Source: Saccharolobus solfataricus P2 (lineage in GTDB: Archaea; Thermoproteota; Thermoprotei_A; Sulfolobales; Sulfolobaceae). Taken from it: DNA of 64,000 bases. The stretch lies in assembly GCF_000007005.1 (NCBI RefSeq), contig NC_002754.1. The stretch is one strand, 5' to 3'. Each line of letters opens with the position of its first letter. Position 1 is the first letter of the stretch. This document shows positions 1 through 64,000 of this stretch, in pieces. The translations under genes and the position numbers were made by a program. The notes under the pieces were generated by a model. It was not told the origin of the DNA. It saw nothing but the letters and a program-made list of their open reading frames with translations, and searched no databases.

Positions 1-398
1 CCTCCCCCTATGATAGTTATATCCTTAACTTCATTTAATCTTCTCTTTAACTCTATAGCATCTTCTAATGTTTCTATTTTGTGCGCATACTCTTTAGCTC
101 CTTTTAATCGTGGAAGATTTTGATGATGACCTAAGCTTACTATAAGTTTATCATAAGTTAATTCCTTACTATTATCAAGTATAACTTTCTTATTTTTAAA
201 ATCAATTTTTTGCACATTTCCAAGTATAACTTTCTTATATTTTACTATAATATCTTCCAATTTCTTCATTCCGCATATAAAATCAATTATCCATGGCGTT
301 AAAAGAAAATAGTCCTTTCTGTCGACTACTAAGGAATTTTCTTTATTTTGATTATAAGCTGAAACTCCTGCGAATCCTCCACCTAAGATAAGTATCAT
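1..398 (-). CDS. NAD(P)/FAD-dependent oxidoreductase (type II NADH dehydrogenase/SQR-like), 3' end runs off the window
   Basis: Not in the ORF track; hand translation from ATG at 398 gives MILILGGGFAGVSAY...TYDKLIVSLG...KDITIIGGG, with two Rossmann GxGxxG motifs. The ATG directly follows the stop of the upstream gene (TAAATG). Confidence 0.8.
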   Translation of the reverse strand, partial: MILILGGGFAGVSAYNQNKENSLVVDRKDYFLLTPWIIDFICGMKKLEDIIVKYKKVILGNVQKIDFKNKKVILDNSKELTYDKLIVSLGHHQNLPRLKGAKEYAHKIETLEDAIELKRRLNEVKDITIIGG

Positions 399-2048
399 TT
401 AAATACCCTCTAATTTCTCTCTAAATATTGAAAGAACGTATTCTCCAGCTTGCTTAAAAGTTAGTTTAGGTGGCATTGGTCTCTCATTTGGATCTACTAT
501 TGCATCTAAAAGTGCCTGTCCTTTAGTGTTTAGAAAATCTTCTATTATTTCCTCAGCCTCTTTTGGCTCTTCTAATCTAAATCCTTTAAATCCAATAGAT
601 TCAGCTATCTTTGTGAAATCTGGGTTATATAAATCGACTCCCCATTCTGGGTACCCCATTACTTCTTGTTCAAATTTTATCATTCCTAATTTAGAATTAT
701 TATAAACGATTATTTTAACTGGAAGATCATATTTCTTAGCAGTTATCATTTCCATCATAGTCATAGTAAAACCTCCATCTCCTACAAAAGAAATAACTTG
801 TCTTTTATTTTCTACAGCAAAAGAAGCTCCTACACTTCCTGGGACTCCAATGCCCATTGAACCTAGCCAAGCAGAAAATATAAAGGTTTGCTCTCCTGAA
901 GCTCTAAAGTGTCTAGCAGTCCACATAGTTACATTTCCAGTATCAGTAACTATTACTGCGTCTTTCTTGCACTTCTGGGAAACTATATAAGCTACTCTCT
1001 GAGGTTTCATTGGTTTATCTAAACTATTCTCCTGCTTACTTATAGAATCTAGCCAATCTTCCTTCTTTCCTTTTAACTCTTCATAGTATTTATCTGATTT
1101 CTCTTCGATATCTATATTTAGGAACTCAGCAACTGGAATCGGATAAGAGAGATTAACATCTAACCTCTTACCTATATTAGAATTATCTATATCAACCTGT
1201 ATCACTTTGGCACTCTTATTTAGAAAATTAACGTAAGGAAATGATGCGCCTAACATTATTAATAAATCAGCCTTATCCATCGCCTCTATGGAAGGCTTAG
1301 TTCCTAAAAGACCTATTCCGCCCATAACTTTAGGATCTAAATCTGGTAAAATCCCCTTACCATTTAATGTATATATTATTGGTGCTCCTATTTTTTCAGC
1401 AAACCTATTTATCTCTTTACCTAGGCCTCTAGTCCCTCCTCCAATTAGTAAAACTGGTTTCTCACTTTCTTTGATTAATTCCTTAGCTCTAGAAAAATCT
1501 ATCGAATATTTAACTTTACCTACTTCAGTATTCTTGCTACCCTTATATTCTGAGGACTTTCTGAGAATATCTACTGGTAAATTTATGTGAGCTACTCCCC
1601 TTTTGGAAATAGCCTCTCTTATAGCCCTCCTTATTATATATTCCGCGTTTTCTGGGTTAATTAAAATTTGATTATATACTGCCACATCATCAAATAACTT
1701 AGTTAGGTTAACTTCTTGAAAATAATCGTGACCTATCATATCTGACTCTACTTGTCCAGTTAGCGCTATTACTGGAGCATGATCCATTTTTGCATCGTAT
1801 AATCCATTTAATAAATGGATTGATCCAGGACCAGAAGTACCCATACATGCTGAAGGCTTACCAGTTATTTTCGCTTCGACCGAGGCAGCTAAAGCTGCAC
1901 CTTCTTCATGTCTTACTTGTACGTATTTTACTTTAGATTTTCTTATCGCGTCAACTAAAGGGTCAATGGAATCTCCAGGAATTCCATATATTCTTTGAAT
2001 TCCATTATCTTCTAATACTCTTATTATTACTTCTGCAACTGATGGCAT
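399..2048 (-). CDS. poxB: Thiamine-diphosphate enzyme, pyruvate oxidase/dehydrogenase (PoxB-like)
   Basis: 549 aa; YGIPGDS, VRHEEGAA, TSGPGSIHLLNGLYDAKMDH, and the ThDP motif GDGGF...NN. Confidence 0.8.
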   Translation of the reverse strand: MPSVAEVIIRVLEDNGIQRIYGIPGDSIDPLVDAIRKSKVKYVQVRHEEGAALAASVEAKITGKPSACMGTSGPGSIHLLNGLYDAKMDHAPVIALTGQVESDMIGHDYFQEVNLTKLFDDVAVYNQILINPENAEYIIRRAIREAISKRGVAHINLPVDILRKSSEYKGSKNTEVGKVKYSIDFSRAKELIKESEKPVLLIGGGTRGLGKEINRFAEKIGAPIIYTLNGKGILPDLDPKVMGGIGLLGTKPSIEAMDKADLLIMLGASFPYVNFLNKSAKVIQVDIDNSNIGKRLDVNLSYPIPVAEFLNIDIEEKSDKYYEELKGKKEDWLDSISKQENSLDKPMKPQRVAYIVSQKCKKDAVIVTDTGNVTMWTARHFRASGEQTFIFSAWLGSMGIGVPGSVGASFAVENKRQVISFVGDGGFTMTMMEMITAKKYDLPVKIIVYNNSKLGMIKFEQEVMGYPEWGVDLYNPDFTKIAESIGFKGFRLEEPKEAEEIIEDFLNTKGQALLDAIVDPNERPMPPKLTFKQAGEYVLSIFREKLEGI

Positions 2049-2299
2049 AATATATATATTTTACTTATTCCTTTATAGTCTTTTTTATAATAGCCGCAAC
2101 TGGCTTATAACTTCTCTTAATGCAAAATATAGAAAAATATTTGGAAAAACTCGTACTATTGTGAGATGAAACTTGCTAACAGATAATAAACAAAATTTAA
2201 GAAAACATTCTATTCTATCACCTTCCTCAAGTCCATCGTGAAACTTGCCAACGTGTAATTGCCTTGAGAATCCATCCTCAATACAAGAGTGTAATCCGA

Positions 2300-2450
2300 G
2301 TTATGTTAACTCAACGCTTCAAATCCTTCCAACTCAATGGGATTCAAATCGGAAGAATAGGGAGGCAAGAAAAGCAAGTAAAGCCTAGAAGCAGTAACGA
2401 GAACATGAGAAGCTCTGTGAAAACTAGCAATATCAAAATGATATTACTGG
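2300..2450 (-). pseudogene. Degenerate IS630-family transposase fragment
   Basis: Hand translation gives FDIASFHRASHV...LLFLPPYSSDLNPIE, matching the IS630 DNAxxH and LPPYSPDLNPIE motifs; flanked by stop codons. Confidence 0.6.
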
Positions 2451-3092
2451 AATTCCTAACCCTAAGCAAGTAAAGAAAATTAATGAAAACCCTAAGAACA
2501 TTGAGTGCGGAGATAAGTGTCAATATTAAGCTATAAATTATGTCACAAAGGTAATCCGTTATAGAGTATAACGTTACCTATGCCCTTCTAAGCTCACGTA
2601 CTCATTTGTAGCTTAATAACGATACTCTCACCGCACTCAATAATGTTAAAGAAAGACTTTTTAAAGCCAATTTTGTCATTTATACGAGGTTTCCGATCTC
2701 AATTAATGAGTGGGATCTCCTTAAAGTCGTAGTTAATAGTTCCAAGTGAACCATAAAGCTCTATACTAGTTTATTTCATGCGAATAACTCATGGGCAAAC
2801 TCGTTCATCCTTCTACACATCTTAGGATAACCCAACATATACCATGGTGCTAGGAACCTGCACATCTTTAGTATTTTCAGCATCTGATCTAGGTGAAGTT
2901 CAAGGGCTGAAGAGTTTACTTCAATCAAGCATGTTAACCTATATATGCTTATGATTGATAAGTACATATCGTGAAACCCAATGAGACCTGAATCCCAGAT
3001 TTTCAAACTCCTAAAAATGTTGAACGACGTAACTGACTATCCTCTTTCTCTTACTTCTAATATAATTTTTTATTTAAACAAAGACTATAACT

Positions 3093-3150
3093 ATCAGATG
3101 TTCTAATTGGTCTTTACTGATAAGTGATGAATGCACGTCAGGGAGAACAT
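3093..3150 (+). ncRNA. Candidate dual-guide box C/D sRNA targeting 23S rRNA; terminal boxes degenerate
   Basis: CTGA (3117-3120) followed by GTGATGA (3124-3130). ATTGGTCTTT (3106-3115) is complementary to 23S 6284-6293 and TGCACGTCAGGG (3132-3143) to 23S 6242-6253. TTTAAA at 3073-3078. Confidence 0.6.
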
Positions 3151-3490
3151 TATATAACATCTATTTATTCTCTCCATTTCTATATCCTCAATCTTCCTTT
3201 ATCCAATTAGATCAGTTTATATTTCTTATTTAAAATATTTACAGAATTACCTCATATCACATTATATCAAATGAAAACATGCTTAAGCTAGACTAAATAA
3301 GTTAATATCTTTTAATTGTTCTCTCCTACTTTAGAAAACTATTTATTAATTGAACGATAAAATATAATTATATACTATTGAAGGTCACTCTGATATAATA
3401 AAGTTTTCAAGTAACTGAAACTAGCCTAGAAAACTGCACTACCTTAAATTATTAACCTCCCTCATATACCCTAGATTAACATGGAATATA

Positions 3491-3534
3491 TAGAAGTTAG
3501 ATTTATATGGGATTTCAGAACAATATGTATAATG
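3491..3534 (+). promoter_or_regulatory. 16S/23S rRNA operon promoter
   Basis: AGAAGTTAGA-TTTATATG (TATA box 3502-3509) with TGCGGA about 25 nt downstream (likely start G3534); matches the well-studied Sulfolobus rRNA promoter as I recall it. Confidence 0.85.
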
Positions 3535-3638
3535 CGGATTCCCCCGCGGGAGAAACACTCCCGCCGGGGAAGGTATCGCTTATTCGTGGAGGGGCAAGAT
3601 CGCCGGGCCCCTAAGCCCGGGAAGCTTGTCTCTGACAA

Positions 3639-3670
3639 GGGAACCAAGGGTGTGGTTAGCTTCCTACCCC
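3639..3670 (+). other. 5' arm of the 16S pre-rRNA bulge-helix-bulge processing stem
   Basis: GGGAACCAAGGGT-GTGG-TTA-GCTTCCTACCCC pairs with 5199-5230, giving a 4-bp central helix and two 3-nt bulges. Confidence 0.9.
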
Positions 3671-3672
3671 CA

Positions 3673-5168
<1,496 letters not shown>

Positions 5169-5198
5169 TAGTTACAAACTCCCCCGTCAATTTCCATA

Positions 5199-5230
5199 GG
5201 GGTAGGAAGTCCATAAAACCCTTGGTTCCC
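5199..5230 (+). other. 3' arm of the 16S BHB processing stem
   Basis: GGGGTAGGAAGT-CCAT-AAA-ACCCTTGGTTCCC, complementary to 3639-3670. Confidence 0.9.
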
Positions 5231-5315
5231 TTTCACAGATGCGATTCTCCTCTTGGCCGGAGGAGAATTAAGAGCAAAGGGCCTATGGGAGATACTCTCC
5301 CTAAGGGCTCGATGA

Positions 5316-5357
5316 AGCTGGCTTAGGGCCGAAAGGCCGCTTAGAATCGTTAACGAC
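5316..5357 (+). other. 5' arm of the 23S BHB-like processing stem
   Basis: AGCTGGCTTAGG-GCCG-AAA-GGCCGCTTAGAATCGTTAACGAC pairs with 8401-8443. Confidence 0.85.
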
Positions 5358-8400
<3,043 letters not shown>

Positions 8401-8443
8401 GTCGTTAACGATTCTAGGCGGTCCGGTAAATCCTAAGTCAGCT
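8401..8443 (+). other. 3' arm of the 23S BHB-like processing stem
   Basis: GTCGTTAACGATTCTAGGCGGTC-CGGT-AAAT-CCTAAGTCAGCT; the lower bulge reads as 4 nt, so a relaxed BHB. Confidence 0.85.
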
Positions 8444-8457
8444 GAGGGTCGTATTAC

Positions 8458-8500
8458 GTTTGTTTTTATGTAAAGGAATATTTATAATTTTTGTTTTTTA
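8458..8500 (+). terminator. Probable oligo-T terminator region of the rRNA operon
   Basis: TTTGTTTTT and TTTTTGTTTTTT tracts right after the 23S stem. Confidence 0.45.
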
Positions 8501-8819
8501 AAAGGTTTTATGCCAGTTTTTCCAATATATGATCTGTACTACATCTGCTAAATTCGTACCGTCATATACTAAACCTATTAACCCAGCGTTTTTACACCCA
8601 CTTGGAGAATATAATGAGGGAATATTGGTGTGCCAATTAAAGCCTCAGTATAAGAGTTAACTAGACTCAGTCATTTACAATATTTACTTGCCTTTCCCCA
8701 TCCAATTGGGAACAATTCATAAAGTGCTTGCATCACTTAGTGTTCGAGATTGTTTTAAAGATTCCTCCTTCTATCTGTATTCTTGGAATTAGTGAGGAAA
8801 ATTGCCTCACCCTTTGTGG

Positions 8820-9941
8820 TTACTCTATTTTCTTTATCCTGTAAATCATTCCAGACCCAATCCAAGTTATGGCAAAGGTTAGTATTACATAATATCCTAT
8901 TGTTTCCCAGTAAACGTTGTTTAACGCAGCTATTTGATCCCAGAATAATCCAGTTAGGTTGAACTCAGCTTGTAATAGTCCTAACAACTCTATTGTACCT
9001 ATTCCAAACGCTATTAAAATTGATATTAGTGTTATCGTTAAGTTGTACCATATTTTTCTGAGTGGTGATAGGAATGCCCAGCCATAGGCGAACCTCATGA
9101 ATAGACCATCAGTAGTGTCAACTAGTGACATTCCTAGTGAAAATAGGATTGGGTATAGTAAGATTATGTAGATTGGTATGTGTATGTACGTTGATGATAG
9201 TATTGCCGATATTGATAGTATTGCCACTTCTGTCGCGGTGTCAAATCCTAGTCCAAAGAGGAATCCTACAATGTACATTTGCCATTGGTTTGTTATTATT
9301 TTGAACAACTTGTTAAAGTATTTATTCATGAAACCTCTTTTCTGTAATATTTCCTCTAGTTTTTGTTTGTCATATTTTCCTTCTTTATAAAACGAGTATA
9401 ATTCGTAGAATACTATTGTGTTTAGTAGGCCTAAAAGATAAAGAAATCCTCCACTTATTAGTGTCTCGATCAAATTTCCGGTGTTCTCGAGGGACGGTAA
9501 TGAGTTAGTTACCAGCCTTGAAGCCATCATTACTGCAAGGGATAGTAAAATTACTACTGTTGAATGACCAAATGAGAAGAAAGTGCCAACGAAGACTGGA
9601 TTCTTTCCTTCTTGTAACATTTTCCTAGTTACGTTATCTATTGCTGCCAAGTGATCAGCGTCTACTGCGTGTCTTAAGCCAAAGGTGTATGATAAAACTC
9701 CTAGTGTTATGAAGGTTCCTATTAGCTCACCGCTATCTGTGTTTAATGTTAGTGGTTTTTGCGGTAATGTGTATAGGAAGAGAAAAAGTAATGCTGTTAG
9801 TAATACGTTGAGTACGTAGAAAAGTGATAAGGTGACTAAATTTTTGTAACTAATTGTTTGTGTTAACGTATTGAGAATGGATCTCATCGCATATATGGAT
9901 TGTCTATCCATCATATAAATTTTTCTACTATTCTGAAGCAA
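8820..9941 (-). CDS. HoxN/HupN/NixA-family (NiCoT) nickel/cobalt permease; true start probably downstream of 9941
   Basis: Signature motifs GLRHAVDADHLAAID, FFSFGHSTVV, LGFDTATEV. Confidence 0.92.
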   Translation of the reverse strand: MLQNSRKIYMMDRQSIYAMRSILNTLTQTISYKNLVTLSLFYVLNVLLTALLFLFLYTLPQKPLTLNTDSGELIGTFITLGVLSYTFGLRHAVDADHLAAIDNVTRKMLQEGKNPVFVGTFFSFGHSTVVILLSLAVMMASRLVTNSLPSLENTGNLIETLISGGFLYLLGLLNTIVFYELYSFYKEGKYDKQKLEEILQKRGFMNKYFNKLFKIITNQWQMYIVGFLFGLGFDTATEVAILSISAILSSTYIHIPIYIILLYPILFSLGMSLVDTTDGLFMRFAYGWAFLSPLRKIWYNLTITLISILIAFGIGTIELLGLLQAEFNLTGLFWDQIAALNNVYWETIGYYVILTFAITWIGSGMIYRIKKIE

Positions 9942-10072
9942 TCCACAAGGCAGTTATTTCATGGTCTTGTGTAAGTTATAGTACAAGTTTTACTGGTTTC
10001 AATAACCTAAAATGCTGTAAATTGTAGAATATTTGATTAAAAGCTTATTAACCTAAATTGTTCTTTCATATT

Positions 10073-10894
10073 ATGCTTGTAAGTGTTGAATGGCTTAACA
10101 ACAACTTAAAGGACGTTAAGGTTGTAGAGATTGGTTATAATCCGCAGATAAATTATTATGAGGGGCATATTCCGGGGGCAGTATTAATAAATTGGAGAGA
10201 TTTTCTTGACGATAATTCTAGAGATTTCGCTAGTCCGGGGAAGTTGAGTAAGGTTTTAGGAAACGCGGGGATAAACAACGATGATCTCATTGTGTTATAT
10301 AGCGAAATGAATAATAGGTACGCATTTTACGTTTATTGGATTTTAAAGGCTTATGGACATTCAAATTTGGCTATATTAAATGGGGGAATTTATAAGTGGT
10401 TAAAAGAGGGTTATCCTATAGAAAGCGATGGTATAGTAGTTAATAAGAAGAGTGAATACAAGGCTAGGAAGCCTGATTGGTCCTCAAGGATTTTAGTATG
10501 GGAGTTATTGTCTAAACTTAAAGAGTTTGTTTTAATCGACTCTAGGAGTAAGGAGGAGTATGATGGTCTGACTACTGCACCTCCAGAGCACAAGTGTGAA
10601 CAAACCCAAATGAGTGGTCACATTCCGGGTGCTAAGAACATTCCATGGACAATTTTGCTTAATGAAGATGAGACTATGAAATCTAGGGATGAGTTGGAGA
10701 GAATATTTTCTTGGTTAAGTAAAGAGGATAAGATAGTGGTGTACTGTAGGACTGGTGCTAGGGCTTCTGTTGCTTGGTATGCTTTAAAAGAGGTTTTGGG
10801 ATTTAAGTTGGTCAGACTTTATGATGGTTCATGGGTTGAATATGGCAATATGGTTGGTGTCCCAGTAGAGAAATCAGTTAGTGATCGTTTCTGA
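10073..10894 (+). CDS. Thiosulfate/3-mercaptopyruvate sulfurtransferase (two-domain rhodanese)
   Basis: HIPGAV and GHIPGA motifs, active site VVYCRTGARAS, C-terminal LYDGSWVEY; ATG at 10073. Confidence 0.92.
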   Translation: MLVSVEWLNNNLKDVKVVEIGYNPQINYYEGHIPGAVLINWRDFLDDNSRDFASPGKLSKVLGNAGINNDDLIVLYSEMNNRYAFYVYWILKAYGHSNLAILNGGIYKWLKEGYPIESDGIVVNKKSEYKARKPDWSSRILVWELLSKLKEFVLIDSRSKEEYDGLTTAPPEHKCEQTQMSGHIPGAKNIPWTILLNEDETMKSRDELERIFSWLSKEDKIVVYCRTGARASVAWYALKEVLGFKLVRLYDGSWVEYGNMVGVPVEKSVSDRF

Positions 10895-10897
10895 TCT

Positions 10898-11254
10898 TCA
10901 TTTTCTCTCAAGGTATTTACAAAATAAAATGTCTAACTCTTTATACAGTTCTTCTGCTAATGCCTTGTCGTAGTATTTGCAATTGGCTATTAGCCCTGCT
11001 AAGCGTAATGTTTCAACTTTTGCTTCTTCTGATAGCTGAAACAGCTCGAAAGTTAACGCTGATTCTCGTGACGATAGATTAAGCAATTGCCTTAGTAGTT
11101 CTGAGCATTCTTCCTCGTACACTCTATTGTGATCAATTGTAGTTGATATATCTTCTCTAGGTCTCTTCTCGTTTCCTCTATTCTCCTCTTCAGTTCCTCT
11201 ATTCTCCTTATCTTCTCCTCTATTTTCTCCTTTAGTTCTTTTTCTTTTGAACAT
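10898..11254 (-). CDS. Hypothetical protein with N-terminal charged ENRG repeats; last gene of the Ehr operon
   Basis: 118 aa ORF starting 9 nt after the hyfB-like stop, same strand. Confidence 0.55.
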   Translation of the reverse strand: MFKRKRTKGENRGEDKENRGTEEENRGNEKRPREDISTTIDHNRVYEEECSELLRQLLNLSSRESALTFELFQLSEEAKVETLRLAGLIANCKYYDKALAEELYKELDILFCKYLERK

Positions 11255-11263
11255 GTAATAGTT

Positions 11264-13009
11264 TCACCCCATTACAACTACTATTATTACTACAATGAGC
11301 GTCAAAATAATGTATATAATGTACCATGAGATTGAGCTGTTGATAAGTGTTTTAGCGAAAATCTTCCCAAATCTTCTTATTGAATTTGCTAGTTTGTAGA
11401 GGTATTCCCAGAATACATCTAAACCGTATGTAGGTAAGAATTTCTCTTCTTCTGGCCTTAAGATTTTCTTTAGCATTTGTCTTATGTTATTTGCCATTGC
11501 AAATGCTGTGTATTCTTCTTTCTCGTTTACCCCATTGTTCCACGTTTCTGCTTTTCTTATTTTAGGCTTTCCAAAGGCGAGATAGCTTACAATAGAGAAG
11601 GCTACTAATAGTAAAATTATGTAGAGTGGCGATATTCCTCCGAATGTGGTGTTATAGTATTGTGTTAGAATCACGCTATTGGTTAGCATTCCTAGAATTG
11701 TTGTAGAGTTTTTATAAGGGTATATCAAATAAGGTAACGTGAATCCCAGTATGAGTACTATAAGTGCAGATAATAAGATGGGATATTTCTTTATTTTACT
11801 TAATTGTTCTCTTGTATTCTGAAATATTGATGTATACGTTATGTATCTAATTAATAAGGCTGTTGCTAGACCTTCTCCCATTGCGATAATTGCTCCAGTC
11901 ATTATGAAGAGGATAGATATCATGTTATGAAGTACGTATGAGAACATGAATAGGTTTTCAAGTAATAGCCAAGATGCTACTCCCCCTATATTCGGCAATA
12001 GTCCAGACATGGAGGAAGCCAATAGGGTTAGTCCTATTTCAATGTTTCTTATCTTTTTTGAATAAGTTATGCTCTGTTTTTCTTGTAAGCCAGAAGAGAG
12101 GAATAGTCCAGTTTTGGCTACTGAGTGTGCGAATGAGTATAAAATTACAGTGATTAAGGAAATGTGCTCTATTGAGGTAATGTTTAGTTGCTTTGAGATC
12201 ATGTATAGACTTAAGGCTACTAGTATTGCCCCGTTATTTTCTATTGTACTAAAGGCTAAAATTCCCTTAGTGTTCTCATTTACGTATCCGTAAAGTGCTC
12301 CAAAGAATATGCTAAATGCACCTATGGCCATTATTGTAAGTGAAAATCCAATCGGAATAGTTTGTGTTAAAATTGTAATTTTTAGTATTCCGTAAACCCC
12401 CATTAGCGTCATTGTGGCACTTAGTATTGCAGAAAAGTTTGATGGTGCTGTTCCATGTGCTATAGGTAGCCATTCCGATACAAGGAAAGGCATCATTCCC
12501 ATTTTTATTATGAATCCAAAAGTAGCGACAATCAAGGGAACTGGAGATGGCAAGTAATTGAAGTTTGTAGTGTTTGCTATTATAAATCCCGCTAAAATGA
12601 GAACTGTACTCAGCTCTCCAAATGCCATGAAAACGAATGGTGGTCTATTATTCTTTGCTGTTAGACCTATTGCTACATATGCTGGGATTGTCATTATTTC
12701 CCATCCTGCGAGGAATAACAGATAACCATCAGAGTTTAAGACAATGGTCATGCCTAAGATTGTTAGTATGTATAAGGGGGAGAGCCATTTCCCGTAATGA
12801 TCGTACTCTATTGAGAAAATTGAGGCAAGAATCCACACTGAGGTAGAAATTATGGAGAAGAATGAGAGAACTCCATTATATTCGTAAATCGAGGTGATAA
12901 GTAGTATTATTGATGATATCATTGTCAAGATATATCCCGCTTTTTTATTAAAGATTGAGAATATAATAGAAATTAGAAATGGGGGTAATGTATAGAGTAG
13001 CGTGTTCAT
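11264..13009 (-). CDS. Ehr/hydrogenase-4 membrane subunit, HyfB/HycC-like (NuoL/MrpA antiporter-like)
   Basis: Hydrophobic; FLAGWEIM, KMGMMPF..WLPIAHGTAPSNFSAILS, AFSTIEN. Start set at MNTLLY (13009), giving an ATGA overlap with the upstream gene. Confidence 0.88.
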   Translation of the reverse strand: MNTLLYTLPPFLISIIFSIFNKKAGYILTMISSIILLITSIYEYNGVLSFFSIISTSVWILASIFSIEYDHYGKWLSPLYILTILGMTIVLNSDGYLLFLAGWEIMTIPAYVAIGLTAKNNRPPFVFMAFGELSTVLILAGFIIANTTNFNYLPSPVPLIVATFGFIIKMGMMPFLVSEWLPIAHGTAPSNFSAILSATMTLMGVYGILKITILTQTIPIGFSLTIMAIGAFSIFFGALYGYVNENTKGILAFSTIENNGAILVALSLYMISKQLNITSIEHISLITVILYSFAHSVAKTGLFLSSGLQEKQSITYSKKIRNIEIGLTLLASSMSGLLPNIGGVASWLLLENLFMFSYVLHNMISILFIMTGAIIAMGEGLATALLIRYITYTSIFQNTREQLSKIKKYPILLSALIVLILGFTLPYLIYPYKNSTTILGMLTNSVILTQYYNTTFGGISPLYIILLLVAFSIVSYLAFGKPKIRKAETWNNGVNEKEEYTAFAMANNIRQMLKKILRPEEEKFLPTYGLDVFWEYLYKLANSIRRFGKIFAKTLINSSISWYIIYIILTLIVVIIVVVMG

Positions 13010-13611
13010 TTTCCCTTCACCTTCATCAAGGCTTCGAGTATTGTAAAGGGATTTGGTGGACAACCGGGGATTTCCACTACTGCTTCTAATGGTACTCCTT
13101 CGCCTATTATTCCTCCTGAGATAGCGCAAGCACCTAATAATATAACTACTTTGGGTTCTGGCATTGCTTCATAAGCTTTTTTTAACACTTCTTTCATTTT
13201 CTCTGTCATTACCCCCATTACTACTAATGCGTCTGCATGTCTTGGAGTATTGGTGAAGAATATGCTAAATCTTGTCATATCGTATTCTGGTGATGAGATC
13301 AGCTTCAGTTCCATGTTACATCCTCCGCATGTGCCGGAGTCTATTGGGTAAAGGTAAAATGACCTTTTGAAGAGGGGTTGTGTTTTGTTTATTGTATATA
13401 TTCTTGGATTGAGATTTGGTCTATAGTTGGGATAGCATCTTCTGCAAAATACGCATCTTTCCTTTATCCACTTTCCATCCTTTATGGCGTTTGTTGGACA
13501 GTTTACAGTTCCCTCTCCTTGTATTTCAGTGCTCCATTCCGCTATTTCCTTCGGGTATTTCTCTGTCATTACTCCTTTTCTTAAACCTCTAATAAACCAC
13601 CAATTCTTCAC
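13006..13611 (-). CDS. Ehr/hydrogenase small subunit (HycG/NuoB-like) with an N-terminal ferredoxin-like segment
   Basis: CGGC...PRHAD...GAC...GCPP; N-terminal CP...CVFCRRC. Confidence 0.88.
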   Translation of the reverse strand: MKNWWFIRGLRKGVMTEKYPKEIAEWSTEIQGEGTVNCPTNAIKDGKWIKERCVFCRRCYPNYRPNLNPRIYTINKTQPLFKRSFYLYPIDSGTCGGCNMELKLISSPEYDMTRFSIFFTNTPRHADALVVMGVMTEKMKEVLKKAYEAMPEPKVVILLGACAISGGIIGEGVPLEAVVEIPGCPPNPFTILEALMKVKGK

Positions 13612-14783
13612 TTTAACATCACTCCTATTTCACTTACCCAAATTCCAAAACTTTCCCAATTGAATTGAAAATCGGTAAATATTGTGTTTATCACGCTTTT
13701 CAAAAATAGGTTGAGATTGACTTGTGAAGGAGTGAGAAGTGATACTGAGTCGATAATCCCGTTATTTAACTTGACGTAATAGGCTAGATCACCAGATGGA
13801 CTCTCGACTCTGGCTAGTCCCTCTCCCCCTCCTTGTTTGTGATTTTTCCCTCTCTCGTTATTGCTGTTCTTTATTTCATCGTGTAACTCTACTAAAATTT
13901 TGGCCGACTCGATTATCTCCATTCCCCTAACTAGGAACCTTCCGAATGAGTCTGCCTCTTGTGTGATAACTGTTCTAAAACCTAAGTCTTCATAAGGTAA
14001 GGCTTTAAAGTCCTTTCTCGCATCGTAAGCGAGTCCAGCAGCTCTTGCAGCTGGTCCTATACTGTTTTCATCTATTATTTTTCCGTTTTCTTGGAGTCTA
14101 TCTATGAAGATTCTACTTTCAAGTAGCCCATCGAAGATTTGTTTAAATTCCTTGGTAATATCTATTATTCTTAATAAATTTCCGAAATCGCAGTTAACCC
14201 CGTTAATTGCATTAACGCCAAAGAAATACCTGTGACCACACATTTTGCCTATTAATCTGTTGACTTTTTCAACGAGGTGCAAGAGATGGTATGTAGGTAC
14301 GTTTAGTGATGTGGTTTCAGTTAATCTCGATATTACGAATAAGTGATTTCTTATTCTTTCCAATTCTATTTCGGCTATTCTCTTTAGTTGGGTTGGATAG
14401 TCTTGTTCTAATTCTAACGAATCTTCTACAGCGAGTAAAAAGGATATTGTGTGGGAAGCACTAAATGGAGCGTTTATTCTCTCTACTCTGAGTAAGGCAT
14501 CGTCCACAGTTAAACCGCTTATTACTATTTCTCTGTTCTTGTATACCTCAGCGTCTATTCCTAGAATTTTTTCACCATTAGTTGTAATAATGAATTTTAT
14601 TGTTTCGAGTAGTCCTCCAGCTGAGGGTCCGTAAATGAACTTGAATGATCCATACGTTTGTGTTATATTTGGTTTGTTTTCCTCACATTTCTCTTCTGTT
14701 ATCGTTTTTTCGTAGAGACAATAATCCCCTATTTTGCCTATTTTCCTTCCCTCGCCTTTTTGAGTCCATTTATAGTATTTCAT
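13608..14783 (-). CDS. HycE/HyfG/NuoD-like large subunit lacking NiFe-binding cysteines (Ehr type)
   Basis: YGPSAGGLLE, KRIAEIELERIRNHL, ARVESPSGDL. The RxCxxC position reads ERINAPFSASH and the DPCxxC position reads DFQFNWESF. Confidence 0.88.
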   Translation of the reverse strand: MKYYKWTQKGEGRKIGKIGDYCLYEKTITEEKCEENKPNITQTYGSFKFIYGPSAGGLLETIKFIITTNGEKILGIDAEVYKNREIVISGLTVDDALLRVERINAPFSASHTISFLLAVEDSLELEQDYPTQLKRIAEIELERIRNHLFVISRLTETTSLNVPTYHLLHLVEKVNRLIGKMCGHRYFFGVNAINGVNCDFGNLLRIIDITKEFKQIFDGLLESRIFIDRLQENGKIIDENSIGPAARAAGLAYDARKDFKALPYEDLGFRTVITQEADSFGRFLVRGMEIIESAKILVELHDEIKNSNNERGKNHKQGGGEGLARVESPSGDLAYYVKLNNGIIDSVSLLTPSQVNLNLFLKSVINTIFTDFQFNWESFGIWVSEIGVMLK

Positions 14784-16102
14784 GAAAGGATCACCAGTAA
14801 AAGTATACCGAGAACGAGTGGAATTATAGATGATACAAGAGAAATGAACGTGATTAGCTTGGGTTCTTCTGAGACTGTCAGCTCTCTTTGAGTGAATATC
14901 ATTTTGGTAACGTTATAGTTTATTGAGATGAAAGCTGTTGCCAGAGAAATTACTATTAATATAAACTCTATAATATAACCTTTTTGAATTAATGTTTGTA
15001 ATATGAAGAATTCTCCTATGAAAGTTGCAAAGGGTGGCGTACCAGTTACAGCTAGAGAGGACAATAATAGCGATACTGAGGTGAGTTTTAGTTTTGTATG
15101 TAAACCGCCTATGTTTTCAATTCTCTTTTCTCCAAGGACTTTCAATACAATTCCGCTAGAGTAAAAGGCACCCGCTTTGCCAAATGCGTGTGCAAGAAGG
15201 AGGATTATTGCTCCGAGGGGTTGGCCTATTGTAAGTCCAAGCAAGGCTAGGTTCATGTTTTCTATGGTTGAGTATGCAAACATTCTCTTTATATGCCATT
15301 GATAGGTTAGGATAATCGATGCGGTTATTATCGATAAAGTTGTGAATATTACAAAGATATTGGTTAATGGATTTACTTGATATACCATGTACACCACGTA
15401 AGTTGCGGCTGGAAGTAGTACTCCAGAAAATAATGCGCTTATTGGAGATGGCGCTTCGCTATGAGCATCTGGTAACCACGTGTACATGGGGAAAACTCCT
15501 GCTTTTGTTCCAAATCCTATTAAAGCTAGAGCTACCGCAAGTTTAGTTATTATGTTGTTTTCAGGTTTTGTAAGTATTTCCGTTACAGTTAATGTATGGT
15601 AATTATAGTAGATGAAAATTATTGAGAATAGGGCTAAGGTTACTCCAGCGGATACTATGATTATATACCTCCACGTGGCTTCCAGTGAGGTTTCAGATGC
15701 TTCCGCTATTATTAGAAGAGCTGAGGTCACAGTTGTGAGTTCTACCCCAACCCACATTAGACCGTAATTGTTCATAATAACGGTAAAAAGCATTGATGAT
15801 GCGAAGGAATTTAGTAGAATGTAGTATAATCTTTCACTTACTATTTTGCTTGGTTTTATATAATTCATGGAGTAAAGGGTAGATAGGAGATAAATTGATG
15901 CAATCACCAATAGGAAAAACGTTGTGAACTTAGTGATGAAGAAGAAAGAGTTTTTGATTGGTGCTAAGAAGTAAAGGAAGATGCTGATGATTGATGTTAG
16001 TACTGCTGATAGTACGGATAGGGTCTTAATTAGCTTGAGTTTGAAAAAGCCTACGTTACTTATTATAGGAATTAATAGTAAGAGTATGGGTTCAATATTC
16101 AT
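14780..16102 (-). CDS. Ehr/hydrogenase-4 membrane subunit, HyfF-like (NuoM/MrpD)
   Basis: WVGVELTTVTSALL, LEATWRY, GFGTKAG.FP...WLPDAHSEAPSP, AYSTIE. Confidence 0.88.
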   Translation of the reverse strand: MNIEPILLLLIPIISNVGFFKLKLIKTLSVLSAVLTSIISIFLYFLAPIKNSFFFITKFTTFFLLVIASIYLLSTLYSMNYIKPSKIVSERLYYILLNSFASSMLFTVIMNNYGLMWVGVELTTVTSALLIIAEASETSLEATWRYIIIVSAGVTLALFSIIFIYYNYHTLTVTEILTKPENNIITKLAVALALIGFGTKAGVFPMYTWLPDAHSEAPSPISALFSGVLLPAATYVVYMVYQVNPLTNIFVIFTTLSIITASIILTYQWHIKRMFAYSTIENMNLALLGLTIGQPLGAIILLLAHAFGKAGAFYSSGIVLKVLGEKRIENIGGLHTKLKLTSVSLLLSSLAVTGTPPFATFIGEFFILQTLIQKGYIIEFILIVISLATAFISINYNVTKMIFTQRELTVSEEPKLITFISLVSSIIPLVLGILLLVILS

Positions 16103-16107
16103 TTAGA

Positions 16108-16749
16108 TCACCCTTTTAGTTCATCTAACCTAGAATGTTCTGCTTTTTCTAACGTCAAAATTGAGGAAATTATAACTAGCCCTAATACATCAAGGAATAC
16201 ACTCACTTCTATTAAGAAGGGAATGGGTAGTAATAAAATACCAAAAAGAATTGTGGAGTTTTCTTCTTCTATGAAACCGATGAATTGAAATATTGTACTT
16301 TTTCTAGAAATAATAAGGAATAGACCCTGGAAGAGTAAGACAAAGGCGAACAATAGCATTAGCGTGTTGTTGATTTCCGTACTTATGGGTATTTTCTCCA
16401 ATACGAAATAATATACTACTAGAGATGCTATAATGGAAAATGCGAGATTCAATATTAGTTCAGATGCTACTCCCTTAGAGCTTTCTCTAGCTCCTGGTTT
16501 CTCTTTAACTAGACCTCTAAATAAAAATATTGTGATTAGTACAGTCCTCAGTAGTATTACTGTTATTCCTAAAATTATATAGTCGATGGAAAAAAGTGAG
16601 ATTCCTAGATGGAAGGCTAGAATTGCGATTAAGGTAGATTGAATGGCTTGTGCATATATTGCTGGTTTAAAGTAAGCTTGTCCTTGAATGTAAAAGGCTG
16701 AAATTAATATGAACGTTGAGAGTAGTTCTAGGATCTCTGAGTTAATCAC
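16108..16749 (-). CDS. Ehr/hydrogenase-4 subunit HyfE-like
   Basis: 213 aa membrane protein with QFIGFIEEEN and EVSVFLDVL motifs, lying between the hyfC-like and hyfF-like genes. Confidence 0.8.
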   Translation of the reverse strand: MINSEILELLSTFILISAFYIQGQAYFKPAIYAQAIQSTLIAILAFHLGISLFSIDYIILGITVILLRTVLITIFLFRGLVKEKPGARESSKGVASELILNLAFSIIASLVVYYFVLEKIPISTEINNTLMLLFAFVLLFQGLFLIISRKSTIFQFIGFIEEENSTILFGILLLPIPFLIEVSVFLDVLGLVIISSILTLEKAEHSRLDELKG

Positions 16750-16756
16750 TATACCT

Positions 16757-17710
16757 TCACCCCAACAAGACAGTAAGCGTTAATGAAAGTAGGGAAAGGA
16801 GGAACGCCACTGCGAGATAATCCTGAACTTTAAATAGCCTTAATTTAGCTAGGGTGGTGTTTATTATAACGCTAATAAGGATTAGGAGTAACCATTTGCC
16901 GAACATCACCGCAATGTCTATTAAAGAGCCTATAATTCCAACTTGCAAAAACCAAGGGAATATAAATACGTTTAGGAGTACTGAGCCTAATAGATATTGT
17001 TTGATGTAAGAACCCCACTTTAGTATTGCAAGTAATTTTCCGCTATATTCGTAGAGAACTCCATCGTCTATCATACCCATTTCGCTTAGTCCAGGACTCT
17101 CTACGGGTAATTTACCGGTTTCGAATAACCATAACATGAAGAATGAGATCGATACGAAGATGTGGTCTAGTTGAAAGTAATGAGAGAGGCTTTGGGAAAC
17201 GTAATCTAATGTTACGTAAGGGTTGTTTGTACCAGTTATTAGTGCAACGCCGAAGAAAACCGTTATCAGTGTAGCTTCAGATAAGAAAGTGAAAGAGAGA
17301 ATTCTACTTACTCCTAATGCTACGAAATTACTTCCACTTTCTAGGGAGGCAATTATTTTTATGAACGCAGCTAAGGAGAAGAGTAATGCTCCCCCTAAGA
17401 AATCCACCGTAGGGGTGAGTAAGATGGGCACTGGATAAACTACTGGGATGACGAAGGAAATAAGGAGATAAATCCCAAAAACTATGTAAGGAGCATAAAC
17501 AAATAGAGATAATGAGTTATTTGAAATAACGGTTTCTTTTCTTAGTAGTTTAATTATATCATAGTAAGGTTGCAGAACACTGGGGCCTTTACGCCCTTCT
17601 ATTATGGCTTTTCCCCTATCGTAAATTCCTTGATATAATGGGGATAGTAGAATAACTACAATAACTTGAGTTATGGTTAAAACTACTATCTGAGCTTCAT
17701 TTGGCGCCAT
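16757..17710 (-). CDS. Ehr/hydrogenase-4 subunit HyfC/HycD-like (NuoH family); first gene of the operon
   Basis: GRKGPSVLQPYYDIIKLLRKE, ETGKLP, EYSG. ATG at 17710 is preceded by the SD-like GGGTGG. Confidence 0.88.
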   Translation of the reverse strand: MAPNEAQIVVLTITQVIVVILLSPLYQGIYDRGKAIIEGRKGPSVLQPYYDIIKLLRKETVISNNSLSLFVYAPYIVFGIYLLISFVIPVVYPVPILLTPTVDFLGGALLFSLAAFIKIIASLESGSNFVALGVSRILSFTFLSEATLITVFFGVALITGTNNPYVTLDYVSQSLSHYFQLDHIFVSISFFMLWLFETGKLPVESPGLSEMGMIDDGVLYEYSGKLLAILKWGSYIKQYLLGSVLLNVFIFPWFLQVGIIGSLIDIAVMFGKWLLLILISVIINTTLAKLRLFKVQDYLAVAFLLSLLSLTLTVLLG

Positions 17711-17733
17711 ACTTCCCACCCTTTTGTGGTGAA

Positions 17734-17804
17734 GTAGGCGTCATCAGCCCCTATCATTAATCAAGAGGCGGTTCGGGGTTATCCCCAGGGGGACGCCATC
17801 CCCT
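17734..17804 (-). promoter_or_regulatory. Fluoride riboswitch (crcB motif)
   Basis: Minus strand reads AGGGG-ATGGCGTC-CCCCT (P1), an extra hairpin GGGGATAACCCC, GAACC, GCCTCT..AGGGGC (P2), TGAT-GACGCC-TAC. GGCGTC/GACGCC form the pseudoknot. All crcB consensus elements are present. Confidence 0.9.
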
Positions 17805-17845
17805 ACTTCATTGAGTAAACTCCGCATGTTAATATCGAAGCAAAC

Positions 17846-17856
17846 TATTTTAAAGC
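17846..17856 (-). promoter_or_regulatory. Probable TATA box of the riboswitch/Ehr operon
   Basis: CTTTAAAATAG on the minus strand, predicting a start near 17820, just 5' of the aptamer. Confidence 0.45.
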
Positions 17857-18454
17857 TATCGCTACACCATAAGGATGAAGTAAACTCGAACTATATTATT
17901 GTAAATGCTACTTAGGCTGGAAATAGAATCGAATACTAATTTATTGTATCAAGTATATTTAATAGCCTAAAATCAAACTATTAAAATTAATAAATATATA
18001 ACAATAGATCGAATTTATAGAGCCTTTCTTTTATCAAGGAACGAAGTAGATAAACGAAGATAAACATAAAATATTTTTAACACAACTCGTACGTCATGTT
18101 CTGGGTTTTTATATCCTCTTCAAAAATAAGAGTTAAGTAAAGAAATCAGAGAGGAAATGTTGTTCCTCCTTCTTCAAACAAACTAGATCTTTCAAAATGT
18201 TAAACCTGGAAGTCACATGACCTACCTAAATCTGTCAAGTATCTGATAACTTTATTATCACTATTGTACGAGCTCACATTAGACAAAAATACTACAAAGC
18301 TAAAATGTGATCTCAGACTAGCCGTACTTCCTCTCAAACGAGAGATGTAATTCCGAATCAATGAGAAGAACCAACCTAACTCATCTTTTAGATTAATGTA
18401 AATAATGGTCGAATTATCGTATTTTTCTCCTTTTAAGCTTTATCCATTTAAGTA

Positions 18455-18865
18455 TTGATTATCATGATAGGCAAGGTAATTGTTGTACTAGCAATCATTC
18501 TAGTAGGAGTATTTCTCTTAACTCATACTAACCTATTCTATCATCCACAGACTCCAGTTTCTAAAGGGCAAGAGTACTATACGACTACAAATGTTCAAAA
18601 CATAACTTATCAATTTGGTATAATATCAAATGTGTCAACAAATTACACTGTTCCCTTGAAGTTAAGTTATGGCAATGTTACAATTAAAGTAATGGGACAT
18701 AACGCGTTTAACTTAACCGTGGTAAATAACTCCACTGTAATTTACTCTGGTATAGTTGATAGATATTTTAGTAAGACATTTATCATTGGTGGCGATGTTA
18801 AGTTAGTGTTTTCATCAAGGCAAGGGTTAGAAGTTAATGTAACGATTTTTGATGTGTTAAGTTAG
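18455..18865 (+). CDS. Hypothetical membrane-anchored/secreted protein
   Basis: N-terminal hydrophobic helix, N/T/V-rich body with NxS/T sequons; start may be ATG 18464. Confidence 0.7.
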   Translation: MIIMIGKVIVVLAIILVGVFLLTHTNLFYHPQTPVSKGQEYYTTTNVQNITYQFGIISNVSTNYTVPLKLSYGNVTIKVMGHNAFNLTVVNNSTVIYSGIVDRYFSKTFIIGGDVKLVFSSRQGLEVNVTIFDVLS

Positions 18866-18896
18866 TTTTTTCTTTTTATCTTCCATTTCTTTTTGT

Positions 18897-19595
18897 ATGT
18901 ATAAGTACTTTGACGCTCATTGCCATTATTCCTATTTAAAGAAGAAGTATGAAGGTTATCTTATAGCTGCGGTTTCAATGGATTACCAATCCGCTATGGA
19001 TACTTTCTCCTTAAAGAGTGACAACGTATTAGTAGGAGTTGGTATTCATCCTTGGCGTGTTCATGAGGAGGATCTGACTAGAATTTTATCGTTGATTATT
19101 AAAGCTGATTTCGTTGGAGAAGTTGGTTTGGATTACAGATTCGCTAAGGCTCCTAAAGAATTGCAGATTAAATATTTTGAGGAGCAGATAAAAGCGGGAG
19201 AAGGTAAGTTGATAAACGTCCACGCTTTAGACGCTTGGAAAGACGCTTTCAACATTTTAGTTAAAAACGACGTGAAGAGTGCTATCTTTCACTGGTATAC
19301 TGGTCCCATTAATCTGTTGAAGGATATTGAGAGTGCTGGGTATTTTATTTCTATAAATCCTTCCGTTTCTTTCCAGAAGAAGCATCAAGAAGTGTTGAAA
19401 AATGTCGACCTAAAAAACGTTCTTACAGAGAGTGATGGTGGGTATGAATATAGGGGTAAGCTATTAGAACCTAGTGATATACCTAACGCTATCTCATTTA
19501 TGAGCAATTTTTTAGGTATAGAAGAGTATAAGCTAGTGAGAATAATAAGCAATAATTTTTTCAAAGCTTATGGAGTAAACCCAGTTAATAATTGA
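18897..19595 (+). CDS. tatD: TatD-family nuclease/hydrolase
   Basis: DAHCH, GVGIHPW, VGEVGLDY, FHWYTG, LTESDG. Confidence 0.9.
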   Translation: MYKYFDAHCHYSYLKKKYEGYLIAAVSMDYQSAMDTFSLKSDNVLVGVGIHPWRVHEEDLTRILSLIIKADFVGEVGLDYRFAKAPKELQIKYFEEQIKAGEGKLINVHALDAWKDAFNILVKNDVKSAIFHWYTGPINLLKDIESAGYFISINPSVSFQKKHQEVLKNVDLKNVLTESDGGYEYRGKLLEPSDIPNAISFMSNFLGIEEYKLVRIISNNFFKAYGVNPVNN

Positions 19596-19649
19596 TATTA
19601 ATACGGATAGTAAGATCGTTTTAAATTTTCTAGATCAGTATACTATTGT

Positions 19650-21623
19650 ATGGAAGTTAGGAAAACCATATGCCCTTTCTGTGGTGTAGGTTGTGGTCTA
19701 GATTTTTATGTAGAGAATAACTTTATATTTAGGGTATCTCCATCACAAGAGCACATTGTTAGCAGAGGACACGTTTGCGGTAAGGGCGCTGTTGCTTCAG
19801 AAGTAATTTACGCCTGGGACCGTTTAACTTATCCTTTAAAGAGAGTTAAGGACACTTTCGTTAGGACTACTTGGGATGAAGCAATTAGCGATATTGCTAG
19901 CAAGTTAAAGGAAATTAGGAGTAAGTATGGCTCAGAGGCTATTGCCTTTTACGGGGGTTGTCAGAATACGTTGGAGGAAGGATATTCGTTCATGAAGTTG
20001 GCTAGAGCTTTGGGTACTAATAATGTTGACTCGTGTGCTAGGGTTTGTCATGAGCCCTCTGCAATGGCTTTAAAGGAGTTAGTCGGTATTGGAGCTTCTT
20101 CTGTTACCGTTTCTGAAATTTTGAATGCTAGAAATATTGTAATTTCTGGAGAATCTGTGACTGATAGCCATCCCGTTTTGTCTCAATATTTAGTTGAGGC
20201 TAAGAGAAAGGGTGTGAAAATTGTAGTTATTGATCCTAGGATGACTGGTACTGCTAGGATTGCTGATTTGTTTTTACAGATTAGTAGTGGTACTGATATT
20301 TATCTATATAACGCTGTTGCGAATTATTTGATAAGTAACGGATTATATGATAGTAAGTTCGTTAAGGAACGTGTTGAGAACTTTGATGAGTTTAGGGAGA
20401 TTGTAAAGTCTTATACTATTGAGGAAGCCGAGAGGATTACTAGTGTTAGTAAGGATAAGATTATTGAGTTCGCTAGGATTATTGCAAATAAGCCTACAAT
20501 ACTCTCATGGGGTTTGGGTTTAACTCAGTCAAGTGGCGTTAATGCCGTAAAGGCTTACATTAACCTAGCATTGCTTACTGGGAATGTTGGTATTAATGGT
20601 GGGGGACTATTAGTTTATAGGGGTCAAACAAATGTTCAAGGTTCTGGTGATTTAATAAAGCCAGATGTTTTCCCAAATGGTCCAATGAATGAGGAAAACG
20701 CTAAGGAGTTGAGTAAGATTTGGGGTTTTGTTCCTCCAATCAAGAAGGGTTTGAGCATAACTGAGGCTTTTCTAAGGGATAGTAATGTTAAGGCACTTTT
20801 TCTAATGAATTACAATCCAGCTTTTAGTTTGCCAAATAGATACAAGGTTATTAAGTTCTTGAAGTCGTTGGAATTGTTAGTAGTAATGGATCCGTTTATG
20901 ACTGAGACTGCTAAATATGCACATTACGTTTTGCCTACTCCTTTATGGGCTGAAAAGGAGGGTTCAGTTACTAATTTAGATCGTACTGTTAAGTGGAGGT
21001 TTAAGGTTGTTGATCCTCCTGGGGAGGTTAGGAGTGAGTTGTGGATAATTAAGAGGATTGCTGAGAAGTTAGGTCTTACTGGTTTTCATGACGATCCTAA
21101 ATTGGTGTTTAAAGAGATAAAGGAGGTTGCAAAGTTGTACTCTAATTTGACCCTTGATGAATTGATGGATTACTCTGTAGACTCCAGGTATCCTGATCAC
21201 GAGTCTAGTCTGTACAAGGATAGGTTTATGACTCCTAGCGGTAAGGCTAAGTTTGGATTAGTTAGGTATAACGAAATATCTGGTGATAGTTACATTTTAA
21301 TTACTGGTAGAGTTGTGACTAGGTATAATTCTGATGAGTTGATCAAGAGAGTCCCAGGATATAGGAATTTCAGTTCTGATTTGTTGATAAACCCAGAGGA
21401 TGCTACAAAGCTGAATATCAAAGACGGGGATATGGTTAAGGTTGTTTCTAAATGCGGCATGGCTGTGATGAAAGCCAAGCTAACTAACGAGGTTAAGGTT
21501 GGTCATACGTTTGCTTATATGCATGATTACTATGTAAACAACGTTGTCTGTGACGATTTAGATGATATTTCTAAGACTCCAAGATATAAGATAACCTTTG
21601 TCAAGATTGAAAAATTGGGATAA
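19650..21623 (+). CDS. Formate dehydrogenase alpha-subunit-like molybdopterin oxidoreductase (FdhF-like, Cys ligand)
   Basis: CPFCGVGC...C [4Fe-4S] motif, SCARVCHEPS metal-ligand motif, RGQTNVQG, WAEKEGSVTN. Confidence 0.88.
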   Translation: MEVRKTICPFCGVGCGLDFYVENNFIFRVSPSQEHIVSRGHVCGKGAVASEVIYAWDRLTYPLKRVKDTFVRTTWDEAISDIASKLKEIRSKYGSEAIAFYGGCQNTLEEGYSFMKLARALGTNNVDSCARVCHEPSAMALKELVGIGASSVTVSEILNARNIVISGESVTDSHPVLSQYLVEAKRKGVKIVVIDPRMTGTARIADLFLQISSGTDIYLYNAVANYLISNGLYDSKFVKERVENFDEFREIVKSYTIEEAERITSVSKDKIIEFARIIANKPTILSWGLGLTQSSGVNAVKAYINLALLTGNVGINGGGLLVYRGQTNVQGSGDLIKPDVFPNGPMNEENAKELSKIWGFVPPIKKGLSITEAFLRDSNVKALFLMNYNPAFSLPNRYKVIKFLKSLELLVVMDPFMTETAKYAHYVLPTPLWAEKEGSVTNLDRTVKWRFKVVDPPGEVRSELWIIKRIAEKLGLTGFHDDPKLVFKEIKEVAKLYSNLTLDELMDYSVDSRYPDHESSLYKDRFMTPSGKAKFGLVRYNEISGDSYILITGRVVTRYNSDELIKRVPGYRNFSSDLLINPEDATKLNIKDGDMVKVVSKCGMAVMKAKLTNEVKVGHTFAYMHDYYVNNVVCDDLDDISKTPRYKITFVKIEKLG

Positions 21624-21656
21624 ATTATTTTTAAAAAGGAAGGTGTTTCTCTATAT

Positions 21657-22400
21657 ATGTCTGAAGTTGCTATTGTAACCGGAGCATCAAAAGGTATAGG
21701 GAGAGCTGTTGTTAAGTTACTTAAGGAGAATAATTATACTGTTGTTTCGATTTCTAGGAGTAAATCGGATATTGGTGATGTAATTTATGATGCTGATGTC
21801 AGTGATAGGAGCACTGTATTTAGGATTGTAAATGAGGTACTGGAGAAGTTTGGCAAGATTGACGTCTTGGTTAATAATGCAGGTTTTGGAGTTTATGGAT
21901 CTTTTTTAGAGACTGATTTAAACGAGGAGGAGTACATGATTAGGACTAATCTTCTAGCCCCACTATACTTCATGAAGGCCGTGCTTCCACATATGGTTTC
22001 TAGGAGGAAGGGAAGTGTTGTTAACATCGTTTCGGAAGCTGCTTACGTATCTACACCCAAGCTTTTAGTTTACTCGGCAACTAAGGCTGGTTTAGCCAGT
22101 TTAACTAATGGCTTGTGGGCTGAAATGAGGAAATATAATGTTAGGGTAAGTGGTGTTTACCCTGGCCCTGTCAGGACTAATTTTACCTCTCATCCTTCAT
22201 TTAAAAAGAATAATGGCGATCCTTTTGCTAATTATAGCGTTGAGCCAGAGGCTGTAGCTAAAGCCGTTCTAAAAGCAATAAGGACTGGTAAGAGGGAGAT
22301 TTATGTACCTTCAAGGTTGAAATTGGACCCCTATTTCCTTAAGCTTGCTAACCTTTTCCAGAGTTTCACTTATACTATAGTAAGTAATTATTTTAGCTAA
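21657..22400 (+). CDS. Short-chain dehydrogenase/reductase
   Basis: TGASKGIG, NNAG, YSATK. Confidence 0.92.
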   Translation: MSEVAIVTGASKGIGRAVVKLLKENNYTVVSISRSKSDIGDVIYDADVSDRSTVFRIVNEVLEKFGKIDVLVNNAGFGVYGSFLETDLNEEEYMIRTNLLAPLYFMKAVLPHMVSRRKGSVVNIVSEAAYVSTPKLLVYSATKAGLASLTNGLWAEMRKYNVRVSGVYPGPVRTNFTSHPSFKKNNGDPFANYSVEPEAVAKAVLKAIRTGKREIYVPSRLKLDPYFLKLANLFQSFTYTIVSNYFS

Positions 22401-22483
22401 CACATACGGGAGAAAAATTATAAAATGTTAAGGTTATTTTGTTAGAGAAAAATTTATTACCGGAAATATTACTGGCTATACAT

Positions 22484-23647
22484 ATGCCGTTAAATAAAGG
22501 GTTAACTAGGGTTAAAGCTATCGTGATAATAATTGTTGTTATAATCGCAGTGATAGCTGGGGTTGTAGGATATTATTTAATTAATCATCCTTCTAATTCT
22601 GTAACTACTTCATCTTCATCTACTACAACTAGTTCTTCCCTATCTAGTACTAGCATATCTTCATCTACTACTAATATTACTTCATCTCAAGGTATTACAG
22701 TCTTCGTAGCGGGTGCTTATCTTGCAATTCTCAACTACCTAGCTGACCAATTTCAGAACGCTACTGAAATTCCAGTTCATGTTGTAGGTAGTGGCTCCTT
22801 CGCATTAGCTTCACAAATAGCTTCCCAGACTCCAGTTCCAGCAAACGTTTTCATTCCAGTTGCCTATATTCAAGCTGTTGAGTTAACTGGCAGTAGGAAT
22901 CCCGGTTGGGCTATAGCTTTTCTATCAGATCAGATGACAATAGTTTACTCTAACTACACTACCAAATCTCCTTATTGGTCCCAACTATACTCCAATTACA
23001 CCATGGCTATGGAGACCAACAATACTAAGTATTGGTATAATTTCTTCTACTTATTGACCACCAGGTTCAGTCTGGGAATTGCTAATCCTAACACTGACCC
23101 AGAGGGATTATATGCGTATTTGATACTTCAAATGGCAAGTTATTTATATGCTAATCATAATATAAGCTACTTTGTGCATCTCGTTAAAGCGAATCCAAAT
23201 GTCAAAGTAGCCCCTAGTACAGCTAACTATGTAGCGCCCTTAAAGGCGGGTACTTTAGACTTCACATTCTCTTATGTTTCCTATGCTGTATCTCAAGGAT
23301 TGGAATATCTAAAACTACCTCCTTGGTTAAGTTTTGGTTATTATCCGAACGAGACGACATGGTACAGTCAATTTGCTTATAATATAAGTGTAAATGGCCA
23401 AACATTAACAATTCATGGAAATCCAGTTTACTTATACATTACCATTCCATTAAACGCTTCGAATATACAAACTGCATATCAGTTTATTGGCTTCGTACTG
23501 GGTCATGAATCTCAACTTACCAGATTTAATGTAATTCCAATACAACCAGCTTTATTGTATAATGAAACTAGTAATATTCCGCAGCCTATATTGAACTTGT
23601 TAAAATCTGGTGAGTTGAAGTATGCGGGTAATTTCTCTGAAGTTTAA
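22484..23647 (+). CDS. ABC substrate-binding protein, molybdate/tungstate (ModA/WtpA-like), membrane-anchored with a Ser/Thr linker
   Basis: VFVAGAY, GSGSFALASQI, ANPNTDPEG motif; N-terminal TM helix then an S/T-rich spacer; ATG at 22484. Confidence 0.75.
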   Translation: MPLNKGLTRVKAIVIIIVVIIAVIAGVVGYYLINHPSNSVTTSSSSTTTSSSLSSTSISSSTTNITSSQGITVFVAGAYLAILNYLADQFQNATEIPVHVVGSGSFALASQIASQTPVPANVFIPVAYIQAVELTGSRNPGWAIAFLSDQMTIVYSNYTTKSPYWSQLYSNYTMAMETNNTKYWYNFFYLLTTRFSLGIANPNTDPEGLYAYLILQMASYLYANHNISYFVHLVKANPNVKVAPSTANYVAPLKAGTLDFTFSYVSYAVSQGLEYLKLPPWLSFGYYPNETTWYSQFAYNISVNGQTLTIHGNPVYLYITIPLNASNIQTAYQFIGFVLGHESQLTRFNVIPIQPALLYNETSNIPQPILNLLKSGELKYAGNFSEV

Positions 23648-24419
23648 TACCCTACAAGCCATATCCTTTTTTCTATCTCTCCTTTTAGCTTTACCAACTC
23701 TCTATTTGCTATTTTACGGCTATGGTCCGTTTTTTGTTAAATCAGTCGCGTTCAGTAGCTCTTTACTTTCCTCAATAGGTTTATCGTTTTTTGCTTCAGC
23801 CCTTTCCATTGTAATAACTGTTCTTATCTTTACTCCCTTGGCATATTATTTATCAAGACATAGGAATCCAATTATTGAGACTTTAGTCGATGTGCCAGCA
23901 TCTATACCGCATCCCCTAGTTGGCATTGCTTTAATTTTCATTGATAGTCCCACTAATCCTCTAGGTGCTTTACTTTACTCTCATGGTATTATTTTTTACT
24001 ACACTTATACTGGCTTATTGTTGGCTTTGATTATTGTTTCTAGTCCTATCTATATTCGTTCGATGCAGAATTTCTTCGAGTCTCTTCCAAGGTCTTATGA
24101 AATATATGCCATGAGTTTAGGTGCTTCCGAGTTCAAAGTATTTACTTCCGTAGTTTTCCCTCTTTCAATTAGGGGGATAATATCTGCTGGGCTAACTTCT
24201 ATTGCTAGAGCTATAAGTGAATTTGGATCTGTGGTAATAGTTGCACCTTATGTTACTGGCTGGTTGTTTAACAACGCGTATGTGGCTTCAGTATATATTT
24301 ATAATGAATACGAAACGTATTTTAGCGCTTCAATAAGTGCCTCAGCTACGCTTCTCCTTTTCTCCCTCATACTAATAGTTACAAGTAGGATAGTTAACCA
24401 TTTCTTGTATAAGACATGA
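23622..24419 (+). CDS. ABC permease (ModB/WtpB/CysT-like)
   Basis: LVDVPASIPHPLVG, EAA-like loop YEIYAMSLGAS, ARAISEFGS. Confidence 0.85.
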   Translation: MRVISLKFNTLQAISFFLSLLLALPTLYLLFYGYGPFFVKSVAFSSSLLSSIGLSFFASALSIVITVLIFTPLAYYLSRHRNPIIETLVDVPASIPHPLVGIALIFIDSPTNPLGALLYSHGIIFYYTYTGLLLALIIVSSPIYIRSMQNFFESLPRSYEIYAMSLGASEFKVFTSVVFPLSIRGIISAGLTSIARAISEFGSVVIVAPYVTGWLFNNAYVASVYIYNEYETYFSASISASATLLLFSLILIVTSRIVNHFLYKT

Positions 24420-24442
24420 AAATCCTTTTAAATTATTAAGTA

Positions 24443-26620
24443 ATGAAGTATGGTAATATGAAAAAATGGGCGCCATTAATATTATTTCTATTTTCTCTAT
24501 TATTATTACAAGGAATATCTCTTCATGCCTCTTCACCGTCATTTTCCGTGAATGCAAGTTATTTAGCATCATTGCCTTACGCAAATTCTCATGTCGCAGT
24601 AGTATACTATCAAGGTAGCTTATATATCATAGGTGGGGATTCACATTCAAACCAAGTTTGGATATACTCCAATGGCACATGGAATATCGGGCCTAGTTTG
24701 CCTTTTAGTTTAGTTTCACCTTCAGCAATCGTCTATAATAACACAATTTATGTTATGGGTGGTTATAATAGCACTGGGATAAATCCTTACGTTCTTAAAC
24801 TTAATGGTAATTCTTGGGTTGTCGTAAGTGAAATGCCACTCCCAGCATACTCACCTTACATATTTGTTTATAATAATGCGATTTACGTTATTGGTGGAGA
24901 GAACACCACTAGCCCAGCTGGCCTTTATTTTCCACCTTCTAATGCAATTAGATTATTCTACCCCAATAACGATAGTTGGAGGATAATAGGTTACATGCCA
25001 GTTCCTACATATGGAGGTGGGTATGTATTTAATGGGACTTCCTTGATAATAGTTAGCGGTTACATTGGATATAGTGCCTATACCAATGACATATTGATTT
25101 ATAGTCCACAAAACAATAATTGGACTATTCTTAATGGCGTTCTTCCCTACTGGATTCACGATAGTGCCTTAGCCTATTATAGGGGTGTTTTGTTTATTGT
25201 GGGTGGTTATATTTATACTGCAGGTTCTGGTGGGGTTAATAACGCAATCCTTGCCTACTATAATGGTAATTTGCAAAGAGTTGGATATCTTCCCGTCCCA
25301 GTATATTCTGCTGGTTATGTACAAGTAGGAAATATGTTGTATCTTGCTGGAGGCATTGGTAGTTCATTAAGTGATGTCTCTGCTTTACAGCTAATCACGT
25401 TTAACTTCCCACCTCTTCCCCCTAAGATAACCTCTTATTCTGCAGGAAATGAATCCGTTACCTTAGGCTGGAATCCAGTTAGACTATCTAGTGGTTATGA
25501 GATAATATATTGGAATAACATGGGATTCAACAGCTCAATTAATGTAGGTAACGTTACTAGTTACACTGTAACTGGTTTGAAAGATGGTATAACATACTAC
25601 TTTGAGGTTTTAGCTTATAATTCAATTGGCTATTCTTCTCCCTCAAGTATAATCGCGTTAACTCCAGCTTCAGTTCCTAACCCTCCACAACTCGTTTCTG
25701 TGAAGTACGGTAATGATAATGTTACATTGAATTGGTTGCCTCCAACTTTTTCTGGAGGCTATCTTTTACTAGGTTATTACGTTATTGTTAAGAACGAGAA
25801 TTCGATGGTTAGCTCACATTTCGTTAATAGTACTAGTTTGACAATAAGTAATCTGACACCAAACGTGACTTATAACGTTTTCATTTACGCTGTAAATAAG
25901 CTTGGTAATAGCTCTCCCCTAGTACTTACCGTTGTTCCAATTACCAAGGCTAGTGTTTTTGCATTTATAACTAAACTGGGAAATGGAATTTTAGTCAATT
26001 GGACTACTTCTTTCCCAGCTAATATAACTTTGGAACTGTATAATCCTAATGGTAACTTAATTTCTCAGATTGCAGCTATAAAGGGTAATAGTAGCTATTT
26101 GTTTAGAGTACCTCAAGGTAATTATACGCTAGTAATAATAGCTTCAAACTCAGCTGGGGTTTCTAAATACGTTTATCAAGTAGTTTACTATTTACCACCA
26201 GCCTCTCCGCAAGTCTCGCTTATCGGATTTGGAAATAATCTGTACATTAGTTGGAATAATGAAGCGAATGTAATCACATATCTCGTTTACGTTAATAATA
26301 GTCTGGTTTATGAGGGACCAAGTAATAGCATTGTGACTAATATTAGTAATGGTACTTATTTAGTAAAGGTTATCGGTGTGAATCCAGCTGGCTCTTCATC
26401 TCCTGGCATTGCTGTAATTCACTATACCGGTGATTACGTCACTGTGGTTAAGATGAAGGTTGTTAATGTTACTATTGTCAGTAAGATCGCTTCGGCAGTA
26501 TCAGGTAATGGCAATAATTTAAGTTTAGGTCAAAGTATTGTTATCATATTACTGGCTGTAATGATTTTGTTGAGTATTGCTATTATTACGAGAAATAGGA
26601 GCAATGGATTTGATTGGTAA
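24443..26620 (+). CDS. Cell-surface protein with a Kelch beta-propeller and fibronectin type III repeats, C-terminal TM anchor
   Basis: Signal peptide, about six GG-containing Kelch repeats, FN3 repeats (TLGW..P, YTVTGLKDGITYYFEVLAYN), C-terminal hydrophobic helix. Confidence 0.88.
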   Translation: MKYGNMKKWAPLILFLFSLLLLQGISLHASSPSFSVNASYLASLPYANSHVAVVYYQGSLYIIGGDSHSNQVWIYSNGTWNIGPSLPFSLVSPSAIVYNNTIYVMGGYNSTGINPYVLKLNGNSWVVVSEMPLPAYSPYIFVYNNAIYVIGGENTTSPAGLYFPPSNAIRLFYPNNDSWRIIGYMPVPTYGGGYVFNGTSLIIVSGYIGYSAYTNDILIYSPQNNNWTILNGVLPYWIHDSALAYYRGVLFIVGGYIYTAGSGGVNNAILAYYNGNLQRVGYLPVPVYSAGYVQVGNMLYLAGGIGSSLSDVSALQLITFNFPPLPPKITSYSAGNESVTLGWNPVRLSSGYEIIYWNNMGFNSSINVGNVTSYTVTGLKDGITYYFEVLAYNSIGYSSPSSIIALTPASVPNPPQLVSVKYGNDNVTLNWLPPTFSGGYLLLGYYVIVKNENSMVSSHFVNSTSLTISNLTPNVTYNVFIYAVNKLGNSSPLVLTVVPITKASVFAFITKLGNGILVNWTTSFPANITLELYNPNGNLISQIAAIKGNSSYLFRVPQGNYTLVIIASNSAGVSKYVYQVVYYLPPASPQVSLIGFGNNLYISWNNEANVITYLVYVNNSLVYEGPSNSIVTNISNGTYLVKVIGVNPAGSSSPGIAVIHYTGDYVTVVKMKVVNVTIVSKIASAVSGNGNNLSLGQSIVIILLAVMILLSIAIITRNRSNGFDW

Positions 26621-26624
26621 ATAA

Positions 26625-26666
26625 TAGGGTTAACAAGGTTTGAACCCGGGATCACCAGCGTTATAG
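26625..26666 (+). repeat. Decayed att site: direct repeat of the tRNA-Pro 3' half (30277-30318)
   Basis: 31/42 identical by ungapped hand alignment; core TTTGAACCCGGGAtCACCAGCGTT is 23/24. Confidence 0.85.
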
Positions 26667-26686
26667 AAGAATCTTTATAACATCGT

Positions 26687-26900
26687 AAATTAGTTGCCAT
26701 CTTACGGCAATACCTTACAAGTGTAACGCAAAGGCTTTCTTTGAATTTTAGATAAATAAAAGGAAAATAAGCGAAGAGATGCTAAGAATATGTTATGGCG
26801 GTAAATAAGCCTCATCACAAGACTTCATCCAAGATGATCAGAACGGAATTCGTGGATAATATCAGTAAAAATTTTGATTGGATTAAAGCAATCTACAAAA
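26687..26900 (+). pseudogene. SSV-type integrase C-terminal fragment (intC), heavily decayed
   Basis: Across frames: KLVAILRQY / NAKAFFEF*INKRKISEE / EYVMAVNKPHHKT / IRTEFVDNI, colinear with SSV1 integrase as I recall it (LVANLRQY, NIKAFYDYLMNERGISEK, DYINAISKPYKET, HDEFADKI). Confidence 0.65.
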
Positions 26901-27428
26901 GCATTTATCTAAATAAAGCACGCAAAAATCCTCCTCTTTAGATTCCACTCCCTATAGAGATTTTCCTTAATTAAAAGAATTATACCCAAAATTACGATAC
27001 TATGAAAACCGCAACCAAACAAACCTTATTACCTCTATAATAGATTTTTTAATAACTACAATATGTTAAGTATCTGCTAACTAAAGTAACACGCTAACGT
27101 TTAATTCTGTTTGACAGAATATAATTTTATCAAAGCTAGCGTGACTTACTTTTAAATCAAAGTTTGATTTTGAATTTAAAAAACTTAACGAGCTTGGTAT
27201 CTTAGAAAATTGAATGATTTAACAAATCATTAGATATAGAAAAATTTTAGCTACTTGAAGGTAATGGGAAACCTAACTGGGTAAGAATAAATTATTTCTC
27301 TCTAGATGTTTAATTTTGTAGTAAGTATTTAAATTAAGGCGATTATATATACTATAATGTAATAAATATACCAAATTCGCGTATTTTTATTAAAGGAAAA
27401 ATAAATAATAAAAACTGCACTTTATAAA

Positions 27429-28043
27429 TTATTTAATCTCAATTCGCTCTATTTTTCCTGTTCTTAAATATATTGTCTTATCACATGATTCTTTGAGCAG
27501 AAGATCATGAGAAGCAAAAATTATTGTACCGCTATACTCCCTTATCATATCCTTGACCGCTTTAGAATTTTCTATATCTAAATTAGATGTAGGCTCGTCA
27601 AGTAGTAGTAATTTGGCCTCGGCAGAGAAGGCTAAAGCTAATTTAAATAACCTTCTCTGACCAGAACTTAGTTGGTAAGATTTCTTATAAAGAGGTAGAT
27701 CGAATTTATTAATTAGCTCCTCTGTTTTATTTATATTAAAATCCCTTAATGACGTTATGAACTCTAAGTTTTCCTTTAAACTAGCATTTTCTAGAAATAT
27801 TAAATACTCCTCTAGCATGTACATTTCACTTTTTCTTAGCTCTACAGTTGGATTCTTATTAAATACCCTTACGTATCCAGAATCTGGATTTAACACGCCA
27901 TAAATTAGATATAGTAAAGTAGTCTTACCAGAACCATTTGGACCTTGAATTAAAACTTTCTCTCCTTCATTTACACTGAAATTTACTTTTAGCTCAAAAT
28001 TTTTAAATTTCTTAAAAACATCTACTTTAACTATCTCACTCAA
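27429..28043 (-). CDS. ABC transporter ATP-binding protein
   Basis: GPNGSGKTT, LSSGQ, LLLLDEPT, H-loop ASHD. Confidence 0.92.
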   Translation of the reverse strand: MSEIVKVDVFKKFKNFELKVNFSVNEGEKVLIQGPNGSGKTTLLYLIYGVLNPDSGYVRVFNKNPTVELRKSEMYMLEEYLIFLENASLKENLEFITSLRDFNINKTEELINKFDLPLYKKSYQLSSGQRRLFKLALAFSAEAKLLLLDEPTSNLDIENSKAVKDMIREYSGTIIFASHDLLLKESCDKTIYLRTGKIERIEIK

Positions 28044-29130
28044 TACTCCTCACCTTTAGGAATTTGTGCTGATTACTGTAAGCAGAAAACACCGTATAGT
28101 ACTCAATCAAAATAGAAGATACTAATAATCCAATTAGTCCAGCTATGAATGGATAGACGACCGATAATGGATACCAGTAGACATCGTATAAATAATAATA
28201 AGCTATATATACTATTAATGGAATTATACCTATTACCAGAAACGGTAATATTAGCAGCTTAAAACTTCTCTTCTCGTCTACTCCATTAATTATGAATAGT
28301 GCCAGAACGTTTGAAAATCTACTTCTAATTCTAAATATAAGGAGTAATGAGATCAGAATGTAAATGGTTTCGACTATTTCTGAGGTAGTCCTTAATGAGT
28401 TAAGCTGAAAATACGAAAATGTAAACGAGGAACCAAATCGAGTTATAGAATACCAGTCTGAAAGCGGTAAACCTTCGTATTTTGTATTAGATAAGAAAGC
28501 TTTGAATTCATTTAAAGCAGTATAATTATCTTTAAGAATTATAACATTATCTAATGAGTTTATAGTGTAGTTTATATTAGTTAAAGGTAAGATAGCAAAT
28601 CCTTCTGCGGAAAAGAACGCGTTATATAATATTCCAACAACTCTTAAACTTATGATATTTTTTCCCATATATACACTAACGTTCTCACCTAGCTGAAGAT
28701 TAAGCTGATTCATTTTACCAGCTACCAAATATACTCCATATTCTGGATATCTACCTATTGCGATCATAGAGGAAATAGGAAATATTTTCTTAGCCAAACT
28801 TAAATTATTTATTGCAATAGCCTCAACTGTAGCTCCACCAAGTCTAGCCCCTATATAAATATATCCAAAAGGTGCTAAAGAATTATTACCGAAGAGCCTT
28901 TCTAACTGATTTATTACTAAAGTATTGTTATTACCGGCTATACTTACCACAGATAGATTGCTATAACTCGTTGCTCTAACTTGATATATGGTTAGGGAAC
29001 TAAATAAGGCAAAAAAGAAAAGGTGCAAGATTGGAAGAAATAATAAAAGAATTAATAAAAATATTACTAAATCTCTTATACTATTTCTTGTTAAGAATTG
29101 TTTAAAAATAGATTTAAGCATATTTAGCAC
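28036..29130 (-). CDS. ABC exporter permease, FtsX/MacB-like architecture
   Basis: One N-terminal TM, a large extracellular domain, three to four C-terminal TMs; overlaps the ATPase start. Confidence 0.65.
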   Translation of the reverse strand: MLNMLKSIFKQFLTRNSIRDLVIFLLILLLFLPILHLFFFALFSSLTIYQVRATSYSNLSVVSIAGNNNTLVINQLERLFGNNSLAPFGYIYIGARLGGATVEAIAINNLSLAKKIFPISSMIAIGRYPEYGVYLVAGKMNQLNLQLGENVSVYMGKNIISLRVVGILYNAFFSAEGFAILPLTNINYTINSLDNVIILKDNYTALNEFKAFLSNTKYEGLPLSDWYSITRFGSSFTFSYFQLNSLRTTSEIVETIYILISLLLIFRIRSRFSNVLALFIINGVDEKRSFKLLILPFLVIGIIPLIVYIAYYYLYDVYWYPLSVVYPFIAGLIGLLVSSILIEYYTVFSAYSNQHKFLKVRSIE

Positions 29131-29162
29131 CTAATATATTTAATCAGATTGAGAAAAAAGAT

Positions 29163-29712
29163 TTAAGTTATGGATAATGTCTGATAGGAATATGAATACC
29201 CTGAACCTACTGATACTGAACGAGCCCACCATGGTGTTATATTAAGATTTATTGCTCCTGCTGCTCCATAATCCACTTGTCCTATCAGGTTTGTGTTAGA
29301 TGGAATGGGTTGCGCTATGTAGTATCCGATAGTTTCAGGTGATGTAATAAACCATATTGAATAATAAGCTGCAGCCCATACTTTAACATTACCCCAGTTA
29401 GCAGCTACCACATTAACTGGCGGAATACCACCTATTTCTCCAGTTATTTGGAGTTTAGGCATAACTACCTCCGTTAATACTGTAGTTAGTAACAACAGCG
29501 AAGTTTACAGCAGTTGTAGGTACAGGTATCGGGCCTACATTATCTGGGCAAACTTCTATACTTTCCGCACCATATGCCGTAGAGCCTATAGCAACACTTC
29601 CACTAGACCATGCGAAATAAGGGTTATTCTCAAAAGCTAATGTGATTATAGAGATTATAGGTACTGTTATAGCTAATAATATTACAGCTTTTAGAACTAA
29701 CTTTTTCCCCAT
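29163..29712 (-). pseudogene. Secreted protein in two overlapping frames (29455-29712 and 29163-29495); possible frameshift or two-gene pair
   Basis: The first ORF has a signal peptide (MGKKLVLKAVILLAITVPIISIITLA). The second continues in similar G/A/V/W/Y-rich sequence with a 41-nt overlap. Confidence 0.55.
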
Positions 29713-30078
29713 TTTATATCACTATATTAAACCATAATTTATAACTTTTTTTACTCTCATAATACTTAGTAAGATAGGTTTAAAGTTAGAAATCTATCCT
29801 TATAAATCTAGTTTTGGATATATAGATATTATAGGTAATTTTTATTCCTTGATGTTGTCGTTAACCTATTTATTTTTCCTATTACGAGTATTTAGGACAT
29901 AATCAAGTACTCCATTCCCCTATTCTTGGGAAAAACGCTGTTCCTTGAATTTAAAGGTTAATAACGACACTATGAATCTTTACTGTCTTCTTTCAACTTA
30001 ACGCGTTTTGACTGCAAAAATTAACGGGTTCCCAATGCTTATAAGCCCGTTTTAGCAACCATAATACGGGGCATAAAA

Positions 30079-30330
30079 CTGACGAAAGATAAGACGCGCT
30101 ATAAATATGGCGACTATATTTTACGTGAGAGAAAAGGGCGGTATTATGTCTATAAGTTGGAAACGATAAACGGTGAGGTAAAGGAGCGTTACGTTGGTCC
30201 TTTAGCTGACGTTGTTGAATCGTATCTGAAGTTGAAAGAAAGTAATGGAATTGGGGGTGGGGGGTACCCCCCACAATGGGGCCGCCGGGATTTGAACCCG
30301 GGACCACCAGCGTTCTGGTGGTTAGGGTAG
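30079..30330 (+). pseudogene. SSV1-like integrase N-terminal fragment (intN)
   Basis: Not in the ORF track. (CTG)[52 protein letters not shown]...[12 protein letters not shown], nearly identical to the SSV1 integrase N-terminus as I recall it, and reading into the tRNA; CTG stands at the start-codon position. Confidence 0.85.
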
Positions 30331-30373
30331 TATCCCCAGGCTGGCATCCTAGTCCAAGCTAGACTACGGCCCC
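30277..30373 (-). tRNA. tRNA-Pro(GGG) with a 21-nt intron (30313-30333) at 37/38
   Basis: GGGGCCG/CGGCCCC acceptor, CCAGC-CTGGGG^C-GCTGG anticodon arm, GGTTCAAATCC T arm; intron forms CUGG/CCAG helix with 3-nt bulges. Confidence 0.95.
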
Positions 30374-30581
30374 TTTAATAAAGATAGAGGGAGGGTTTAA
30401 AAATTAACTCGTTTCTAATACTCACATAATACTTTTACTTTCGGTCTACTCTCTCTCCCTATTTAATACGTTTGTATAACGAGTATCACAGTAGTTTGTG
30501 CTATATTAAATGGTGTAAATAGTTGTTAATAGGTGGTCATCAATTCCGATAAAATACGTTTGCAGGAATTGTGGAACAATA

Positions 30582-30767
30582 TTGCATAAGTTTGAAAAGG
30601 TTGGACAAGATTTCTATGGTGTGAGGACTCCCTCAGAGATTAAATCAATATTCGGAGGCAGATGCCCTAGATGTGGACATGAGTTAGGTATCCCGACTTT
30701 AAACGATATAAAGATAAATCTTAAAAAGAAGACAACAAAAGTTATGGTTTTAGAACAACTGAGATAA
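30582..30767 (+). CDS. Small zinc-ribbon-like protein
   Basis: CPRCG motif; TTG start, uncertain. Confidence 0.5.
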   Translation: MHKFEKVGQDFYGVRTPSEIKSIFGGRCPRCGHELGIPTLNDIKINLKKKTTKVMVLEQLR

Positions 30768-31349
30768 GAGCTGGTCAAAAGTTATTTCAGATTTAGAATA
30801 CTTGACCCCCAAGTCACGCCTATTTAGATAGTTTGAAAGTAGTTTTGTGACATTTCTGGGTTTCTCTTTTATTGTCGCAGAATCGTAATCTATAATATAC
30901 GTTCTGTTATACGAGACTATTACGTTTTTCCATGGTCTACTCAATTCTTTATGCTCTATGAGTTTCTCTTCAAGAATTCTAGCTCTTTCTAGTAAATCAA
31001 TTATTGTTTCTCTTCTCTCATTTTTCATTAAATTTCTCCCATGTATATACTCCATTAAAATAAAATTCTTACCGTAATCGTAAACCCTTGGTGCTACTTC
31101 CTCTCCGGCTTTGATTTGTAATTTTGCTTCAATTTCTAAGGTTTCTTTAGGAGCATCTGTTCTCCTTATTTTTAGGACTTTGTATGGTTCAACTAATACT
31201 ACTATTCCAGTTTTTCCTTTCCCTAATACTTTTAAACTCCCTAAGTTCTTTTGACCAAATGAGTACGCGTAATCAAATCCCGCCTTTCTTAGCTCTTCTT
31301 CAACTTCTTTAGAATAAGTAGGGTAGATAAAACAGCTTATTTTAACCAA
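30750..31349 (-). CDS. RIO-like atypical Ser/Thr kinase
   Basis: [33 protein letters not shown]. Start set at TTG 31349, overlapping the cca stop. Confidence 0.8.
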
Positions 31350-32575
31350 GTTGGAGTTTTCCTCAAGAATTTCATTATTTGTTGATCTTCCGTGTTTTGT
31401 AGCCAATAACTCTCGATATTGTACTTCACCTTTAGAACTATATTCTTTTTGGCTATTGTCTCTGCATCGTATTCCTTTCTCTCTTTTATAGAGTATAATC
31501 TTCCATCTTCTCCAACCCATATATTATCATTTTTCTGAATAAAATCTTCTATAGTTCCTGAGTAGTATTGTGGTCCAATATTTAGATAATACTGTCCAAT
31601 GTTCTTACTTTCCAGTTGTACTGCAATAGTGATATTATTGGTATCTCCCCATGCTTGTACATCGATTACTCTAAAACCATATTGTTTTAGTGCTCTCTCT
31701 ATTTTGTTTACACTTCTCTTTATTTGACCCCATACGATATCCTCTGAACTCTTCTCGTCCAAATTTAACCTTAAAATTAGCACGTCTCCCTTAACTTTTT
31801 CCTCTACTTTTTTTGATGGAAAGAAGAACTCTATAGAGGGGTTTTTTAGATAATATTTTGCGGCAATGGAAAATGTCGCTATATTTTTTAATGACACTGC
31901 GGCGGTTACATTTCTTTTAGGGTCTACTGGGTCTGGGATAATTAATGGCTCAGAAAAAATTTTCATTGGTTTCGTTAATTCTATTTTTATTGGATGCTTC
32001 CATTTTGAGGCCTCTTCTAGAACTTTTCTAAAATTTCCATAATATATAATTAAGAGTTCTGTTGCATATCCAGAGAATCCTTGTACTTTCAATTCAGCCC
32101 CGTAAACGCCTATTCCTTTCATGAACCTTTTAAGTAATCTAACCTCATCTTTTCCTCTTTCGTCCAAGTGGGAAGTAACGTATTTCGTATGGAATGGTGT
32201 TCTATCAACTGCAGTTATTGCCTTATCTCCGCTTTCCACTCTCAAGGCTGGGACTATATCTACTTCTACGTTATTTATATTGACTATCACATACGGATGT
32301 TCAGCGTATGCTAAAGTATAATCGAGATCTTTTATTCTGTTAATAATATCGTTTAGAGCGTTTCTTTCTAGATATTCTTTTCCAACATCTTTAGGATAAA
32401 ATACGAAGACGTCTATATCTGTATCTTGTCTTAGCCAAGTTCCTTTCCTAAATGATCCCTCGACCTCGAAATCTAATTTATTTAACCTTTCCCTAATGAT
32501 TTCCAATACTTTTTCTATTCCTTTTTTGTCTTCTTCAGTGGGTTTTATTATCTTCAGTACTTCCTCCTCTATCAA
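31337..32575 (-). CDS. cca: Class I CCA-adding enzyme
   Basis: [40 protein letters not shown]. Confidence 0.95.
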
Positions 32576-33119
32576 TTGAACTCACTTCAAATAGTTTATC
32601 ATATATTGGACCTTTTGGAGTTAACGTGCTTTTAAAGAGAACAACATTATTAACTTCAAAGGTTCCAATATCCACGTTCATATTCTCGTTAATCGTATTT
32701 ATGAGGTTGCTAATGGAGTTGTAGCTTTTTACCCTGCCTATTGTTAAATGTGGTGAGAAATCCTTATCGTCTTCTGGTCTAATTTTTCGCTTTAATAGCT
32801 CGTTAAGTATATAAGATCTAATCTGTCTAAGCTGTTGTTGGCCCTCAACGATTCCAACCCAAACTACTCTTGGTCTTGTTAAATTTGGAAATGCCCCTAA
32901 ACCTTTTAGTGTAACTTTAAATTTATTGAATTTTAACCCACTCATTGAATCTTTCACTTCTTCTACTCTATCCTCTCTAACTTCGCCTAGGAATAATAGT
33001 GTAATGTGAATGTTATATGGTTCGACCAATTTTATGTCGGCTCCTGCATTTTTTACTATCTCGAATATTTCAAGCAGTTTTGGGGATTGCGGTACTTCTA
33101 TGCCTATAAAGAGCCTCAT
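32535..33119 (-). CDS. thpR: RNA 2',3'-cyclic phosphodiesterase (2H family, LigT/ThpR)
   Basis: Two HxT motifs (HITL, PHLT); MRLFIGI start. Confidence 0.92.
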
Positions 33120-33137
33120 AATTTTTAAACCTCTATA

Positions 33138-33704
33138 ATGAGTTATTTGGTGGTCACAATTAAAGTCATTCTAATTACTGGAATGCCAGGATCTGGAAAA
33201 AGTGAATTTGCAAAGCTGTTGAAGGAAAGGGGAGCAAAGGTTATAGTGATGAGTGATGTAGTAAGGAAGAGATACTCCATTGAGGCTAAACCTGGAGAGA
33301 GGTTAATGGATTTTGCAAAGAGGTTAAGGGAAATTTATGGAGACGGTGTGGTTGCAAGACTTTGTGTTGAGGAATTGGGAACTAGTAACCATGATCTAGT
33401 AGTGTTTGATGGCGTGAGGAGTTTGGCAGAAGTTGAGGAGTTTAAAAGGCTTTTAGGTGACAGTGTTTACATTGTGGCAGTTCACTCTCCGCCTAAGATA
33501 AGATATAAGAGGATGATTGAGAGGTTAAGGAGTGATGACTCTAAGGAGATTTCTGAGTTGATAAGAAGGGATAGGGAGGAATTGAAATTGGGTATCGGAG
33601 AAGTAATAGCTATGGCAGATTATATTATAACTAATGATTCAAACTACGAGGAATTTAAGAGACGCTGTGAAGAAGTGACAGATAGAGTGTTAAAAAATGG
33701 TTAA
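33138..33704 (+). CDS. UPF0200-type P-loop nucleotide kinase-like protein
   Basis: [32 protein letters not shown]. Confidence 0.8.
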
Positions 33705-34134
33705 AGTTATGGTAGTCGCAGAGGTTAGACCTTCAGAGGACGTAAATAAGGTTCTTTCAGCAATTTCAAACTTCTTTGATTTTGAAAAAATGAATACGAG
33801 AAAGGAAGGAATTATTGATATTTTAGTTTTAGAAGCTAGAACACTTAAAAGCTTACTAAAATTTCATAGAGTGTTAAGGAATGAACGAATTTTGGATTCT
33901 GCTAGGAAATACTTGATGAAGGGAATAGAGGGTAACACAATAGCTTTTATGATACATAAACAAGCTGCAGCAGTTGGTGTTTTAAGCTTCGTCGATAGCG
34001 ATAAGGAATCTCCTCTTGGAGCAATCAAATTTTATATAGAATACCAAAATCCTAAAGAGATAGTCGATTGGTTAGCTCCAAAAACGGCTCATGGAGTACC
34101 TCTTTGGGATAACCCCGTTCCTCCAGATGTCTAA
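33697..34134 (+). CDS. UPF0201 (DUF54) putative RNA-binding protein
   Basis: [24 protein letters not shown]. Confidence 0.8.
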
Positions 34135-35010
34135 CTACTTAATAGTTATGTAAGATAGGTCGTCTGGTAAAATGGATTTCGGGAAAATTCTCCTAGCCAT
34201 TTTTAAATGCTCACTTACGTCCTCATATCTGGGACTTATGTGTGTTAATGCTAACAGTTTAACTGATGCTTCCAAAGCGATTTTTGCAGCATCTGTTACG
34301 TTTGAATGTCCGTACGTATAAGCTGAGGGTTCATCTAAGAATGTTGAATCGTGAATTAAGATATCGACACCTTTAACAGAGTCTACTACAGATTGACAAG
34401 GCATAGTATCTCCAGTATAGGCTACTTTCGATCCTCTCTTTATCACTAAATAGTCCTCAGGCTTTAATAACTTGCCATTATACTCCACTGTCTTTCCTTC
34501 TTTTAATTTTCTTATTACTCTCCAATCTCTTATTTTTTCTTTTTCTAATTTTTCTTCATCTATTTTTACTCTATCCTTTTCCATGATTAAATATCCTTGG
34601 GACTCTATGGTATGGCAAGTTTTAAATGTAGAAATTGTAATATTCTCGTCATTATAGTTATCTATGAACTCTATCTTGAATGAAGGATTGAATTTGGAGT
34701 ATTCGAAGGATGTGTATAGGAAATCCTTAAGTTTTCTTGGGCCTAGTATATATAATGTCTCCTTTCTATCTAGAAGACCCATGCTTGCAATCACTCCTAG
34801 TAGTCCAAATACGTGATCTCCATGCATGTGAGATATTCCTATGATTTTTATTGAATTTATTCCTAACTTATAGTTCATTAACGTATATTGTGTTCCTTCT
34901 CCACAGTCTAATAAAATGTTTACTCCCTCTCTCCTTACCAAGAATGCTGGTAATTTTCTCTTCTTAGAAGGGGAACCTGCTCCCGTACCTAAAAAGAATA
35001 TTTGAATCAC
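34135..35010 (-). CDS. rnz: Ribonuclease Z
   Basis: LGTGAG.P, DCGEGTQ, SHMHGDH, YTGDT, HISPRY. The track lists it as +, but the sequence reads GTG ATT CAA ATA from 35010 on the minus strand with TAG at 34135-34137. Confidence 0.95.
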   Translation of the reverse strand: MIQIFFLGTGAGSPSKKRKLPAFLVRREGVNILLDCGEGTQYTLMNYKLGINSIKIIGISHMHGDHVFGLLGVIASMGLLDRKETLYILGPRKLKDFLYTSFEYSKFNPSFKIEFIDNYNDENITISTFKTCHTIESQGYLIMEKDRVKIDEEKLEKEKIRDWRVIRKLKEGKTVEYNGKLLKPEDYLVIKRGSKVAYTGDTMPCQSVVDSVKGVDILIHDSTFLDEPSAYTYGHSNVTDAAKIALEASVKLLALTHISPRYEDVSEHLKMARRIFPKSILPDDLSYITIK

Positions 35011-35951
35011 TTTTTCTGCACCACGTAAATTGCCCTTGTTAAACTCTTATGTGAGTATAAGTAATGTAGACCTTTTATAATAAAACTATTTTCCTTTAAT
35101 TTATCTATAAAATTGAATCGTGAGTCTGTTGCGAAGACCAGAAATCCACCCTTTGTTAACGTCTCTGATGCTGAGGAAAAGAATTCCTCATAGAGTTGGG
35201 TTAATTCTGCACCCTTATTTTTAGTTGATCTTCCATATGGGGGATCCGTTGCTATTGACGTTATTTGGCGAAATGGTAAATTAGTAGCAGAAGAGAATAA
35301 TAAACTACAATAGTAATTGAAATAATTTAGGTTTATTTTGGTCTTTTGTAACATTGCTTTATCTAAGTCACTTCCTATACACTCATAGTTCAACCATCTT
35401 GCTTCTATTAATATTGATCCAGTACCGACGAAAGGATCAAGTACTTCTTTTTTAGGTCTAGAGAGGTTTACCAGTAATCTCGAAGTCTCAGGGTTCATTG
35501 TTCCAGACTGAGAGAATGGTTTCTTCTCGTGTTCATGGAGACTTTTAGAGTCAATTTGTCCCTTTATTTTTCCCAATATAATCACTCCGTCAGTTAGTAT
35601 TATGTCAATTTTCTCGCATTCCTTCGACACTTTTACTCCTCTTTTTATCTCGTAATTTATTGCATTCAACTTATCCTTTTGAGAGCCCATTATTACGTCT
35701 TCCTTTATCCAGAAACATCCCCCTCTTAGCATCTCATTAATTTTTTTCGGATCATCTGAGATATACACAAGTTCGCCACTTCTTTTTATTCTAGCCGATC
35801 TGTTAGCTATGTCTCCTTTATTTCCTTCGAATATTGCTACCCCAGTGAAATAGTTAATCTCAGCGTTATCATCGTTAAGCAGAGCTCTCAATTCGGCCAA
35901 TGACAAAAAATAGTTGTTCCCTTTTAATACGGCATAGGATGTAGTTTTCAT
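35007..35951 (-). CDS. Trm11/TrmG10-like tRNA guanine-N2 methyltransferase
   Basis: LDPFVGTGSIL, TDPPYGRS, KKPFSQSGTMNP. Confidence 0.82.
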   Translation of the reverse strand: MKTTSYAVLKGNNYFLSLAELRALLNDDNAEINYFTGVAIFEGNKGDIANRSARIKRSGELVYISDDPKKINEMLRGGCFWIKEDVIMGSQKDKLNAINYEIKRGVKVSKECEKIDIILTDGVIILGKIKGQIDSKSLHEHEKKPFSQSGTMNPETSRLLVNLSRPKKEVLDPFVGTGSILIEARWLNYECIGSDLDKAMLQKTKINLNYFNYYCSLLFSSATNLPFRQITSIATDPPYGRSTKNKGAELTQLYEEFFSSASETLTKGGFLVFATDSRFNFIDKLKENSFIIKGLHYLYSHKSLTRAIYVVQKK

Positions 35952-36832
35952 AAGCTTAGTGCTATTGATTGTGAAACGTCTATAGTTATTATATCTTTAT
36001 CATTTACATTGATGGTATTTGTTCCTATTAACGTTTTTACTCCCACCTCTCTTAATCTCTCTTTTGCACCTCCTACTAGCAATAGGTGAATTGCTGCTGC
36101 TGTAACGCTTTTAGCACCTAATGAATAGGCTAAGCGTGTAGCTTGTACTATGGTGCCCCCTGTGCTAATTATATCGTCTATTATAACTACATCTTTACCT
36201 TTTAGGTTAATATTTGGCGCCTCTTTTATTCTGACTTCACCCGTTGTTCTATCCCTTTCCTTTTCGATATAAGAGTACGGAGCATTAATTTCCTCAGCGA
36301 TTTTTCTAGCTCTATCTAATGCTCCTCTATCCGGTGCCAATATGAATGGGTCTTCGATAATTTCTTTTATTTTTCTCGCAATTTGATGATAAGGATGGAC
36401 TATCTTAAGTTCCCCTTTAAAGTACGATAACTCTTCTGGCTTATGTGGTTCTACTACTACTAAAGTGTTAACTCCTACTTCGCTCAGTATATGTAAGATT
36501 GTTTTTATGCTAATTGCTTCTCCATCTTTGAATCTTCTGTCTTGTCTACTATATGCTAAGTATGGTACTATAGCAGTCAGTTTTTTAGCTCCTAGATCCC
36601 TTATTGTTTCTGCAATTAGAAATAGTTCTATTAGATGTTTATCTTGTGGGTAATCTGTTGTCTGTACTAATAATACTTCTTCATCTCTTATTGAAGAGGG
36701 TACTCTTATGTAAGATTCCCCATCGGGAAATATTTTGTTTTCCACTTTTACTAAAGGTATGGATAATATTTTTGATAAGCTTTCGTCTATTCCATTAGTG
36801 GCTGATCCACCTATTATTATCATTATTATCAT
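35948..36832 (-). CDS. prs: Ribose-phosphate pyrophosphokinase
   Basis: FPDGESY, PYLAYSRQD, APDRGA, IIDDIISTGGT. Confidence 0.95.
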   Translation of the reverse strand: MIIMIIIGGSATNGIDESLSKILSIPLVKVENKIFPDGESYIRVPSSIRDEEVLLVQTTDYPQDKHLIELFLIAETIRDLGAKKLTAIVPYLAYSRQDRRFKDGEAISIKTILHILSEVGVNTLVVVEPHKPEELSYFKGELKIVHPYHQIARKIKEIIEDPFILAPDRGALDRARKIAEEINAPYSYIEKERDRTTGEVRIKEAPNINLKGKDVVIIDDIISTGGTIVQATRLAYSLGAKSVTAAAIHLLLVGGAKERLREVGVKTLIGTNTINVNDKDIITIDVSQSIALSL

Positions 36833-36865
36833 CTTTAAGGGGAAGTTTTTAAGATTAAAAGCTGA

Positions 36866-37645
36866 GTGAAAAGAGATATGTACTATGTTTTTATACTTGG
36901 AACTGCGGGATCAGGAAAGACAACCTTGACAAAAAATTTACAAGATTATTTACTTGATCAAGAGATGGATACGGCAGTAATAAACTTGGATCCAGCGGTT
37001 GAACACTTACCTTATACCCCCGATTTTGATGTTAGAGATTATGTTGACGCATATGAGGTGATGCAAAACTATCATTTAGGGCCTAATTCTAGTTTAATAG
37101 CATCTATTGATTTAATTTTGACTAAGGCGTCTGAGATCAAATCGGAAATCGATCAAATTGAAGCTAATTATGTACTAGTTGATACACCTGGACAAATAGA
37201 GCTATTTGCGTATAGGGATACTGGTAGGCTAATTTCCCAGTTAATTAGAGGAAATAATAAGGCATTGGGACTATTTCTTCTAGACTCTTTTTTAGCTAAG
37301 GAAGCTAGAAGTTTTATATCCTTATTACTTCTTTCAAGTTCCATAAAATTTAGGTTGGACTTACCGATTATCAATATACTTAATAAGATAGATCTTCTGA
37401 CAGAAAAGGAGTTAGAGCAGATATTGGCGTGGGGAGATAATGCTGAGAATTTGATTGACGAGTTGGGTAGGTTAGATGAGTATTCCCTTGAGCTAGTTAA
37501 TTTATTAATAGAAAGCTTGTCTTATAACCTAATTCCCATGTCATCAGAAGAGGGCAAGGGATTTAACGAACTCTACGCTGAAATTCAAAGAGTAATAGCT
37601 GGTGGTGAGGATTATTTAACTGAAGAGTCTAATCCTAAGTTATAA
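36866..37645 (+). CDS. GPN-loop GTPase
   Basis: GTAGSGKTT, NLDPA, LGPNSS, DTPGQIE, NKID; start may be ATG 36878. Confidence 0.92.
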   Translation: MKRDMYYVFILGTAGSGKTTLTKNLQDYLLDQEMDTAVINLDPAVEHLPYTPDFDVRDYVDAYEVMQNYHLGPNSSLIASIDLILTKASEIKSEIDQIEANYVLVDTPGQIELFAYRDTGRLISQLIRGNNKALGLFLLDSFLAKEARSFISLLLLSSSIKFRLDLPIINILNKIDLLTEKELEQILAWGDNAENLIDELGRLDEYSLELVNLLIESLSYNLIPMSSEEGKGFNELYAEIQRVIAGGEDYLTEESNPKL

Positions 37646-37677
37646 GCTTTATTAGTCCTATAGACTAAATTAAATAG

Positions 37678-38418
37678 ATGATGAAAGCTAAGGTAATTGA
37701 CGCTGTCTCATTCTCTTATATATTAAGAACTGTGGGTGACTTCTTGAGTGAAGCCAACTTTATTGTTACTAAGGAGGGTATAAGAGTTAGCGGAATTGAT
37801 CCTTCAAGAGTAGTTTTTCTAGATATATTTCTCCCATCGAGTTACTTTGAGGGATTTGAAGTTAGTCAAGAGAAGGAAATAATAGGGTTTAAGTTAGAGG
37901 ATGTAAATGATATACTAAAACGTGTTTTAAAGGACGATACGTTAATACTATCCTCGAACGAATCTAAATTAACACTTACTTTTGATGGAGAATTCACTAG
38001 ATCTTTCGAGCTTCCATTAATTCAAGTTGAATCTACACAGCCGCCTTCAGTCAATTTAGAGTTTCCATTTAAGGCTCAACTACTCACTATAACTTTTGCG
38101 GATATAATTGACGAGTTATCTGATTTAGGTGAAGTTTTGAATATACACTCCAAGGAGAATAAACTTTATTTTGAAGTTATTGGAGACCTCTCCACTGCAA
38201 AAGTAGAGTTGTCAACGGATAACGGTACGTTATTAGAAGCTTCTGGCGCAGATGTCAGTAGCAGTTATGGGATGGAATACGTTGCGAATACAACTAAAAT
38301 GAGAAGAGCTTCCGATTCAATGGAATTGTATTTTGGTTCTCAAATTCCTTTGAAGCTTCGATTTAAATTACCGCAGGAAGGCTATGGGGACTTTTACATT
38401 GCACCAAGGGCAGACTAA
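37678..38418 (+). CDS. pcna2: PCNA sliding-clamp subunit (PCNA2 of the Sulfolobus heterotrimer)
   Basis: [14 protein letters not shown]-type length, C-terminal YIAPR; directly upstream of priS. Confidence 0.92.
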
Positions 38419-39376
38419 TCTAATAAAGAGTTTTTTTAGGAACTACTATTTAAATGCGGAATTGGAATTGCCAAAGGATATGGAATTAAGGGAGTTTGCT
38501 CTCCAACCATTTGGCTCAGACACCTACGTAAGGCATCTTTCCTTCTCTTCTAGCGAAGAATTAAGGGACTACTTAGTTAACAGAAATTTACCACTTCATT
38601 TATTTTACTCTTCAGCTAGGTATCAGTTACCGAGCGCTAGAAATATGGAGGAGAAAGCTTGGATGGGGTCCGATTTGTTATTTGATATAGATGCTGATCA
38701 CCTATGCAAATTAAGGTCAATTAGGTTTTGTCCAGTTTGTGGTAATGCCGTAGTTTCTGAGAAATGTGAGAGAGATAACGTAGAGACTTTAGAGTATGTT
38801 GAGATGACTAGCGAGTGTATAAAAAGGGGTTTAGAACAGACTAGAAACTTGGTTGAAATTCTTGAGGATGACTTCGGATTAAAACCTAAGGTTTACTTTT
38901 CTGGAAATAGAGGTTTTCACGTACAAGTCGATTGTTATGGTAATTGTGCATTATTAGATTCTGATGAAAGGAAAGAAATTGCCGAGTACGTCATGGGTAT
39001 TGGTGTTCCAGGCTACCCTGGTGGTAGTGAAAATGCTCCGGGATGGGTTGGAAGGAAAAATCGCGGTATAAATGGGGTTACTATTGATGAGCAAGTCACT
39101 ATTGATGTTAAGAGGCTAATTAGGATTCCAAATTCTCTACATGGGAAATCTGGATTAATTGTTAAGAGAGTACCTAATTTGGATGATTTTGAATTTAATG
39201 AGACTTTATCTCCATTTACGGGATATACGATATTTTTGCCGTATATTACTATAGAGACTGAGGTTTTAGGTAGTATCATTAAGTTAAATAGGGGTATACC
39301 AATTAAGATTAAATCTAGTATTGGGATTTATCTTCATTTGAGAAACTTGGGTGAGGTAAAGGCTTATGTTAGATGA
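38384..39376 (+). CDS. priS: DNA primase small subunit
   Basis: [46 protein letters not shown]. Confidence 0.95.
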
Positions 39377-39821
39377 ATTGGTTAAAAAGGAATTATCAGA
39401 GGAAGAAATTACTGAAATTAAGCTAGAGGAAATAATCAAGTACATCACTCTCATTAAGAAATCTAAAACTTTTGTTAGTTCTGAAATCAGAAAGGAGGAA
39501 TTGAAATTTCTTTCAGAGCTGGCTGAATCGTTATTTGAGCTAAGATTGTCAAAAGTTCTAGAGGGAAAGGTCGGCAAAGGGTTTGACGAATTTATCTTCG
39601 ATATTTTTAAGATATTAAAACAATTTTACGTTGATTTATTAACTGGCAGATACATAATTTATAATGATAAAATCTATTGCATAGTACAGAAACCATTAAT
39701 ATATAATGATCACAGGGTTAATGAGGGAGATGTTTTGGTTTTACCTATGAGAGAAGCCTTGCCATTAATAATAGCAAGTTATTTAACTCCCTATAAGATA
39801 GATATTGAAGAACAATTATGA
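39366..39821 (+). CDS. gins15: GINS subunit Gins15 (Gins51)
   Basis: Alpha-helical N-terminal domain plus C-terminal B domain (GDVLVLP..EA..LI); conserved position after priS. Confidence 0.8.
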
Positions 39822-40105
39822 AAGTCCCTAAGGTCATCAGCACATATTGTCCAAAGTGTAAGACTCATACAGATCACTCTGTATCACTATACAAGAGCGG
39901 TAAGAGAAGAAATCTCGCTGAAGGACAGAGAAGATATGAGAGAAAGAATATTGGATATGGAAGTAAAAGAAAACCAGAACAGAAGAGATTTGCAAAAGTT
40001 ACAAAGAAGCAAACGTTAGTTTTGAAGTGTTCTAAGTGTGGTTACACTATAGTAAAAGAGGGAATTAGAGTAAAGAAGTTAGAATTAGTAGAGGTGGCTA
40101 AGTGA
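39818..40105 (+). CDS. rpl44e: 50S ribosomal protein L44e
   Basis: [29 protein letters not shown]. Confidence 0.95.
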
Positions 40106-40302
40106 TGAGAAAACTAAGGGTCCTAATTCCAGAGCCAAAGAGTAGATTCCTTAGAGTAAAGTGTCCAAATTGTGGTAATGAACAAACAATATTTAGTCAT
40201 GCTACATTTCCAGTTAGATGTCTAAGTTGTGGGACTGAGTTAGTATACTCTATGGGCGGTAAAGCAAAAATAGTTGGAGAAGTAGTTAGAATAATGGGTT
40301 AA
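40102..40302 (+). CDS. rps27e: 30S ribosomal protein S27e
   Basis: [26 protein letters not shown]. Confidence 0.95.
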
Positions 40303-40304
40303 AG

Positions 40305-41101
<797 letters not shown>

Positions 41102-41105
<4 letters not shown>

Positions 41106-41272
41106 AGTGGAAAATGAGGAAATGTCCTAAAGACAACATCTATACTTTTAAAGATACTTGCCAAATATGTGGCTCTAAAACTGTGATCCCTCATCCATCC
41201 AGATTTTCTCCGGAAGACAAATACGTAAAATATAGAATCGAATTAAAAAAAGGAATAACGCTTAACTGTTAA
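41102..41272 (+). CDS. nop10: H/ACA RNP protein Nop10
   Basis: Below the track cutoff; [45 protein letters not shown], 56 aa, ATGA overlap with aIF2a. Confidence 0.92.
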
Positions 41273-43556
41273 CCATTACTGTAGGTTTTAATACTGTACC
41301 AGGCTGGGTAAACTGGTATACCATTACCATTATATAAACAGTGTAGTACAATCCTCCCGCACCTCCATTTCCTACTGGGAATAATGCTATATATGCAGGT
41401 TGGAAGTACATTAGTTGAACACGTGGTAATGGAGATCCCGTTATCGTATATCCAGAACTGGTAGGGACTATTTGCGTTGTAAATGGAGCAATAGGTTGTC
41501 CATATCCTATCTGATATAGACTCTCAATGAACATTTGGACTATAAGTGAGTTATAGGCCTTAGGAGTCCACGCAAATGGTTCAGCTTGTGAAACTTGTGA
41601 AGCTAAGGTCTGAGCAATAGTTGGATTAGTAGTGGCATAAGTATTAATTATTTGTGTTATCGTATTATTTATTTCAGTTAGATTTACGTATTCATCTAAA
41701 GGATATCCAGCTATCGTTGTCATCGCCCCCATAGCTTTTCCAATATCTCCTAAACTTGTTGTGTATCCAAAGAATGCTCCAGGAAAACTAGGCGGATATC
41801 CAACATACCATTGAGCTTGGCTACCAGCATACACAAACGTGACAGCATCGTAGGCCACTATATAAACTGGTATGGTATAGTTTGGACTACCGTAAGGATA
41901 TAGATGGAAATCGTTTTCTAGTACATTAGCAGCGAAAGTTTCATTGTTCAAAAACATTTCAGCCATTAATCTAATTTGTGTCCCGTTAAGTGTATTATTT
42001 TCATCTATGACACTCCTATTTGTTAAAACTTCTAGCCAATATCCGTAATCCCACCAAGATAATACAAATGCGTTTTGTGGAGAATGTGTTCTTATCCAAT
42101 TTGCTGCAGATACCCAAGAATAATTAGTTGTCAGGAAGCTGGTAGCTGCATTGGTTATTGCTGGAGGTTCGTTGCTTGCTAGCGTTGCTAATCCAGCATC
42201 TGCTACTAAGGATATCCCTACTAGCGCTAAAATGAAACCTACCAATATTTTGTTACCATTCCCATTTTTAACTCCCTTTAGTAGGTTATCTGAAATATAG
42301 TATACTCCTAAACCTCCTAATGTAGCTACCATATAGGCTGTATAGTTAAATAGATATGGTTGTTCTGATGTGCCAAATATACTCGCAACTCCTAACACTA
42401 ATAGCCATAAACCCACTAGGTTTCCTCTTCTTATCAAGTAGTACATTCCTATGACTGATAAGAATAGTGCTATTCCGAAATCTTGGATCATTGCGGTTAT
42501 TGGTTGAGGAATATATTCTGCTACTGTCTTATCTATAGGTACTGTAACCTGATAAAACGGATTTATTATAGCGTAATACCTTGAGGGTATTGGGGCTGAT
42601 GTAGGTCTTAGTATTGATAACCCAGACAATCCTAAAGTAAGTATAAAAATTAGTACCGCAATTACTATTAAATTTCTTGAATCTACGATTTCTTTAGGAA
42701 GTGTTCTGGATAGATATAAGTCTAGATAAAGAACTGCGGAGATCAAAAGTAAGGAAAAGCCATGTGCTAGTCCCGACATGAAACCTATATTATTTGGGGC
42801 CAAGGAAGTTAGAAACGAAGTTACAACTACCATTATTGTGTAAAGGTTTGCAGTAATCTCGTCATTTCTATTTAAGAGAATTAGTAAGAACGCTGCTACA
42901 AGCAAACTTAAGTCAATATAGGTGTAACCTCCCCAAGAAATCTCGGCTAAAAATAGCACTATACCTGCCGGTATGCCATACCAGATGTTCTTCTTCTTTA
43001 AACCTTGATTTAGGAGGAAAATTGCAAATAGTATAAATACCGCACCCCACGATGTCTTAGGAAGTCCACCTAACAAGTTCTTATATGTTAATGCAGGAGA
43101 AACTGCTATTATTGCTGCAGCCATATAACCGGCTAATCTACTATTAGTAATTGATTCTATCGAAAGATATGATGCTATAACGCCTAGTCCAGCTAATAAA
43201 ATGTCAGAAAATATCGCTACCGTATATACTGCATTTGCTCCGTAAGTTCCATAAAAGGGTAAAGAGGCTAATGCAACCAAGAATGGCAAGCCTATAGTAT
43301 TCCCGAGTTCAATAAAGTACCCCCACGGGAACCAGCCCAGTACGTCTGGAGGTACTGCATACCAATTTCCATGAACTTGCGCTATCAGCAATGCGTTGTA
43401 GAAGAGATACCAAGGATCGAATTCGTTAACTGCTAAAGGCCAATTAGCGCTTAGGCTTCTAATTAATATTGACACTAATGAAAGACCCACTATTAGAGGT
43501 AAGTCTATGAATGACATTTTTCGTAAATCTCTTCTCAGTCCCTTAACTGATTGCAT
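41262..43556 (-). CDS. aglB: Oligosaccharyltransferase AglB (STT3 family)
   Basis: EFDPWY, TVAEY, SWWDYG, DENNT. Confidence 0.95.
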
Positions 43557-43794
43557 GGCTATAGTGTATTAGGTATTATACATTTATTAAACTTATTCCA
43601 AGTATTGCCTGGTTGATCCATTGAATATTTTCCATAAACTACTATTATCTTCATTTTAATTAGTATTTGTATGTCAATTTAGATTTGTAACATCCTTCAA
43701 ATGCAGCAAAAATTCATAACTCCATAAAAGCATCTAAGCATACTTACAGTTTTAGTTCACAGAGGATCATTTTTAATTAAAGCTCTTAATTGAC

Positions 43795-45708
43795 ATGATA
43801 AAGAACAGCGCTTTCATTGCTTTAGGAATTATACTCATTGACATTCTTGTTATCTACTTCTTTCTCTATATGCCGTTTTCATTATCAACATTCTACCCCT
43901 CCTTCTTGCTTGGGCCAATCTACAATTTTAACCCTATAGAATACGCCAAAAGTTTCCCAGTAAGTATTAACTACTCTTCATTAACTTCCAATGATTCAAG
44001 GGCACTCTTCATTTACAATACATCTGGAAAGCCAATTTTACAGCAGATTATCGGTATTTTAAAACTTAATGCAAGTCGAGTAAGTCCAGAAGCTTATTGG
44101 AGTGTTGCGGATTTAGCGGGTTTCTTTTCCAATTATACTGTAACTAAAAATTATTCTGTATACTTTCTAAATCCCTACTATTACGATAATATAGCAGAAC
44201 AACCTAATGTCACAGAAATATATTTAAATATTTCAGATATTTATGCTTCTCCCTTTTATACCTCCTATCCTCCAAGTGATAAGATAAACGCAACCTTCTC
44301 CTTTATTATTACGAACTCATTTTCGATCCAGAGTTACGCTAGTTGGAACTTCACTGATATTGAATGGCATTTTGGAGGAAATATATCCCAGAACGAATCC
44401 TACTATTACTATACTGCTACATTGAATTTGAATAAATATATGGTTGTCAACAATTCACACTACTATTATGAAGGGTCTTTGAGTTTTCGAATAGCAGTTA
44501 AACCTTGGGGTGTATCCCCAAGTACTATTTCAACTTACGTAGTTTATAATCAAAGCTTAAGTATTCCCTTAACGCTTTATCTATCTACGCATTCAGTAGA
44601 GCATCAGATAGGCAACAATTCTTGTGTGCTTACTCCCTCTTATCCACCTAAGGTAAACCAAGAATCTTTCGGGTATAATTTCTATAACTATTCAGCTTAT
44701 CTCTCTCTAAATGTAGACGTTTATAATGGATCATCCCCTGCGACTTTAATCTTACTCAACGGCAGCAAGATATATACAACACAAGAAAGGCATTTTAATT
44801 TTACGTTAGATTTAGAGGAATTTAGCTTTTCTCCCAAAGTTTTCAACATCAGTTTACTGACTTATGATAATGTTAAAGTGGGAAATTATTATATTGATAG
44901 GTATTGGTCCCCAGGATATATAGTGATTTATCCGCAGAAACATATTATATATAATGGAAACCTTAGACTCATTGTACTGAATTTTTTTATTCAATATCAT
45001 ATTATCCAGACTCCACCGGACTGGGTTTTTAATCACAAGCCATATACTGAGATATATAAGAACAATTATGCTAACATTTATTTACAGCAAGTAGGTTACT
45101 ACTATGGTCTTAATAGGTTACTTACCGAAATCGTGAAAAACTTTACTACAGATGAAAAATATAGTGTGTATTTAAGTTGGGAATTGCTATTACTTTCGTC
45201 TGAAATTTCTATGCAGATTAATTACTCTAGTCCAGCTCAAAATTACACAATGGCATTGTTAAGTAAAGAGGGTAGTGAATATCAAGCTTTCATGCAAATG
45301 GTTTTTATAGTATCTTGGAATCTGTGGTATACTACGTTTAACGGCTCATATTATTTTCTAGGTAAATGGATTCCTTGGACCTACGGTCTTTTCACCGGTT
45401 TTTCTATCCCAAATTTTTATAATAAAACATCCGTTCTACCTTATATAATACTAAATGGCTCTAATAGCTCCTATTTGCTTTTTAATATTGAATCGTTTAG
45501 GGTAACCTCTTGGTGGTATGAAAATGTGAATCTGGATAACGGCTCAATTCATGTAAACTATTTTAACGTTTATTCATACATTCCTAAGAAGGGAGATGTT
45601 TTAGTCCTACATAAATACTATAATTTTAGTGATCTTATATACGTAAATACCTTAGTGGCAAAATTTGTAGTAACGGAAAACATGAGTAATGGGCCCGACG
45701 GGATTTGA
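43795..45708 (+). CDS. Large secreted/membrane-anchored glycoprotein of unknown function
   Basis: 637 aa, N-terminal TM, Y/N/S-rich with many NxS/T sequons; its last codons overlap the tRNA-Ile 3' end. Confidence 0.75.
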   Translation: MIKNSAFIALGIILIDILVIYFFLYMPFSLSTFYPSFLLGPIYNFNPIEYAKSFPVSINYSSLTSNDSRALFIYNTSGKPILQQIIGILKLNASRVSPEAYWSVADLAGFFSNYTVTKNYSVYFLNPYYYDNIAEQPNVTEIYLNISDIYASPFYTSYPPSDKINATFSFIITNSFSIQSYASWNFTDIEWHFGGNISQNESYYYYTATLNLNKYMVVNNSHYYYEGSLSFRIAVKPWGVSPSTISTYVVYNQSLSIPLTLYLSTHSVEHQIGNNSCVLTPSYPPKVNQESFGYNFYNYSAYLSLNVDVYNGSSPATLILLNGSKIYTTQERHFNFTLDLEEFSFSPKVFNISLLTYDNVKVGNYYIDRYWSPGYIVIYPQKHIIYNGNLRLIVLNFFIQYHIIQTPPDWVFNHKPYTEIYKNNYANIYLQQVGYYYGLNRLLTEIVKNFTTDEKYSVYLSWELLLLSSEISMQINYSSPAQNYTMALLSKEGSEYQAFMQMVFIVSWNLWYTTFNGSYYFLGKWIPWTYGLFTGFSIPNFYNKTSVLPYIILNGSNSSYLLFNIESFRVTSWWYENVNLDNGSIHVNYFNVYSYIPKKGDVLVLHKYYNFSDLIYVNTLVAKFVVTENMSNGPDGI

Positions 45709-45775
45709 ACCCGTGACCTCCCGGTTTCTGAGCACCCTATCAGCCGGGCGCTCCACCAAGCTAAGCTACGGGCCC
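45690..45775 (-). tRNA. tRNA-Ile(GAT) with a 12-nt intron (45726-45737)
   Basis: GGGCCCG acceptor, CCCGG-CTGATA^A-CCGGG, GGTTCAAATCC; intron GGGTGCTCAGAA gives a CUGA/UCAG BHB helix. Confidence 0.95.
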
Positions 45776-46083
45776 TCTTAATCTATATCTTAAATTTCAT
45801 AATATAAAGCTTACTTAGCATTAGTTGCTTCCTCTTAGTCTGAAGACAAGATACTAAGTTATTCTTGAATATAGACAAGACTATCTGATTTTCAAATATT
45901 GAAAAATCTAAATAATATGTAACATTTCTATTCAAGTAATATGAAAATAGTTTAGAAAGAAGCTTTAAGAGTTTGCCATATACACGAATATATTTTAAAA
46001 ATATAGCCATATTAATGAAAAGTTATTATGTAGATCCATAGCAATCCTTAATAATTATTTTTTATCTGATTACCTAGATAGAG

Positions 46084-47613
46084 ATGAAATCGTGGAAATT
46101 CAAGGCACTGTTAATTGGCCAAGTAATATTGGTAATGCTTTTATTTTCAAATATTTTAGCACATTCTCAAACTACAACAAATTCATCTGCACTTCAACAA
46201 CTAAATCAATCAGTGCAATCAATTCTTAACAGAACGTCTAGCTATCCAGCTGCAGCAGTACCATCTTGGCTTGATACTGGAAGTAATGCGTGGATGTTAA
46301 CTGCAGCGACTTTTGTAGGATTGCAAAGCGTTCCTGGTGTTGCGTTATATTATGCTGGATTGTCTAAAAAGAAATATGCAGTGAACTCTGCATTAATGAT
46401 ATTTTATGCATTTGCGGCAGTGTTAGTTATATGGATAATAGCCGGATACAGTTTTGGTTTCGGTTATCCCGCACTGGTTTCCATTCACGGTTATGGAATA
46501 TTCGGATATCCTATTCCCGCATGGGGAGGGCTTTTTGAAGCTTCACAAACCACCTATGGTCCTAGTGGTGCTCACGCTAATATACCAACCGCTACCTTTA
46601 TATTCTTCCAATTCGTCTTTGCTGCAATAACGCCAATATTATTAGCCGGAGGAGTATTAGAAAGAATGAACTTTAAAGCTTGGATGGTTTTTGTACCTTT
46701 CTGGTCTCTCCTAGTGTATAGTCCAGTTGCATACTGGTTATTTGCAGGAGGATGGTTAAATCAATTAGGTGCTGTAGACTTCTCTGGAGGTTATGTAATA
46801 CATGTAGATGCAGGAGTAGGAGCTCTAGCTGCAGCGTTGGCTATAGGTCCTAGATTAGCTTCTGAAAGAAAATTAGAGGCGCATAGCTTACCTTTAGTTT
46901 TAGTTGGAGCTGGCTTAATTTGGTTGGGGTGGGATGGGTTCAATGGCGGTGATCCATTAGGAGCTACAGTGGATGCTGCAATCGCAGTGCTGAATACGAA
47001 TATTGCTACCGCAGTTAGTGCTGTAGTATGGATGTTGATGGATATGAAATTCTTTGGAAAACCAACATTAATTGGAGCTACTAGTGGCGCTATAACTGGC
47101 CTAGTTGCAATTACTCCAGCTGCAGGTTATGTAAACGGATGGGAAGCCGCATTAATTGGAATATTTTCTGGAAGTATACCATGGATGGCATTATATTGGT
47201 TAGAGCCAAAGCTTAGAGTTGATGATACTTTAGGTGTGTTCTCTACTCACGGTATAGCTGGAATAGTAGGTGGTTTATTAACTGGAGTTTTTGCAAATCC
47301 CGCAGTCACACAGTTTGTGGCTCCGGGATTAACAGGAGCTCTCTATGGGAATTGGTATCAACTAGGAATTCAAGCACTTGCAGCAGTAATAGTATTCGTA
47401 TATGACTTCGCAATAACTTTTGGCCTTCTAAAGTTTATAGGATTATTTATACCATTACAAGCGCCACCTCAAGAACTAGCAATAGGAGATTACGCTATGC
47501 ACGGAGAGGTAGCATATTCAGAATTATTAGCTACAATTCCAGAAAGCGCTAAATCTAAGGAACAGTCAGTCGTTTTACCTAAGAAAGAAAAGGAGGAGAA
47601 TAGTGAAGAATAA
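46084..47613 (+). CDS. amt: Ammonium transporter (Amt family)
   Basis: [45 protein letters not shown]. Confidence 0.95.
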
Positions 47614-47707
47614 ATAGAAATATATTTTTTGTTAAGTAATTTATTCTCTGCTTTTCCACGTATTGTATGAACGCTTAATAACTTGTATATTTAATTTTTT
47701 AATTAGT

Positions 47708-47784
<77 letters not shown>

Positions 47785-47838
47785 TTATGATGACCGATGG
47801 GCGGCTTGAATTATGATGATCCATTGTAGCACTGATAA
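47785..47838 (+). ncRNA. Box C/D sRNA immediately 3' of tRNA-Ala
   Basis: ATGATGA (47787-93), 12-nt guide, TTGA (47806-09), ATGATGA (47813-19), 12-nt guide, CTGA (47832-35). The D guide pairs 10 bp with 16S GTTACAATGG (4868-4877). Confidence 0.85.
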
Positions 47839-47976
47839 AAACACTGGAATAAATATGAATAAAGAGGAAGATATCACAAACTAAGGACTACGTCAGTCTA
47901 GTTATCATCGATATTATAGTTTAGTACCGATATAGAAACATTGAATGCTCAATCTTGAGTAATTTGATGGAAGTGT

Positions 47977-48168
47977 TTACCCGTGGCGTAACTTCTGCTT
48001 ACTTTTAACCACTTCTAATTCCGCCACGGGCACCCCTCTTGAGGGCTCATACACACTCACCCTCAACTCATTGGGGCTAGTCGAGGGAAACACCACTACC
48101 CTCCCATCCGTATTTGTCGCCCCCAATACCTCGTGAGCATAGCCCGTCATCAGTATGGAGTTCATCAA
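47977..48168 (-). CDS. Short GC-richer orphan ORF or gene fragment
   Basis: 63 aa with an upstream TATA-like tract; no family recognised. Confidence 0.3.
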   Translation of the reverse strand: MMNSILMTGYAHEVLGATNTDGRVVVFPSTSPNELRVSVYEPSRGVPVAELEVVKSKQKLRHG

Positions 48169-48504
48169 TTTATAATGTAGAGGAAATAATATATAAACAT
48201 AATCATAATAAAGATCATATTGTGAAATGATTAAAAGTATTTAAAAGTTATGCAAATGTGTTACAGTCTTTAGAAACCTTGCAGCCTCATATTCTATAGT
48301 CACGTTTTAGAAGGAAGTTGGGATTGTGAAGAAAGGAGTGATTCCTCATAGCGATTTTAGGCTAGAAAGAGAATAAGGGAAACAAAAAAGAAATTTGAGT
48401 TAGCAGTTTCGAACGGGCTGTAAAGTTTTTATAGAAGTTCATTAGAGAAGAAAACTTAGATGAATCACCCAATGTTCATATATCACGAATAGGTAATGCC
48501 AGAA

Positions 48505-48653
48505 ATAAGATGTATAAGGTTTTCCAAATAGTGAATGGGTGTAGTTATCCGGTAAGGGGTATAGGAGGGTGAACAAGTTTGTCCGTGACTTTGGTGTAGC
48601 TGAAGGGCAAAGGACTAATATTATATCATGAAATCTTATGAACCTAAAACTCC
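48505..48653 (+). pseudogene. Fossil IS607 tnpB 3' end/right end
   Basis: GTCCGTGACTTTGGTGTAGCTGAAGGG...TATCATGAAATCTTATGAACCTAAAACTCC aligns by eye with the reverse complement of 61414-61570. Confidence 0.7.
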
Positions 48654-48859
48654 ATGGGAAAAGTTAGTTATGGTTTTATTATATTTATCTCTTTGCATTT
48701 TGCGATACATTCTGAGATATCTACAAATTTCCATTGACTATTTAATGAGAAGCACTCACGTATGCAAGGATCTTCTACTTTTGGCATATAATCACCATTG
48801 TTAATTTGATAAATGAGATAGAAAAAAATTTTTCTGTTAGGATGTAAAGGAAAATTGAT

Positions 48860-49306
48860 ATGAAAGAAAAGGTAGGAAATATAGAGCTTGAAGTTGAGGC
48901 GATAGTTGAGATTAACGGAAAGGACTATAAGGTTGTAAATGTACCTAATGCTGATGAATATAAGGGATTTCCTCCCTCATGGGAGTTCGTGAAATCACAT
49001 ATGCTAACATGGAGACCTTATTTTAAGGCCAAGATGATTGAAATTAATAATCAACTTATTCCCGCAGTAGAAGATTTTTTACTTAATCTAGACGAGGATA
49101 TGTATGATCTACTATTGGATATTTATTATACATTTAAAGTGAATAAACCCTCCATAGAGACTAACATTAGCACAGTGCTTACTAGGCAAATAGACAAGCT
49201 TGAGGAAAAATTTGGAAGGAGATTTAATGAAGAAGAGAAAACGAAATTATACATTAAGTATGGAATAGAGGTAGCAATATTAAGAGATATTGGTGTGATA
49301 AATTGA
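48860..49306 (+). CDS. Hypothetical protein
   Basis: 148 aa ORF with typical codon style; overlaps the next gene. Confidence 0.7.
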   Translation: MKEKVGNIELEVEAIVEINGKDYKVVNVPNADEYKGFPPSWEFVKSHMLTWRPYFKAKMIEINNQLIPAVEDFLLNLDEDMYDLLLDIYYTFKVNKPSIETNISTVLTRQIDKLEEKFGRRFNEEEKTKLYIKYGIEVAILRDIGVIN

Positions 49307-49719
49307 CAGTGATAACGTTTACTGCAGAAGGTAGATTAGATGGAGATAAAGTCATTGTGGATCTGAACGGGACTGAGATAAAGGTAGGCTTATTAGGCTC
49401 TGATAACCCTACCCCAGAGGAATTCTGCCTAGCTTCTGCAATATCTTGTCTTATCTTGACTGTTTACTATATTGCGAGAGAAAAAGGTGTTACTATCAAT
49501 TCTATTGAAGGTTACATTGAAGGAAAAATGGATACTAAAGGGTTTCAAGGAGTAGAAGAGGTTCCTCCAGGTTTATTGGAGGTTAGTTATGAGTTAATAG
49601 TTTATTCGAAAGATAGTAGAATTAGCGATATATTAAAAGAAGCTGAAGAACGATGTCCAATGAGGGATACGTTAACTAGAAGTGTTAAAGTAAATATTAA
49701 CTGGAAAATTAAAAGTTGA
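49303..49719 (+). CDS. OsmC/Ohr-family protein
   Basis: PTPEEFCLASAISCL and EERCPMRDTL (two-Cys OsmC pattern). Confidence 0.85.
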   Translation: MTVITFTAEGRLDGDKVIVDLNGTEIKVGLLGSDNPTPEEFCLASAISCLILTVYYIAREKGVTINSIEGYIEGKMDTKGFQGVEEVPPGLLEVSYELIVYSKDSRISDILKEAEERCPMRDTLTRSVKVNINWKIKS

Positions 49720-49746
49720 CTTTTTTAGTTATTAATTTATTTTTAT

Positions 49747-50091
49747 GTGGGGATACTAATGACAGTCGAAGAGAGCATATTGGGAACTGGAGAGAGGGAG
49801 AGAAGAGAAATCGTAGGCTATATTCAGATGCTTCTAGATTCTATTAACGATTTAATGGTAAAATATAAGCAAGAATTAAAGAATATGGGTGTGATTAATA
49901 GACTAGGAATTCTAACCGAGATAATAACCATGCATAAGTATAATCCAGAAGTATACATGGGAAATTACTGGGAGGAATTATTAAGTTTAATCAATATTAT
50001 TAAACAAGACCAGAAACTTGCCAATGAGGTAAAGGACATAGAGGAATTGATTGAGAAAATAAATAGTCTGAAGGAACTGGTTAAATTTTAA
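49747..50091 (+). CDS. Hypothetical helical protein
   Basis: 114 aa ORF, no family recognised. Confidence 0.6.
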   Translation: MGILMTVEESILGTGERERREIVGYIQMLLDSINDLMVKYKQELKNMGVINRLGILTEIITMHKYNPEVYMGNYWEELLSLINIIKQDQKLANEVKDIEELIEKINSLKELVKF

Positions 50092-50722
50092 TTAGAAATT
50101 CAGGTAAGACCTCCTTTGCCTTTTTTAAGTGTTTTTCTATTTCGCCTTTAGCTAGTTGTTTAAAGGGTCCCTTATACCACTCTTTCATTTTTATCCTACT
50201 TCCAGTACCTTCTGACATTATATAAAAGTCAAATCCGAATGAAACAACAAATAATGGGATTTTTTGTGACGCATAATATCTAGCTATGTACCTATTATCA
50301 TCGAGTTTTACACTATATACAGTTAAAGGAGTATCCCAACTTATGACCCACTTAATTCTTAATAGGTATATTCTTTCTCTAATGCTAGAAACTGCTTTAA
50401 TTTGCGGTATAAATAATGTCAAAATTGCTGGATTCAGAATTTTTTCATTAACACTCTTGGGCGGTAAAGGTACAAGAAAATCGGTAGCATCACTTACAGA
50501 CCCTTTTACTTCAGTACTTTTCTTTATTTTTACAGAATATACTCCATCTTTTTCGTATTCTTCACACTCGTACTCCAATTCATGACATAGATCTTCTATC
50601 ATATTTTTCCCATCTTTATCCACTTTGAATACAATCTCAGTATCATCAGATTGTAGATTCTGCACAACAATAAACTTCCTAACATTGGCATCTTTTTCTT
50701 CTGTCAAATCAATCTCTTTCAT
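50081..50722 (-). CDS. Hypothetical protein: TusA/SirA-like N-terminal domain plus SRPBCC/CoxG-like C-terminal domain
   Basis: EIDL...IEDLCHELEYE..EYEKDGVYSVKIKK resembles the SirA fold without CPxP; C-terminal half has an SRPBCC-like pattern. Both assignments are by eye. Confidence 0.5.
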   Translation of the reverse strand: MKEIDLTEEKDANVRKFIVVQNLQSDDTEIVFKVDKDGKNMIEDLCHELEYECEEYEKDGVYSVKIKKSTEVKGSVSDATDFLVPLPPKSVNEKILNPAILTLFIPQIKAVSSIRERIYLLRIKWVISWDTPLTVYSVKLDDNRYIARYYASQKIPLFVVSFGFDFYIMSEGTGSRIKMKEWYKGPFKQLAKGEIEKHLKKAKEVLPEFLIKI

Positions 50723-50845
50723 ACATGTATTATGTTTCTTTTATAAGTAAAAAAGCTTTTCTTTTCTTTTACACTACTATATATCTATTAAATATTACTA
50801 TTTGACTTTAAGTAATGTGGAATATTAAGAAAATAAAGTAAAAAT

Positions 50846-51945
50846 TTAAATAACCTCTTGTATTTCAGGTTTACTCATAATTTCCATTATTGCGCTTATT
50901 AGATCATTTTCATTGAAACCAAATATTACTGGTTTCTTCTCGTTAAATGTATCAAGAATCGTTTTTCTTATCGCTTCCATATTAGCTGATACTCCCTTTA
51001 GTTTATCTTCCAAATATTCTATGAACCCATTTGGTGACATAATGAAGAAGTCACCAGAAATTGATATTTCATCAATTTTCTTATTTGCTATTTTAAGGGT
51101 AATTCTTAGCAACTTCCTAGCCTTATAGTCAAGGTGGCAAAGAGTGCCGCAGACGAAATTTTAACGCATCTCTCCGTGTGAATATCACGATGCCTATTAT
51201 CTTTGTAAAATATCCATTCCTCTTTAGCTTTTTCGCTTGCCAATTTCTCCCATAATTCTATTTCTTCTGGCGTTAACGTCGAATCCTCAAATTTTATACC
51301 TAATTCCTTTTCAAAAGCCTCCTTAAGTTTCTTGTTAATCTCCTCCTTAGGCGGAATATATCCTAATTCTCTCTCTAATGATGTTAACCACTCTGACATA
51401 TCCTTAGCCATTTTATCCCTAAACTTTTCTGTTGGAACCCTTATACATTTACTAATTAGGTCAATATCTAGACTCAACAAAATGTTGCCGGCTATTACGA
51501 TTGAATTACCGTGTGTCATCGCGCCATTTCCACTTATTTTCTTTCCATTTACTACTATATCTTGATCTCTTAAATCGGCTTTTAACCCATATGAACGTAA
51601 AACGTTTACTATGGGTGTGAGGAATTTCTTATATAATTCACTTGGATTTCTTGGTGCGTCCTCTTGTCTAACAACAATAAAATAATCATGCTCACCTGGT
51701 GTTATTACTACTGTGCCTCCTCCTAAATCACGCCTAACGACTGGGATTTTCATCTTTTTAGTAAATTCTAAATCAACTTCTAGCCATACTTCTTGGTGGA
51801 TTCCCACATTTACAAAAGGCTCTTTAACTGAAAAAACCAATAATGTATTTTTTCCTCCTCTATTTACATAATCCGCTACCGATACAAATGAAGTTACCAT
51901 GTGATAGCCATCTTGAGGAGGGAGAGAGACAAATCTCCAACTCAT
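50846..51945 (-). pseudogene. lplA: Lipoate-protein ligase (LplA-type) split by an apparent 1-nt frameshift near 51140
   Basis: RRDLGGGTV, DIVVNGKKISGNG in 51106-51945; the C-terminal domain (ISGDFF) is in another frame that stays open upstream as LCHLDYKARKLLRITL. Confidence 0.75.
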
Positions 51946-51946
51946 T

Positions 51947-52393
51947 TTATAGCCTCTTGCATGTTAATTTTTCAGAGGCTATTAATTCCTTCAATTTCTG
52001 TATAGCTGCTTGGCCACTAAATAGTTGTTTTAACTCCTCTGGATTACTCATCTTCATCTTTACTAACCATCCTTTTCCATATGGATCTTGATTTATAATG
52101 ATTGGACTTTTCTCAGCCTCTGCATTAACCTCAACAACTTCTCCAGTTACTGGTGCCGGAACTGGTCCAGCCCACTTCCCACTTTCCATAGTGGCTACTG
52201 GTCTTCCCTTCTCTACCTTGGTGCCTTTTTTCTTTATCCTTACTTTAACTATCTTTCCTGCCATCGTTTGTGCAAGATCAGTTATTCCTACAACGATTGT
52301 ATCTGGGCTCTCTAATTTAGCCCAAACTGTGTTTTTACCTTCTATAAAGTAATAAAGATTTTCTGGTATTTCACAGTTCGATTCAACTACCAT
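51947..52393 (-). CDS. GcvH-like lipoyl carrier (LbpA-like)
   Basis: VVGITDLAQ, lipoyl-Lys motif ESGKW, DPYGKGWL. Confidence 0.88.
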   Translation of the reverse strand: MVVESNCEIPENLYYFIEGKNTVWAKLESPDTIVVGITDLAQTMAGKIVKVRIKKKGTKVEKGRPVATMESGKWAGPVPAPVTGEVVEVNAEAEKSPIIINQDPYGKGWLVKMKMSNPEELKQLFSGQAAIQKLKELIASEKLTCKRL

Positions 52394-52501
52394 GTTTGGT
52401 CAGTAATATAATAAGTCTAATTAACTAAAAAAGTTTGCTTTAGAAAGCAGTTATCAGAAAAATGAGAATAATGAAATCTTATTTTTCAGATAGCCAGACT
52501 T

Positions 52502-53533
52502 ATGATTATGAACACTAAGGAAAGATCGCTGCTTGGAAGCTGGATAATATGGAGTGTTGCATACTATATGTACTATCCGTTTATATCCATCTATCTTTCT
52601 CGTTTCGTGGAAGAATCTAAATTAAGCCTATTTTTCGTAGTATTTCAAGCAGTATCCTTGCCTCTTCCGCTAATAGGGGCTAGACTAAGTAAGCGTAACA
52701 GAATTCTTCCAATAATTATTGGAATGTTAGTAGGAGGGATAGGTATGATAATGCTTCCTTTTTCTAGAAACATTTTGGAAGCTACAATATTTATGTCACT
52801 CAATTACTTCATATCCTTATCGCTTCCCTCTTACTATTCTTTGATGTCAGAAGTTGGTGAAGGTACTATAACTAGAATATGGTCACTATCGATTTTACCT
52901 TCTATAATAATGCCTTCATTGGGTGGACTTCTAGCCCAATATTTTGGTCTAAGATTACTTTTTATGATAGGTGGGATAGTCCTTGCTACATCTTTCCTAC
53001 CTATGGTAAATTCTTCATATAATTCGTCGAGTCAAAGCTTATTGAACTTTAATATTACTATAAGGTCTTTCCTTCCAGCAATTTTAATATTACCTATAGC
53101 AATGGAGTTTCCCTATATCTACTTAGTAGTTTATAACTACTTTCATTTAACAAAGGAGTACGTTGGGATAATAGCTACTTCAGCTGAGATTCTTGGTATG
53201 TTGTTAACCTATCTAGCATCGAAGCTCATATTTAGAAAGAAATACCTTCTCTCACTATCTCTTTTTCTCTTCTCTTTAACGTCTTTGTACTTTTTATCAC
53301 CAACTATTGCAATCTTTTTTGGTTGTTGGGAGGTTATAGTACCGCTAACCCTAGAGTATTTTTCATCTAGGAAAACAGTATATGATTTTGCCTTAATTAC
53401 TACGATGCAAGGTTTAGGCTGGGTTTTAGGATACTTAATAGACTATTTCATCCCAAATATAAGCCTTTTATTATTAAGTAGTAGTCTTATAGCTTTTTTA
53501 TTAGCCTTGATGATAGTATTTACCAAGGATTGA
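52502..53533 (+). CDS. MFS transporter
   Basis: About 11-12 hydrophobic segments; GARLSKR motif-A-like sequence. Confidence 0.8.
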   Translation: MIMNTKERSLLGSWIIWSVAYYMYYPFISIYLSRFVEESKLSLFFVVFQAVSLPLPLIGARLSKRNRILPIIIGMLVGGIGMIMLPFSRNILEATIFMSLNYFISLSLPSYYSLMSEVGEGTITRIWSLSILPSIIMPSLGGLLAQYFGLRLLFMIGGIVLATSFLPMVNSSYNSSSQSLLNFNITIRSFLPAILILPIAMEFPYIYLVVYNYFHLTKEYVGIIATSAEILGMLLTYLASKLIFRKKYLLSLSLFLFSLTSLYFLSPTIAIFFGCWEVIVPLTLEYFSSRKTVYDFALITTMQGLGWVLGYLIDYFIPNISLLLLSSSLIAFLLALMIVFTKD

Positions 53534-53817
53534 TGTCAATGAACGTTAAAGAGCTAGCAATTCTAACTTTGTTGTCAGAAGGTGAATTAAGCGTTAAAGA
53601 AATACAAGAATACGTAAATATATCTAGAAGAAATCTAGTTAAAACCATAAGAAAATTAGAGAGGAAAGGTTATATTCAAGAAAAGGCATATGTAGGTGAT
53701 GATGTTATAGTTGAAATTACTGAGTATGGGATGGAAATACTATATAAAAATTTTGTATATTTAAGAGGTTTAATAAACGAAATGGAAGATATTTTATGTA
53801 GTAAGTTCGACTGTTAA
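53530..53817 (+). CDS. MarR-like winged-helix regulator
   Basis: LSVKEIQEYVNISRRNLVKTIRKLERKGYI...ITEYG. Confidence 0.82.
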   Translation: MMSMNVKELAILTLLSEGELSVKEIQEYVNISRRNLVKTIRKLERKGYIQEKAYVGDDVIVEITEYGMEILYKNFVYLRGLINEMEDILCSKFDC

Positions 53818-54732
53818 TTATGCGAATATATTATAGAAGTCCAATACCCGTTTAAGCTTATAGAAGACTGGATGAGGCTTGTTTCTGGGGTAATATTTTA
53901 AATCTCTTAGCAAAGAATCATCAGTAACGTAAACTTTGAGTAAGTTAACCCCGTATATTCCGTACATATAATATGGTGAGACTCTTTCCGCAATTGATAT
54001 AAAGTCTTCCACAAAATCGCTTATTTCAACTATATAACTGTTTTTATCAGAAACTTCGGAAATCATAGGAATTCCTTCATCCTTAGAGTAACTTTGCAAA
54101 TCATATTGAGTAACGTAAGATGCATGTATTTCAAAAGCCTTATTATCTCCTTCATATTCTACTAGGAGCGCAATTGGTTTCAGACCTATTAATTTTCTTA
54201 ATTCAAGTTTTAATTCTTTCTTATCAGTTATCTCTCTTTCATATATAAATACCTTACTTGGTTTCTCATATAGTTTTAGACTAGCTTTCGTTATTACTCC
54301 AAATAAACCTTGTGAACCGATTACAGCTCTCCATCTGATTTTGCCAAAAGTATTTATGAAATCTACCCACTCTGTGAAATTCCATGGCGTGCCATATGCC
54401 GTAGATATACTTGACATTTCGTTAAGTGCTAGTAGACCACCTATACTTCCATCATAAATTGATGGGAATAAAAGCCCCTTTTGTAACGCTTCTTCTCTTA
54501 TTTTCTTGACATCAGCCCCACTGTCAGCTATTACCTTGTTTTCACTTATTTCGAAATTGTTAAGTTTTTCAGTTGTAATTATCATTATATCTGGTTTGAT
54601 TTCCCTCTTTGTATGTGAGCCAAATCCTCTTATCCCTACTTTCTTATTGTCTTTTTTAGATTCACTAATTATCTGAAAGACCTCATTCTCATCAGCTGGG
54701 TTTACTTCTAACACAAATATTATCTTAATCAA
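53818..54732 (-). CDS. FAD-binding oxidoreductase (GlcE/D-lactate dehydrogenase-like)
   Basis: [32 protein letters not shown]. Confidence 0.8.
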
Positions 54733-54766
54733 AAAGATATTTAACCATAAAACCCACCTACCTAGT

Positions 54767-55243
54767 GTGCCAAAAGTAGCTGTAATTATGGGAAGTAAAA
54801 ATGACTGGGAATATATGAGAGAAGCTGTAGAGATTTTGAAACAATTCGGGATAGACTATGAGGCTAGAGTGGTTTCAGCTCATAGAACACCAGAATTTAT
54901 GATGCAATACGCTAAAGAAGCAGAAAAAAGAGGAATAGAAGTAATTATTGCTGGGGCTGGTGGAGCAGCTCATTTGCCAGGCATGGTTGCTTCACTTACA
55001 AGTCTTCCAGTTATTGGTGTTCCTATTCCCTCAAAGAATCTAAATGGTCTTGACTCGCTTCTTTCAATAGTGCAAATGCCCTATGGAGTCCCAGTAGCTA
55101 CTGTGGCAATAGGTGGTGCCAAAAACGCTGCGCTACTGGCAATTAGGATTTTAGGAATAAAATATAAGGAATTAGCAGATAAAATTAAAAAATTCTCAGA
55201 GGATATGAGGAACGATGTTCTCAGTACTAGACTGGAAGCCTAA
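54767..55243 (+). CDS. purE: N5-CAIR mutase
   Basis: [34 protein letters not shown]. Confidence 0.97.
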
Positions 55244-56312
55244 AATTGGAATATTAGGAGGAGGACAGCTCGGCTGGATGATAGTATTAGAGGGTAGAAA
55301 ATACCCATTTACTTTTTACGTATTAGAGAACGATAAGAATGCTCCAGCTTGCAGAATTGCAGATAGGTGTTTCTCTCCTCAAGATTATAAGGAATTCGTT
55401 GATTCCTCAGACGTTATAACATTTGAGTTCGAACACGTGTATGAAAAGGCATTAGAGTATGCTGAGTATAGTGGCAAGCTATTACCTAGACTTAACTCTG
55501 TAGAGTTGAAGAGAGAGCGTTATAAGGAGAAGCTGTTCTATAGACAACATAATTTACCAACTCCTAGATTCTATGTAGCAGAGGATGGTGAGGAAGCATT
55601 AAAGATATTAAGAGAGGAATTCAATAATGTCGGAGTTATTAAGGAATCTAAAGGAGGATATGATGGTAAGGGGCAATATTTCATCTTTAATGACGTTGAG
55701 AAATATCAATTTCTAAGGGAAAAGAAAGAGAAGATGGTCGTTGAGGAGTATGTAAAATTTGATTTTGAGGCCTCCATTATTATAGCAAGGGATAAGAGAG
55801 GTGTTTTTATTAGTTACCCTCCAACTTATAATTATAATGAAAAAGGTATTTTAGTTTATAATTATGGGCCGTATAATAATCAGAATATAGTAGAGATTGC
55901 AAGAAGGTTAAGTGAGGAGTTGGATTACGTAGGAATTATGGGCGTTGAGGTATTCGTAGTTAACGGTAAAGTTTTAATTAATGAGTTTGCCCCAAGAGTT
56001 CACAATACTGGGCACTATACTCTTGACGGCGCTCTAATCTCTCAATTTGAACAACACCTAAGGGCAATAATCGGTATGGAGTTAGGTCCATCTACCATCT
56101 TATCTCCTAGCGGGATGGTTAATATTCTTGGTACAGATAAAATACCAGTTGAGGTATTAAAATACGGTAAAGTTTACTGGTACTCTAAGAGTGAAGTTAG
56201 GAAGAGGAGAAAAATGGGTCATGTAAATGTAGTAGGGAACAATCTTGAAGAAGTTAAGCAAAAAATTGATAAAATTATGCAACTAATCTATACTAATGGG
56301 TTAGATTTATGA
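55215..56312 (+). CDS. purK: N5-CAIR synthetase
   Basis: [40 protein letters not shown]. Confidence 0.96.
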
Positions 56313-56665
56313 GGTTCAGATTTAAAATTTGGATTGAAGCAGAGGACGGAAAGCCACTTATAGGTAAAGGAGGGGTAAAATTACTAAGAGCGATTGAGGA
56401 AACCGGCTCTCTTTCCAGTGCTTCCAAATCACTTGGTGTATCATATAAGTTTGCCTGGGAATATGTCAAAAGAATTAATGAAATATTAAGCGATTCTGTA
56501 GAAATGAGAAAAGGAGGAAAGAACGCAGGAGGTTCTAAGGTTAATGAAAAATTAGATAAGCTGTTAAATATTTATGAGGAGGCACAAAAGGAGATTTCAG
56601 AAATCCTTGAAAAATATAATAAAAAGATAAATGAAGTATTAAATCAAGAAGGGGAAAAAGCTTAG
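56309..56665 (+). CDS. ModE N-terminal-like winged-helix regulator (no molybdate-binding TOBE domain)
   Basis: KIWIE..G...[34 protein letters not shown]...[10 protein letters not shown]. Confidence 0.85.
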
Positions 56666-56673
56666 TAGTAATA

Positions 56674-57195
56674 TTACTTTATACTCTTAAGTGCCTTAAT
56701 TAAAGTGGACGCAAAAGCAGGTAGATCACTAGGGACTCTAGATGATATTAGATTTTCATCTACTACTACATCGTTATCAACGTAAATTCCTCCCGCTGCT
56801 ATTACATCATCTTTTATTGAGTTAACTGACGTTAGTTTTCTTCCTTTTACTAGATTAGCTGAGATTAAAATTTGAGGACCGTGGCATATTGCAGCTACTG
56901 GCTTCTTTAATTCAAAGAACTTTCTCGTAATATTCTTTACTTCTTCTAATGTTCTTATATGCTCTGGGCCTCTTCCGCCTGGAATAACTAATGCTATATA
57001 ATCTTCCGGCCTTACGTCCTTAAATGCTATGTCAGAAATTACAGTATATCCATGCTTTCCGATAACCTTACTATTAGCCTCTTTCCACGCTATTACAGGT
57101 TTGAAACCCTCTTCCATAACTCTATAGAAGGGATATAATAACTCTATATCTTCAAACTCTTCTCCAACTAAGAATAATACCTTTTTAGAGTCCAT
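56674..57195 (-). CDS. pfpI: PfpI/DJ-1-family protease/deglycase
   Basis: EFEDIELLYP, IPGGRGPE, AICHGPQ, SSRVPSDL. Confidence 0.92.
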   Translation of the reverse strand: MDSKKVLFLVGEEFEDIELLYPFYRVMEEGFKPVIAWKEANSKVIGKHGYTVISDIAFKDVRPEDYIALVIPGGRGPEHIRTLEEVKNITRKFFELKKPVAAICHGPQILISANLVKGRKLTSVNSIKDDVIAAGGIYVDNDVVVDENLISSRVPSDLPAFASTLIKALKSIK

Positions 57196-57903
57196 AATAG
57201 CATATAACTTATATTTTAATAAAAAAGCTTTCTAAAACTAAACTTTATTATACTCTAAAAACTCATTCTTGTTTTATCGTTCCTTAATCATATTTTTCCA
57301 TTTCTTCAGTTCTAGATTCGGTATAAATAGCTGCGTAATAACACGTATTTCGATTTCGCTTGCAATAATTATATCCCATAAGTATGGTAAAGGCGCTAAA
57401 GAACATAATAGTCTAGCACTACCAAAGAAACTAATGATACAAATTATGAGTAGCGGTTTAGGAAAAATTCCCTTACTTACCTTATATCTTATAATAGGTA
57501 GGGTAAATTTTCTATGGCAGATATTGCGTATAATGTTAAAAGTGATTCTCAGAAAACTTATTTTTTAAGGAAAGAGAAGATTGTATAATGTAAATTAAAC
57601 GTAAATTTCAAGGAAGTCGTATATGAGTGTCAAACCTACTAGCCAATGAATAACTTCTCCACACCCTATAGGATAAGATTTATTATATCTCCTCTGACTG
57701 TTATGGATAAGAGTATTTAATCTGGTTTTTGAAGAGTTAAATTTCTATTCATTTAGAATCTTCATTGGGCTTATTTTTATAACTCAAAGAAGGGTAAATT
57801 CCTACATTATATTTTACTTTGAGCTCTTTTTAAGTTTAAAACTAAATAGTCTGTTGTACTTGGTACATGAAAATTTATAAAGTATATAAGTGTATATACT
57901 TCT

Positions 57904-59847
57904 ATGGGTGAAAGAGAAGCCAAAGGAGCAAGAGATTTAGGTATTTCTTCAGATAAACAATTAAGGAGAAGCTTAGGAAAATTTGAGCTATTATACCTCT
58001 CATTAGGAGGAATTATAGGATCTGGATGGTTATTTGCATCTTTAAGTACAGCAGCTTATGCTGGCGGTGCAGCTATATTGAGCTGGATAATTGCTGGAAT
58101 TTTAGTAATGTTTGTGGGTTTAGCTTATGCTGAAATAGGTGCAGCAATTCCAAAAAGTGGTGGAATAACAAGATATCCGCATTATACTCACGGAGGGCTA
58201 GTAGGGTATATAATTACTTGGGCTTATTTCCTTTCCGCTGCATCAGTGCCAGCTATTGAGGCAGCAGCAGCAATAGAATATATAGGATCTTATTACCCTC
58301 AGCTAATAACTTCTGGAACTTTTGATGGAACTACCGTAACAATTTTGACACCATTAGGCATAGGATTAGCTGGTCTATTGTTAATTTTCTTCTTCTTTTT
58401 AAATTACTTCGGAGTTAACATTTTAGGAAAAGTGACTCATGGTGCAGGTTGGTGGAAATTATTGGTGCCAACAATAACTTTTTTAGCATTATTAGCGTTG
58501 GACCTGCACTCAGCTAACTTTACATTAGGTGGAGGTTTCTTCCCATCTGCACAATATGTAAAAGGAGGTTCCTCTGGAATTTATGGTTTTAGTGCAGTTC
58601 TCTTTGCTATTCCTTCTACCGGAGTAATTTTCGCTTATCTAGGATTTAGACAAGCAGTAGAATATGGGGGTGAAGGTAAAAATCCCAGTAAAGATATACC
58701 ATTTGCGGTGTTAGGTTCATTACTTATAGCTATTGCGTTATATACGTTACTTCAAGTTAGCTTTATAGGAGGAATAGATTGGAGCAAATTATATCTTGTT
58801 AATAAGACTACTGGTATATTAATCCCCGTTGTACCAGGGAATTGGTCAGCATTAAGTACAGCAGTCACAGCATCTAACGTCTCAATATCTTCTGGCCCAT
58901 TCTTAGTTCTAACTCAGATTGCCCCAGTCTCTGGTCTAGCTGCAGCGTTTTTCACGGCTTTAGCGGTTTTATTAACTATTGATGCTGTAGTTTCACCATC
59001 CGGAACTGGATGGATTTATACTGGAACTTCAACTAGAACACTATACGCATTTGCTAGTAATGGTTATTTACCAGAAATTTTCTTAAAGATTGGAAAGACT
59101 AAAATACCAACTTATTCACTAATTGCAGCATTAATAGTAGGTTTCATATTCTTACTACCATTTCCATCGTGGTATGCTTTAGTAGGTTTCATATCTTCAG
59201 CGACAGTATTAACTTACATTATGGGCGGAATTGGATTAGCAGTCTTAAGAAAACACGCTAAGGAATTAAATAGACCATTTAGAGTACCCGCATCAGTAAT
59301 AATTGCACCAATAGCAACACTAGCAGCTGGTTTAATAGTTTACTGGTCAAGTTTTGCTATTCTCTTTTACGTATTTACTGGAATATTCTTAGGTCTTCCA
59401 TTATTCTTTATATTCTATTCCAATAGAATATTAGGGATAAATAAGGCATATTCAATAGTTGTTGGCGTTATTAACTTAGTAATAGATCTAGTAATGGCAT
59501 TCTTGTTATTTGATGAGACTAGCGGACTTGGTGCTGCTAACAATCTCTTCTTCGGAATTTATATAGTAGTTATTGCAGCTATGCTAATTGGCGATATGTT
59601 ATTCTTGCTGAAAACTGTACCTCCAGATGTTAAGAGAGAAATTAATGCCGGATGGTGGTTAATTTACTTTATCTTAGCAATTTACATAATATCATATTTT
59701 GGAGGATTTGGGCTATATACTATAATACCATTTCCATATGATACTATAGTTGCTGCTATTGTAATACTCATTGGATACTTCTGGGCTATAAGAAGTGGTT
59801 TCAGAACTCAAGCAATTCAAGATATAATTCAGGCAACTAGAGAATAA
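57904..59847 (+). CDS. APC-family amino acid permease
   Basis: GGIIGSGWLF, AYAEIG, AYLGFRQ, GEGKNP. Confidence 0.92.
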   Translation: MGEREAKGARDLGISSDKQLRRSLGKFELLYLSLGGIIGSGWLFASLSTAAYAGGAAILSWIIAGILVMFVGLAYAEIGAAIPKSGGITRYPHYTHGGLVGYIITWAYFLSAASVPAIEAAAAIEYIGSYYPQLITSGTFDGTTVTILTPLGIGLAGLLLIFFFFLNYFGVNILGKVTHGAGWWKLLVPTITFLALLALDLHSANFTLGGGFFPSAQYVKGGSSGIYGFSAVLFAIPSTGVIFAYLGFRQAVEYGGEGKNPSKDIPFAVLGSLLIAIALYTLLQVSFIGGIDWSKLYLVNKTTGILIPVVPGNWSALSTAVTASNVSISSGPFLVLTQIAPVSGLAAAFFTALAVLLTIDAVVSPSGTGWIYTGTSTRTLYAFASNGYLPEIFLKIGKTKIPTYSLIAALIVGFIFLLPFPSWYALVGFISSATVLTYIMGGIGLAVLRKHAKELNRPFRVPASVIIAPIATLAAGLIVYWSSFAILFYVFTGIFLGLPLFFIFYSNRILGINKAYSIVVGVINLVIDLVMAFLLFDETSGLGAANNLFFGIYIVVIAAMLIGDMLFLLKTVPPDVKREINAGWWLIYFILAIYIISYFGGFGLYTIIPFPYDTIVAAIVILIGYFWAIRSGFRTQAIQDIIQATRE

Positions 59848-60013
59848 AGTAGTTAGATAATCAAGCAGTATAAAATATTTTTTAAGTTATAATTCTTTAT
59901 TTATTTTTAAATTATAGGGGCGTTCAGTAATAAATCTTTCGGTCGAATTTTGAGCATAGTGTAAGTTACAATTGCCACGCAAATTGAAAGAGATCCGCGT
60001 GGCGATTAGGGTG

Positions 60014-60970
60014 TCACTTTACCTCATAAGGTTTATTATTGTACCAAACACTCCACACTATCCTAGCCAACTTCCTAGCTAAGGCAGTGTACAACTTCTT
60101 ACCCTTCAGTTTGTCCTTGTGGGTTTCGTAGAACTTAAGGAGAGTTGGGTTACGCGAATATTGAGTCTCGGCAAGGAAATAAAACAAGCTACGCAAATAC
60201 TTGTTACCCCTCTTGGAGATACCCTTTCTAACCTCAATCCTACCACTCCTCTCAACCACCGGGTCTAAACCGCAATAAGCAACGAAGGATTCAGGTCTTG
60301 GGAAGCGCCTAATATCACCCACAATCCCAATTATAATCCCAGCTGCCAGTTTCCCTATTCCGGGAATCGTGAGTAACACGTGGTCTTGAGGCACATTACT
60401 CTCTATCATTTTCCCCACCTCCTTCAACTCTTCTCGTGTTTGAAGTAGTATCCTAGCTAGGACTTGAATCTCACGTAGTACTGTACCAGTGTATTCCAGT
60501 TGATACAGTTTTACGTCAGAGAAGTCTCCCTTAGAGAACTTCTCCAATCTCTCCTCGCTCAACTTCTCCTCGTCGTTCACGAGGAAGAGAGCTCTCCTTA
60601 ACCTGTTCTCTTGTTTTGTTTGGGCATCCTTCATGAAGAGGTAGAGTGATACGAGCTCTCTCAAGGGGTTGTAGGTGTCTTTAGTCTTATTTACCATGTT
60701 TTCAAGTTTTTCTGCGTCGTAAAAATCTTTTTCCCCTTACATCCTTTTCTTTCCATAGCAAGACTGACTAATAGGACTTTCACTCCTTGAAGTATTGGCA
60801 AGGTCTTGTTGAGTATACTCCAGGGGGTTCTATCACAGTGATGTCTGGCTTCATGGTTAGTATTTCTTCGTAGCTCTTCTCGTTGTTCGTGAATTTCCTC
60901 ACCCTCCCCTTACTTGTTACCAAGTGTTCCTTGGATACGTCTATTCCAATTACCCCTACTCTTGTGTCAC
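60014..60970 (-). pseudogene. IS110-family transposase, frameshifted in the N-terminal third
   Basis: Broken N-terminus GIDVSK..IEPPG..KDFYDA; intact C-terminus LLTIPGIG..FVAYCGLDPVVERSG..ISKRGNKYLR..ARKLARI. Confidence 0.88.
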
Positions 60971-61425
60971 ACCTATATTAGTGAACGATGTTCAGTCCGA
61001 CGGTAGCTTCCGGTATAAAAATCTTTCCGTTAGTATTTTGGAAAAGTTCTTAGACTATGATCTAGTGGTATATCCTTTGCCTAAAGCTATAAACTTTCTG
61101 AAAGCACTAGTGAAAATCAAGCATAGTCCTCACTACTTATGCAAGGATAACTCTACTTATCACTCGTTAGCGTTGAATGATTTGTTATAGTACAGTACGG
61201 CCCAAGTAATAACAGCTAGCACAAGCAACAATCAACTTCTTACCCTTCAACTTCCCCTTGTGCCCCTCATAAAAACGCCTAATTACGGGGTTAACTCTAA
61301 TAGCACTTAGAGTTAGAAGATAGAAAGCCCTCCTCAAAACAGCATCTCCTAGAAATACCCCTTGAAACAACACTCTTACTGCTAGACTTAACAACTGGAT
61401 CAAGATCACAATAGGGGTTTGGGCT

Positions 61426-62694
61426 TCATAGGATTTCATGATATTTAATATCAACCCTCAGCCCTTGGGCTTCACCGAAGTCGCGGACGTTCATCCCTCT
61501 CCGCCCCATTAGCGGGATAACCCCAACCCACACCCGCGCTATTTCACGGATGTGAGGAAAACCGCACATCTTGAGATAAATATTCAGTGACGCGTTCAGT
61601 TGCCTATCCAACTTGAACCCACACCTCTCACACTCAAAGGTCTTACCAACCTTTCGGGATACAAACCCACATCTGGGGCAAGACCTCGAGGTGAGGTGTG
61701 GGTTCACTTCCTTAACGAAAGAACCGTAAAGCGGAGCCTTGTACTTCAACACTCTATGTATACTCCTCCAAACAGTCCTAGAAATCTTCCTCGAAAGAGA
61801 GCCATTAGCATCCTTAAACATACTCTCTTTGTTAAGCTTTTCCACAGCGAAAAACGTCATGGGGTACAAGTCCAACAAAGTGTTTACAAACTTGTGAACG
61901 AAGTCCAGAACGCGATTCCTCTCCCTATGCGAATACTTCCTTAACAACTCTCTCCCCCTCTTCGTGTGCTTTGATGCAAATGATTGCACCTTAGCCCTCT
62001 TCACCTCCATAGAGTACTTAAGGGAGTACAACTGCTTCAGAGAGATTGTAACGAATTTCTCACCATCATAAGCATCTAGAGTATAAAGGTTGGAGTCAAT
62101 AGCTAGAAAGTTCACTGGTGTTACCCACGGTAACTTGTAACGAAATGGCAAATACACTTTCTCCTCCTTAATTATAGGTTCGCCAAGTTCCAACTCCCTA
62201 ACCCTTCTTGAGAACCATGACTTACTCCACGGGAAGGTGATGTACTCGTGAGGTCTTACAGTTATTCTAACGCTTTCCCCCACAACCTTCCTCAGAGTCG
62301 TCTTTATCCTAACGTAAGCCTTCTTCACCCTTGGTTTTTCAATCGAAGCTCTCCCCTTTATGGCCCTTTTCCTCCACGACTTCAAGATCGAGAATGCGTC
62401 ATTAATTGCCTTATCGACGTAGTGTGACGCGAGGTGGTTGATCTTCTCCAACTCTTCCCTAAGTGGTTTGTACACTTCCTTCTTCTTCGGTAGTGTTATC
62501 TTGTAATTACCGTTCTTTTTTCTTACTTGTATTTTCGTTAAATTCCACAGGTAGTCAATTGCTTTCTGTAGTAGTGTTCTGTATTCTTTAATTAACTCTT
62601 TGCTCTTCTCCCTCTCACTATTCTTGATAGAGTACGTGAAGTGCACGTATTCCTCTTCCGGTTCAAATTTTCTAATTCTTAAGTTCTTCAGCAC
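61426..62694 (-). CDS. tnpB: TnpB RNA-guided nuclease homolog
   Basis: RuvC-I LAIDSN, RuvC-II FAVEKL, zinc finger CPRC..CERC, RuvC-III LDRQLNAS. Confidence 0.92.
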   Translation of the reverse strand: MLKNLRIRKFEPEEEYVHFTYSIKNSEREKSKELIKEYRTLLQKAIDYLWNLTKIQVRKKNGNYKITLPKKKEVYKPLREELEKINHLASHYVDKAINDAFSILKSWRKRAIKGRASIEKPRVKKAYVRIKTTLRKVVGESVRITVRPHEYITFPWSKSWFSRRVRELELGEPIIKEEKVYLPFRYKLPWVTPVNFLAIDSNLYTLDAYDGEKFVTISLKQLYSLKYSMEVKRAKVQSFASKHTKRGRELLRKYSHRERNRVLDFVHKFVNTLLDLYPMTFFAVEKLNKESMFKDANGSLSRKISRTVWRSIHRVLKYKAPLYGSFVKEVNPHLTSRSCPRCGFVSRKVGKTFECERCGFKLDRQLNASLNIYLKMCGFPHIREIARVWVGVIPLMGRRGMNVRDFGEAQGLRVDIKYHEIL

Positions 62695-63253
62695 ATTTCT
62701 TCACCTTTTCGTATTTATGACTCCTCATACCATACAGTTTCCCACTGAATGAGACTAGTGTTGAGACTAAGTCTTCAACCAATTCTTCTGGTGTCTTGTC
62801 CTCTTGGTTTATTACTACTATTTCACAGCCATGTGCTTTATAAGTCTCCTCTAGGATTTCGAAGCCGAATCTAACAAGTTTGTCTGGGTAAGCAACAACT
62901 ACGCGTGATACTTCGTTATTTAATATCATTCTCAACAACTTCAAGAACCCCTTTCTCTTCATGTTTAACTTGGAACCTATGTCAGTGATTACTTGGTCGT
63001 ACTCCTTGACCTGTTCCTCTAGGTACTTAACTTGGTTTACTAGATCGTCTTTTTGTGTGTTTGATGATACTCTAGCGTAAAGTATTACTTTTCTTTTTCT
63101 AATAATTCCCATTAGCCTCTCTATGTCTTCTTCTCTGAATCTTTGTTTTCCGCTCTGTAGTATAACTGGTTTTATGTATCCTTTCTTAACGTATTCTCTA
63201 AGTGTTGCATAGGATATTCCTAGTCTTTGGCATGCTTCCTTAGGTCTTAGCGT
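62672..63253 (-). CDS. tnpA: IS607 serine transposase TnpA; start codon position reads ACG
   Basis: (ACG)LRPKEACQRLGISYATLREY (MerR-like HTH) is in frame with YARVSS..QKDDL and YPDKLVRFGF. Confidence 0.85.
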   Translation of the reverse strand, partial: TLRPKEACQRLGISYATLREYVKKGYIKPVILQSGKQRFREEDIERLMGIIRKRKVILYARVSSNTQKDDLVNQVKYLEEQVKEYDQVITDIGSKLNMKRKGFLKLLRMILNNEVSRVVVAYPDKLVRFGFEILEETYKAHGCEIVVINQEDKTPEELVEDLVSTLVSFSGKLYGMRSHKYEKVKKCAEELKN

Positions 63254-64000
63254 TGTATAAGAGTTTGTGGCAAAATAATATAAACTTTACGGTTTATCTG
63301 AAACTGTTGGCAACGGCAACAAACCCCTTCTTATCACTAAATCGCCCAACATCACCAATCCTAGCCAAAATAATAGAACCCAAGGTTTTACCAATACTGG
63401 GAATAGTGAAAATCAAACTATCCTTGGGAACAAGATCCTCAAGCCTCTCCTCAATCTCCCTCTTCCTACCCTCAAGCCTCTCCAACTCGTCCAAAAGAAA
63501 CCTCAGCTAGAACCACACTATCCTCACTCTTCTCACTTAAATTCCTCCTAGACAAACTATCACTATAACCCAAGAGAATTAAATCCCTCCTCAACCTATT
63601 CTTAACCCTAGTAATACTCTTCACTACAAACTCCCATTGGCTAGTCAACTCTCTAGCATCACTCGTTATAAACTGACTACCCATATTAACAGCTAATTCC
63701 GCAAGTTTTTATCACTCTTATCATTCTTCTTCCCCCTGAAACCCTTGATTACTAAGGGATTAATAACCCTAACATCATAACACAAGTACTTAGCTTAAGT
63801 TAATATGGTAAATTCCAGTACTCTCAATACCCACTTTACAACCCTTAGGCAAGACTTGCTTTACTCCCTCAAAACCTTGCTTATTATTTTGAAATTCGTA
63901 GTATTTACCTTGGAAGTACACTACTAATTTATCTTTTGATATATCTATTCCAGCAACTGGGGCCTCCATGTATACTCACCCTTATTCGGGCTTCAAACCC

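Follow-up and report, generated by a model that had tools for sequence, protein, structure and literature searches.

A nickel-less, Ehr-type complex encoded downstream of a predicted fluoride riboswitch in an archaeal operon

The operon described here lies on the minus strand of a 64,000-nucleotide stretch of archaeal DNA, referred to below as the window. Its most informative feature is a fluoride riboswitch, placed by its sequence in the leader of the first gene and predicted to control the whole operon. The sequence-only reading from which this work started had hinted at fluoride by proposing 'fluoride phenotyping', but the riboswitch itself, a match of 52 bits, had no part in its reasoning. 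The classification of the encoded complex as Ehr-type (energy-converting-hydrogenase-related), a kind already known, is supported by the comparisons of its subunits. As to function, the complex is proposed to be a fluoride-induced, Fe-S-dependent ion pump that would offset acidification by HF, a proposal to which we give about even chances.

Leader and operon organization

The aptamer (crcB RNA motif, RF01734; 17728..17812, minus strand) is matched over the full length of the model at 52 bits, the gathering score being 34; the E-value is 2.2e-13 in the local search and 1.6e-11 when computed over the whole window. It lies on the strand of the genes, and 17 nt separate its 3' end from the ATG of the first one. 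A putative TATA-like box, TTTAAAAT (17847..17854, minus strand), was read from the sequence about 35 nt upstream of the aptamer and is a candidate for the operon promoter; a T/A-rich box is similarly placed in the aligned Sulfolobaceae leaders. Folding of the leader yields an MFE structure (-46 kcal/mol, z = -3.2) with a predicted expression-platform hairpin (17703..17742, minus strand), in which the 3' pseudoknot strand GACGCCUACUUCACC (17742-17728) pairs with the GGUG Shine-Dalgarno sequence (17720-17717) and the AUG (17710-17708). The same hairpin is predicted, with compensatory changes, at loci L001, L002, L005, L007, L010 and L011. This predicted pairing fits a translational ON switch: the ribosome-binding site would be sequestered without fluoride, and the pseudoknot would form in its presence and allow translation to start.

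An aptamer match occurs directly upstream of the first gene and on the same strand at all 17 other distinct loci examined. It exceeds the Rfam gathering score at 14 of these (L001-L003, L005-L007, L009-L012, L016, L017, L019 and L021) and is correctly placed but below that score at the other three (L004, 30.9 bits; L020, 27.9 bits; L018, 22.4 bits). The riboswitch stays with the operon in the Acidianus and Metallosphaera loci, despite their permuted gene order. Probably bacterial relatives, at about 30% identity, also carry an upstream aptamer match and adjoin genes of the fluoride regulon, i.e. MutS-like pairs, enolase, CrcB, DUF190 and Usp. The named carriers are almost all acidophilic archaea, comprising Sulfolobales, Thermoplasmatales, Sysuiplasma and mine-drainage MAGs.

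The gene order hyfC-hyfE-hyfF-large-small-hyfB reported in the sequence-only reading is confirmed, with six intact ORFs on the minus strand. The first gene encodes a NuoH/HyfC/HycD-like membrane subunit (16757..17710, 317 aa, ATG at 17710; PF00146, 9.9e-32) and the second a HyfE-like membrane subunit (16108..16749, 213 aa; NF008556 HyfE, 4.4e-09), for which no sequence match was found in the PDB. They are followed by a HyfF-like antiporter-like subunit (14780..16102, 440 aa; PF00361, 6e-44; NF005042, 814 bits), a Ni-less large subunit of the NuoD/HycE fold (13608..14783, 391 aa), a NuoB/HycG-like small subunit with an N-terminal half-ferredoxin (13006..13611, 201 aa; PF01058) and a HyfB-like antiporter-like subunit (11264..13009, 581 aa; NF005046, 1014 bits). 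The start of the latter was set at the ATG at 13009 since the NF005046 match begins at residue 41 of the longest ORF. Overlapping stops and starts, previously claimed for the row of genes, are limited to the hyfF/large, large/small and small/hyfB junctions (4 nt each); hyfC and hyfE are separated by 7 nt, and hyfE and hyfF by 5 nt. The two antiporter-like subunits are indeed present, as two PF00361 genes encoded together with the PF00146 gene and the large subunit in one tightly packed operon. A hydrophilic, conserved 118-aa ORF (10898..11254, minus strand) located 9 nt downstream of the HyfB-like gene is a probable seventh member. It has no Pfam or NCBIfam match; homologues are found directly after the operon in L001, L002, L005 and L007, and a 74-aa homologue follows the permuted operon of Metallosphaera L010. 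NuoA, C, I, J and K have no counterpart in the operon, which holds the six subunit genes and this one ORF of no family.

Both S. solfataricus genomes compared carry a frameshift in the HyfF-like gene and an IS element that interrupts the HyfB-like gene; in one of them the HyfE-like gene is split as well. The operon is therefore dispensable under at least some conditions, and such decay could be taken to mean that the complex is a remnant devoid of current function. This explanation is already disfavoured and highly improbable: all six ORFs are full-length and intact in the window and at 13 other loci, at 36-89% identity, with many invariant residues and a conserved cis-regulatory RNA.

Large and small subunits

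The cysteines C241, C244, C531 and C534 of HycE align with N104, F107, W382 and E385 of the window large subunit. Among 120 homologues, these four Ni/Fe-ligand positions are occupied by N104, F/H107, W382 and E385, all non-Cys. Alternative Cys ligands, which would speak for a metal site after all, were sought across the same 120 sequences and no column with a conserved Cys was found. At the N-terminal motif, RINAPF (residues 102-107) replaces RxCxxC as previously noticed, in alignment with R-x-C-G-x-C of E. coli HycE/HyfG and P. furiosus MbhL. At the C-terminal motif, the string DFQFNW proposed to replace DPCxxC exists (residues 371-376) and the Cys ligands are absent, but the string is 9 residues out of register. 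The counterpart of HycE DPC531xxC534 is G380-I-W382-V-S-E385 in both the 6-sequence and the 140-sequence alignments, and D371 matches a conserved Asp located 9 residues upstream. The conclusion that Cys ligands are missing survives this correction.

Like NuoD, the large subunit stops 6 residues beyond the last Cys position, and it has no C-terminal maturation extension. Its length is about 390 aa, the NuoC-like domain being reduced to a vestige of about 45 aa. It is matched by PF00346 and weakly by PF00374, and its AF2 model (pLDDT 92.9) superimposes in Foldseek on the complex I 49-kDa subunit and on HycE with TM scores of 0.74-0.82; the best solved relative is MbhL (6cfw_L, 3.8e-20). The nearest relatives in a search of 1.8 billion proteins are likewise Cys-less. 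In a FastTree phylogeny of 140 sequences, computed on a set of taxa other than the EhrL references of the defining Ehr paper, the large subunit of the window falls into an N[F/H]WE clade inside a Cys-less radiation branching from HycE/HyfG-type hydrogenases. The assignment to a Ni-less Ehr-type complex made in the sequence-only reading thus agrees with the four non-Cys ligand positions, the missing maturation extension, the NuoD/HycE fold and the Cys-less nearest relatives. That the complex cannot be a [NiFe] hydrogenase is likewise supported, the Ni/Fe cysteines being absent in all 120 homologues. The suggested use of a quinone, as in NuoD, finds no support in the canonical ligands: His38 and Tyr87 of T. 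thermophilus Nqo4 align with L59 and A105, and position 105 is Gly, Ala or Val throughout the family. About 40 residues of the large subunit are invariant, including the replaced positions N104 and W382, which argues for a preserved site and not for decay. Conservation around the former active site extends over E101, R102, N104, D371, W382 and E385.

Annotation at source is as 'formate hydrogenlyase' or 'Ni,Fe-hydrogenase III large subunit', and a molybdopterin oxidoreductase (19650-21623) and a NicO transporter (8820-9941) are encoded nearby. That the complex is nevertheless a true formate hydrogenlyase or group-4 [NiFe] hydrogenase, receiving electrons from the FdhF-like neighbour and nickel through NicO, is extremely unlikely. 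The four Ni/Fe cysteines are absent in 120/120 homologues with no conserved substitute, the C-terminal maturation peptide is lacking, and so are HycB-like and HycF-like subunits. Moreover, the FdhF-like, NicO and rhodanese genes keep their place beside the operon only in S. solfataricus and are absent at every other locus, and no hyp genes were found among the scanned window ORFs (up to 38.4 kb). Maturation protease genes were not found either among the window ORFs scanned, which represent part of the genome.

A group 4 [NiFe] hydrogenase was rejected on the absence of the CxxC motifs (L1 RxCGxC, L2 DPCxxC) and maturation features, only the proximal site of the small subunit being retained. 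Formate hydrogenlyase was rejected for want of a formate dehydrogenase partner and of HycB/HycF-type ferredoxin subunits in the operon, and respiratory complex I (Nuo) on the replaced quinone ligands and the missing core subunits NuoA, C, I, J and K.

The small subunit contains exactly eight Cys, in keeping with the four retained Fe-S cysteines and the additional half-ferredoxin with four more that had been read from the sequence. C95, C98, C162 and C184 align with the CxxC...C...CPP motif of HycG, HyfI and MbhJ, which is of the hydrogenase CxxC type and not the tandem CC of NuoB. C38, C53, C56 and C59 form a C-P...CxxCxxC motif sufficient for one ferredoxin-type cluster. All eight are invariant in 116 homologues, save one Ser at position 184. 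The best sequence matches are to MbhJ (1.2e-24) and HycG (4.2e-22), HycG being the best structural match, and the AF2 model (pLDDT 90.2) includes a confidently folded N-terminal domain.

Coupling residues and proposed function

The charged residues retained in the NuoH-like subunit include D51, K54, R136, E145 (equivalent to NuoH E157), E221 and R291, which are common to E. coli NuoH, HycD and HyfC. E89, E163 and D187 of the HyfE-like subunit are invariant and also present in E. coli HyfE. The HyfF-like subunit retains E121 in TM5, K200 in TM7 and E364 in TM12, its TM8 Lys being replaced by Pro. The HyfB-like subunit retains E104 in TM5 and K169 in TM7; in the core family, its TM8 Lys is replaced by Leu and its TM12 Glu by Ser, Ala, Thr, Val or Ile.

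The proposed pump can be summarized as follows. A minimal six-subunit Ehr-type machine, possibly with a seventh subunit, would be made upon the appearance of intracellular fluoride. Two predicted [4Fe-4S] clusters of the small subunit, one in the N-terminal half-ferredoxin and one of the N2/proximal type, would serve as a short wire linking the surface with the former Ni-Fe pocket of the large subunit. With ferredoxin as the most plausible low-potential donor, electrons would reach an acceptor other than H+. By analogy with complex I and MBH, this redox chemistry would power the export of H+ or Na+ by way of the NuoH-like and HyfE-like subunits and the two antiporter-like ones. When HF enters and dissociates, burdening the cell with H+ and F-, the pump would re-establish the pH of the cytoplasm and the energised state of the membrane. 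This problem is expected to be most severe for acidophiles, the main carriers of the family.

This proposal draws on the riboswitch of the window, the aptamer matches at 17/17 other loci, their persistence where the gene order is permuted, the compensatory changes in the anti-RBS hairpin and the classic fluoride-regulon neighbours. It draws equally on the eight Fe-S cysteines invariant in 116 homologues, the preserved site of the large subunit, the coupling residues retained in the NuoH-like and HyfF-like subunits, the almost exclusive acidophily of the named carriers, and the literature on HF acidification and riboswitch-associated genes. Fluoride toxicity in acidophiles has been ascribed to HF entry and cytoplasmic acidification, so that additional protons have to be pumped (PMC12831704). 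Among genes under fluoride riboswitches, Na+/H+ antiporters form the second most frequent class (PMC11139923), and 'formate hydrogen lyase' genes have been on the list of crcB-motif-associated genes since 2010 (PMC2864571; PMC11139923). Against the pump count the loss of the N-terminal half-ferredoxin domain in two lineages (L012 and L017), the absence from the operon of NuoC-like and NuoI-like subunits and of any gene for an electron donor or acceptor, and the absence from the core-family HyfB-like subunit of the TM8 Lys and TM12 Glu/Lys of canonical antiporter-like subunits. The replaced quinone ligands, the three aptamer matches below the gathering score and the decay of the operon in S. 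solfataricus weigh in the same direction.

Several of these gaps would suit a redox-independent, Mrp-type cation/proton antiporter, in which the large and small subunits form a structural cap, the Fe-S clusters are structural relics, and fluoride induction serves pH and ion homeostasis with no electron transfer. The complex lacks the catalytic metal site, NuoI-like and NuoC-like subunits and any donor module, and the neighbourhood of the operon holds no conserved redox partner. Na+/H+ antiporters are common among fluoride-riboswitch genes (PMC11139923), and the N-terminal cluster domain has been lost in L012 and L017. This alternative is nonetheless rather unlikely in view of the invariance of the eight cluster cysteines, a conservation of the former active site exceeding the needs of a passive cap, and the loss of two of the four canonical channel charges in the core-family HyfB-like subunit.

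A dedicated machine actively expelling fluoride or HF, replacing or complementing Fluc channels, was also considered; its F-/HF site would be the former Ni-Fe pocket (Asn104, Phe/His107, Trp382, Glu385) or a membrane subunit. The inside-positive membrane potential of acidophiles should make Fluc channels ineffective. Such a potential pulls anions in (PMC12831704), every locus examined is linked to the riboswitch, the pocket substitutions are invariant or nearly so, and no crcB gene is present in any of the archaeal operon neighbourhoods compared. Detoxification by this route is however improbable: CrcB belongs to the same gene island in the probably bacterial L020, so that CrcB and an Ehr-type complex coexist there. 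Furthermore, we know of no anion transport by any complex-I or Mrp-type subunit. The broader idea is a long shot: Ehr-type complexes as a class would provide the primary, energy-driven branch of fluoride defence that has long been sought, and their pocket (invariant Asn and Trp, Phe/His, Glu) or membrane arm may handle F-/HF directly. If true, acidophiles would use a complex-I-like machine, powered by redox chemistry or the pmf, to drive out fluoride itself and not just the accompanying protons.

Comparison with known systems

The fluoride-riboswitch regulon comprises crcB/Fluc, CLC-F, Na+/H+ antiporters, enolase, pyrophosphatase, MutS-like genes and 'formate hydrogen lyase'; the window matches it in aptamer class and 5'-leader position. 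The riboswitch papers take the 'formate hydrogen lyase' genes as true FHL tied to fermentative metabolism (PMC11139923), whereas the window and every relative checked encode Ni-less Ehr complexes with no formate dehydrogenase. Ehr complexes, e.g. M. tuberculosis Rv0082-Rv0087, have since 2013 been called a 'missing link' that connects hydrogenases with complex I, and have no assigned function, substrate or inducing condition (PMC6728331, PMC6349859). Like the window, they are group-4 hydrogenase homologues without Ni/Fe ligands, tied to NuoH-like and antiporter-like membrane subunits (PMC6349859; PMC4758237; PMC6728331). The archaeal clade differs by its truncated large subunit of about 390 aa, its N-[F/H]-W-E pocket signature and the extra N-terminal one-cluster domain of its small subunit. 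Control by a fluoride riboswitch is not described in the Ehr literature examined, the defining 2013 paper lying outside it.

The Ni-less large-subunit family is mislabelled 'formate hydrogenlyase' in databases. The riboswitch-linked 'FHL' operons examined, which come from two archaeal phyla as well as from probably bacterial relatives, are Ni-less Ehr operons; this suggests that the Ehr literature and the riboswitch 'FHL' literature describe the same object. This shared identity would give Ehr complexes a candidate inducer, fluoride, and a testable job in fluoride and acid stress. It would also offer a scorable phenotype, namely tolerance to fluoride and the pH of the cytoplasm when the external pH is low, and a ready-made comparison of intact operon copies with the IS-disrupted S. 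solfataricus copies. The matter is relevant to fluoride inhibition in bioleaching and to the question of how so small a complex-I-like machine works with just two Fe-S clusters.

Compared to E. coli Hyf and Hyc (formate hydrogenlyase, PDB 7z0s), the window has HyfB-, C-, E-, F-, G- and I-like counterparts but lacks the Ni/Fe cysteines, the HyfA/HyfH (HycB/HycF) ferredoxin subunits, HyfD, the maturation peptide and protease, and the formate dehydrogenase partner. The closest solved sequences (MbhL, MbhJ) are those of P. furiosus MBH (6cfw) and the sulfur-reducing MBS (6u8y), which are ferredoxin-driven, ion-translocating and complex-I-like. MBH possesses an intact NiFe site, MbhK (NuoC-like), MbhN (NuoI-like) and an Mrp-type Na+ module, whereas the window encodes six subunits and no NiFe site. 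Unlike complex I, the window has a hydrogenase-type cluster motif and is devoid of the quinone ligands H38/Y87 and of NuoA, C, I, J, K and E-G. With the Q/P modules of complex I (NuoB, D, H, L/M/N) it shares the large-subunit fold (TM 0.74-0.80), the NuoH-like coupling residues and the TM5 Glu and TM7 Lys of the antiporter-like subunits.

Operon architecture and its fluoride riboswitch

ORF calling combined with Pfam/NCBIfam profiles places six genes on the minus strand (17710-11264) in the order proposed by the sequence-only reading. PF00146 marks a NuoH/HyfC-like subunit, NF008556 a HyfE-like one and NF005042 (814 bits) an antiporter subunit of HyfF type; then come the large subunit, of NuoD/HycE type (13608-14783, PF00346), the small subunit, of NuoB/HycG type (PF01058), and a second antiporter subunit, HyfB-like (NF005046, 1014 bits). 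The real start of the last gene is the ATG at 13009, since the profile match begins at residue 41 of the longest ORF. The HyfE-like profile retrieved zero matches from the PDB sequences. Stops and starts had been described as overlapping, which holds for three junctions (4 nt each) but not for the other two, where gaps of 5-7 nt are present. A hydrophilic 118-aa ORF without family match (10898-11254, minus strand) lies 9 nt past the six genes. It is probably part of the operon, as other Sulfolobaceae keep it directly after the operon, and in Metallosphaera a homologue of 74 aa stands behind the permuted operon; its product may be an accessory subunit or help in assembly. Among named organisms, Saccharolobus and Sulfolobus species have the closest relatives of the window proteins. 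The G+C content of the window is about 35%, and that of the rRNA operon (3673-8404, plus strand) 61%; several ORFs longer than 110 aa that overlie the 16S-23S genes, at 5700-6038, 6608-6991 and 7602-8012, are spurious.

A full-length fluoride riboswitch aptamer (RF01734), an element left out of the sequence-only reading, is located on the operon strand at 17812-17728, its 3' end standing 17 nt ahead of the ATG of the first gene. The Rfam match scores 52 bits, above the gathering score of 34, with E values of about 1e-11 to 1e-13. The strand on the 3' side of the pseudoknot, GACGCCUACUUCACC, can base-pair with GGUGGGAAGUAUGGCGCC, which holds the Shine-Dalgarno sequence and the start codon, and the resulting hairpin is part of the minimum-free-energy fold of the leader. 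The same hairpin is found in leaders of other Sulfolobales, its pairing kept by compensatory changes such as CUUC/GAAG to CCUC/GAGG, and, in Metallosphaera and Acidianus, CCUAUCUC/GAGAUAGG. The simplest reading of sequence and folding is a translational ON switch, in which fluoride would stabilize the pseudoknot and so free the ribosome-binding site.

The link was followed in 17 other distinct loci encoding relatives of the large subunit (L008 being a duplicate of L007), all of which display an aptamer match directly upstream of the first gene. The match exceeds the Rfam threshold in Sulfolobaceae (L001, L002, L005, L007), in L011 and L010 (Acidianus, Metallosphaera), where the gene order is permuted to F-L-S-B-C-E with the aptamer still ahead of the first gene, in Thermoplasma volcanium (L006) and Picrophilus (L009), in metagenomic archaea (L003, L012, L016, L017, L019) and in L021, probably a bacterial relative. 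Sub-threshold aptamer matches occupy the correct position in L004 (30.9 bits), L018 (22.4 bits) and L020 (27.9 bits). The large subunits of L020 and L021, of about 500 aa with a fused NuoC-like domain, share about 30% identity with the window protein. Past the L020 operon, an island (14347-21361) encodes Usp, MFS, enolase, DUF190, CrcB and MutS-like proteins, and L021 carries a second, divergent fluoride riboswitch (6554-6616) ahead of a MutS-like gene pair; the genes beside these two operons are classic fluoride-regulon members (PMC2864571; PMC11139923). With CrcB present alongside the operon in L020, and no complex-I-type subunit known to carry anions, it is unlikely that the complex exports fluoride or HF directly. 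Further fluoride riboswitches or regulon genes also adjoin the Ehr operon in L003 (2353-2417), with paired MutS_V-like ATPases as in L021, and in L012 (11498-11561), with a prenyltransferase and an inorganic pyrophosphatase.

Large subunit and family placement

Alignment with E. coli HycE and HyfG and P. furiosus MbhL sets RINAPF against RxCGxC, which bears out the earlier assignment of this string to the N-terminal RxCxxC motif, C241 and C244 of HycE corresponding to N104 and F107. The motif DFQFNW, previously taken as the counterpart of DPCxxC, is out of register in both the 6- and 140-sequence alignments: DPC531xxC534 of HycE pairs with G380-I-W382-V-S-E385, and the Asp of DFQFNW with a conserved Asp nine residues upstream. 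The protein stops six residues beyond E385, like NuoD, and the maturation peptide is therefore absent. Over 120 homologues, the four former ligand positions are N (120/120), F or H, W (120/120) and E (117/120), a near-invariance which identifies the substitutions as a conserved signature and not as decay. Replacement cysteine ligands, a possibility raised in the sequence-only reading, are lacking, as no Cys column of the large subunit is conserved in these homologues; the candidates C22, C33, C182 and C198 were rejected, each being Cys in at most 35% of them.

The view of the complex as a decayed remnant can be given next to no weight: it is excluded for the window and true of the two S. solfataricus genomes fetched (L007 and L008). 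In both, a frameshift affects the HyfF-like gene and a DDE_Tnp_2 IS element interrupts the HyfB-like one, the HyfE-like gene of L008 being split too (decayed stretches 8681-10004 and 11733-14685 in L007, 8021-8675 in L008). The riboswitch, large and small subunits of these operons are still intact.

The predicted structure of the large subunit (pLDDT 92.9) shares its fold with the 49-kDa subunit of complex I and with HycE (TM-scores 0.74-0.82). A canonical quinone site was rejected, H38 and Y87 of Nqo4 being replaced by L59 and A105; according to one paper, Sulfolobus NuoD likewise lacks the canonical quinone ligands (PMC4758237). Residues 1-45 form a short N-terminal beta-sheet (pLDDT above 90) and align with the 'GxDER...GxYxVYY' segment of the NuoC-like domain fused in HycE and the ~500-aa relatives, which suggests that truncation has left a vestige of that domain.

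Among 1.84 billion representative proteins searched, 445 relatives reached E <= 1e-10, and a tree was built from 140 of them. True hydrogenases, with CCCC at the four positions, stand at its base, and a large group of Cys-less proteins radiates from close to the HycE/HyfG type. The window protein falls in a clade of ~390-aa proteins with the signature N[F/H]WE, adjoining CF.D-type relatives which share the six-gene architecture. Together with the ligand loss and the antiporter-like subunits, this placement supports the Ehr assignment, and the sequence-only reading was largely correct, the mis-registered motif excepted. Complexes of this kind are already known, and databases mislabel the family as formate hydrogenlyase. 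A true formate hydrogenlyase is extremely improbable: the Ni/Fe ligands and HycB/F-like subunits are missing, and no FDH partner is conserved.

Small subunit, membrane subunits and neighbouring genes

The eight Fe-S cysteines attributed earlier to the small subunit are confirmed. C95, C98, C162 and C184 constitute the hydrogenase-type CxxC...C...CPP site, and C38, C53, C56 and C59 (C-P...CxxCxxC) the ligand set for one cluster of a 2x[4Fe-4S] ferredoxin. All eight are invariant among 116 homologues, with the exception of one Ser at 184. When compared to PDB folds, the NuoB-like part alone aligned, to the exclusion of the half-ferredoxin N-terminal domain. In two lineages, L012 (9125-9679) and L017 (9245-9718), the small subunit misses this entire four-Cys domain. 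Its NuoB-type cluster site is retained, as is the riboswitch of the operon, and the extra cluster is thus not universal in the riboswitch-linked clade.

Charged coupling residues are kept in the NuoH-like subunit (e.g. E145 and R291, equivalent to NuoH E157 and R293), and the HyfF-like subunit retains a Glu in TM5 and in TM12 and the Lys of TM7. In the core family, the HyfB-like subunit has lost the Lys of TM8 and the acidic residue of TM12, which may leave an incomplete proton path. A redox-independent, Mrp-like antiporter appears rather unlikely, as the eight invariant cluster cysteines are hard to reconcile with it and the pocket is strongly conserved.

The operon is flanked by a NicO/HoxN-type nickel/cobalt transporter gene (8820-9941, minus strand; PF03824, 3.8e-109) and a two-domain rhodanese gene (10058-10894, plus strand). 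On the other side, a TatD-like hydrolase gene precedes a gene for a 657-aa FdhF-like molybdopterin oxidoreductase (19650-21623, plus strand; Fe4S4, Molybdopterin and Molydop_binding domains). An FDH-Ehr partnership through the latter and a nickel link through NicO were both rejected, synteny being limited to S. solfataricus and absent elsewhere; the rhodanese and TatD neighbours are also syntenic with S. solfataricus only and missing from all other loci. The adjacency of NicO and rhodanese to a nickel-free complex therefore looks coincidental. The FdhF-like gene is followed by an SDR gene and by an ABC-transporter solute-binding protein (SBP_bac_11) and permease; the whole stretch (19650-24419, plus strand) could represent a Mo/W enzyme with an oxyanion uptake system. 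A 725-aa protein with Kelch repeats and fibronectin type III domains (24443-26620, plus strand), unusual in a crenarchaeon, may be secreted or exposed on the cell surface.

Fluoride, acid stress and comparison with known systems

In the mechanism proposed, the two clusters would act as a wire along which a soluble low-potential donor, most plausibly ferredoxin, would pass electrons to the remodelled pocket, whose chemistry would drive cation export. At low pH, fluoride is mostly HF, which permeates membranes, dissociates in the near-neutral cytoplasm and acidifies it; this is assumed to demand extra proton pumping, and the inside-positive potential of acidophiles pulls anions inward (PMC12831704). 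The named carriers in the core family are, with few exceptions, acidophilic archaea, and an additional fluoride-induced ion pump would fit this picture.

A literature search for Ehr or hydrogenase-related complexes together with fluoride riboswitches returned no relevant link. The new element is the invariant, predicted fluoride-riboswitch control, unconnected with the Ehr concept in the searchable literature, and it turns an 'unknown substrate' into a concrete testable hypothesis on fluoride and acid stress. Ehr complexes have been described as related to group 4 hydrogenases, without Ni/Fe ligands, with antiporter-like subunits and of undetermined function (PMC6349859, PMC4758237, PMC5037454, PMC6728331); the window complex agrees with this description in ligand loss and antiporter-like subunits. 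The proposed fluoride-induced ion pump would find a parallel in the riboswitch-controlled Na+/H+ antiporters of bacteria (PMC11139923).
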